This document shows, one piece after another, positions 1-64,000 of a stretch of DNA of 64,000 nucleotides. Made by a program: the position numbers and the translations under genes. The stretch's first letter is position 1, and every line of letters starts with the position of its first letter. The notes under the pieces are model-generated. The model did no database searches. It saw nothing but the letters and a program-made list of their open reading frames with translations, and had not been told where the DNA came from. Source of the stretch: Eledone cirrhosa (lineage: Eukaryota); contig OZ024743.1 of the NCBI GenBank assembly GCA_964016885.1, forward strand, positions 161,696,001 through 161,760,000, written 5' to 3'.

Positions 1-1121
1 ATTCTCTATTTGTAAGTGACTTGGTTCTAACTGAAATAGCCCATTCTACATAAAAATGTTTTGATTTACATGCTCTTAAATATATGCAATTTAGCATAAA
101 ATAATTTGCACTAGATTTGATGAGCCTCAACTCCTGCAATCAAAGATGGTATTTTTATTATATAAATCAACAGAGAAACTGGCATTGCAGACAGCCATTA
201 CAGACACACATGCACATGTATACACAAACATGTCACAACGAATGCCTTTCACATAGGAGATAGTATAATGACCGACTTAACCTGCTAGAAATAGTAGCCA
301 GACATCATCAAATAGCATAGAGAAATATTACAGTGAATGCCTTTACATAGAAAGCAACATATAATAACTAATTCAACCTGCTAGAAATAACAGCCAGTAT
401 ATGTGTGTGTCTATATTGATCTTTGTGTTTGTGCCTGTGTTTATATCCTGTAATATAATGGTTTGACAAAAAAAGGGATTGCTAAAATAAATACTAAACA
501 TGAAAAAATAAGTACTGGAGTGAACTGATCGACTGCAACCAATGTGGTACTCCTAGCATGAGAGCAGTCTAATGACAGAAACCAGTCAAAGAATAAATGA
601 CAGTCAATGTCGAAATATACTAATATGAAAAATATACCTGCAATTTCTCTGATTGTAATTGTTTTGTTTCTTTGTTTTAAACAAAATATTTTTTAATGTT
701 ATCATTTTACATAGTTTTTCAAAAGTTATTTAAAATATGTTAGTTTCAATTTTTTTTTAATTTTTAATATGAATTGTAAGTATGAAAAATATCCCTGATA
801 CAACTGAGATAGCAAATAGACAGATTTAAACAATTGTTTTCCTATATCTCCCATGAGGATATAAGCCGCCATGATGGCTACCTATCCCACAATTTTCTCT
901 CTCTCTACGAAAGCTGGCTATCCCCTAGCTATTACCTCCCTTCTCTCTTCCATTCATTCTTCATTCATTTCGAGGTTTTCACGAAGTCAGATACACTTGA
1001 TTCTGAAAGGCTAAAATGGATTACTAGAACTCCTAAATCATATTCCAGACATCCATAGATTTCCAGGTATCCCTCTTCCCTAATTGCAAATGCTCCGCTG
1101 ACATTATTATTATTATTGTTG

Positions 1122-2476
1122 CTATTTATATGCAGATGATCTAACGCTCATAGCTGAATCGATGGCTGAACTAGAGAAGAAATTCCAAACATGGAAGCAT
1201 GGCCTAGAATCAAAAGGCCTTAAAGTTAACTTATCTAAGACTAAAGTTCTAGTATGTAGGAAGGAAAATAGGGCAGAGGTCCCCTCTGGGAAATGGCCAT
1301 GCTTAGTGTGTAGGAAAGGAGTAGGCAGAAATTCCATTTTATGTCCCAAATGCAAAGTATGGGTGCATAAAAGATGTAGTGGGATCAGAGGTAAACTATC
1401 TAAGAACGTAGATTTTATATGTGGCCGATGCCCAGGTGCAATAAGTAACAAGTACCCACAGGATACTATCTCCTTCTATTGCCCAGATGGTTCTATAGAA
1501 ATAGTGGACACCTTCCGTTACCTGGGTGACAAAATCAGCAGTGGTAGAGGGTGCTCTGAAAGTACAGTAGCTAGAGTGAGAACGGGATGGAAAAAGTTCA
1601 GAGAGCTTATACCACTATTGGCCACTAAAAGTTTCTCTCTAAAAATGAAAGGCAAACTGTATGATGCCTGCATACAAACAGCAATGTTACATGGCAGTGA
1701 GACATTGGCATTACATGCAGAGGATCTGCGCAGACTGGAAAGGAATGAAGCATGCATGGTCTGTTGGATGGGTAATAGTAATATACGTGAACGGCAAAGC
1801 ACAAATGAACTAAGTGAGAAATTAAGAATAAGAGGGATCAGATGCTGTTTACTCGAGAGAAGACTGTGTTGGTATGGTCACATGATGCACATGAAAGACG
1901 ACAGCTGTATTAAAATGTGCAGGGCGATCAAAATTGATGGAAGTTACGGAGTAGGCAGATCCAGAAAAACCTGGGACGATTTGATAAATTCCGACCTTAC
2001 ACACTTGCACCTCTCTAAGACAATGTCACTGGACCGAGATCTTTGGCACTACGCAGTAATACAGAAGACCCGCCTTGCCTATGTGCAAAGCGAAACCTAC
2101 AGTCAGTAGGCACCTCTTAACTAAATATACACCCCCATCCCACTACCTCTACCCCCCTCGCCATCAACACCACCCCTTTCTCTGTTAAGTTATGTTGTTA
2201 CCACAACATCCAGTCCTAAATAAATGAGGTCGTGTAGGTGTCACGACAAAAGAACACACAGTCCACATTGTAATGTGGTCGTGTAGGTAACACGGTAAAA
2301 ACCTCCCAGTCCACACTGTAAACGTGGTTGGTGTTAGGAAGGGCATCCAGCCGTAGATAACCTGCCAGACAGCCCTATACGAGCGAGACCACCAATCTTG
2401 CCTCAAGTGGGACAATTCCCATCTAAACCCATGCTAGCGTGGAAGATAGACGTTAAACGATGATGATAATGATGAT
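1122..2476 (+). mobile_element. 5'-truncated RTE-clade LINE (subfamily A): RT C-terminal half, 3' UTR and (GAT)n tail
   Basis: Starts at the RT YADD motif (tatgcagatgat). ORF 1162-2109 has the [25 protein letters not shown] Cys/His finger and an RRLCWYGH motif. Ends in a gatgatgataatgatgat tail. Confidence 0.9.
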
Positions 2477-2939
2477 TTATCATTTCGCTGGCCTTCACAA
2501 TGCATATATATTCTTTACCCTTGTTTTTCCCACGTTGGCTGTTATGACTGTCTCTCTCTCTATGAAAGTCATCTATCCCCTTACCTCCCATCCTCTTTCG
2601 TTTCGAGGTTTACGAAGGTGGATGAACATCTTCGAAATCCTAACATATTCACCTTGTCTAATATACGTACTTGTATTGGATTATTTCACCCGAATCTCCT
2701 ATGATGATATATGCGTGATGGCTACCTATCTCACAATTTCCCACCAACCCACACCCTCATAACACCATAGCCTATTCGACCAATCAAACCTCAGCAACAT
2801 GTCCCCCACACATTACCAACCCCAATAAACCCTGCCATTACTACTACTATTACTACTACTTTTTTCTAGCCCTTACCAGCCCCAACAAACCCTGCCATTA
2901 TTACTACTACTGTTCTTCTAGCTCTGAATTCTTTTACCG

Positions 2940-4874
2940 TTATGTATGGATGAGCTGAGGATAAATGGAGCAACCCAAAATTAATAAATGAATATTAATC
3001 CGCGAGTTACCAAACACCCATGCAAAGTTTTAATTCAGAGACAGGAAGCATACACACCCCGCTGCAAAAATTCACCCTTTCCCACTAATGTTGGCAAATG
3101 CCCAAAACTCCGAGTTGGAACCATCAATGTAAGGAATAGCAGGAGAAATCGTAGAGATGCTAGAGCGAAAGGAAATTGATGTATGCTGTGTGCAAGAGAC
3201 TAGATGGAGAGGAGAGTCCGCTAGAGTCCTTGTAGGCAAAAGTCAGTGCTACAAATTTTTCTGGGTGGGAAATGACAATGGGATGGGTGATGTAGGTGTA
3301 CTATTAGCTGACAAATGGGTAGATAAGATAATCTCAGTGAACAGGGTGAATGCAAGAATCATTAAACTCAGACTAGTCCTGAATAAAACAATTGCCACAA
3401 TAATATCAGCTTACGCACCCCAATCGGGGTTGCCAGACAAACTTAAAGATAGGTTTTATGAGTCCCTAATGCACACTACTGCCCTAACAAACGACAATGA
3501 CTTCCTAATCATTGCAGGAGATTTTAACAGACACGTAGGTAAACACCGTGACGGCTTCTATAGAGTTCATGGAGGCCACGGGTTTGGCAAAAGAAATGAA
3601 GAAGGCTTCAGGTTTCTAGAATTCTGTCGCGCCAATGACATATCGATATGTAACACCAACTTCAAAAAACCCGACAACCATCTGATCACCTATAGTCAGA
3701 TAGATTTTATCCTCATCAGAGGATGTGATAGATGGATGGTCGTAAACACAAAAGCCTTCCCTAGTGAGGAATGTACCTCCCAACATAGCTTAGTTGTCAG
3801 CGACCTCACTGTCAGAACTAGATGAACTTGGAAACAGAAGGCAACCTGGAGAAGAAAGATCTGGAAGCTGAAAGACCCCTCAGCCAGTAACAGATTTAAA
3901 GATATTTAACTTGACGCCTATGACAGTAAAGAAGAACAGAGACATTCAATGTAGAAGAGCACTGGGAGTTCCTAAAAAATAACTTACTAAAGGCGACGGA
4001 CGAGATCTGTGGTTGGAGCAAGACCACAGGCAGGAGGAGAGTGATTTGGTGGTAGAACAATAAGGTAGATGAGGCAGTTAAGGCTAAGAGACAGGCATGG
4101 AAAGAATGGAAGAACGGAGGAAGCAGGGTACATTACATCGAGACCAGGAGGGAAGCTAGGCGACAAGTATACTTAGCTAGAAGGGAAGCACAGGATAGAA
4201 AATTCAATTATGTTTTGCAACGTGAGGACCAGAAACAGGAGGTGTTCAAGATTGCGAGGCAGTGTGTCAGAGAGAATTGTGATGTCATTGGAGAGAAGTG
4301 TATCCGGAATGATAAAGGTGAGCTTGCCCTCACAAGTGCTGAGAAGAAAGATGCGTGGAAGAGCCATTATGAAAGATTACTAAAAGAGGAGAAATCATGG
4401 GAAAAAAGAGACCCTACCCCAAATAGACCCTATAGAGGGGCCAGCAGTACAAGTCAGCAGCAGCATAGTAAGTAAGGCAATCAAAGATATGAAGACGGGG
4501 AAGGAAACCGGTCCATCGGGTAGAGCTGCCGAGATGCTGAAGGCAATACTAGAGGGTGTCATACCAAAGGATTGCTGCAGCAGCATCATTGTCAACTGCT
4601 ACAAGGGTAAAGGTAATGCACTAGATAGAGGAAACTATAGAGGTATAAAGCTGATGGACCAGGTCATGAAAGTAACGGTAAGAGTTATAGAACAGTTGAT
4701 TAGGGACCGGGTGAAACTAGATGAGATGCAATTTGAGTTTGTGCCAGGAAAAGGCACCACTGATGCCACTGGCGTCATGCAGTAATACAGAAGACCTGAC
4801 TCCCCACGGGTACAAGCCGAAGCTGAAGCATATAGACAATATGAACGGACGTAAAACAGTGATGATGATGATGA
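2940..4874 (+). mobile_element. Decayed, internally deleted RTE LINE (subfamily B): APE, start of RT, short 3' end with (GAT)n tail
   Basis: ORF 3157-3825 has the APE motifs CVQETRW, SAYAPQ, GDFN and QIDFIL. Fragments 4215-4785 contain GNYRGIKL. The sequence then jumps to the 3' end ggacgtaaaacagtgatgatgatgatga. Homologous to 29798-33237. Confidence 0.88.
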
Positions 4875-5461
4875 CTGCCTACACATTTGTATATATTGAA
4901 GAGTTTTGGCTGTTTTCTGGTTATTACAATCTATGGCTAATAAATAGTTAGCATGTGTCTGTATATCATTTTAAAAAGTATTACATGAAGATAATCTTAA
5001 TCTCCCTCTGACACACACACAGACACACCCTTTTTGTGAAAATGTGTGTGTCCAACTCTTCCCCCCTTTCTCTTTCACATTTCATCTTATTCTCCAACTG
5101 TAACTATTCACCCTCCTTCTTAACTGTGCTTCAGCTGTGATCATGTATCCTTTTTTTTAATGGTACTCTAACAGAACCTATCCACTTTCTTTTTTAATAG
5201 TGCTACAACCATATCTGTCCATCCTCTTTTCAATGGTGTTTTAATCATCACCATCAGTGACCATCCATTGTCTTTCATAGATGTTTTCATCCAGACTTTC
5301 GTTTTAAAGTGTCTCAACCATTACAACCCAGTACAACTGCCATGATTCTCATTAAAAAAAAGGGCTACTAATTTAGTGCTTTATTTCCCAGGCAATGCCG
5401 GGTACCCTTCTATTATAGAGTTCCAGTTAACCAAAAATTGATTATATCCATAAGAAAGATT

Positions 5462-5605
5462 GTGAATTGGCATAATCGTTAGAATGTCAGATCGAATGCT
5501 TTGTGGTATTCATTCCAGCTCTCTACTATCTGAGTTCAAATCCTGCTGAGATTAACTTAACCTTTCATCCTTTCAAGGTCGATAAATAAAGTACCAGTCA
5601 AGAAA
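5462..5605 (+). mobile_element. tRNA-derived SINE with Nin/Deu-type core (decayed)
   Basis: B-box-like gagttcaaatcc followed by cctttcatcctttcaaggtcgataaataaagtaccag. The same core recurs at about 38476, 40393, 41943 and 49285. Confidence 0.65.
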
Positions 5606-7633
5606 TGGGTTTGATTCTTCCTCTATATCTTTCTCGCTTCCTCTTCTTCTCTGGAAGAAATCAGCTATACTCAGGCCTGGAGAGGGATGGGATCCACCAG
5701 GTTTAAAATGCTCAAGAAGTGCTGAAAGAGTATGTCAATGCAGTACCCCTGCAATTCCCTCGAGAGTTAGGGACCATACCACACCATACCATGTCCATAA
5801 TAGCAAGGGGTTTAGTTTGGAGAGTTCAAGATGGAGTCTATAGTATATTGTAAAAAGATACATCTATATTCAAAATCATATAAGTGTTGTTTCTGATATA
5901 ATACAATGAAGCAGAAGTACTATGATTCTCATTTTTTTTAAAAATGGCAAACCTGTGCAATGCCCGTAATAATAAAAATGATGAAAATAATATTATTCAC
6001 AGAAGTATTGTCTTTTTTTCACTACATAATTATTTCTAAAAATATTAGCATTAAATAAATGTTACCACTACCTTAGTTATTGTTTTTATTTATTAGCACC
6101 TATAACAATAACCTTGTTTTTATTGAACAACATTTAGACAATGATAGAAATATTAAAAACAGATAAAAACAAAATTAAGTAATGAAAAAAAGGGGGAAAA
6201 GGTAAAGAAAGGCAGATCTGGCTGTATAGGAAAGTAAAGAAAAGGAATAAATGTGAGGAAAAGGAGGGAAAGAGCAAGGACTATTAGGCAATGGAAGAAA
6301 GAGAGAGGAGAGGTGACAGAGTCTACACCTAGAATAGGGTAGTGTTACAGCTGCGCCCAACGGACAAAATTGCAAAGGTATTTCTGCAGACAAAGGCCAG
6401 TGACATCCACTGCAATGGCCATCCCATGTCAGAGTTAATACTTAGTTTGAACAATGCTAAGTTATGGGTTCAATTCACACTAACAAGTCACTTTTGATGT
6501 TCATCAAATTTAGAAATAACAAAAAAGTGTTCCATGTTCAACCCCAGAATAGTACTTTAAAAAGAATTAAATATCTGCAGGGAGCAAAGTGGAAGGAGCT
6601 AGAGGGTGGAATTAGTTTTAAAGTACAGGAGGAGTGGGAGGAGATAGTGAATGTGAGGAGAGGAAAGATGCAATAGTGAATGATGATGATGATGATGATG
6701 TCAATGACTATTTTAATCAATAGCAGGTAACAATGTCATGCAGTAACACCTGGAGATAATTAATTAGGAGCTAGGAGCTAATTAAACTTTCAGTTTTTTA
6801 TACTGATTAAGTAGAGAGAAAGAGAGGAAAGATTGGTGTAGGGGCAGAAGGACTGATAAACTGTAGGACAGACATGTACCCTGAGTGACAGATATATAGA
6901 CAAAATAAAAAAAACAACAACTAAGGATCAAACAGATAAACATGTGGTTCTCAAGCAGCTGGACAAATTGATAGAGACAGCTGGGGATAAACAGGCACAC
7001 TGATTACTAGACAGACAGGAGACACCTAGAACTCAAGAGCAGACAGATTAATAGAGTAATAAGGTGGATAAAGGTGGTCAGGCCTCCAACTTCTGACCTC
7101 TGCACAATAGGTTTAAGAACATTGCTTGTATAAATAGAAAAAAGGAATGACAGAATAATAAGCATAAACATTTTTTAAAAGAACAGATGAATAAAAAAGA
7201 AATTATTTTTTGTAAACAGAGGGTGTATGTGTGTGTGGGGGGCTTTACTGATTTCCCCTATCCCCTCACTCCCATGTGCAACTATAGACTATCTATTTAC
7301 ATCACAATAGATGTCATATATCTTATGGAAACTTCTTTTGTGGTGGTTGTGTTAGTATTAATAATAGTCAATTGTTGCAGAACAAGAATACTTGAGTGTT
7401 GGAAATAATTTCATTAAGCACACCTGTTTGGTGAGGAGGCTAACTTCAGAACAGTGTGACTACATACAAGAGGGAGAGAGAGACTATATATATATATATA
7501 TATAAATGGAAAAATGAAATTTCATTTCTCACTCTTAGTACGGCTGATACTTAAATATAAGTATGTATACGTACATACATATATGTATACAGACGTACAG
7601 TAGTATGTATATACATATATACATGCACACATA

Positions 7634-8922
7634 CAGGGTGCGGACGATATTTGTTCGCAAGATTACTGTCTATGAAAAAATAACACAGTAGTTTTATTTT
7701 TTTAAAGATATATTTATCAAACTCAAGTCGGTTTGTCTTCATGACTTGTTCTTTCGATCTCACTCGATAAACCCGCCATTGGCTTTGATGACAGCTTCAA
7801 GGCAGCCTCGGAACTGGCTACAGGCTTTCGTCACTGTCCCCCAACTTAGGCCCCTAAAGGCACTTGTGATCCTGGCCTTCAGATCGTCTTTCGTATTGCA
7901 GCTAGATCTGTTGGTGTCTCATTCCACTGCGCCCCACACAAAGAAGTCGAGGGGGTTGCAGTCAGGCGAGCTGGGAGGCCAGATGTCAGGTGAAGTGTGG
8001 TCGACGAAGTTCTCTGACAGCCAGGCTTGGGTCTTTTGGCTGGTATGGCAGGGCGCTGAGTCTTGCTGCCACACGTACGGCCTACCTGCAGCTACCTGGT
8101 CGATCCAGGGCTTTACTACCTCGCTCAGAACGCGGATGTAGCCATCGGTGTTCAGCTTGAGGCCCTCAGGGAAGAAGTGATGTGGCATGACGTCACCTTG
8201 ACTGTTGACAACACCTAAGACCAATGTTGTCGCTGGAAACTTTGTCTGCATGACTCTGGGCACGTCTTTGGATGAGACAGCGAGCCACCTGTTGTTCTGG
8301 GAGTTGATCTTCTGGTCTTGGCAGAAGTTTTTCTCGTCGGAGAAAAACCACAGCATGTCTGGCTCCAGTGGGTGTTTCAACTTGTTGATCAGCTTCTTTG
8401 CGTGCTTCAGTCGTTTTTCTTGCATCGCCTTTGACAGAAATTGTCCTTTCCTCATCTTCTATGAAACGTAGCGAATGTCTTCATGTACCACCAGCCTAAT
8501 GAGCTTTTCATCTACGCCTTTCTCCCTTGCAATGGCACGCATCAACTTGCTAGGTTCATTGTTGATGATATTCTGAACTTCAGCGACGAACTCAAGTGTT
8601 CTGTAGGCGTCAGATCGTCGATCATATGTTTTCCTCTCTGATGTTGCTTCGTAGTCGAATCCTGACCTTTTCCACCATTCTCCTGCTGACGCTGAGAAAG
8701 TCTGAAATTTCCTTATTTGTCCTCCCGGCGCGGATTCCAAGAAGAACTCTGTGTCTCTTCCACAAATTTGGAGGTTCAAAATTATTCATAATCAATTATT
8801 CTGAAAATAAATAATGGAAATATAGTCACTGTTTTTCTGAAGACAAGAGTGACAACGGAAGTAAAAAAAATTTGTATTAAATTAGCAGTTGAAAATTACA
8901 AAATAATATTGTCCACACCCTG
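7634..8922 (-). mobile_element. Tc1/mariner superfamily, DD37D (maT) transposon, inactive
   Basis: TIR cagggtgcggacgatatttgttcgcaa and degenerate right TIR ending gtccacaccctg, with TA on both sides. Transposase has FSDEK, QQDSAPCH and SPDCNPLD with 37 residues between the 2nd and 3rd Asp. Premature stops at 8459 and 7919. Confidence 0.93.
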
Positions 8923-9053
8923 TATATATATGTACGTATAGGTTTACCGAACATTTATTATAATGTTCGGTTTGTTTGTAAACAAACAGCCCGAATTAAG
9001 CCGTACAGTGTTCGGCAACCATTGTTGCCCTTTTGTTCAACACTGACAAAGGA

Positions 9054-9096
9054 ATGATGAACTAGTTTCTAGCTTATTAGCTGTCATCAGCACCGT
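9054..9096 (-). ncRNA. Minimal type I hammerhead ribozyme motif (slightly degenerate)
   Basis: Minus strand reads ACGGTG CTGATGA C AGCT aata AGCT A GAAA CTAG TT CATCAT. Palindromic stem III, GUU triplet. Confidence 0.7.
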
Positions 9097-9550
9097 ATAC
9101 CTTCCTGTCAGTTGATTGAACGTTTGAAAATATATACTTTCCTTATGCATATTAACAGCTGAGCAGCCTAATTTGCCTATTTAAACCCATACGTACATAT
9201 ATATATATATGTGTGTGCATGTATGTAAGTATATACATACTACTGTATGTCTGTATACATATATGTATGTACGTATACATACTTATATTTCAGTATCAGC
9301 CGTACTAAGAGTGAGAAATGAAATTTCATTTTTTCTATTTATCGTTTTTGGTACGCCCGGCCGACTAACTCACTTGATATGCAAATTAGGCTGCTCAGCC
9401 GTTAATATGCATAAGGAAAGTATATACTAAAAAATCTTTCACAACTACATCATGTCCTACACTAACGACAGCCAAATGAATGATATAGCTTTACCAAAAT
9501 CAGCAGTCTTTTTTATTTATCTGGTAAGAAATTTAATATATATATATAGA

Positions 9551-9585
<35 letters not shown>

Positions 9586-9590
<5 letters not shown>

Positions 9591-9887
9591 GGGTGTTGTC
9601 AGTAAAGTGAGAATAGGAATGGAGTTTAGTGAGGAATTCCAGATACAAGTAGGTGTACATCAGGGTTCTGTCCTCAGCCCACTCTTGTTCATTATAGTCC
9701 TCCAAGCCATAACGGAGGAGTTTGAGACTGGATGCCCATGAGAACTTCTCTAAGCTGATGATCTGGTTCTTATAGCAGAATCAGTAAAGGAGCTAGAGAA
9801 TAAATTCTGGCTATAGAAACAGCAGTTGGAATCAAGAGGCCTGAGAGTGAACATAGCTAAAACAAAGGCGTTGATCAGGGAAATGGC
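9586..9887 (+). mobile_element. RTE LINE RT fragment (older subfamily C, with stops)
   Basis: Translates to [25 protein letters not shown]...ADDLVLIAES with in-frame stops. Ends at tcagggaaatggc. Confidence 0.8.
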
Positions 9888-11597
9888 GTACTCCTTTCCT
9901 ACACACTGAGCAAGGCCATTTCCCTGAGGGTACCTGTGCCATATTTTCCTTTCTACAAACTAGGACTTTAGTCTTAGACAAGTTAACTTTAAGGCCTTTT
10001 GATTCTAGGCAATGCTTCCATGTTTGGAATTTCTTTTCTAGTTCAGCCATTGATTCAGCTATGAGTGTTAGATCATCTGCGTATAGGAGTTCCCATGGGC
10101 AGCCGGTCTTGAACTCCTCTGTTATAGCCTAAAGGGCAATAATAAATAGGAGGGGGCTAAGGATAGAGCCTTGGTGAACACCAACTTTTACACTAAATTC
10201 TTCACAATATTCATTGTTAATTCTAACCTTACTGACCGTTTCATTATACATAGCTTGAATAGCTCTCACAAGCCATTCATCTACACCTGGTTTTCTAAGA
10301 GCCCACCAGATAATGGAGCAAAGGGACTCTGTCAAAGGCTTTTTCCAGGTCCACAAAAGCTAAGTAGAGGGAAAGAGCGTCTGTGGTACTTTTACCTGAC
10401 ACAAACCCAAACTGCATTTCATCATCATAATCATCATCGTTTAACGTCCATCTTCCACGCTTGCATGGGTTTAGACGGGAATTTTCCCACTTGAGGCAAG
10501 ATTGGTTGTCTTGCTCATATAGATAGGACTGTCTGGCGGGTTTTCTACGGCTGGATGACCTTCCTAACACCAACCACGTTTACAGTGTGGACTGGGAGGT
10601 TTTTTTCATCTAGATCAATTCGATCTCTGATTAGTTGCGCTATAACTTTTTCTGTGACCGTCATGATCTGGTCAACTAACTTAATGCCTCTATAGTTTCC
10701 TCTATCTAGAGCATCTCCTTTACTCTTTTAGCAGTTAATGATGATGCTGCTATGCCAGTCCTTCGGAACAACCCCATTCTGTACGACTTGGTTAACTATC
10801 CGGGTGACCATGGTGTGTCCCACCATTCCAGATGCCTTCAACATCTCAGCAACTATCTCCGAAGGCCCAGCCGCCTTGCCTGTCTAAATATCTTTGATTG
10901 CCTTACTTATTATACTACCTTTAACTTGCACCGCTGGTCCTTCTATTGGATCGATTTGGGGCAGACTATCTTTTTGCCACTTATTCTCCTCATTTAATAG
11001 TGACACTTCCAGGCTATCTTCTTATCAGCATCAGTGAGGGCAAGTACACCATTATCCTTACAGACACACTTCTCCCCAACAATATCATGGTTTTCCTTGA
11101 CACATTGTCTAGCAATCCTGAACACCTCGCGTTTTTGGTCCTCACGTTGTAGAACATGTTTGAACTTTCTATTCTCTGCTTCCCTTTTTGCAAGGTACAC
11201 TCGTCTCCTAGCTTTTCTCCTGGCCACTTGATAGTGCTCTCTACTTCCCCCATCCTGCCATACTTTCCAAGCCTGCTTTTTGGCCTTGATTGTCTCCTCC
11301 ACCTTACTGTTCCACCACCAAGTTACTCTCCTCCTGCCTATAGGTCTGCTCCAGCTACAGATTTCATCCGTCGCTTTCAGCAGGTTCACTTTCAAGAATT
11401 CCCACTGTTCCTCTATATTGGACGTCTCTAATTGCTCTTCCTTATTGTCAAAGGCATCAAGTAATAAGCTTTTAAATTTGTCACTGGCTATGGGGTCCTT
11501 CAACTTCCATATCCTTCTCGTCAAGGTAGGCCTCCTCTGTCGTCGAGTACATCTGTTTCTGACTGTGAGGTCACTAACTACTACGCTATGTTGGGAA
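9888..11597 (-). mobile_element. RTE LINE internal fragment (subfamily A), APE end to RT
   Basis: ORFs 10994-11647, 10129-10356 and 9832-10050 match 13652-17263. Frameshifts and deletions are present. Confidence 0.88.
10424..10603 (-). mobile_element. Severely 5'-truncated RTE (3' UTR plus tail) nested in another RTE
   Basis: Same 3' end as 1122-2476. Flanked by the direct repeat TTTCATC at 10417-10423 and 10604-10610. Confidence 0.85.
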
Positions 11598-11674
11598 CAT
11601 ACATATATACATATATCACATATATATATATATTTATTTATATACATTTATATATACATATATACAGATATAAT

Positions 11675-12012
11675 GGAGGCACATGGCTTAGTGGTTAGAG
11701 CATTGGCCTTGCAATCGAAAGGTTGTGAGTTCAATTCTCAGACAGCGTGATATGTTGTTTCCTTGAGCAAGACACTTTATTTCACATTGCTCCAGTTTAC
11801 TCAGCTGTAGAAATGAGATGATAGGGACTGGGATCCCTATCATTCCACTGCAAAGTGGTCGTGGAGGTGCCACGGCAAAAAAGCACCCGGCACTCACTGT
11901 AAATGAGGTTGGTGTTAGGAAGGGCATCCAGCTGTAGAAATCAACCCAGAATCAGTTCCCGTCCCACCCTTGCAAGCAGGGAAAAAGCGGACGCAAAATG
12001 AAATGATGATGA
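11675..12012 (+). mobile_element. tRNA-derived SINE with RTE-derived 3' tail
   Basis: A box TGGCTTAGTGG 11684-11694, B box GAGTTCAATTC 11727-11737, and central ccttgagcaagacactt core. The 3' part matches RTE 3' UTRs in this window and ends in (GAT)n. Confidence 0.85.
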
Positions 12013-12019
12013 AATGGTG

Positions 12020-12213
12020 ATATATACATATATACATATATCATATATATATATATATATATATAGCAAGATATATCACATATATATATATACTTATATC
12101 ACACACATATATATATATATACATATATCACACACATATATATATATATACATATATCACACACATATATATATATATACATATATCACACACACATACA
12201 TATATATATATAT

Positions 12214-12246
<33 letters not shown>

Positions 12247-12292
12247 CACACACATATATATATATATATCACACACATATATATATATATAT

Positions 12293-12358
<66 letters not shown>

Positions 12359-12557
12359 CACACACATATATATATATATATATATCACACACACATATAT
12401 ATATATATATATATCACACACATATATATATACATATATCACACATATATATATATATATATATACATATATCACACACATATATATATATACATATATC
12501 ACACACATATATATATATATACATATATCACACACATATATATATATATACATATAT

Positions 12558-12589
<32 letters not shown>

Positions 12590-12621
12590 CATATATCACA
12601 CATATATATATATACATATAT

Positions 12622-12692
<71 letters not shown>

Positions 12693-13651
12693 TCACACAT
12701 ATATATATATATATACATATATCACACATTTATATATATATACATATATCACACATTTATATATATATACATATATCACACATATATATATATATACATA
12801 TATCACACATATATATATATATATACATATATCACACATATATATATATATATACATACATCACACATATATATATATATACATACATACATATATCACA
12901 CATATATATATATATATATATACACATACATATATCACACATATATATATATATATATATCACACACATATATATATATATATACATATATCACACATAT
13001 ATATATATATATATCACACACATATATATATATATACATATATCACACACATATATATATATATACATATATCACATATATATATATATATATACATATA
13101 TCACATATATATATATATATATACATATATCACATATATATATATATATATACATATATCACACATATATATATATATATACATATATCACATATATATA
13201 TATATATATACATATATCACACATATATATATATATATATATATACATATATCACACACATATATATATATATATACATATATCACACATATACATATAT
13301 ATACATACATATATCACACATATATATATATATATATACATACATATATCACACATATATATATATATATATACATACATATATCACACATATATATATA
13401 TATACATACATATATCACACATATATATATATATACATACATATATCACACATATATATATATATACATATATCACACATATATATATATATACATATAT
13501 CACACATATATATATATATACATATATCACACATATATATATATATACATATATCACATATATATATATATATATATACATATATCACATATATATATAT
13601 ATATATATATATCACACATATATATATATATATATCACACATATATATATA
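12020..13651. repeat. Compound (TA)n microsatellite with recurrent TATCACAC interruptions
   Basis: Directly visible. The same signature resumes at 17264-17500 on the other side of the RTE. Confidence 0.97.
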
Positions 13652-16600
13652 TCATCATCATCAATGTTTAACGTCCGTGTTCCACGCTTGCATGGGTTTG
13701 GACGGGGGTAGTCCCACTTGAGGCAAGAGAGATTGTCTTGCTCGCATAGGACTGTCTGGCAGGTTTTCTACAGTTGGATGCCCTTCCTAACAGCAACCAC
13801 ATTTACAGTGTGGACTGGGAGGTTTTTACCGTGTTACCGACACGGCCACATTACAGTGTGGACTGTGTGTTTTTTTGTTGTGACACCTACACGACTTCAT
13901 TTGTTTCGGACTGGATGTTGTGGTACTAACATAACTTGACATTTAAGGGGGTGGTGTGGATGGGGTGGGGGTAGTGGGACGGGGGTGTATTTTATTAGAA
14001 GTGTCTACTGACTGTAGGTTTCGCTTTGTACTTAGGCAAGGCGGGTCTTCTGTATAACTGTGTAGCGCCAAAGATCTCAGTCCAGTGACATTGTCTTGGA
14101 GAGGTGTAAGTGTGTGAGGTCGGAATTTATGAAGTCGTCCCAGGTTTTTCTTGGTCCGCTTACTCCGTGACTACTGTCTATTTTTATTGGCCTGCACTTT
14201 TTTATACAGCTGTCGTCTTTCATGCGCATCACATGACCGTACCTACGTAGTCTTCTCTCGAGTAAACAACATCTGATGCCTCTTATTCCTAATTTCTCCC
14301 TTAGTTCATTAATGCTTTGACGTTCACGTATATTACTATTGCACATCCAGCGGAGCATGCAAGCTTCGTTTCTCTCCAGTCTGCGTATATCCTCTGCACG
14401 CAGTGCCCAGGTCTCACTGCCATGTAACATTGTTGTTCGTATGCAGGCATCATACAGCCTGCCTTTCATTTTTAGAGAGAACCCTTTAGCGGCCAATAGT
14501 GTTATAAGCTCTCTGAACTTTTTCCATCCCGTTCTGACTCTAGCTACTGTACTTTCAGAGCACCCTCCCCCACTGCTGATTTTGTCACCCAGGTAACGGA
14601 AGGTGTCCACTATTTCTATAGAACCATCTGTGCAATGGAATGAGCTAGTATTCTGTGGGCACTTGCTGCTACTTATTGCACCAGAATACCGGCCACATAT
14701 AAAATCTATATTCTTAGTTAGCTTACTTGTGATCCCACTACATCTTTTATGCACCCATACTTTGCATTTGGGACATAAAATGGAGTTTCTGCCTACTCCT
14801 TTCCTACACACTGAGCATGGCCATTTCCCAGATGGGACCGGTGCCCTATTTTCCTTCCTACAAACTAGAACTTTAGTCTTAGACAAGTTAACTTTAAGGC
14901 CTTTTGATTCTAGGCAATGCTTCCATGTTTGGAATTTCTTCTCTAGTTCAGCCATTGATTCAGCTATGAGTGTTAGATCATCTGCATATAGGAGTTCCCA
15001 TGGGCAGCCGGTCTTGAACTCCTCTGTTATAGCCTGAAGGGCAATAATAAATAGTAGGGGGCTATGAACGGAGCCCTGATGAACACCAACTTTTACGCTA
15101 AACTCTTCACTATATTCGTTGTTAATTCTAACCTTGCTGACTGTTTCTTTATACATGGCTTGTATAGCTCTCACAAGCCATTAATCAACACCTAGTTTTC
15201 TAAGAGCCCACCAGATAATGGAGCGGGGGACTCTGTCAAAGGCTTTCTCCAAGTCAACAAAAGCTAAGTATAGGGGTTTACTTTTAGCTAGGTACTTCTC
15301 CTGTAGTTGTCGTACAATGAAAAGAGCGTCTGTGGTACTTTTACCTGACACAAACCCGAACTGCATTTCATCTAGATCGATTCGCTCTCTGATTAGTTGC
15401 GCTATTACTTTTTCTGTGACCTTCATCACCTGGTCGATTAATTTAATGCCTCTATAGTTACCCCTATCTAGGGCATCTCCTTTACCCTTGTAGCAGTTAA
15501 TGATGATGCTGCTACGCCAGTCCTTCGGAACAGCCCCATTCTGTATGACTTGGTTTACTTTCCGGGTGACCATAGTGTGTCCCACCGTTCCGGATGCTTT
15601 CAGCATTTCAGCAACTATTTCCGAAGGCCCAGCTGCCTTACCCGTCTTCATATCTTTGATTGCCTTACTTATCATACCACCTTCAACTAGCACTTCTGGT
15701 CCCTCTATTGGATCGATGTGGGGGAGACTGTCTTTCTCCCATTTATTCTCCTCATTTAGTAGCCTTTCGTAGTGACACTTCCAAGCTACCTTCTTATCAG
15801 CGTCAGTGATGGCAAGTACACCATCATCATTAAGGACACACTTCTCCCCGACAATATCACGGTTTTCCTTGACACATTGCCTAGCAATTCTCAACACCTC
15901 ACGTTTTTGGTCCTCGCGTTGTAGAACATGCTTGAACTTTCTTTCCTCTGCTTCCCTTCTTGCAAAGTACACTTGTCTCCTAGCTTCCCTCCTGGCCACT
16001 TGATAGTCTTCTCTACTTCCCCCATCCCACCATACTTTCCAAGCCTGCTTTTTGGCCTTAATTGACTCCTCCACCTTAGTGTTCCACCACCACATTACTC
16101 TCCTCCTGCCTATAGGCCTGCTCCAGCCACAGACTTCATCTGCCGCCATCAGCAGGTTTGCTTTCAGGAATACCCACTGTTCCTCTATAGTGTACGACTC
16201 TAATTGCTCTTCCTTACTGTTGAAAGCATCAAGTAATATGCTTTTAAATTTATTACTGGCTGTGGAGTCCTTTAGCTTCCATATTTTTCTCCTGAGGATA
16301 GTCCTCTTCTGTTGTCGAGTACGTCTTGTCCTGACTATGAGGTCGCTAATTATCAGTCTATGTTGAGAGGTGCATTCTTCATGGGGGAGGGATTTAGTGT
16401 TTACAACAGACACTGTGTCACGTCTTCTGGTAAGGATATAATATACCTGGCTGGTATGTTCCCCTGATCTGTAGGTGATCAAGTGATTGTCTCGTTTTTT
16501 GAAGTTAGTGTTACAGATAGTTAGGTTATTTGCGTTACAGAATTCCAGGATTCTGGAGCCTTCCTCATTTCTAGTACCAAACCCATAGCCTTCATGGATT

Positions 16601-17263
16601 CCGTCATAGCCGTCACAATGTTGTCCAACGTGACCATTTAGGTCACCAGCAATACTTATATAGTTACTGTCGGTTATTTGGGAGGTAGTGAGCATCAGTG
16701 TCTCATAGAATCCGTCTTTTATAGCGCCAGGCAGTCCGGATTGGGGCGCGTATGCAGATATTATTGTCACAGTAGTTCTATTGAGGACAAGTCTTATTTT
16801 AATTATTCTGTCGTTCACTCTATTTACGTCTATTATCTTATCCACCCATTTTTCTGCTAACATGATTCCTACCCCACCCAGCCCATTGTCATTTCCCACC
16901 CAGAAAAGCTTATAGCATCGTTTTTTACCCACAATGAAGCTAGCAGACCCACCCCTCCACCTGGTCTCTTGGATACAGCAAACATCAACCTCCTTACGTT
17001 CAAGCATTTCTACAAACTCGTTAGAGCGACCTTTTAAGGTGCCTACATTCATGGTACCAACTCTGAAGTTTTGGATTGCGCTTGGTGGGAACGGTGGGGC
17101 GCGGGGTGGGGTGAGTGGGATGGGGTTGGGGTTATGTGGGCCATCCGCGGCCGAAACAAAGAGGAGGAGTCCTTGCCTTTTCGTCCGGCAGCATGAGGTG
17201 AATTTGTCTTTATCTTTGACATTGTCACTGAGTGTCCAGATTTTTCAGACTCTCCAGAATTCC
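13652..17263 (-). mobile_element. Near full-length RTE LINE (subfamily A), inactivated by point nonsense mutations
   Basis: ORFs 15181-17052 (APE plus RT N-terminus) and 14077-15174 (RT C-terminus) are in frame and separated by one TAA (GVD*WLV). A CGA>TGA change lies near the C-terminus. (CAT)n tail at 13652; 5' UTR runs to 17263. Confidence 0.95.
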
Positions 17264-17441
17264 ATATATATATATATATATACATATATCACACACACAT
17301 ATATATATATATCACACACATATATATATATATACATATATCACACACATATATCACACACATATATATATATACATATATCACACACATATATATATAC
17401 ACATTTATCACACACACACATATATATATATACACATATAT

Positions 17442-17472
<31 letters not shown>

Positions 17473-17680
17473 CACATATATATATATATATATATATATA
17501 GATATATATATCTTTCTTTTCAATGGCTGACAATACCTTACCGGCGCCACTCGAATAAGGTAGTTATTTAACCCATAAATGGGGCCCTCACAGGTACTAC
17601 TACTCCGGGCCAGAGCAGACCTGGGAGTTATGACAACTAAGAGGTAACTCCACATTCCCCACATATATATATATATATAT

Positions 17681-18204
17681 TCTGTCAGGGAAATGGCCAT
17701 GTTCGATATGCAGAAAAGGAACTGGCATAAATTCTATAAAATGCACACAATGCAGATCCTGGGTACACAAGAGATGTAGCAGGATAGCAGGCAAACTAGC
17801 AGGTAGGGAGAAATACGTATGCAGTAGATGTACAGGGAAATTAGACAGTAGAAGTCGCATTGATAGACACATTTTTCAAATGCAGGAGGGCGCTATAGAA
17901 GTGGTGGATAGCTTCCGGTACCTAGGAGATCAGATTAGCATGGGGGGGGGGGTTCCGAGGCCATAGTATCTAGAATAAGGACGGGTTGGAAGAAGTTTAG
18001 GGAGCTGCTTCCTCTGTTGACGAAGAAGGGTTTTCCCTGCGTACGAAAGGCCGGTTGTATGATGCCTGTGTGAGGAGCGCGATGCTGCATGGTAGTGAGA
18101 CATGGGCAGCAATTGCAGAGGATATGCGACGGCTCGAGAGAAATGAGGCAAGCATGCTCTGTTGGATGTGCAGTGTAAATGTGCGTGAACGACCCAGCAT
18201 AAAT
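17681..18204 (+). mobile_element. RTE LINE RT fragment (subfamily C), probable continuation of 9586-9887
   Basis: Translates [49 protein letters not shown]. Starts with the same 13-mer at which 9586-9887 stops. Confidence 0.8.
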
Positions 18205-20312
18205 GTCTTGCTCATAAAGAACTGTTTCTGTCCTGGTTTCTACAGTTGGATGCCCTTCATAATGCAAACTACACTTACAGTGTGGACTGACTGCTTTTTA
18301 TCGTGGCACCAAATTGACCACTTTACAGTAAGGACTAGTCACTTCTTTTTTCGTGGCACCAGAAAGGCCACTTTACAATGTGAACTGAGAGTTTTTTGTC
18401 ATATCTCCATCACAACCACCTTACAGGGTGGACTGACCATTTATTGTTGTTTTGTGTCACTAACACAACCACTCTACGGTATGGACTGGCTGCTTTTTGT
18501 TGTGGCACGAGAATGACCACTTTACAGAGAGGACTGGATGCTTCCTGTGGTGTCCCCAACATGATGGACAGGGTGCTTATTTATCATGTCACTAGCATGA
18601 CCACTTTTCAGGGAGCGCTAGGTGCTCTTTTTTCATGTTACCTTATAGGGAGAATTATGTGCTCTTTTGTCATGACACCAACATGAGCACCTTACATGAT
18701 GAACTATGGACTTTTGTTATGTCACCAGCATGACCACATTACAGGGTGGATTCAGCAGCCTTGTGAGAGAGCATGTTCAACTTTCCATGCTTGTATATAT
18801 GGGTTGGCTAAGAGAGACGCATCAGATGTAGAAAGTGGGGGTGCATGTATGTAGGGTGGGGATTGGTGAGGTGGGTCTAATGTGGGGTACTTAGCTAGTG
18901 AAGGGCGGAATATTATGACGTAGGAGGAATATGGGAGGGGAGGGATAGTGATGCATACTAAACACCACTAAATGTTGCTTCATTCTGTGCACATGGGAAG
19001 GCAGGTCTTTTATTGTACTGTATAACATCAGAGATCAGGATCCTGTGTCATCACCTTTGAGAGGTGCAATTGTGTGAGGACAGTTTTTATCACCTCTTAA
19101 GGTTCCATAGTTTCCATCAGCTTTGAACGCCCTGCACCTTTTAATACAGCTATCATTCTTCATTGGCATCTCATGTCCATACAACAGTAATCTCTTCTCG
19201 TGCACACTGCATCTGATCCCTCTTATGCCCAGTTTCTCTCAGTTCATTCATGTTTTGCCATTCATGAATATTACTATTACACATTCATCAGAGCATGCAA
19301 ACTTCATTTCTTTCCAATTTTTGTAGGTCCCCTGCACACAGCACCCAGGTCTCACTTCCATGCAGCATTGCTGTTCATACACAAGCTTCATACAATCTGC
19401 CTTTATTTTGAGGGGTAAAATATTTCGTATCTAGCAGCAGTAGTAGCCCTCTGAACTTTTTCCATCTCATTCTCACTCTGGCTACTATACTTTCAGAACA
19501 ATCACCTCCACTGCTAATTTGGTCACCCAGGTAACAGAAACTAACAACGACTTCTACGGAGCCTTCTGGGCATTCATAGGAACTTGTTTCCTGTGAGCTA
19601 TTACTACTTACTGCTCCTGTACACTGACCACATATAAAACCTACATTTTTGCTAGTCTACCTGAAATGCTACTACATCACTTATGTACTCATAATTTGCA
19701 TTTGGGACATAGGATCGAATTTCTACCTTCTTTCCAGTACACTGAGCAAGGCCATTTTCCAGGGAGTATCTGGGCCCTGTTATCCTTCCTACATAGTATG
19801 ACTTTGGTCTTTGGCAAGTTAACTTTAAAACCTTTTGATTCTAGGCTTTGCTTCCAGGTTTGGAAGCTAGTCTTAAACTCTTCTGTTATAGCCTGCAGGA
19901 CAATAATAAACAGGAGAAGGCTAAGAACGGAGCTCTGATGGACTCCTACCTGCACCCTAAATTCTTCACTATAATCATTATTTGTTCTAACCTTGCTGAC
20001 TGCTCCTCTATATATGGTTTGCATTGCCCTCACACACCGCTCATCTAACACTAGTTTTCTAAGAGCCCACCAGATAATGAAACAGGTGACTCTGTCAAAA
20101 GCTTTCTCCGGGTAAACAAATGTCAAGTAGATGGGTTTACTTTTAGGTAAGTACCTGCAGTTGCCTCACAAAGAAAAGGGCATCAGTGGTACTTTTACCT
20201 GGCACAAATTTAAACTGAATCTCACCTAGGTTAACTTGGTCCCTAATCAGCTGTGCTATAACTTTTTCTGTGACCTTCATGACCTGGTCCATCAATTTGA
20301 TGCCTCTATATT
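18205..20312 (-). mobile_element. Decayed RTE LINE (RT part plus 3' UTR with expanded short repeats)
   Basis: ORFs 20143-20397 and 19689-20126 (EKAFDRV, VGVHQ). The 3' UTR at 18205-18800 consists of repeated ccactttacagtgtggactg-like units. Confidence 0.82.
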
Positions 20313-20974
20313 TTTCTACAAGCTGTTGTAGCTGGCTTGAAGTGAAGTGTAGGTGTAGAACATTTATTAGGAGACTGCAGCAGTGCAAATCAGACATTAA
20401 ATGTTGAAAATATAAGGATAAAAAAGATGATGTTGGGATGTTACCTTGAAGTAGTTTAAAAGTCCTTAAAATTTCCTTCGGGAAACTAATTCAAAGTAGA
20501 ATATCTTGTGTTGTTCTTATGCTTCTATTATATATGTGGGGGGGAATGTACACAATGAATATTCATAACACACCAAATGAGGTGTAAACATACTTTCTAT
20601 TATTTTGTCTGTACACAGTAAAACAAGAGATATCTTTTATATCAAGAGGTATCTTTTATATCATGTATATGTAAGCCAAGACGTAGAATATATCTGAACT
20701 CATCCATCTAATTTGCATGGTATGCATTTCTTTGGCAATGAAATTAATTAAATAGTAAATATTAAAAGATTTAAGACTAACCTAGTGTAAATATAATTAT
20801 TAATTGAAGCAATTACAGTATAGAAGAGATATGTTGCCAATTCAAGAACACATTTTATTAGAAACAGTTGGTGTGTCTGTTCTTGTTCTAGGTTTTGGAG
20901 AGAACGTGGAGTCTGCAAAAAATTAGTAAAGGACTTGCAAGTTAGAGCTGTGTTCACAAATAAAAGTAACATTA

Positions 20975-21180
20975 CTGTTCATGGATTCTATTCCAGGACT
21001 GGGTCGTGCGTTATTTTTTTTAAGCAAAACATTTCATTTCACACAGCTCCATTCCACTCAGCTGAAAATGAGTTCCAGCAGTAGCTGGGTGTTAACCCTG
21101 CAATGGACTGGCATCCTGACCAAGATGAAGTCTTGTACTCTAAGTCCCTTAAAACCAATAAAACCAAGATAAGAACTAGC
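20975..21180 (+). mobile_element. Decayed SINE body related to 11675-12012
   Basis: ttaagcaaaacatttcatttcacacagctccattccactcagctg resembles ttgagcaagacactttatttcacattgctccagtttactcagctg. Confidence 0.5.
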
Positions 21181-22416
21181 TTGAAGGGCCTCCCAGCTGG
21201 GGACAGGCTTTAATGGTCTTTTTTTTTTTTTTTTCTTTTTTTATCAGTCATGGCAACGTTATTCAACATACAAAACGTTGTTCACTCATTTCAGCACTGA
21301 TAATAATTTGTTTAGACAGTACAATGTTTAACATAGGAGGTTACTCTGTTAAGATTCAAATTCATATGTTGTCAGCAATCTAATCACTGCAATGATATTC
21401 CTACACAGCATTACTTGAGTCAGCATTCATCCAATGCATAGCAATCACAGATATCCTGGCACAGATGTTGTCAACCAGTTATGATTCTAATGGCAGACAC
21501 CATATATGCCAGGACCAAATATTAGCCCAAGATCTGATTTGATTGTGCTAATCCACATTTTCAACTGTCTGCTTTGCCATTATGCCATCCTCTGATACAG
21601 CATACATAACACTTATTGTACCAGTTTCATTGACAGAAGTTGCCACTGTAACTTCACATTTGATAGGTAATAGTATTGACCCTTTCATTACTGAGTTCCT
21701 AATGAAATAAACTGCCAATGTATTTCAATTAATTTTTTAAATAACCAAAATTTGAGGACTTAAATAAAATAAGTTTGTCATTAGTAAGTTGATATTTACA
21801 AAATAAAAATGTTTAGAATAAAATTATAAGGATAAACATTATAAAATGAGCAGTTTTCTATCATAAATCCATGGTGGTTTCAGGCAGTTTAGTATCAAAA
21901 GGGTTAGGAGGCAGACATCCTACACTGACTCAGTTTACCTAGCTCTCAGAAAGGTACCAAATGCATTTGTGAATGGTACATATGATATATCAACATCCTA
22001 TAAAGAGCAGAAAAGGAGAAGGGAAAATGTGTTGTTCTAGAATTCTATGTCACAAAGCCAGAACTAAGTCCATCAGAGATAAGGAAAAAGATTTAAACAT
22101 CTGAATAAAAGTCCATGCAATTAATGCTGATATAGAACTGGCCTATTAACCCTTTCAGTACCATATTTCCACTGAAAGGCACAGTCTATATTTTGAAAAT
22201 AGCCAACAATTTGGAGGCATTTATTAAAATAACTAACTTTCATGTTATTAAGCTTGTGTTTGAAACATAACAAAAGTACTTACATAAAATAATGAAAAAA
22301 GGTTTTTAGATATATATAAATACTTTACAGTAAATAGCATTATACTAGAGGCAGTTTCAGGTACCTTAGTGTCAAAGGGGTTAAGCGAAAGAAACAAAAA
22401 CTGAAATAAAACTTAC

Positions 22417-22585
22417 ATGTTTACAATGAATGGATGGTGAACGGATGCCAGGATCTCACGTTCACTTTTAACATGTTCAGTTTGCTTCAACGATACAACT
22501 CCAGCAATAGACATCATCTTCAGTGCAAAATACTCCTTGGTTTCTTTGTGTCGTACTAAAACAACACGACCAAATGAACCAGCGC
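22417..22585 (-). CDS. PRKX: Internal coding exon of a cAMP-dependent protein kinase, PRKX/PKA-C3 type (kinase subdomains I-IV)
   Basis: Acceptor tttctcttcctcatctgcAG, donor GTaagt, 169 nt, phase 1 to phase 2. Translates (G)AGSFGRVVLVRHKETKEYFALKMMSIAGVVSLKQTEHVKSEREILASVHHPFIVN, with the Gly-rich loop, ALK lysine, LKQ.EHV..E..IL and HPF typical of PKA/PRKX. The exon boundaries match my recollection of vertebrate PRKX exon 2. Confidence 0.88.
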
Positions 22586-23118
22586 CTGCAGATGAGGAAG
22601 AGAAATGTCAAACATTATATATATATATATATATATATATATAGCTTAAAATGAAGTGACAATAAGAAGAAAGCAAGAACGGGGGGAGTTTTCCTCTCTG
22701 AGGGTCTCGGATATTTCCATGCTTTAAAGACAAGATATCTACCGCCCAGAGCGTTCAATAACTGAGTAAGTTATTGGGAAAATGGAGGAGGGAGGAGGGA
22801 AGGAAAATAGAAGGCAAAAGGGATCAGGAAGTTACAATGTAACAACTAAAATAAACAACACTCTTTTGCAATATATGCGTGTATATATATATATATATAG
22901 ATAAATCTACCAAAAGTTTACGGTAGTGTCCAATCCGTATGAAGAACTCAATGTAATCCGGATATCATGAAAAGAAGAGATGCATTCAAAAATCACTTTC
23001 GGTGAAAGATAAACGGAATACAGAGTCAAGATAAAATATTAAAAAAATAATGAATAAAACAAAGAAACAGTTCCTTATATTAAACAAAAAATATATATAT
23101 ATATATATATATATCCCA

Positions 23119-23153
<35 letters not shown>

Positions 23154-23366
23154 ACCCGCAACTACCAACTGAGTCACTATAAATAACTAGGACTGACCAA
23201 CATTATCTGACATTTTTGACGATTTCATACAAATGAAACTGTTCTAGTCCTGTAGAATTATTTCTACATATAATAAAGATGCTTATACTCTACAACTCCA
23301 CAAACATATTGAGTACCTTTTTTAACTGTGGTTAGACCCGACACAATTTGGGAACCAACATATATG

Positions 23367-23401
<35 letters not shown>

Positions 23402-23410
23402 GTATATATA

Positions 23411-26171
23411 TCATCATCATCATCAACGTTTAACGTCCGTGTTCCACGCTTGCATGGGTTTGGACGGGGGTAGTCCCACTTGAGGCAAGAGTGATTGTCT
23501 TGCTCGCATAGGACTGTCTGGCAGGTTTTCTACAGTTGGATGCCCTTCCTAACACCAACCACATTTACAGTGTGGGTCTGGGAGGTTTTTACCGTGTTGC
23601 CTACACGGCCACATTACAGCGTGGACTGTGTGTTTTTTTGTCGTGACACCTACACGATCTCATTTGTTTCGGCCTTGATGGCGCGGCACCAACATAACTT
23701 TACATAGAACGGGGTGGTGTGGATGGGGTGGGGGTGGGGTTGGTGGGACGGGGTGTATTTTGTTAGAGATGCCTACTGGCTGGAGTAGGTTTTACTATAT
23801 ATTTAGGTAAGGCGGGTCTTCTCTGTTACTGAGTACCGCCAAAGGTCTCAGTCCAGTGACATTGTCTTGGAGAGGTGTAAGTGTGTGATGTCGGAGTTTA
23901 TCAGCTCGTCCCAGGTTTTTCTAGGTCTGCCTATTCCGTGACTACCGTCTATCTTTATTGCCCTGCACTTTGTTATACAGCTATCGACTTTCATGCGCAT
24001 CACGTGTCCATACCAACGTAGCCTTCTCTCGAGTAAACAACATCTGATCCCTCTTATCTCTAATTTTTTCCTTAGTTCGTTTATGCTTTGCCGTTCACGT
24101 ATATTACTGTTACACATCCAGCGGAGCATGCAAGCTTCGTTCCTCTCTAGTCTGCGTATATCCTCTGCACACAATGCCCAGGTCTCACTGCCATGCAGCA
24201 TTGCTGTTCGTATGCAGGCATCGTACAACCTGCCTTTCATTTTTAGTGAGAACCCTTTAGCAGCTAATAGTGGTATAAGCTCTCTGAACTTTTTCCAACC
24301 AGTTCTGACTCTAGCTACAGTACTTTCAGAGCACCCTCCCCCACTGCTGATTTTATCGCCCAGGTAACGGAAGCTGTCCACTATTTCTATAGAACCCTCT
24401 GCGCAATTGAAAGAGCTAGTAGTTTGTGGGCACTTGCTGCTACTTATTGCACCAGAGCACCGGCCACATGTAAAATCTATGTTCTTAGTTAGCTTACCTG
24501 TGATCCCACTACATCTTTTATGCACCCATACTTTGCATTTAGGACATAAAATGGAGTTTCTACCTACGCCTTTCCTACACACCGAGCACGACCATTTCCC
24601 AGAAGGGACCGCCGCCTTGTTTTCTTTCCTACAAACTAGTACTTTGGTCTTAGCCAGGTTAATTTTAAGTCCTTTTGACTCTAGGCCGTGCTTCCATGTT
24701 TGGAATTTCTTCTCTAGCTCGGCCATTGATTCCGCTATGAGTGTCAGGTCGTCTGCGTATAGGAGTTCCCATGGGCAGCCTGTCTTGAACTCCTCTGTTA
24801 TAGCCTGAAGGGCAATAATAAATAGTAGTGGGCTGAGAACAGAGCCCTGATGGACGCCAACTTTTACGCTAAACTCTTCACTATATTCGTTGTTAATTCT
24901 AATTCTAACCTTGCTGACTGTTTCTTTATACATGGCTTGTATAGCCCTCACAAGCCATTCGTCAACGCCTAGTTTTCTAAGAGCCCACCAGATAATGGAG
25001 CGGGGGACTCTGTCGAAGGCTTTCTCCAAGTCGACAAAAGCTAAGTAGAGGGGTTTACCTTTAGCTAGGTACTTCTCCTGTAGTTGTCGTACTATGAAAA
25101 GAGCGTCTGTGGTACTTTTGCCTGACACAAACCCAAACTGCATTTCATCTAGGTCAATTCTCTCTCTGATTAGTTGCGCTATTACTTTTTCCGTGACCTT
25201 CATGACCTGGTCGATTAATTTAATGCCTCTATAGTTACTCCTATCTAGGGCGTCTCCTTTACCCTTATAACAGTTAACGATGATGCTGCTATGCCAGTCC
25301 TTCGGAACAACCCCATTCTGTACGACTTGGTTAACTATGCGGGTGACCATGGTGTGTCCCACCGTGCCAGATGCCTTCAGCATCTCAGCAACTATTTCCG
25401 AAGGCCCAGCCGCCTTACCCGTCTTCATATCCTTGATTGCCTTACTTATTATACTCCCCTCGACTAACACTGCTGGTCCCTCTATTGGGTCGATATGGGG
25501 GAGACTGCCTTTCTCCCAATTATTCTCCTCATTTAGTAGCCTTTCATAGTGACACTTCCAAGCTACCTTCTTATCAGCGTCGGTGATGGCAAGTGTGCCA
25601 TCGTCGTTTAGTACACACTTCTCCCCGACAATATCACGGTTTTCCTTGACGCATTGCCTAGCAATCCTGAACACCTCACGTTTTTGGTCATCGCGTTGTA
25701 GAACATGCTTGAACTTTCTTTCCTCAGCTTCCCTTCTTGCTAAGTACACTTGTCTCCTAGCTTCCCTCCTGGCCACTTGATAGTCCTCTCTACTTCCCCC
25801 ATCCCGCCATACTTTCCAAGCCTGCTTTTTGGCCTTAATTGACCCCTCCACCTTACTGTTCCACCACCATGTTACTCTCCTCCTGCCTACAGGCCTGCTC
25901 CAGCCACAGACTTCGTCTGTCGCCAACAGCAGGTTTGCTTTCAGAAATTCCCACTCTCCCTCTATATTGTCCGACTCTAAATGTTCTTCCTTACTGTCGA
26001 AAGCATCAAGTAATATGCTTTGAAATTTATTCCTGGCTGTGGGGTCCTTTAGCTTCCATATTTTCCTCCTGAGGATAGTCTTCTTCTGTTGTCGAGTACG
26101 TCTCGTCCTGACTATGAGGTCGCTAATTATCAGTCTATGTTGGGAGGTGCATTCTTCATGGGGGAGGGATT
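23411..26171 (-). mobile_element. Young 5'-truncated RTE LINE (subfamily A')
   Basis: 692-aa ORF 23848-25926 with a complete RT domain, (CAT)n tail at 23411, and (TA)n on both sides. Confidence 0.95.
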
Positions 26172-27536
<1,365 letters not shown>

Positions 27537-27537
<1 letters not shown>

Positions 27538-28488
27538 CATCATCATCATCATCATCAACGTTTAACATCCGTGTTCCACGCTTGCATGGGTTTGGACGGG
27601 GGTAGTCCCACTTGAGGCAAGAGTGATTGTCTTGCTCGCATAGGACTGTCTGGCAGGTTTTCTACAGTTGGATGCCCTTCCTAACACCAACCACATTTAC
27701 AGTGTGGGTCTGGGAGGTTTTTACCGTGTTGCCTACACGGCCACATTACAGCGTGGACTGTGTGTTTTTTTGTCGTGACACCTACACGATCTCATTTGTT
27801 TCGGCCTCGATGGCGCGGCACCAACATAACTTTACATAGAACGGGGTGGTGTGGATCGGGTGAGGGTGGGGGTGGTGGGACGGGGTGTATTTTGTTAGAG
27901 ATGCCTACTGGCTGGAGTAGGTTTTACTATATATTTAGGTAAGGCGGGTCTTCTCTGTTACTGAGTACCGCCAAAGGTCTCGGTCCAGTGACATTGTCTT
28001 GGAGAGGTGTAAGTGTGTGATGTCGGAGTTTATCAGCTCGTCCCAGGTTTTTCTAGGTCTGCCTATTCCGTGACTACCGTCTATCTTTATTGCCCTGCAC
28101 TTTGTTATACAGCTATCGACTTTCATGCGCATCACGTGTCCATACCAACGTAGCCTTCTCTCGAGTAAACAACATCTGATCCCTCTTATCTCTAATTTTT
28201 TCCTTAGTTCGTTTATGCTTTGCCGTTCACGTATATTACTGTTACACATCCAGCGGAGCATGCAAGCTTCGTTCCTCTCTAGTCTGCGTATATCCTCTTC
28301 ACACAATGCCCAGGTCTCACTGCCATGCAGCATTGCTGTTCGTATGCAGGCATCGTACAACCTGCCTTTCATTTTTAGTGAGAACCCTTTAGCAGCTAAT
28401 AGTGGTATAAGCTCTCTGAACTTTTTCCAACCAGTTCTGACTCTAGCTACAGTACTTTCAGAGCACCCTCCCCCACTGCTGATTTTAT
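27537..28488 (-). mobile_element. 5'-truncated RTE LINE, near-identical to 23411-24358
   Basis: Same 3' UTR and C-terminus (…[16 protein letters not shown]), (CAT)n tail, flanked by TA tracts. Confidence 0.95.
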
Positions 28489-29797
<1,309 letters not shown>

Positions 29798-32700
29798 TCA
29801 TCATCATCATCATCATCATCATCACCGTTTTACGTCCGTTCTTCCACGCTAGCATGGGTTAGACGGGTTGTCCTGTTGTGGGCAGTGTCTGGTCGGCTGA
29901 CCATGCCTTGCTCATACAGGAACTGATCTGGCTTGATTTCTACAGCTGGATGCCCTTCCTAACACCAACCTCATTTACAGTGAGTGCTGGGTGCTTTTTC
30001 GTGGCGCCTACACGTCCACTTTACAGTGTGGGCTGGGTGCTTTTTTTGCCGTGACACCTCCACGACCACCTTGCGGTGGGGGGGGGGGGGGCATATTGTT
30101 TATATGCTTCAGCATGTACCCATGGGAGGTCGGGTACCCTGTATTACTGCGTGACGCCAGAAGTCACGGTCGTGTGTCATTGACTTTGAGAGGTGTAGTT
30201 GGGTAAGGTCGGCTTTTATCACCTCATCCCAAGTCATCTTGGGTCTCCCCACTCCGCGGTTTCCATCAACTTCTAGTGCTCTGCACCTTTTTATGCAGCT
30301 GTCATCCTTCATACGCATCACATGTCCATACCAGCGTAACCGCCTCTCCTGCACGCAGCATTTGATTCCTCTTATGCTCAGTCTCTCTCTCAATTCATTT
30401 ATGCTTTGTCGTTCACGTATATTACTGTTACACATCCATCGGAGCATGCAGGCTTCGTTTCTCTCTAATCTACGTAAGTCTTCCACCTTCAGCGCCCAGG
30501 TCTCACTACCATGCAACATCGCTGTTCGGATACACGCATCATACAGTCTGCCTTTCATTCTGAGGGAGAAGCCTTTTGCAGCTAGCAGTGGTAGTAGTTC
30601 CCTAAACTTCTTCCATCCCGTTCTTACCCTAGTTATTGTACTTTCTGAGCACCCACCTCCGTTGCTAATTCGGTCACCTAGGTAGCAGAAGCTGTCTACT
30701 GTTTCTACAGGGCCCTCCCAGAGATTGGTGGTACTTGTTTCCTGTGGCTGTTTGCTTGCTGTTTCAGCACAGCTGCTGCATGTGAATCCTACATTCTTAA
30801 TTAAGCTTCCTGAGATCCCGCTACATCTCTTGTGTACCCATTGTTTGCATTTGGGGCAAAGAATGGAGTTCCTACCTACACCTTTCCTACATACTGAGCA
30901 AGGCCATTTCCCTGAGGGGATCTGGGTTCTGTTTTCTCGTCTACTTATAAGGACCTTAGTCTTTGTCATGTTGACTTTGAGGCCCTTTCTCTCTAGTCCC
31001 TGCTTCCAGGTTTGGAATTTATTCTCTAGTTCTACCATAGATTCAGCTATGAGTGCAAGGTCATCAGCATACAGGAGTTCCCATGGGCATCCGGTCTTAA
31101 ACTCCTCCGTTATTGCCTGCAGGACTATGATGAACAGGAGAGGGCTAAGAACAGAGCCCTGGTGGACCCCAACCTGTACGCTAAATTCCTCGCTATACTC
31201 ATTGCCAATCCTAACTTTGCTGACTGCTCCCCTATACATGGCTTGTACCGCTTTCACAAGCCATTCATCTACTCCTAGTTTTCTAAGAGCCCACCAGATT
31301 ACTGCACGTGGAACTCTGTCAAAGGCTTTCTCAAGGTCGACAAATGCCAAGTAGAGTGGCTTACTTTTAGCTAGGTACTTTTCCTGTAATTGCCTCACAA
31401 GGAAGAGCGCATCAGTGGTGCCTTTCCCTGGAACAAACCCAAATTGCATCTCGTCTATATTCACCCGGTCCCTAATCAGCTGTGCTATAACTCTTTCTGT
31501 TACTTTCATGACCTGGTCCATCAACTTTATACCTCTATAGTTTCCTCTATCTAGTGCATCGCCTTTACCTTTGTAGCAGTTGACAATGATGCTACTGCAC
31601 CAATCTTTTGGTATGGCCCCCTCTAGTATTACCTGGTTAACGATACGTGTGGTTATAGTGTGACCTACAGACCCAGATGCCTTCAGCATCTCGGCAGCTA
31701 TACCCGATGGACCGGTTGCCTTCCCTATCTTCATATCTCTGATTGCCTTACTTACTACGCTGCCGCTGACTTGTACTGCTGGTCCCTCTATAGGGTCTAC
31801 GTGGGGTAGGGTCTCTTCTTCCCATGCATTCTCCTCATTTAGTAATCTATCATAATGACTCTTCCATGCATCTTTCTTCTCAGCACTTGTGAGGGCAAGC
31901 TCACCTTTATCATTCCGGATACACTTCTCTCCAATGACATCACAACTATCTCTGACACACTGCCTCGCAATCTTGAATACCTCCTGTTTCTGGTCCTCAC
32001 GTTGTAAAACATGCTTGAATTTTCTATCCTCTGCTTCCCTCCTAGCTAAGTATACTTGTCGCCTAGCTTCCCTCTTGGTCTCTATGTAATGTACCCTGCT
32101 CCCCCCGTTCTTCCATTCTTTCCATGCCTGTCTCTTGGCCTTGACTGCTTCATCTACCTTATTGTTCCACCACCAAGTCACTCTCCTCCTGCTTGAGGTC
32201 TTACTCCAGCCACAAACCTCATCCGTCGCCTCTAGTAAGTTATTTTTTAGGAACTCCCAGTTCTCTTCTACGTTAAATGTCTCTATCTGTTCTTCTTTAC
32301 TGTCGTAGGCGTTGAGTAAAATATCTTTAAATCTGTTACTGGTTGAGGGGACTTTCAGCTTCCAGATCTTTCTTCTCCAGGTTGGCCTCTGTTTCAGGGC
32401 TCGTCTAGTTCTGACCGTGAGGTCGCTGACAACTAAGCTATGTTGGGATGTACATTCCTCACTAGGGAAGGCTTTTGTGTTTACGACCGTCCATCTGTCA
32501 CGTCCTCTGATGAGGATAAAATCTAACTGACTAGAGTGCTCCCCTGATCTATAGGTGATCAGGTGGTTGTCGGGTTTTTTAAAGTTTGTGTTACATATCG
32601 ACATGTCATTGGCGTCGCAGAATTCTAGAAGTCTGAATCCTTCCTCATTCCTTGTGCCAACTCCATGGCCTCCATGTACTCTATTGAAGCCGTCGCAGTG

Positions 32701-33237
32701 TTTACCTACGTGTCCGTTAAAATCTCCTGCAATGATTAAGAAGTCCTTGTCGTCTGTTAGAGCAGTAGTGTGTATTAGGGACTCGTAAAACCTATCCTTA
32801 AGTTCGTCTGGCAGCCCCGATTGGGGTGCGTAAGCTGATATTATTGTGGTAATTGTCTTATTCAGGACTAGTCTGAGTTTAATGATTCTTGCATTTACCC
32901 TGTACACTGAGATTACTTTATCTACCCACTTGTCAGCTAATAGTATACCTACACCACCCATCCCATCGTCATTTCCCACCCAGAAAAATTTGTAGCACTG
33001 GCTTTTTCCTACAAGGACTCTAGCAGACCCTCCTCTCCATCTAGTCTCTTGCACACAGCATACATCAACTTCCTTTCGCTCTAGCATTTCTACGATTTCT
33101 CCTGCTCTTCCTTTCATTGAGCCTACATTGATGGTACCAACTCGGAGTTTTGGGCATTTGTCGACACTCGTAGGGGAGGGTCTCTGGGTTGGCGCTTCAC
33201 GTGGGTGCTTGGTAGCTCGCAGATGCATATTTCATAT
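29798..33237 (-). mobile_element. RTE LINE (subfamily B) with intact ORF, 3' UTR and (GAT)n tail; 5' UTR lost at a TA tract
   Basis: (CAT)n at 29798-29823, 3' UTR 29827-30108, uninterrupted ORF. Confidence 0.95.
30109..33228 (-). CDS. RTE ORF: APE endonuclease, reverse transcriptase and Cys/His finger (1039 aa)
   Basis: APE motifs [32 protein letters not shown] and TSQH. RT motifs [31 protein letters not shown] and YADD. Also CxxC..CxxC..HxxC..CxxC and RRLRWYGHV. No stops. Confidence 0.93.
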
Positions 33238-34180
<943 letters not shown>

Positions 34181-34183
<3 letters not shown>

Positions 34184-34535
34184 AAAAAGGGATGAAATCG
34201 AAAATGCAACTGAAGTCTTATTTTTTTTTTAAATATATATATTTATTTGGTTCCTTTACCGGTTTCGCAGTTCTTCTGCTTTTCAAAAGGTAAGTTGAGA
34301 TGGAGGGTCTGTGGTTTTTCTCACATGTGAGAAAAACCACAGACCCTCCATCTCAACTCACCTTTTGAAAAGCAGAAGAACTGCGAAACCGGTAAAGGAA
34401 CCAAATAAATATATATATTTTTTAAAAAAATAAGACTTCAGTTGCATTTTTGATTTCATCCCTTTTTCTTTATACTTCCACTCGTGTAGGACACCTCGGT
34501 TATTTTTCATTTTGTAAAAAAAACCTCACTTTCTA
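34181..34535. mobile_element. Penelope-like inverted pseudo-LTR remnant: 290-bp spacerless palindrome plus 3' extension
   Basis: Arms 34181-34325 and 34326-34470 (centre tcaca|tgtga) with few mismatches and no indels. Unpaired extension 34475-34535. Hammerhead in each arm; TA flanks. Confidence 0.75.
34361..34398 (+). ncRNA. Minimal hammerhead ribozyme, U3-A8 core variant (mirror copy on minus strand at 34253-34290)
   Basis: CCTT TTGAAAA GCAG aagaa CTGC GAAA CCGG TA AAGG. Stems I and II pair, stem III is the palindrome ACCGGT, and the triplet is GUA. Confidence 0.75.
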
Positions 34536-34615
<80 letters not shown>

Positions 34616-34618
<3 letters not shown>

Positions 34619-35114
34619 GAGGGTGACTTTGGACATCCTGCAGGACTAAAAATAAAACCTGTCACAGGGCAAAGGAGCTCTTAAGAGTCAATAGCCATCC
34701 AAAATAACCGGGAGAGATGACCCCTTAGCCCTTCAAGGCAGAATTCTAGAAGAAGGAAAACTCTGATATAACACCTGCAACCCTGATGGTATCCAATGAT
34801 GTTGACTTGTTCTTTTTTTTGCTAAATATCATCTTGGTTAAGAGAGTGGGACTGGCTTTGTGCAGTGCCTTTACTCACTATAAAAGCTTCACCGCACAGG
34901 CATTGCTTTATCTGGAGATCTCTCTGCACTTGTCGTCACATGGTACCATGGGCCCAGCACTACGTGTCAATAATTGTCACAAGTGTAGTGTTTGTACCAG
35001 AGTTTTCAAGTCGCTGGCTGAACTAAAAAGTCACACTCGTTCAGCGCATCGGTAGGGGTTCTCCTACATGGATATAAAGTAGTGGCCGTACTCGAAAACG
35101 AGTTGGCAGCCACC
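34616..35114 (+). mobile_element. Non-autonomous bipartite LINE derivative (RTE-like 5' UTR fused to a 3' end with a C2H2 finger remnant)
   Basis: Contains agaagaaggaaaactctgat (resembling an RTE 5' UTR) and ends in CSVC..FKSLAELKSHTRSAH* plus a short UTR. A second copy lies at 62885-63480. Confidence 0.65.
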
Positions 35115-35158
<44 letters not shown>

Positions 35159-35219
35159 ATATATATATATATATATGTGTGTATATATATGTGTGTGTAT
35201 ATATATATATATGTATATA

Positions 35220-36535
35220 CATGGTATGGACGATATTTGTTCGCAATTTTCAACTGCTAATTTTATGCAATTTTTTTTTACTTCCATTGTCACTCTTGTC
35301 TTCATGAAAACAGTGACTATATTTCCATTATTTATTTTAGGAATAATTGATTATGAATAATTTTGAACCTCCAAATTTGTGGAAGAGACACGGAGTTCTT
35401 CTTGGAATCCGCGCCAGGAGGACAAATAAGGACATTTCAGACTTTCTCAGTATCAGCAGGAGAATGGTGGAAAAGGTCAGAAAGGAATTGGAAGATTCAG
35501 GATTCGACTACGAAACAATATCAGAGAGGAAAACACATGATCGACGATCTGACGCCTTCAGAGCACCCGAGTTTGTCGCTGAAATTCAGGATATCATCAA
35601 CAATGAACCTAGCAAGTTGATGCGTGCCATTGCAAGGGAGAAAGGCGTGGATGAAAAGCTCATTAGGCTGGTGGTACATGAAGACATTCGCTACGTTTCA
35701 TACAAGATGAGGAAAGGACAATTTCTGTCAAAGGCGATGCAAGAGATGCAAGAAAAATGACTGAAGCACGCAAAGAAGCTGATCAACAAGTTGAAACACC
35801 CACTGGAGCCAGACATGCTGTGGTTTTTCTCCGACGAGAAAAACTTCTGCCAAGACCAGAAGATCAACTCCCAGAACAACAGGTGGCTCGCTGTCTCATC
35901 CAAAGACGTGCCCAGAGTCATGCAGACAAAGTTTCCAGCAACCACATTGGTCTTAGGTGTCGTCAGCAGTCAAGGTGACGTCATGCCACCTCACTTCTTC
36001 CCTGAGGGCCTCAAGCTGAACACCGATGGCTACATCCGCGTTCTGAGCGAGGTAGTAAAGCCCTGGATCGACCAGGTAGCTGCAGGTAGGCCATACGTGT
36101 GGCAGCAAGACTCAGCGCCCTGCCATACCAGGCAAAGGACCCAAGCCTGGCTGTCAGAGAACTTCGTCGACCACACTTCACCTGACATCTGGCCTCCCAG
36201 CTCGCCTGACTGCAACCCCCTCGGCTTCTTTGTGTGAGGCGCAGTGGAATGATACACCAACAGATCTAGCTGCAATACGAAAGACGATCTGAAGGCCAGG
36301 ATCACAAGTGCCTTTAGGGGCCTAAGTCGGGAGACAGTGACGAAGGCCTGTAGCCGGTTCCAAAGCCGTCTTGAGGCCGTCATCAAATCCAATGGCGGGG
36401 TTATCGAGTGAGATCGAAAGAACAAGTCATGAAGACAAACTGACCCAAGTTTGATAAATATATCTTAAAAAATAAAACTACTGTGTTATTTTTTCCTAGA
36501 CAGTCATCTTGCGAACAAATATCGTCCGCACCCTG
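35220..36535 (+). mobile_element. DD37D (maT) transposon, second inactive copy
   Basis: TIRs catggtatggacgatatttgttcgcaa and ttgcgaacaaatatcgtccgcaccctg, TA flanks. ORFs 35347-35760 and 35791-36237; third Asp mutated to Gly; stops present. Confidence 0.93.
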
Positions 36536-36547
36536 TATATATATGTG

Positions 36548-36618
<71 letters not shown>

Positions 36619-36625
36619 ATATATA

Positions 36626-36656
<31 letters not shown>

Positions 36657-36834
36657 GTCTGTGTTTGTATATATATGTGTGTGTGTGTGTGTGTATATAT
36701 GTGTGTGTATATATATACATGTCTGTGTGTTTGTATATATATGTGTGTGTGTGTATATATATACGTGTGTACATATATACGTGTGTATATATATACGTCT
36801 GTGTGTGTGTGTATACACATATATGTGTGTGTAA

Positions 36835-36876
<42 letters not shown>
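36536..36876. repeat. Compound (TG)n/(TA)n microsatellite
   Basis: Directly visible. Confidence 0.95.
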
Positions 36877-36879
<3 letters not shown>

Positions 36880-37539
36880 CTCAAATCTTCAGAGTTTCCC
36901 ACATCTGCTTTCCTGTTGGAATAAACATACCATCAATTAGGACACACAACCAGCCTGAACATATTTTTCGAATTATGAAATAGCATTAACACTAACTCTT
37001 CTGAACTTATATTCAATATGAACACATACATTTAGTTATACCTATAACACACAAACAATACTCACATATTGACTATGATTACATGCTTTTTGTTATACCA
37101 TATTGATTATTCTCATTTTTTCACTATAAAACGCATTGAACACTCCTTCTTTCAAATGATATAAATTGATATGTTTGACACATATATAATTTCACTAACT
37201 TATAATATATGATTTTTATTCAATCTTACTTCATCCCTAATTATAGCACCGAAAACTCCTCTCTACAAATATACTTAATATATTCATTGATATGTATGAA
37301 TATTTTTGAGTGCTAATGTATTAATGTATTTATTTTTCTCTATGGTTGAACTTACGTGTGTATGTCTATATATATATATATGTATTTATATGTACGTTAT
37401 ATTTTTTTGTATGTGCGGTTTTGTGTATATATATATACCCATATAATATGGGTGTGTGTGTATATATATATATGCATATATGGCCTATTTCACATATATG
37501 CATTTTGTTTAGATGTGGGTGTGTGCGTATATGTATATG

Positions 37540-37573
<34 letters not shown>

Positions 37574-37784
37574 TAAAGTAAGAATATTTTCGAAACGTCA
37601 ATACTCATCTTTTTCCATTTCTCCGGGGTTTCTTAGCCCCATTATCAGGCTAAATAATTTCTTTAATCAAAATACGGCGATAGCTTACATTTCTAATAAT
37701 ATATATATATATGTGCGGGTGTGTGTGTGTGTGTGTGTGTGCATGCATATGTGCGTGTGTTTGTGTGTGTGAGTGAGTGTTTTA

Positions 37785-38000
37785 GAAAATATATATTTTC
37801 ACTAACTCTGACAGTTGGCAGGTAAGCAGTATACTGTACTGATGAAGGGTAATCACCCAGAAAAAGTGTCTGCAGTTCTGTTTACATGCCAACACAAGAG
37901 CAAGAATGACAGTCATTCTACTGACATGGCTTAAAGAGGCTGTTTGCATAATTGCAAACGAATCGACTATTATTATTAATATTTGAAAAACTCAGATTAC
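37785..38000 (+). mobile_element. Diverged partial member (family 3) of the hammerhead retroelement group
   Basis: Colinear similarity to 46021-46230 (gaaaatatatattttc vs gaaagtatatactttc; actgacatggctta vs actgtacggctta). A long stem at 37814-37893 encloses a hammerhead. Confidence 0.65.
37833..37876 (+). ncRNA. Type I hammerhead motif with degenerate stem III
   Basis: ACTGTA CTGATGA A GGGT aatc ACCC A GAAA aagtg TC TGCAGT. Confidence 0.6.
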
Positions 38001-38228
38001 ATATATATATATATATATGAGTGAAGATAATACGGATCAGCTATACAGTGGGGTTTATTCCAAGTATTTGAAGCATTCACTGTGAAAAAATTAGAGTGCT
38101 GAGAGCAAGCCGTGCCGGCTTGCATATGAAAAGCATGGAATGATGAAAAATGGCCTTGTCCATGCATCATCCATTTAAAATTATCGCAGGTAGCAGATAA
38201 ATCAGAAGAAGTTTTACATAATTGAAAA

Positions 38229-38316
38229 GTTCTGATGAACTGAGATTTCTCACAGTACTCAAATTACTGTTATTACTGTTATTACTGTTATTACACAGCG
38301 AAACTGCAGTCGGAAC
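38229..38316 (+). ncRNA. Degenerate hammerhead-like motif with an expanded stem II
   Basis: CTGATGA at 38232-38238, CTG..CAG stem II containing short TTACTGTTA repeats, then GAAA CTGCAG TC. Stem I is weak. Confidence 0.4.
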
Positions 38317-40663
38317 ATCGAAGTAGATAGTTAAAAATTTCTTTCTCGTTTACCTTTCCTGAATATAATTTTATTAAACTCTGATAAATTGATTTTTATT
38401 AATTTCTTCATTGAGCAAAACTGGTATTGGTTGGACTCCCTCATATGTATGTCTATACTTGTGTATAAAAATATAGGGTCGATAAAATAAAGTACCAGTA
38501 ATGCACTGGGACAATTGCTGGCCTTGTGCCAAAAGTAGAAACAATTATTTATGAGTCAATAATTAAATAAAGTATCAGTCTAAGGTAGTAGATTAATGGA
38601 ATTGTTAGAACATCAGACAAGAAGCCTTTTGGCATAATTCTAGCTTTATACATTCTAAGTTCAAATCTCAATACAATAGGACTAGTGGTGCGCTAGTCCT
38701 ATCGTTACATTAAAACACCCAAGAATTCCCTGCATAATGCATTCCCATAGAGTTCTGATGAAAGTAGCTTCAGTGTGTGTTATCATACACAGACATACTA
38801 TGGCTTGTTCAGAGTTAACCTAACAGTTACTATACACAATCATTTGACACACCTGACCAGTACATCACAAATATTACCTGACCCACCTAGTTAGGTACAT
38901 CACAACCACAACCTGACCCACCTGGTAAGGTACATCACAACCACCACCTCCTCCACAAATCACTACCTGGGCCACTTTGTTAAGTACATCACAGCCACTT
39001 TCCAAACCCCCTGGTTAAAAAAGTTAAGTTTATGTCTATCCCAAATGACAAAGCTAATCAGGCCAGGGTTTATCCCAGTTTCATTAGTGTTAAACAACTG
39101 AGAGTAAAGAGTATGCAGCTTCGGAGATGAAACACCAATCCATCACAGGATTAAACTCAAGCTGCTACTAATACTAATTTCTTTCTTTCTTTTCGTCGCT
39201 GGCTGCAATATGAAATGAAGTGTTTTACTCAAGGATATAACATACCACTTGGTCTGGGAATACCCTGTATGTGTCCCCTAATACCTTAACCAATTAGACC
39301 ATGAACTTTTGAACTACCTGGTTAATACATCACAACCACTCTTTCACAAACAGTTACAACATACCACCCACTCAAACCACCTATTTACTACACTACCACC
39401 AGCCCACCACAAATAGTTCCCTACACATACATAATGTCACTTCCCAGTCTTAAAACAAGTGTTTATAGGAAACTAGCAGCACATTCCTGGTTCAATTTCA
39501 CAATTGGCACCAACAATACTACTATTACTACTACCACAACCATTAATATCACTATTACAACAGCTATATTTACACCCTTGTTGTTGCTGCCATATTTTCA
39601 TAACCTCCTACCTAACAAAATCCACTTTTAGAAATCTGTCTCTCTTATTTCCTTCCTAGCAGATTGACAACACTGTGACACATGCTTATATACATGTGTG
39701 TGTGTGGTGTGTGTGGTGTGTGGTGTGTGTGTGGGTGTGTGAGCAGTTCTCTTTTTTTTTATTACATAAAAAAAAAATCAAGTGGATGTGTTACTACTAA
39801 TTCTACCACCACCAACATAGAAAATATAGAAAGATAGTGAGGGAATGTGGTAAAGATATATAGAGAATGGAAAAACGTAAAATACAGAAACGTAAGAGAC
39901 AGATAGATATATAGAGAAAGGTATTCTGACAGTTGTGGGTTTTAATGATATTCATTATCGGCGAATCTTAGTGCACACACATGCATGTGTATATGTAAAG
40001 TAGCACTTTTTCTCATGAAAATACTACAAGCAAAAACCAGCATGCAACTTATTTACTCTCGTGTCTCGAATAATTGTCACCCCCACCCCATTATTAAATT
40101 TTACTTGCATATCACTGGTGAAATCTTAATTTAAGTGGTAGCATTCCTGCAACAATTATTTTCTTGAGACATTTAAAAACATTATATATGACAAAAAAAG
40201 AACATTACAAAAAATCCCACATGTTATAAAATAAATAGGATAGGTTGGGGTCTGAATATGTAAACTAACTGAGTAATTCTGGTTTCTAAAAGAAATCAAG
40301 AAAGACAACCTAGGAAAAATTACCAATTTTCCAAACCCCACCCCTATTATTTGGGACCCAAGAGTACTTCTTTTGTCACATTATGTCTCTTTGCCTTTCA
40401 TCCTTACGGGGTCGATAAAATAAAGCACCAGTAATACACTGGGGAAATTGCTGGCCTTGTGCCAAATGTAGAAACAATTATGTCTCACTGATTCAGCCAG
40501 AGAACTATGTTAGCCAGTTTGATACCAGCTTCACCAAAACCAGCTCTGATTCTACCTCAAAACCACCCATTTTAATTAGTTCCTATTTAAATTAAAATCT
40601 TCCAATATAATTTTATATAAGAACCATATGCACAAAACATATCCTCCCAAATCAGTGTAGTGA

Positions 40664-40707
<44 letters not shown>

Positions 40708-41942
40708 TAAGAAGGACAAGGAGACCAGGTTTGTCATGAATAAATCTTGGATAAAAAAAAATGCATCACATTTCTATTGAGTGTCATCACTAGAAGCTGA
40801 CATGGTCAGTTTTTCATTATACACTACACTTTTTGAGCTTGAAAGCTATGCTATTGAGTGTGAAGTAACTTGGTATGGAACATGGCCCAGCATCAATAAC
40901 AAGCTATAAACTAATGACTCAGTCAACAGCATTTCTCACTTATAAATATTAACTTATTTGATATGATCCCAGATTCACCCAGTATTATATACTAAATCAG
41001 CTTTAAATCAAACTAAATTCAAAACTGATACAATGAACTATTTTACTTGTTATTAGCATGTTGTCCAATTACTGCTATCTGTGCACCTAGGATATCCCTA
41101 ATCTAGTGTCTACTTAATGAACATTCTGTATATGCTTATTGCCTGTCTTTTGCTCAACAGTTGTTTGTCTATTGAATCAAAGAATACTTTGCCAAGATCA
41201 TAACCTTGTGCATGACCTGAATCATATCATATGTTCGTTTACAATAGCAGAACATATGAGTTTCAATTGCAGAGATTACTACAAACAAACTGAACAGAAG
41301 TCAGTCATAAAGCCTTTTTCCCAGTATTCCTTTCTTTTCAAAGCACACAAATTTATTCTATTATGAGAACTTGGTTTTGCAAACACAAACCACCACTACT
41401 GTCATTGAATTCTAGAATTTTACCATCACTGACACAAAAGGTTAAGAATCCTAAACTTGGTGCTATTTATTTTGGCAGTCATAAACAAGTCATTTTTAAA
41501 AATCTATTTTATTAATGATCACCAGTTCTCAGAGTAAGATTCAGTTATTTTCTTGGCAATATTTTTTTTTATTTGTTCCGTAATTAACCAAAAATAATTA
41601 AACAAAAAAATTGATTAATTAAAACAACAATTGTCATCCTTTGCTTTCAATGTCTTTGAAACTAAAACACTGCTTTTATCTCTATGAAATTCAATTTCAA
41701 TTAAAGATGAGTCTACCAAGCAAACCTGGAAGACTTCTGTAACATTGATAGTATTAATTGTTCTTGAATAAGATTATTTTTTAAACTATAGTCATCCAGT
41801 TTGTATCCAATTTAGAATTAGTACACCATATCCCTGAGTGCTGTAAGAAGCAACTAAGCAAGCTAATGTTAGGGGGGGGGGGCATCTGGCTGTAAAAGTC
41901 CCATTCAATCCATACTAGCATGAAAAAGTCAATGTAAAAACG

Positions 41943-42133
41943 ATAATTGTTTCTACTTTTGGCATAAGGCCAGCAATTACCCAGTGCATTTCTGGTACTT
42001 TATTTTATCAACCCCAGAAGGATGAAAGGCAAAATTAACCTCGGCAGGATTTGAACTCAGATCATACAGGGAGGAAACTCTATACTTCAAAGCATGGCGT
42101 CCGACCCTCTACCGATACTGCCAATCCACCGCC
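41943..42133 (-). mobile_element. Full-length tRNA/Nin-type SINE with a 15-bp target-site duplication
   Basis: TSD TGTAAAAACGATAAT at 41933-41947 and 42136-42150. The minus strand has a B box gagttcaaatcc and the Nin core gcctttcatccttctggggttgataaaataaagtaccag. Inserted in an old RTE-type tail. Confidence 0.85.
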
Positions 42134-43649
42134 TTTGTAAAAACGATAATGATGCTTAATTTTCATGTTTAAGAAGATGAAAGAGCTCAGCAATTAGAAG
42201 AGATAAAAGACAAATGGTATAAAACAAACTTAATTGTTTCAATACATGTTCATCATCATTTAAATAACAACATACAACAGACCACCTCTGGTTCTTTGAT
42301 ACACCTTTCATGTTTCATCTAAGAATCTTTTGTTAAGTTAGTATCGAAACAGCAATTTAATATATCAATAAGTGTGTGCGTGTGTGTACATATACATATT
42401 GAACATTGAAAATAAAACAAGTCAGAGATTGGTAGTTAATTAGTTCATTGTTTTATGACCGTTTCAGAGGGTTGATCGATTGTGGTAGATTGATATGTCA
42501 ATGAGCTGGTAGTGGTTAGGTTGCAACCTGCTTCTAGTCTTGAAATCCCTGATCAATTCAACCATCTGGTATTTTACTAAATCTCTCCATTTTTTTCTTT
42601 TTATTAAATGAAACACAAACTCTGTTAGAAATATGGTCGTAAAAAGCTAACACAACTTTTCAATCCCAAGTTAAACTGAGGAGATGCTAAAATAAATTTA
42701 TATAACAATAAAATAGCACCTTAAGGTTTATTACACCAGGAGTAAATACAGAAACTGAGATACCGCATGTGTGTTTGCAGGTGTGTACATGTATGAGGTG
42801 TAAATATGAAGAAGAATAGAATGGATGAGAGAGATTGTAAAAGAAAAGAAAACAAAGATAAAAGGATGAGTCAAGAGAAGAGAAAATGTATGAAAGTAGA
42901 AAAGCATTATTATAGCTAAGATAGCTGCTATAGGATGAGGATATGTGTCAGACTGACATTATATAAACCTAACATCATCTCTAACATTAGAAACATTTAT
43001 CTAATATTGATAAGGATTTACCTTCTCACTGTTATGAAATTACAAGTGAAAATCTTGTCCACCATATTACCTCTTTTGTCAGACCCACAAGACACAGTAA
43101 ACCTACATGCCCTTCCTTGCCAAAGGATGGTCGTAGGGCGATTTTTACAATGAACTTGGTTGAGAGCCAGATTTATCTTATATAACAAGTGTACAACCTA
43201 ATTTCAAGGATTATGTAAAGAATAAAGTGAAAATACCAGACACATTTCATGGTATAGTGGTCAAAATTAAAGTGGAGATAAATTAATTTTAGAGACTGTC
43301 TTTAGAAAACAATAATTTCTACTTTTCAAGATTATGTAGATGAAAATGGTAATACTTCCCCTTTCCCCAAATTGTCATTCTTTTTGTGTACTTTCATTCC
43401 AGCTGTTTTACCTCTAAAAGGTTTGTACCCTTTAGTAGCAGCCTGTGCAAAACCACCTTTTGGTCTATGAAACACAACCACCCATTTTAAAGGGTTCCTA
43501 TTTAAATTAAAATCTTCCCATATATAATTTGACTTTTTTTTATGTTATGAATACCATCTTTTTTTTTTCTTTGCTCACCCCAATTAAGGCAATAAAGCCA
43601 CTAAAATGCAAAGAGTTACTGAAAAAGGAGAAAGAACATAATTCATGAG

Positions 43650-44330
43650 AGAGATGACAATTGATGTTTTGATGTTACTTTTAAATTTTTGCAAATTGTA
43701 GTGGTCAGGAAAGCAAGAAGCTGGAAGAGAATTCCATGGGTCATACGATGGAAGAAACTATCAGAATAGAATTTTCAATTATATTGAGGGACTTCAACTG
43801 AAAATGCATGAAACCTAGCCACCAATCTGGTGTGCCGTTTAGACTCATGAAGGCAACAAAGAAGAGAGTTCATCAGAACAATTCTAGTGAAAATATTTAT
43901 GAAAAAGGCAAAGAGAGGAAACATTTCAATTATGTGAAAGTGATTGAAGCTGAGATGATGTGTCAGGACCAATAATGTTTATGATTCTACTTTAGATTTT
44001 ACCTTGACTCTCAAAGTGCATGGCAGAAGCACCAGACCTGATGAGGCAACAGTACTCAATACTAAAACAAATGGTAGATTTATAAAGATATAAAATATTT
44101 TCAAGTGTGAAAACTTTTTTGACATGATAGAGCGAACCAACTTTCTGGGAAGCAGACTTGGCAATCAATACAATATAATTATTCCAGCTCAAATCATTGG
44201 AAGATATGAGTCCAAAAAGGTGTATAAAGTTGCTCTGATGGAAGATATGATCAGCCATATTAATGGAGGCCAAAAGCAGTTCTCTATGGCATTAAAGGTA
44301 ACAAGCAGGAAAAAGGTGGACATAAAAACG
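43650..44330 (-). mobile_element. Old CR1/L2-group LINE RT C-terminal relic
   Basis: ORF 43992-44273 reads LFGLISSNDLSWNNYI..IAKSASQKVGSL..LYLYKSTI...IEYCC, typical of the CR1-group RT thumb. Confidence 0.7.
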
Positions 44331-44817
44331 ATAATGATAATGATGTATTTCATTTTAAATATGGTAATGAAAGGTTTAAGCCACCATAGCCAGCCTATCA
44401 GATAACCTCAGATAGCTCAGGGCATTGTTAGTCATATTGTTAGTTGTCTGGTTACATTGTTGTTCATTGGAGTCTGGGTTTTTACAGCTTGGTTTCAGTG
44501 CCATATTGAGATATATAATTTTATCTGAGATTCTTCAATGTTATATACTCTTATTGTCTTATGAAACCTGTGTGTTATACCTCAAATATCAAAGCAGTTT
44601 TATCATAACTACCATGATCACTAACATCATAATCATCATCATCACTACAATCATAACAGTAGTATCATCAAAATGAATAGCTTAGCTGTCTTAGAACAAC
44701 AGCTATGCTGGATGGTTATCACATCAAACAGGCACCAAATTGTCAATGTTTTCTGGAAGAAATCCAAAGTGCATGTATGTGGGCATGTATGTATGTGTAT
44801 GTATATACATATATATA

Positions 44818-45131
44818 TCATCATCATCATCGTTTAACGTCTATCTTCCACGCTAGCATGGGTTTAGACGGGAATTGTCCCACTTGAGGCAAGATTGGTC
44901 GTCTTGCTCTTATAGGACTGTCTGGCAGGTTTTCTACGGCTGGATGCCCTTCCTAACACCAACCACATTTACAGTGTGGACTGGGAGGTTTTTACCGTGT
45001 TACCTACAAGGCCACATTACAGCGTGGACTGTGTTTTTTTTGTTGTGACACCTACACGACATCATTTATTTAGGACTGGATGTTGTGGTACCAACATAAC
45101 TTTACAGAGAAAGGGGTGGTGTTGATGGGGG
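44818..45131 (-). mobile_element. RTE subfamily A 3' UTR plus tail
   Basis: Reverse complement of about 2160-2470, flanked by TA. Confidence 0.88.
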
Positions 45132-45291
45132 TATATATATATATATAATATGTGTGTGTTACTGTGTATATATATATTATATATAGGAAAATCTTGAACA
45201 TTTTCCTATTACCCACTCGACTACCCTAAGTATTAAGTACTCTGGTGCGTTATGGTCCACCTGGTACCTTACCACAACTCCTTTGTTATGT

Positions 45292-45323
<32 letters not shown>

Positions 45324-45660
45324 ATATATATAATATGTGTGTGTTACTGTATATATATATATATATAATATATGTGTATATATATATATGTGTGTGTTAC
45401 TGTGTATATATATATTATATATATATATGTGTGTGTGTTTCTGTGTATATATGTTATAGAATGCCGTTAGCTTCTTGCTAAAACAATCTCTATACCTCTC
45501 ATTTATATATTATATATATATAGATATATGTGTGTGTGTTACTGTGTATATATATATTATATATATATATATATATATATGTGTGTTACTGTGTATATAT
45601 ATATTATATATATATATATGTATGTGTGTTACTGTGTATATATATAATATATATATATAT

Positions 45661-46303
45661 AAATAGAAAAAATTAAACGAAATTTCATTTCTCACTCTTA
45701 GTACGGCTGTTACATATATATAGTACGGCTGTTACATATATATATATATACGTACATACATATATGTATACAGACGTACAATAGTATGTATACATACATG
45801 CAAACATATATATATATGTACGTATGGGTTTACCGAACATTTATTATAATGCTCAGTTTGTTTGTTTGTACGTATACATACTTATATTTAAGTAACAGCC
45901 GTACTAAGAGTGAGAAATGAAATTTTGTTTCATTTTTTTCCATTTATCGTTTTCGGTGCGCCCGGCCGGCTAACTCACTCGATATGCAAATTAGGCTGCT
46001 CAGCCGTTAATATGCATAAGGAAAGTATATACTTTCAGACGTTCAATCATCTGGCAGGAAGGTATACGATGCTGATGATAGCTAATAAGCTTGAAACTAG
46101 TACATCGTTCCTTTGTCTGTGTTGAACAAAAGGGCAACGATGGTTGCTAAACACTGTACGGCTTATTTCGGAATGTTTGTTTACAAACAAAGCGAGCATT
46201 ATAATAAATGTTCGATAAACCCATACGTACATATATATATGTATGTATATATATATACATACTACTGTATGTCTGTATACATATATGTATGTACGTATAC
46301 ATA
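45661..46303. mobile_element. Hammerhead-bearing retroelement (family 2): inverted partial arm plus one full ~423-nt circularly permuted monomer
   Basis: Minus arm 45661-45865. Plus arm 45867-46303 is bounded by the terminal redundancy TGTACGTATACATA (45867-45880, 46290-46303). Confidence 0.82.
46066..46108 (+). ncRNA. Minimal type I hammerhead ribozyme
   Basis: ACGATG CTGATGA T AGCT aata AGCT T GAAA CTAG TA CATCGT, GUA triplet. Stem I extends via AGG-TA bulge / CCT. Confidence 0.8.
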
Positions 46304-46324
46304 TATATATATATATGTGTGTTA

Positions 46325-46362
<38 letters not shown>

Positions 46363-47177
46363 TACTGTGTATATATATTATATATATATAATATATATGT
46401 GTGTTACTGTGTATATATATATATATATTATATATATATATATATATATATCATCATCATTTCATTTTACGTCCACTTTTCCCTGCTTGCAAGGGTGGGA
46501 TGGGAACTGATTTTGGCTTGATTTCTACAGCTGAGTAAACTTAGGGTGAGAAGAGGGTAAAGAGTCATAAGATTGGTAGATATATACAGGACCAAAGGAC
46601 TCCTTTTTATGTAGGGAGCATATTATAGTGAGTAGGGAGTGGATGGGTGAGAGAACATCAAAGGGTGGTAATGGGAGGGTTGTCAGATCCCAAGCTGTTC
46701 CAGTTATGTCATTAGTGAAGTCCCATGAATATAAGTAAGAATGGATGTGAGTGATTAAAACAGTAAGGAGGGAGATTGGGGAGTGGAGAGAAGCAGATCA
46801 AAGTAGGGGAGACAGCAGGAAAACCAAGAGAGAGGGTCGAAGGAAGGTGCATATTGGCATACAACATACACACATAGGAGTACCAGATTTGTGGCTAGAT
46901 CTCATCAATTTACAGCTGAAGTTCCGAAATGTAATCACAAATTCTGAACTGATAGTTTCTTCCTTTACACATGTCAGCTATGGAATTCTCTTCCAAATTC
47001 TTGCTTTCCTGATCACTACAATTTGCAAAAATTCAAAAGCAACCTCAATTCCATCCCCTTTCTCCTTGAATTGTGTTCTCCCTATCTTGTCCTTTTCTAT
47101 TCTCAATATCCCCTTGTATTTTAGTAGCTTCATAGCCTTACTTGGAGTGAGTACTTTTTTTAATGCATACATATATA

Positions 47178-47476
47178 CATCATCATCATTTTACGTCCGC
47201 TTTTCCCTGCTTGCAAGGGTTGGATGGGTCCTATTCAGCACAGCATCTCTCCACTTGTCACGGTCCTTCGTCATCTCCTTGGTGAGTTTCAGCCATCTGA
47301 GGTCTGCTCTCCCCACCTCCGCCCATGTTTTTCGTGGTCTACCTCTACTGCGTCTTCCTTCTACTGGGATTTCTTGGCACCTCTTTACCCAGCGGTCATC
47401 CTCCTTGAGCATCACATGTCCATACCATCTCAGCCTTCTCTCCTGCACACCACAACTTATCCCTCTTATACCCAAT
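47178..47476 (-). mobile_element. RTE subfamily C 3' end
   Basis: ORF 47191-47475 contains [16 protein letters not shown], followed by a (CAT)n tail. Confidence 0.88.
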
Positions 47477-49284
47477 TATACAATGCACAACATATATACA
47501 TACAATACACAACATATATACATATAATACACAACATATATACATACAATACACACACAATTATTAGATTTCTTTAATGTACTTGTTAGCACAACATTTT
47601 TGTAATGTGTTAAGTTGTTTGTTCAATTAAAATGATGCAAGATAACTATTGGTAAAGAATGTAATAATGGTGACTGGATCACATTTTGGCTCAGATTCAA
47701 TAATGTTACACAGCTTTTAGACAGCTTAACTACCATACAGTCACACTGGATAGTCTAAAAATATATTTGAAAATTCGGTTGTGTGTGTGTGTGTACATGA
47801 GAGAGGGAGGGGGGAAGAGAAGGGGAGAGAGAGACTGTGTGGGGCATTTGAAGTATGGGGAAGGCTTTGATAAACAAGAAAGAATTTTAGTATTGTTTGA
47901 AAGACATCCCGATACTCCTGTGTAAATATTTACATACATCTCATCTAAACCCATGCTAGCGTGGAAGATAGACATTAAATGATGATGATGATGAAGGAGT
48001 AAAACCAATTGCTGTTGCTTAGACATTGTATTTCAAACCCCAGCACTATGAAACTGCATCTTCTTGCCTTTTTCAGTTATTCACAGAAACAGTTAAAATG
48101 TTCTCAGTACAATTTAAGCCTTTCGTTGCCATATTTCTAATGAAAGACAGGCTATGATTTTCAAATTATTTTGAAAATAATAAAGCATTTGGAGAGATTT
48201 AGTAATATAACTTACAAAGGTTATTCCATAAAATTAATATAACTTAAAGTTTCTTCCATAAAAGTATGATAAATGGTGAAAGGGTTCTAGATAAATATAA
48301 TCACTTTAAAATAAACATCTTTTTGTATGTAGGGAGAAACCTTTCGTTGTTAACAGTGGGAGTGGCACTCTAAACCTTTTCCATCTTATTCTAGCTATTA
48401 TGTTCTCCGCTGCTAATAGGGTCACCTAGATAACAAAAGCTATCAAGCACTTCTATGGATCCTTCATGTGATTGAAAAAGGTTTATGTCACTAACACTCT
48501 TCCCATCAATTACCTCTGTGAATCTAGTACAATATAACCACCAAATTCAATAATTTTATTTGGTGGTGGTGGTGGTGGGGATTTGCTGGGATAACTCACT
48601 CCTGCACTACCATCCATGCTAGAGGATTGGTTACTAATTCAGCCAAACAAATTAAAATTTCTGAAAACGTATGCATTTACCCTTCAGTTTTACTTCTTTT
48701 TGTTACCATTTGACTGCTGCAAACAAGCTGAGAGCCTTCCTTTTGATCATTTTCATCATTTTACTTAACCTTTTCATTCCCATCTTTCATATGGAAAACA
48801 CTTCCTATAATTTTAAAATTATTTTGAAAATAGTCAAGAATATGGATGAATTTAGTAATATAACTAACTTTAAAACAAACAGTTCTGTATTGTAGAAGCA
48901 GTTTGATATCAAAAGAGTTAGAGGAATGCACTTCTGATTGCAATTTTTTATCCAAATTGACAAAAGATGTTCCATTTCTATCACAGTCATGATTGTGTCT
49001 CATGTTATTTGGAAATTCCCTGATGAAATAGTTTATTATGTATGGGTTTTATAAAGCTATGTGTTTTGAAAAATATTATACACTGTTTATTTTCTGATAA
49101 CATGGTTGCACCCCTTTCAAGCTTCTTAATTATCTCTAATTTTTTTATTCTAATTCTATAACTTTCTTCTACATCTGAGCATGTTCACCATTTGTACTAG
49201 TGGTATTCACTCATTCAAAATCATGATAATAAATTGAAGGTTTGGAAATACAGTAAACTTGTAATTAAATAGCACAGTTCTCTG

Positions 49285-49454
49285 GTAGAGGGTCGGATGC
49301 CATGCTTTGCAGCATAGAGTTAAGCCCCTTTACGGTCTGAGTTCAAATCCTGCCATGGTTAACTTTGCCTTTTATCCTTACAAGGTCGATAAAATAAAGT
49401 ACCAGTAATGCACTGGGATAATTGCTGGCCTTATGCCAAAAGTAGAAACAATTA
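49285..49454 (+). mobile_element. tRNA/Nin-type SINE
   Basis: Same sequence family as 41943-42133. Confidence 0.75.
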
Positions 49455-49496
49455 TATAAATTCACACCACATCTTGAAGAAACACAAAATATATAT

Positions 49497-50105
49497 TCCT
49501 TCCTAGATGCTCACTCCCCCTGTTGCAGACTGCGCATCAACAGGAGATATTCTTCTCCGCAAAGTTCGATCACCAACAGCAGAGTTTAGAGAGGAAAGGT
49601 CAAGTCCAGTCCATAAGTTGACAGCCAGCGTTTTGGCTGTCAACCCTCACTTCTCTTACCGGCTAACTTTCCTTCTAGGCATAACTTACTCACACCACAA
49701 GTTGATCTTTTGATATGACTATTCTGTTTAAGTACTCTTGACTTGATAATTGATGTGATTGGTTTAAGCTTGGTAATGTTAAGTAGCTCATTGATAAAGA
49801 TATGGTCCCTGGGTTGTGTGTTAGTCACAAGTCTCATGATATGGTTTTAGAATGTAGAGAGCTTCTGAAGTGACCTTATTGTCCAGTTGACACAATCAAG
49901 ACCATATAACACAACTTGTAGGATGTAAGTGTCAAAGATCATGGCCTTCAAATGATAAGAAACTCATTTTGATGTTAGCACTTCTTTGTTCCTGTTGAAA
50001 GCTACCTAACGTAGAGCGATGTGATACTGCACAGCGACCATACCATTGTTATTTGATGACAGCTTGTGATCGACATACAAACTCTGTAACTTGAGCAATT
50101 TGCTG
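49497..50105 (-). mobile_element. Old RTE-1-like LINE, 3' part of RT
   Basis: Minus strand reads QQIAQVTEFVY..HKLS..AFNRNKEVL..LEGKLAGKRSEG..PKRW. It continues seamlessly from 56814-56928. Confidence 0.75.
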
Positions 50106-51399
50106 ATATGATACTATCTGCAGAGGCATAAAAGAGGTATCTAAAGAGATTTTATCTAAGGAAAGCCTTTCCATTCCACAGTGGATGTCACAACAAACAA
50201 ACAAAGCAATATTTGAAAAACATAGAATCAGAAGAAAATGTGGGCATACATCAACCAAATATAGAATAGTGAAGGCTAAATCCAAGAAACTTGTTAAATC
50301 AGACAAACTTAAGCAAATGTACAACATTGAGGAGCTGAATAACCTTCCTCCCCTCAAGTTATATCATGCTGTTTTGAAGAAACTAAAGACTAAATCAAGA
50401 AAGCTTAGGTGGGTTATCAAAGATTCAAATTGTGCTATTCTCACTAGCAATGATGATATCCATGGACGCTGGGCCAAATTCTATGATGAACTGTACTTCA
50501 GCAACTCAGATTTGACATCAGATGTTATTTCACCTAACTTAACTAGTGAGATATCTCATACCATCAACAATTTGAAGCAAGTAAAAAGCCCTGGACTTGA
50601 CAACATACACTCAGAATTTATCAAAGCTGGAGGTGAACCACTTATCAAAGCACTTCAACATCTTAACTCTATTATCACTGCAGGAAAAAGCCTAGACATG
50701 TTCAAGAAAGCATTGATAGTTGTACTCTACAAAAAAGTTAACAGACTTGATTGTGGGAACTATCATCCTATCAGCCTACTGAGTCATGTTTACAAGCTTT
50801 TCATGAGTATCTTTGCAGCATGAGTGAAATCAGACCTTTATGCCTCATTTCCCGAAACACAAGCTGTGTATCAACCTGGAAGAGGCACCATTGCATAGAT
50901 CCAAGCTATGGAATATATCATTGAGAAATCAATAGAATTCAACAACCCTGTGTACATCACTTTCATTGACTTCACAAAAGCTTTTGACAATGTGAAACTA
51001 CCCAGCTTATGGCAACTCTTAAACAAAACCTCAATTAACAAGAAATACATCAACCTACTTAAAGAAACTTACACCAACTCAACAGCAAATATCAAAACAG
51101 ATCTGGGAACTACGCAGTGTATCTTGAAGGGAAGTAAGCAGGGGGGTGTACTATCAGCACTTCTTTTCTGTATAGTTATAGCTGTACTTATCTACCAAAC
51201 TGAAGAAGAATGTTCCTCTGGCTATCAAATAGGAGGTCAAATCCTATCAAATCTTAGCTATGCAGACAATCTGACCATCATGAGTTACTCTAGAATTGAT
51301 CTGCAAAACTTTCTCAATGTACTGGCCAAACATGCACAAGGGGTTGCTTACGCATCAACATCTCCAAAACGAAGTGTATGACAACTGATAAAAATAATG
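50106..51399 (+). mobile_element. Same RTE-1-like LINE, linker plus RT core, in opposite orientation
   Basis: ORFs 50185-50823 (KSPGLDNI, NYHPISLLSHVYKLF) and 50908-51381 (FIDFTKAFD, KQGGVLS, SYADN). Confidence 0.85.
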
Positions 51400-54300
51400 T
51401 ACACGTGTGTGTATTCATATGCATACTAGTATTTCAGTATACATATGTGGATGTACATTTTTAACTTAATTGTTTAAGCGTCAGTCATACAAAAGTGAGT
51501 TACAAACGAAACGAAATTTAATTTCGTTTCGTTATTTGTTTTTATCGTCTCCGTTGAACCGGTACGTACTCACGCTCTATGCAAATTGGTCTGCCCACTA
51601 CTAATTTTCATAGAAAAAGCATATAACGATATGTGCTTTCACGATTCTCTAGAGAAGCCGGAAGATAGGTAAATATTGCTGATGAGATGTAACAACATCG
51701 AAACTAGTCCAATATTCCTTGTCTGGCTTTCTGGAGAATAGAGGAAAGGTGTTTCCTCAAAAACCAGTATGACTCTAAGAACCGGTTTGTCTGTGTGTCT
51801 ACATACGGAATAGCTGGACACTCACAGTAAAGTGACCAGTGAAAACTCGGTACATCTACATATGTACACGTGTGTGTATTCATATGCATACTAGTATTTC
51901 AGTATACATATGTGGATGTACATTTTTAACTTAATTGTTTAAGCGTCAGTCATACAAAAGTGAGTTACAAACGAAACGAAATTTAATTTCGTTTCGTTAT
52001 TTGTTTTTATCGTCTCCGTTGAACCGGTACGTACTCACGCTCTATGCAAATTGGTCTGCCCACTACTAATTTTCATAGAAAAAGCATATAACGATATGTG
52101 CTTTCACGATTCTCTAGAGAAGCCGGAAGATAGGTAAATATTGCTGATGAGATGTAACAACATCGAAACTAGTCCAATATTCCTTGTCTGGCTTTCTGGA
52201 GAATAGAGGAAAGGTGTTTCCTCAAAAACCAGTATGACTCTAAGAACCGGTTTGTCTGTGTGTCTACATACGGAATAGCTGGACACTCACAGTAAAGTGA
52301 CCAGTGAAAACTCGGTACATCTACATATGTACACGTGTGTGTATTCATATGCATACTAGTATTTCAGTATACATATGTGGATGTACATTTTTAACTTAAT
52401 TGTTTAAGCGTCAGTCATACAAAAGTGAGTTACAAACGAAACGAAATTTAATTTCGTTTCGTTATTTGTTTTTATCGTCTCCGTTGAACCGGTACGTACT
52501 CACGCTCTATGCAAATTGGTCTGCCCACTACTAATTTTCATAGAAAAAGCATATAACGATATGTGCTTTCACGATTCTCTAGAGAAGCCGGAAGATAGGT
52601 AAATATTGCTGATGAGATGTAACAACATCGAAACTAGTCCAATATTCCTTGTCTGGCTTTCTGGAGAATAGAGGAAAGGTGTTTCCTCAAAAACCAGTAT
52701 GACTCTAAGAACCGGTTTGTCTGTGTGTCTACATACGGAATAGCTGGACACTCACAGTAAAGTGACCAGTGAAAACTCGGTACATCTACATATGTACACG
52801 TGTGTGTATTCATATGCATACTAGTATTTCAGTATACATATGTGGATGTACATTTTTAACTTAATTGTTTAAGCGTCAGTCATACAAAAGTGAGTTACAA
52901 ACGAAACGAAATTTAATTTCGTTTCGTTATTTGTTTTTATCGTCTCCGTTGAACCGGTACGTACTCACGCTCTATGCAAATTGGTCTGCCCACTACTAAT
53001 TTTCATAGAAAAAGCATATAACGATATGTGCTTTCACGATTCTCTAGAGAAGCCGGAAGATAGGTAAATATTGCTGATGAGATGTAACAACATCGAAACT
53101 AGTCCAATATTCCTTGTCTGGCTTTCTGGAGAATAGAGGAAAGGTGTTTCCTCAAAAACCAGTATGACTCTAAGAACCGGTTTGTCTGTGTGTCTACATA
53201 CGGAATAGCTGGACACTCACAGTAAAGTGACCAGTGAAAACTCGGTACATCTACATATGTACACGTGTGTGTATTCATATGCATACTAGTATTTCAGTAT
53301 ACATATGTGGATGTACATTTTTAACTTAATTGTTTAAGCGTCAGTCATACAAAAGTGAGTTACAAACGAAACGAAATTTAATTTCGTTTCGTTATTTGTT
53401 TTTATCGTCTCCGTTGAACCGGTACGTACTCACGCTCTATGCAAATTGGTCTGCCCACTACTAATTTTCATAGAAAAAGCATATAACGATATGTGCTTTC
53501 ACGATTCTCTAGAGAAGCCGGAAGATAGGTAAATATTGCTGATGAGATGTAACAACATCGAAACTAGTCCAATATTCCTTGTCTGGCTTTCTGGAGAATA
53601 GAGGAAAGGTGTTTCCTCAAAAACCAGTATGACTCTAAGAACCGGTTTGTCTGTGTGTCTACATACGGAATAGCTGGACACTCACAGTAAAGTGACCAGT
53701 GAAAACTCGGTACATCTACATATGTACACGTGTGTGTATTCATATGCATACTAGTATTTCAGTATACATATGTGGATGTACATTTTTAACTTAATTGTTT
53801 AAGCGTCAGTCATACAAAAGTGAGTTACAAACGAAACGAAATTTAATTTCGTTTCGTTATTTGTTTTTATCGTCTCCGTTGAACCGGTACGTACTCACGC
53901 TCTATGCAAATTGGTCTGCCCACTACTAATTTTCATAGAAAAAGCATATAACGATATGTGCTTTCACGATTCTCTAGAGAAGCCGGAAGATAGGTAAATA
54001 TTGCTGATGAGATGTAACAACATCGAAACTAGTCCAATATTCCTTGTCTGGCTTTCTGGAGAATAGAGGAAAGGTGTTTCCTCAAAAACCAGTATGACTC
54101 TAAGAACCGGTTTGTCTGTGTGTCTACATACGGAATAGCTGGACACTCACAGTAAAGTGACCAGTGAAAACTCGGTACATCTACATATGTACACGTGTGT
54201 GTATTCATATGCATACTAGTATTTCAGTATACATATGTGGATGTACATTTTTAACTTAATTGTTTAAGCGTCAGTCATACAAAAGTGAGTTACAAACGAA

Positions 54301-56580
54301 ACGAAATTTAATTTCGTTTCGTTATTTGTTTTTATCGTCTCCGTTGAACCGGTACGTACTCACGCTCTATGCAAATTGGTCTGCCCACTACTAATTTTCA
54401 TAGAAAAAGCATATAACGATATGTGCTTTCACGATTCTCTAGAGAAGCCGGAAGATAGGTAAATATTGCTGATGAGATGTAACAACATCGAAACTAGTCC
54501 AATATTCCTTGTCTGGCTTTCTGGAGAATAGAGGAAAGGTGTTTCCTCAAAAACCAGTATGACTCTAAGAACCGGTTTGTCTGTGTGTCTACATACGGAA
54601 TAGCTGGACACTCACAGTAAAGTGACCAGTGAAAACTCGGTACATCTACATATGTACACGTGTGTGTATTCATATGCATACTAGTATTTCAGTATACATA
54701 TGTGGATGTACATTTTTAACTTAATTGTTTAAGCGTCAGTCATACAAAAGTGAGTTACAAACGAAACGAAATTTAATTTCGTTTCGTTATTTGTTTTTAT
54801 CGTCTCCGTTGAACCGGTACGTACTCACGCTCTATGCAAATTGGTCTGCCCACTACTAATTTTCATAGAAAAAGCATATAACGATATGTGCTTTCACGAT
54901 TCTCTAGAGAAGCCGGAAGATAGGTAAATATTGCTGATGAGATGTAACAACATCGAAACTAGTCCAATATTCCTTGTCTGGCTTTCTGGAGAATAGAGGA
55001 AAGGTGTTTCCTCAAAAACCAGTATGACTCTAAGAACCGGTTTGTCTGTGTGTCTACATACGGAATAGCTGGACACTCACAGTAAAGTGACCAGTGAAAA
55101 CTCGGTACATCTACATATGTACACGTGTGTGTATTCATATGCATACTAGTATTTCAGTATACATATGTGGATGTACATTTTTAACTTAATTGTTTAAGCG
55201 TCAGTCATACAAAAGTGAGTTACAAACGAAACGAAATTTAATTTCGTTTCGTTATTTGTTTTTATCGTCTCCGTTGAACCGGTACGTACTCACGCTCTAT
55301 GCAAATTGGTCTGCCCACTACTAATTTTCATAGAAAAAGCATATAACGATATGTGCTTTCACGATTCTCTAGAGAAGCCGGAAGATAGGTAAATATTGCT
55401 GATGAGATGTAACAACATCGAAACTAGTCCAATATTCCTTGTCTGGCTTTCTGGAGAATAGAGGAAAGGTGTTTCCTCAAAAACCAGTATGACTCTAAGA
55501 ACCGGTTTGTCTGTGTGTCTACATACGGAATAGCTGGACACTCACAGTAAAGTGACCAGTGAAAACTCGGTACATCTACATATGTACACGTGTGTGTATT
55601 CATATGCATACTAGTATTTCAGTATACATATGTGGATGTACATTTTTAACTTAATTGTTTAAGCGTCAGTCATACAAAAGTGAGTTACAAACGAAACGAA
55701 ATTTAATTTCGTTTCGTTATTTGTTTTTATCGTCTCCGTTGAACCGGTACGTACTCACGCTCTATGCAAATTGGTCTGCCCACTACTAATTTTCATAGAA
55801 AAAGCATATAACGATATGTGCTTTCACGATTCTCTAGAGAAGCCGGAAGATAGGTAAATATTGCTGATGAGATGTAACAACATCGAAACTAGTCCAATAT
55901 TCCTTGTCTGGCTTTCTGGAGAATAGAGGAAAGGTGTTTCCTCAAAAACCAGTATGACTCTAAGAACCGGTTTGTCTGTGTGTCTACATACGGAATAGCT
56001 GGACACTCACAGTAAAGTGACCAGTGAAAACTCGGTACATCTACATATGTACACGTGTGTGTATTCATATGCATACTAGTATTTCAGTATACATATGTGG
56101 ATGTACATTTTTAACTTAATTGTTTAAGCGTCAGTCATACAAAAGTGAGTTACAAACGAAACGAAATTTAATTTCGTTTCGTTATTTGTTTTTATCGTCT
56201 CCGTTGAACCGGTACGTACTCACGCTCTATGCAAATTGGTCTGCCCACTACTAATTTTCATAGAAAAAGCATATAACGATATGTGCTTTCACGATTCTCT
56301 AGAGAAGCCGGAAGATAGGTAAATATTGCTGATGAGATGTAACAACATCGAAACTAGTCCAATATTCCTTGTCTGGCTTTCTGGAGAATAGAGGAAAGGT
56401 GTTTCCTCAAAAACCAGTATGACTCTAAGAACCGGTTTGTCTGTGTGTCTACATACGGAATAGCTGGACACTCACAGTAAAGTGACCAGTGAAAACTCGG
56501 TACATCTACATATGTACACGTGTGTGTATTCATATGCATACTAGTATTTCAGTATACATATGTGGATGTACATTTTTAAC

Positions 56581-56586
<6 letters not shown>
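51397..56586 (+). repeat. Tandem array of 11 x 465-bp units plus 75 bp, each with a hammerhead ribozyme (candidate non-LTR retrozyme multimer)
   Basis: Exact 465-bp period (51397, 51862 ...). Units appear identical by eye, and identical short ORFs recur 11 times in the ORF track. Confidence 0.97.
51672..51716 (+). ncRNA. Canonical minimal type I hammerhead ribozyme (first of 11, repeating every 465 bp to 56322-56366)
   Basis: Stem I AATATTG/CAATATT, core CTGATGA, stem II GATG-taacaa-CATC, GAAA, palindromic stem III ACTAGT, GUC triplet. Predicted cut after 51709. Confidence 0.92.
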
Positions 56587-56622
<36 letters not shown>

Positions 56623-56656
56623 TATATAAATATAAATATATATATATATAATATAT

Positions 56657-56742
<86 letters not shown>

Positions 56743-56776
56743 ATATATTATATATATATATATTTATATTTATATA

Positions 56777-56811
<35 letters not shown>

Positions 56812-56813
56812 CT

Positions 56814-56928
56814 TTTGCTGGTTGTAGATTGTGAGTTGGAGATTGGCATTATTTTTATCAGTTGTCATACACTTCGTTTTGGAGATGTTGATGCGTAAGC
56901 AACCCCTCTTGTGCATGTTTGGCCAGTA
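56814..56928 (-). mobile_element. RTE-1-like LINE fragment, inverted duplicate of 51320-51399 plus about 33 further nt
   Basis: Minus strand reads LRINISKTKCMTTDKNNANLQLTIYNQQ. Differs from the plus copy by a 2-nt indel. Confidence 0.85.
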
Positions 56929-56979
56929 TATAAATATATATATATATATAATATATATATATATAAATATATATATATA

Positions 56980-57070
<91 letters not shown>

Positions 57071-57080
57071 AATATATAAT

Positions 57081-57114
<34 letters not shown>

Positions 57115-57194
57115 ATATATATATATAATATATATATATAATATATATATATAATATATATATATATAATATATATATATAATATATATATATA

Positions 57195-57282
<88 letters not shown>

Positions 57283-57290
57283 TATATAAA

Positions 57291-57392
<102 letters not shown>

Positions 57393-57810
57393 ATATAATT
57401 AATATATATATATAATATATATATATATAATATATATATATATAATATATATATATATATATAATATATATATATAATATATATATATATAATATATATA
57501 TATATATATAATATATATATATAATATATATATATATAATATATATATATAATATATATATATATATATAATTAATATATATATATATATATATAATATA
57601 TAATATATATATATAATATATATATATATATAATATATATATATAATATATATATATAATATATATATATAATATATATATATAATATATATAATATATA
57701 TATATATATATAATATATATATATAATATATATATATAATATATATATATATATATAATATATATATATATAATATACATATATAATATATATATATATA
57801 TAATATATAT

Positions 57811-57844
<34 letters not shown>

Positions 57845-57901
57845 ATATATATATATATAATATACATATATAATATATATATATATATATATAATATATA
57901 T

Positions 57902-57935
<34 letters not shown>

Positions 57936-58030
57936 ATATATATATATATATATAATATACATATATAATATATATATATAATATACATATAATATATATA
58001 TATAATATATATATATAATATATATATAAT

Positions 58031-58062
<32 letters not shown>

Positions 58063-58064
58063 AT

Positions 58065-58123
<59 letters not shown>

Positions 58124-58125
58124 AT

Positions 58126-58159
<34 letters not shown>

Positions 58160-58178
58160 ATATATATATATATATATA

Positions 58179-58217
<39 letters not shown>

Positions 58218-58236
58218 TATATAATATATATATATA

Positions 58237-58285
<49 letters not shown>

Positions 58286-58291
58286 TATATA

Positions 58292-58491
58292 NNNNNNNNN
58301 NNNNNNNNNNNNNNNNNNNNNNNNNNNNNNNNNNNNNNNNNNNNNNNNNNNNNNNNNNNNNNNNNNNNNNNNNNNNNNNNNNNNNNNNNNNNNNNNNNNN
58401 NNNNNNNNNNNNNNNNNNNNNNNNNNNNNNNNNNNNNNNNNNNNNNNNNNNNNNNNNNNNNNNNNNNNNNNNNNNNNNNNNNNNNNNNNNN
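58292..58491. other. Assembly gap (200 N)
   Basis: Run of N inside the TA tract. Confidence 0.99.
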
Positions 58492-58711
58492 AATATAATA
58501 TATATATATATATATATAATATATATATATAATATATATATATATATATAATATATAATATATATATATATATATATAATATATATATATAATATATATA
58601 TATAATATATATATATAATATAATATATATATATAATATATATATATAATATATATATATAATATATATATATATATAATATATATATATAATATAATAT
58701 ATATATATAAT

Positions 58712-58745
<34 letters not shown>

Positions 58746-58768
58746 AAATATATATATATATATATAAA

Positions 58769-58800
<32 letters not shown>

Positions 58801-58840
58801 TATATAAATATATATATATATAAAATATATATATAAATAT

Positions 58841-58876
<36 letters not shown>

Positions 58877-58889
58877 ATATATATATAAT

Positions 58890-58948
<59 letters not shown>

Positions 58949-58963
58949 AAATATATATATAAA

Positions 58964-59071
<108 letters not shown>

Positions 59072-59104
59072 ATATATAATATATATATATAATATATATA
59101 TAAT

Positions 59105-59136
<32 letters not shown>

Positions 59137-59137
59137 A

Positions 59138-59201
<64 letters not shown>

Positions 59202-59231
59202 ATATATAATATATATATATATATATAATTA

Positions 59232-59263
<32 letters not shown>

Positions 59264-59364
59264 CATATATAATATATATATATATAATATATATATATAA
59301 TATATATATATATATATAATATATATATATAATATATATATATAATATATATATATATATATAA

Positions 59365-59974
59365 TCATCATCATCATCATCATCATCATCAACGTTTAAC
59401 GTCCGTGTTCCACGCTTGCATGGGTTTGGACGGGGGTAGTCCCACTTGAGGCAAGAGTGATTGTCTTGCTCGCATAGGACTGTCTGGCAGGTTTTCTACA
59501 GTTGGATGCCCTTCCTAACACCAACCACATTTACAGTGTGGGTCTGGGAGGTTTTTACCGTGTTGCCTACACAGCCACATTACAGCGTGGACTGTGTGTT
59601 TTTTTGTCGTGACACCTACACGATCTCATTTGTTTCGGCCTCGATGGCGCGGCACCAACATAACTTTACATAGAACGGGGTGGTGTGGATGGAGTGGGGG
59701 CGGGGGTGGTGGGACGGGGTGTATTTTGTTAGAGATGCCTACTGGCTGGAGTAGGTTTTACTATATATTTAGGTAAGGCGGGTCTTCTCTGTTACTGAGT
59801 ACCGCCAAAGGTCTCGGTCCAGTGACATTGTCTTGGAGAGGTGTAAGTGTGTGATGTCGGAGTTTATCAGCTCGTCCCAGGTTTTTCTAGGTCTGCCTAT
59901 TCCGTGACTACCGTCTATCTTTATTGCCCTGCACTTTGTTATACAGCTATCGACTTTCATGCGCATCACGTGTC
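59365..59974 (-). mobile_element. 5'-truncated RTE, near-identical to the 23411 and 27537 copies
   Basis: Same 3' UTR and C-terminus, (CAT)n tail, TA flanks. Confidence 0.93.
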
Positions 59975-60006
59975 ATATATATATATATATAATATACATA
60001 TATAAT

Positions 60007-60040
<34 letters not shown>

Positions 60041-60185
60041 ATATATATATATATAATATACATATATAATATATAATATATATATATAATATACATATAT
60101 AATATATAATATATATATATATATATACATATATAATATATAATATATATATATAATATACATATATAATATATAATATATATAT

Positions 60186-60228
<43 letters not shown>

Positions 60229-60284
60229 TATATATAATATATATATATAATATATATATATAATATATATATATAATATATAAT

Positions 60285-60318
<34 letters not shown>

Positions 60319-60320
60319 AT

Positions 60321-60369
<49 letters not shown>

Positions 60370-60517
60370 TATATAATATATATATATAATATATATATAT
60401 AATATATATATATATATATAATATATATATATAATATATATATATATAATATATATATATAATATATATATATAATATATATATATAATATATATATATA
60501 TAATATATATATATAAT

Positions 60518-60551
<34 letters not shown>

Positions 60552-60757
60552 AAATATATATATATATATATATATAAAATATATATATATATATATATAA
60601 AATATATATATAAATATATATAAAATATATATATAAATATATATATATAAAATATATATATAAATATATATATATATATAAATATATATATAAATATATA
60701 TATATATATAAATATATATATTTATATATATATATATATAAATATATATATAAATAT

Positions 60758-60790
<33 letters not shown>

Positions 60791-60958
60791 ATATATATAA
60801 ATATATATATTTATATATAATATATATAAAATATATATATAAATATATATATATAAAATATATATATATATATAAAATATATATATATATATAAAATATA
60901 TATATATATATAAAATATATATATATATATAAAATATATATATATATATAAAATATAT

Positions 60959-60989
<31 letters not shown>

Positions 60990-61173
60990 AATATATATAT
61001 ATAAATATATATATATAAATATATGTAGATAAATCTACCAAGAGTTTACGGTAGTGTCCATCCGTATGAAGAACTCAATGTATTCCGGATATCATGGAAA
61101 GATATATAAATATATATATATAAATATATATATATATAAATATATATGTATATAAATATATATATATATAAAT

Positions 61174-61208
<35 letters not shown>

Positions 61209-61211
61209 AAT

Positions 61212-61264
<53 letters not shown>

Positions 61265-61274
61265 TATATATATA

Positions 61275-61314
<40 letters not shown>

Positions 61315-61435
61315 AATATATATATATAAATATATATATATATAAATATATATATATAAATATATATATATATAAATATATATATATATAAATATATATA
61401 TATATAAATATATATATATATAAATATATATAAAT

Positions 61436-61500
<65 letters not shown>

Positions 61501-61515
61501 AATATATATAAATAT

Positions 61516-61612
<97 letters not shown>

Positions 61613-61623
61613 TATATAAATAT

Positions 61624-61654
<31 letters not shown>

Positions 61655-61719
61655 AATATATATATATTTAAATATATATATATATAAATATAAATATATA
61701 TAAATATATATATAAATAT

Positions 61720-61750
<31 letters not shown>

Positions 61751-61751
61751 A

Positions 61752-61802
<51 letters not shown>

Positions 61803-61812
61803 AATATATATA

Positions 61813-62243
61813 TACGATATTAAATAAATGGAAACTATATTTATAAAACCATATATTTCAGGGATATCATATTTCAGGGATATCATATTAAAAATATGGT
61901 ATGCCTTCATCAGACAAAATACAATATAAACAGTCTTATAAATAGATAGATTTGACATACCTTACTTCCATTTAAAAAGTTGAATCAACTTTTTAAATGG
62001 AAGTTGAAGTGTAAGGTATGTCAAATCTATCTATTTATAAGACTGTTTATATTGTATTTTGTCTGATGAAGGCATACCATATTTTTAATATGATATCCCT
62101 GAAATATATATAATGAAATAAATATGGTTTTATAAATATAGTTTCCATTTATTTAATATCGTAAATATACTCCAAATACTTGAGTGCTTTTATATCAGTT
62201 ATAAATATTTACTCGTTGTAATCCAACAATTTAAATAAAACTT

Positions 62244-62246
<3 letters not shown>
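61813..62246. mobile_element. Penelope-like inverted pseudo-LTR remnant: ~350-bp palindrome plus 3' extension
   Basis: Arms 61813-61983 and 61985-62163 with small indels, extension 62164-62246, hammerhead in the arm, TA flanks. Confidence 0.7.
62055..62120 (+). ncRNA. AT-rich hammerhead ribozyme motif
   Basis: TATTTTGT CTGATGA AGG..(long loop)..CCT GAAA TATATA TA ATGAAATA. Stem I pairs with two G-U; stem III is palindromic. Confidence 0.6.
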
Positions 62247-62282
<36 letters not shown>

Positions 62283-62556
62283 TATATATAAAATATATAT
62301 ATATAAAATATATATATAAATATAAATATATAAATATAAATATATAAATATAAATATATAAATATAAATATATAAATATATATATATAAATATATATATA
62401 TAAATATATATATATAAATATATATATATAAATATATATATATAAATATATATATATAAATATATATATATAAATATATATATATAAATATATATATATA
62501 AATATATATATATAAATATATATATATAAATATATATATATAAATATATATATATA

Positions 62557-62619
<63 letters not shown>

Positions 62620-62819
62620 TATCGAGAATCGGAACCTCGGCCCACGAAATAACGAAACACAATCTTCGAAATGTGTGGCAAAGTGCTCAATAGTTTGGAT
62701 AAACCAGAGCTATAACTAACGTTTAAATACCAACACACTGAGACAATGCTTAAACAATCACTCGCACAGCCGAAAAACGCGACCAAGAGAATTCGGGTCA
62801 GACAAATAAAAATATATAT

Positions 62820-62884
<65 letters not shown>

Positions 62885-62885
<1 letters not shown>

Positions 62886-63480
62886 GTGGCTGCCAACTTG
62901 TTTTCGAGTACGGCCACTACTTTATATCCATGTAGGAGAACCCCTACCGATGCGTGTGACTTTGTAGTCCAGCCAGCGACTTGAAAACTCTGGTACAAAC
63001 ACTACACTTGCGACAATTATTGACACATAGTGCTGGGTCCATGGTACCATGTGACGACAAGTGCAGAGAGATCTCCAGATATAAAGCAATGCCTGTGCCG
63101 TGAAGCTTTTATAGTGAGCAAAGGGACTGCACAAAGCCAGTCCCACTCTCTTAACCAAGATGATATTTACCAAAAAGAAGAACAGGTCAACATCATTGGA
63201 TACCATCAGGGTTGCAGGTGTTATATCAGAGTTTTCCTTCTAGAATTCTGCCTTGACAAAGGCTAAGGGGTCATTTCTCCCGGTTATTTTGGATGGCCAT
63301 TGTCTCTTAAGAGCTCCTTTGCCCTTTGACAGGTTTTGTTTTTAGTCCTGCAGGATGTCCAAAATCACCCTCCTCACCAAGAAACCTTGGTGGGGTTGCC
63401 AGTTTAGTAGCCAACGACCCGACCATGAGACTGGTTGTACGAGGATACATGTTACCAGTAGCACCAACTGGTGACCTGAC
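62885..63480 (-). mobile_element. Second, more complete copy of the bipartite LINE derivative
   Basis: Reverse-complement match to 34616-35114, plus about 105 nt of extra 5' sequence. Confidence 0.7.
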
Positions 63481-64000
63481 ATACGTACATACATACAATA
63501 CACAGAAGTAGCAAGGAACTGGCAGCAACTGAATGAAAGAAATCAAATTGAAAAGGAAATAAAATGAAAAAGTAATGACTTTTTCATTTCTTATATATAT
63601 CATATAAAATCGAATTCTTTATATGCATTGCATGAATTTTTATGCCAAACTACTTGCTGCATAAAAACTGCAGTATTTTATTGAACAAGCAGTATTTAAG
63701 GTATTTATGCACGTGTGTGAAATACATAATTATATTTAAGGTGATGTCTTGTATCTAAAGTAGTATAGTTAAGAAATGATATACATTTTATGTAAATTTA
63801 TGTAATGAGTATGATGTAAATATATTTATAGCTTTTAGTTTCTGACACAAATATAAAGTTAAAAGATAACGTGCTAAAAATAGATTCTGATGGATGTCTG
63901 CTGATAGACTTTAATTGAAATTGTGTCTTTGTGTATGTAGAAAAAGAGAAAACAGTAGTGAGAGACAAACGGGAGTATGTATATGAGTGTATATTTAGAA

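Follow-up and report, generated by a model that had tools for sequence, protein, structure and literature searches.

Composition of the locus

Between 49485 and 58291 of the window (the whole 64-kb stretch of DNA analysed), pieces of a decayed LINE, an array of short tandem units and a TA tract adjoin one another as follows. Pieces C and B at the right-hand side are together called the island.

49485..49496, no strand: candidate left copy of the LINE target-site duplication, 12 bp (CAAAA then TATATAT), matching minus-strand 56805-56817 beside the island end with one extra base
49497..50105, minus strand: piece D, the 3' portion of an RTE-like, decayed LINE, running to the stop codon of the ORF (49503-49505) and a few bases of tail
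50099..50105 (also 56814-56820), no strand: TTTGCTG, 7-nt overlap of pieces D and C, LINE coding sequence in both copies
50106..51319, plus strand: piece A, the 5' portion of this LINE in inverted orientation, aa 364 onward of the homolog P0006, with 2 in-frame stops
51320..51399, plus strand: piece B, original copy, 80 nt, its terminal ATG common to the array
51397..56586, plus strand: array assigned by its sequence to the non-LTR retrozymes, 11 units of 465 nt plus 75 nt, in place of 35 nt of the left arm
51672..51717, plus strand: predicted type I hammerhead ribozyme in unit 1, with cleavage predicted after position 51709, recurring every 465 nt in 11 copies
56588..56697, plus strand: left arm of the TA hairpin, original tract in A-run polarity, 110-nt exact reverse complement of 56702-56811
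56698..56701, no strand: hairpin loop of 4 nt, fold-back point, at the sixth A-run
56702..56813, minus strand: right arm of the TA hairpin in T-run polarity, including 2 nt formerly between the LINE end and the tract
56814..56846, minus strand: piece C, 33 nt including the 7-mer, surviving in the fold-back copy alone
56847..56928, minus strand: piece B, fold-back copy, 82 nt, meeting the downstream TA tract via a 2-nt TA microhomology
56929..58291, plus strand: downstream TA tract in original polarity, reaching the assembly gap (58292-58491)

Four of 18 sequencing runs (X1, X2, X4 and X6) were compared with 49460-51861 at 88% likeness. X1 and X2 come from one sample, possibly the source of the assembly, so they are not independent support.

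A 5'-inverted, decayed LINE

Aligned with the 1014-aa homolog P0006, the plus-strand piece (50116-51348) corresponds to aa 364-784, the minus-strand island (56898-56815) to aa 785-812, and piece D to aa 820-1010 (50080-49515, minus strand; tblastn). The minus-strand reading frame that the sequence-only reading had drawn from 56928-56814 into 50105-49497 is confirmed by the last two of these matches. One contig each in X1 and X2 extends from 50105 into island sequence (piece C), which indicates that the frame is continuous in the LINE family. Piece D contains four in-frame stops in 152 codons and one frameshift, and its ORF end is similar to the C-termini of the homologs. Piece A encodes an RVT_1 domain (E 9e-15), and a blastn search found no second copy of its 1214 nt in the 64-kb window; to the right of the island, too, none exists within the window, the gap sequence being unseen. 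No Pfam family was matched by P0001. Among the homologs, endonuclease and RT domains share a single ORF of ~1000-1020 aa. This architecture (a single endonuclease-RT ORF and a very short 3' end) fits the RTE clade, and the LINE is here called RTE-like.

The source of the plus-strand piece is an old, decayed LINE that is 5'-inverted in the geometry of twin priming, the mechanism presumably behind it. Its inverted part adjoins the 3' part in element order and has its outer end at the inversion point, where the two overlap by 7 nt, and the end of piece C shares 4 nt with the target flank (49485-49488). TTTGCTG is present at both places where the sequence-only reading had located it; it is LINE-internal sequence at the inversion point, however, and not a target-site duplication. 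The candidate 12-bp duplication is suggestive only, because it is imperfect by one extra base and AT-rich, and its right copy is visible only via the mirror copy described below. In the available text of PMC4245944, RTE target-site duplications peak at 10-12 bp; the candidate, with its extra base, fits this peak, which is in keeping with twin priming. According to the same text, 5' inversions were seen with L1 in human cells and otherwise in a single Nimb-2 insert, and this near-restriction counts against the twin-priming reading.

The hammerhead array

The array consists of 11.2 copies with a period of 465 nt and shows no difference across 5190 nt (11 units plus 75 nt). It overlaps piece B by the 3-nt ATG, as had been described from the letters. 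The hammerhead was recognised by Rfam (HH9, E 1.3e-7, 38.9 bits, under the gathering score of 52), its core is complete in 11 of 11 full units, and stems I and II are predicted. The monomer has a GC content of 0.37 and a fold z of -10.1 (0 of 100 shuffles), and it is non-coding, with a sole ORF of 40 aa or more (61 aa, minus strand). Judged by these features, the array is a type I hammerhead non-LTR retrozyme with predicted self-cleavage. A Helitron-like repeat had also been considered and was dropped, as the hammerhead accounts for the unit. No other hammerhead was found in 1-49500 at E 0.01, and the 46 Rfam-type matches there were all to microRNA models below their gathering scores.

Both ends of the array (51397, and 51471 in unit coordinates) differ from the predicted ribozyme cut site at 51709. 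Since the hammerhead lies on the plus strand, the cDNA of the array would run from the TA end. As to its footprint, the 3' end of the array lies where the TA tract begins, the 5' end shows a 3-nt microhomology, 35 nt of the target are deleted and there is no target-site duplication. Alternatively, an insertion of 1.16 units may have expanded locally into the 11 identical units, or assembly may have smoothed them.

In X1 and X2, under the same species label, the retrozyme family is abundant and divergent, with many variants and with ends in other flanks; contig depth summed over the unit is 1.7e5-5.7e5 in these runs, depth not being copy number. Family contigs that end in (TA)n at 51545 number at least 12 in X1 and at least six in X2, and at least five more in X2 do so at 51476. 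As other family copies also end in (TA)n, the array was likely reverse-transcribed into the start of the TA tract. The window's own variant at 51640 has a residual depth of 47 in X1, about eight times that of a locus-identical contig, and of 0 in X2, values that do not fix its copy number. Organism B (X4) gave partial coverage of the unit, and no orthologous locus was found in that run.

The TA hairpin and its fold-back copy

The TA tract beside the array is present as had been reported, but it is no simple tail: it forms a perfect 110-bp hairpin with a 4-nt loop, and its right half belongs with the island. Five A-runs are mirrored by five T-runs of equal lengths and gaps, for which the chance is ~2e-8, calculated from the run and gap frequencies of 295 interruptions in neighbouring tracts (T-runs, 7 of 295). 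The best exact match of the mirrored 84-nt stretch elsewhere in the window is 46 nt. The 227-nt segment 56702-56928, which holds half of the TA tract plus the island, is the neighbouring DNA on the left copied by fold-back, and the 2-nt microhomology at 56928/56929 forms the second junction, restoring the orientation as in foldback inversions. That adjacent target DNA was copied by fold-back had been one proposal of the sequence-only reading; the hairpin supports it, although 227 nt were copied and not the 1.3-kb plus-strand piece. The latter is an upstream part of the same LINE, as stated there, but is the original rather than an inverted copy, with 80 nt duplicated and 1214 nt single.

The copying ran from the left into the island, because the left arm continues into the single-copy 1214 nt of piece A and has the A-run polarity of the downstream tract (AA 180 versus TT 4 over 56929-59364). 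A reading of the island as the flipped half of an 82-bp direct duplication was rejected, since the mirrored A-runs point to a fold-back. Piece C is contained in the mirror copy and was absent left of the array in a search of the window; the strand bearing the array therefore did not serve as template. The copy retains the 35 nt that the array replaced, and the fold-back therefore came before or with the array; a fold-back after it was rejected, as the array would have been copied instead of piece C.

The LINE and its duplicated part differ in age. Six stops in 562 codons correspond to a decay of ~10% (95% range 3.6-21%), and this LINE copy differs by 9.3% (66 of 712 letters) from five long family contigs in X1. 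The two copies of piece B (51320-51399 and the island) are identical at 80 of 80 positions apart from one 2-nt indel, with 0 substitutions against at least 5.7 expected at the age of the LINE (P 0.003 or less). The inversion of the LINE, decayed by ~4-21%, must therefore be much older than the fold-back. One base present in family contigs of X1, X2, X4 and X6 is missing from both copies, which thus descend from this decayed genomic copy.

Order of events and rival readings

We consider it somewhat probable (about 0.6) that the decayed 5'-inverted LINE, the 227-nt mirror copy and the hammerhead array reflect three successive events at one TA microsatellite; three layers, each of a known kind, are likely, rather than one exotic insertion. 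In an old step, of which the geometry remains, an RTE-like LINE would have been inserted by twin priming, so that minus-strand D met plus-strand A-B-C at a 7-nt overlap and the tract followed C on the right. In a recent step, of which the hairpin remains, the top strand may have broken after ~112 nt of the tract and paired with itself through the TA repeats; synthesis would then have returned through the tract, C and B before the end was joined to the tract on the right by the 2-nt microhomology. In a third step, also recent and, if the assembly is correct, not earlier than the second, a reverse transcriptase would have been primed at the first TA run. The enzyme would likely have come from a Penelope-like element. 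The template would have been a circular or multimeric retrozyme RNA, copied for more than one turn and possibly for all 11.2, and the cDNA would then have annealed to the ATG that closes piece B, with deletion of 35 nt. The break-prone palindrome probably opened the site to the array.

The 2-nt indel between the B copies, which occurs while six TA run lengths are identical, fits a copying error or a second haplotype as well as elapsed time, and counts against these three steps. With the inversion of the LINE still older, the fold-back and the array might instead belong to one repair event, which we regard as unlikely. A break in the TA tract would have given the top-strand hairpin extension, with bottom-strand fill-in from the right stalling at the hairpin base (again an unlikely course); improbably to a similar extent, the free TA end would have primed 11.2 turns on one retrozyme circle, the cDNA annealing at the ATG and skipping C. 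Such an event would suit the near absence of age in either layer (5190 nt of array without a difference; TA arms matching at 110 of 110 positions) and an array that begins within one TA unit of the first base of the tract. It would suit, too, the purified Penelope-like protein that, according to the accessible part of PMC11167929, cut and extended both strands at AT-rich sites and started reverse transcription without homology. However, the family meets (TA)n elsewhere with recurring 3' ends and thus does not require a fold-back, one indel separates the B copies, and homogenised palindrome arms can hide age. In the boldest version, which we likewise hold to be doubtful, the locus would be a single-molecule record of rolling-circle reverse transcription: one rare-variant circle would have been copied through 11.2 turns in a single pass that began at a fixed internal point, into a TA break under fold-back repair.

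Rather less probable still is an assembly mosaic, in which the island and the right TA arm derive from a fold-back chimeric long read of an array-free haplotype, which the TA tract allowed to be merged with the array haplotype. Chimeric reads of this kind arise readily at long TA palindromes, and the assembly gap is only 1.4 kb from the island. Contigs identical to the locus have depths of 6.0 and 3.45 versus 6-14 for the other X1 and X2 pieces listed; one X1 contig that covers piece A shows 9 differing letters and 39 gaps, which would suit a second allele, and one indel in 82 nt fits an allelic difference. In the comparison with 49460-51861, where family copies dominate, the rows listed (15 of 44 joints, 24 of 786 loose ends, 40 of 205 letter rows and 32 of 6667 pieces) contain none of the D/A, B/array and island junctions, nor any other junction specific to the locus; this and the nearby gap also count against the three steps. 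A chimera, on the other hand, requires two strand switches in one molecule, the TA arms are exact over six run lengths, which is unlikely for alleles ~2% apart, and a read from the array allele could not provide piece C. Very improbable is the single 6.7-kb insert of the sequence-only reading (6708 nt as drawn; LINE piece, array and TA tail), placed into a 5'-truncated LINE with duplication of TTTGCTG, or its variant in which LINE machinery copied the circle and the LINE RNA in one twin-primed reaction. The 7-mer at both ends, the continuous minus-strand frame, the like cDNA polarity of the array and A-B, and the 3-nt microhomology speak for it. Yet the supposed insert encloses the only copy of piece A and the template of the mirror, leaves unexplained the 110-bp mirror that ties half of the supposed tail to the island, needs a chance landing of the LINE piece within 35 nt of its own continuation, and combines LINE pieces bearing six stops with an array and a duplicate free of substitutions. 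The other proposal made there, a twin-primed 5'-inverted LINE later struck by the array, is supported, with the two as separate layers. The inversion is no footprint of the arrival of the array, since the 7-mer is LINE-internal, the plus-strand piece is original and the right half of the TA tract is tied to the island.

Comparison with known systems

Among titles and opening parts of abstracts, in a literature that left most subscription journals outside its scope, no description of retrozyme insertion junctions or of this arrangement was found. The available portions of PMC7229834 and bioRxiv 10.64898/2026.07.22.740005 describe metazoan non-LTR retrozymes that resemble the present array in their head-to-tail units, each with a type I hammerhead, a GC content under 50%, a strongly self-paired monomer and a large dispersed family. 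The 465-nt unit exceeds the 170-400 nt given in the former text and lies inside the 51-972 nt given in the latter. The 35-nt deletion without target-site duplication distinguishes the present array. For the spread of retrozymes, these texts propose circular RNA and a borrowed reverse transcriptase. Proposals for integration are that Penelope-like machinery reverse-transcribes the circles or that arrays grow locally through unequal crossover. With a very young array whose ends are readable, with a rare variant that is shared and with 3' junctions that recur in (TA)n, the question of integration can be tested in a population. If the single-pass reading were true, animal retrozyme arrays would be born full length at (TA)n breaks and not grown by unequal crossover.

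The LINE layer, which is uninformative on retrozyme integration, agrees with twin-primed 5'-inverted L1, as far as the text available of PMC2912911 and PMC4245944 describes it, in having the 3' part in one orientation and the adjoining upstream part inverted, a short stretch of overlap where the orientation switches, microhomology to the target site and a candidate 12-bp duplication. The element itself is not L1-like, its homologs being single ORFs of ~1000-1020 aa. A 5' inversion in an RTE-like family outside mammals would be a modest side result, if other copies confirm it. With foldback inversions via single-stranded hairpins (PMC7467729, in its accessible sections) the mirror copy shares a short-loop hairpin at the inversion centre and a second, stabilising junction; it differs in comprising only 227 nt, in being primed in a self-complementary TA microsatellite and in returning to the same tract by a 2-nt microhomology.

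Penelope-like elements, in the portions available of PMC11167929 and bioRxiv 10.1101/2021.04.23.441226, are alike in their type I hammerhead, tandem copies, (TA)n targets (in the Naiad clade) and two preferred 3' ends. The locus, in contrast, has no PLE ORF. At the present locus the DNA found inverted is that of the target, on the 3' side, whereas in Penelope-like elements, as described there, it is a truncated element copy at the 5' side, and the two 3'-end classes are ~70 nt apart here versus 30-40 in those elements.

Organization of the locus

Long TA tracts run through the window, whose DNA is rich in AT and of animal type, and the locus studied here combines three known kinds of event. 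Its features, with the pieces of a tentatively RTE-like LINE, are as follows.

50106-51319, plus strand: LINE piece A, single copy within the window
51320-51399, plus strand: LINE piece B, after A and before C in LINE order
56814-56846, minus strand: LINE piece C (33 nt), between B and D in LINE order, present here only
50105-49497, minus strand: LINE piece D, last in LINE order
51397-56586, plus strand: array of 11 full 465-nt retrozyme units plus 75 nt

Across the window the order is D (reversed), A, B, the array, a TA tract, C (reversed), B (reversed), a TA tract and a gap. In P0006, the 1014-aa homolog used as the LINE reference, amino acids 364-784 are covered by the plus-strand stretch 50116-51348, 785-812 by the minus-strand island (C with the second copy of B) and 820-1010 by the minus-strand left piece; TTTGCTG occurs at 50099-50105 and 56814-56820. 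These 7-mer positions and the matches of all three LINE pieces agree with the coordinates of the sequence-only reading, which were correct. The assembly does contain the structure, and in a more exact form than had been noted there.

A fold-back copy in the TA tract

The TA tract has the structure of a hairpin: its two arms, 56588-56697 and 56702-56811, are exact reverse complements and enclose a 4-nt loop. On its left side, A-runs of 4, 3, 3, 2 and 3 interrupt the tract with gaps of 9, 3, 13 and 17, and on its right side T-runs and gaps equal to these follow in mirror order. The chance of such a mirrored series is about 2 × 10-8 (from 295 interruptions in neighbouring tracts, of which seven are T-runs), and its best match elsewhere within the window is 46 nt. 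Because the arms mirror each other exactly, 56702-56928 is a single inverted copy, 227 nt long, comprising the tract's first 110 nt, the two bases linking the tract to C, C itself and B. The template was the left arm, since it runs on into A and shares the polarity of the downstream tract (AA 180 versus TT 4), which the copy rejoins via a 2-nt TA microhomology. Among the LINE pieces, the duplication is limited to B, whose copies are identical at 80 of 80 bases besides one 2-nt indel. The earlier suggestion of a fold-back that copied neighbouring DNA holds for these 227 nt, but not for the 1.3-kb plus-strand LINE piece.

Short islands in TA tracts are not confined to the array site, as 61025-61101 (77 nt, 95% like 22898-22974) exemplifies. 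A near-perfect, MITE-like palindrome of about 360 nt (61807-62163, 92% self-complementary) also lies inside TA tracts.

The inverted LINE

Once C is put back from its mirror copy, the element consists of reversed D followed by A-B-C, with TTTGCTG as the overlap where the orientation switches. At the end of C, four bases match the flank at 49485-49488, and 49485-49496 is found again beside C with one extra base; this recurrence is suggestive of a target-site duplication. In the LINE homologs, a single ORF of about 1000-1020 aa encodes both an endonuclease and an RT domain, and the ORF of the LINE stops a few bases short of the element end.

Among the joints listed from the sequencing runs compared with this region, one same-strand joint in run X4 (49719 to 51300, on an inverted reference) and one in run X2 (49911 to 51277, judged by linking letters resembling plus-strand A) suggest further 5'-inverted copies of the family. 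Another X4 joint, between opposite strands, has the look of a simple deletion; two other X2 joints are of unspecified kind. More distant LINE fragments (30928-33066, 14845-17070, 24616-26145 and shorter pieces) are about 22-32% identical to these homologs at the amino-acid level.

From six in-frame stops in 562 codons, decay is estimated at about 10% (95% range 3.6-21%), and the window's copy differs by 9.3% from five long family contigs of run X1; the LINE is old. If the B copies were of LINE age, at least 5.7 differing sites would be expected, and 0 were observed (P ≤ 0.003). At 51340-51346 both are short of one base that is present in family contigs from each of the four runs compared, so both descend from the window's decayed copy. 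One X1 contig over 50227-50664 (nine differences, 39 gaps, depth 6) may represent the second allele, or else a close paralog of the window's LINE copy.

The retrozyme array

Every unit carries a plus-strand type I hammerhead (Rfam HH9, E-value = 1.3 × 10-7; 38.9 bits, under the gathering threshold of 52) with minimal stem III and a predicted cut after 51709; the core is complete in all 11 full units. The monomer (fold z = -10.1) has a 61-aa antisense ORF only. In X1 and X2, which are one sample and possibly the source of the assembly, the family reaches great abundance and diversity and shows the head-to-tail unit joint; at 51640, 51779 and 51799 the window's unit carries the minority variant. 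Among the 24 of 786 loose ends listed, units run into (TA)n at 51545 in at least 12 contigs of X1 and at least six of X2, and at 51476 in at least five of X2; the window's array ends at the equivalent of 51471. A near-perfect hairpin (about 51504-51534) lies between these recurring 3'-end classes (51471-51545).

Since neither array end coincides with the ribozyme cut site, the array was copied from a template exceeding a single cut monomer in length, either a circle or an uncut multimer. With plus-strand RNA, cDNA synthesis would have started on the TA side, using no more than 1-2 nt of homology, and finished at the ATG.

Other repeats were also noted. A 600-nt element starting with (ATC)n has three copies with 99% identity (59364-59978, directly after a TA tract, 27536-28140 and 23410-24008) and older ones with 79-88%. 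Dispersed repeats in opposite orientation (about 92% identity) pair 35202-36558 with 7609-8940, and 62812-63376 with 34615-35190.

History of the locus

The fold-back copy retains 35 nt, C plus the two linking bases, whose left-hand counterpart gave way to the array. Had the fold-back come later, the array would be in the copy; the fold-back was therefore earlier or simultaneous. The array shows 0 differences in 5190 nt and the LINE is decayed, so the array and the LINE inversion differ greatly in age, unless the LINE's RNA template was a dead copy. Contrary to what had been supposed, the inverted LINE is thus no footprint of the array's arrival.

In the most likely history (probability about 0.6), an old, twin-primed LINE insertion would have been followed by a recent fold-back in the adjoining tract, and the retrozyme would then have inserted at the tract start, within one arm of an unstable palindrome. 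A fold-back and retrozyme insertion coupled in one repair event, to which a simultaneous order would correspond, is a less likely alternative. Slightly less probable still is that the island arose in assembly, as a mosaic made with a chimeric read from the second haplotype; this stays a rival because no junction was found among the joints (15 of 44) and loose ends (24 of 786) listed from the reads, there is a gap at a distance of 1.4 kb, and the depths of contigs give a hint of two alleles. The single insert of the sequence-only reading, bounded by TTTGCTG as a 7-bp duplication, is very improbable, failing on both the TA mirror and the age difference.

Comparison with known systems

What remains of value is a retrozyme array that is very young and whose junctions can be read, in a family whose copies tend to end in (TA)n; together they offer a test of rolling-circle insertion versus local expansion. 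The restored LINE matches the twin-priming geometry described for L1 in PMC2912911. Its candidate duplication is near the 10-12 bp length peak given for RTE elements (PMC4245944, PMC6007223), where the only 5' inversions described (in PMC4245944) involve one Nimb-2 insert and L1 in human cells. In general, such inversions are reported mainly for mammalian L1. The 227-nt copy has the form of the short-loop foldback inversion described in PMC7467729. The array fits the non-LTR retrozymes described in PMC7229834 and bioRxiv 10.64898/2026.07.22.740005, where Penelope-like elements are proposed as helpers; we propose that such elements may have served the window's array too. Naiad elements favour (TA)n (10.1101/2021.04.23.441226), and a purified lizard element cut both strands at AT-rich sites and started internally without homology (PMC11167929). 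The two 3'-end classes of the retrozyme family are loosely reminiscent of the pair of start sites that a Penelope-like element is reported to use.
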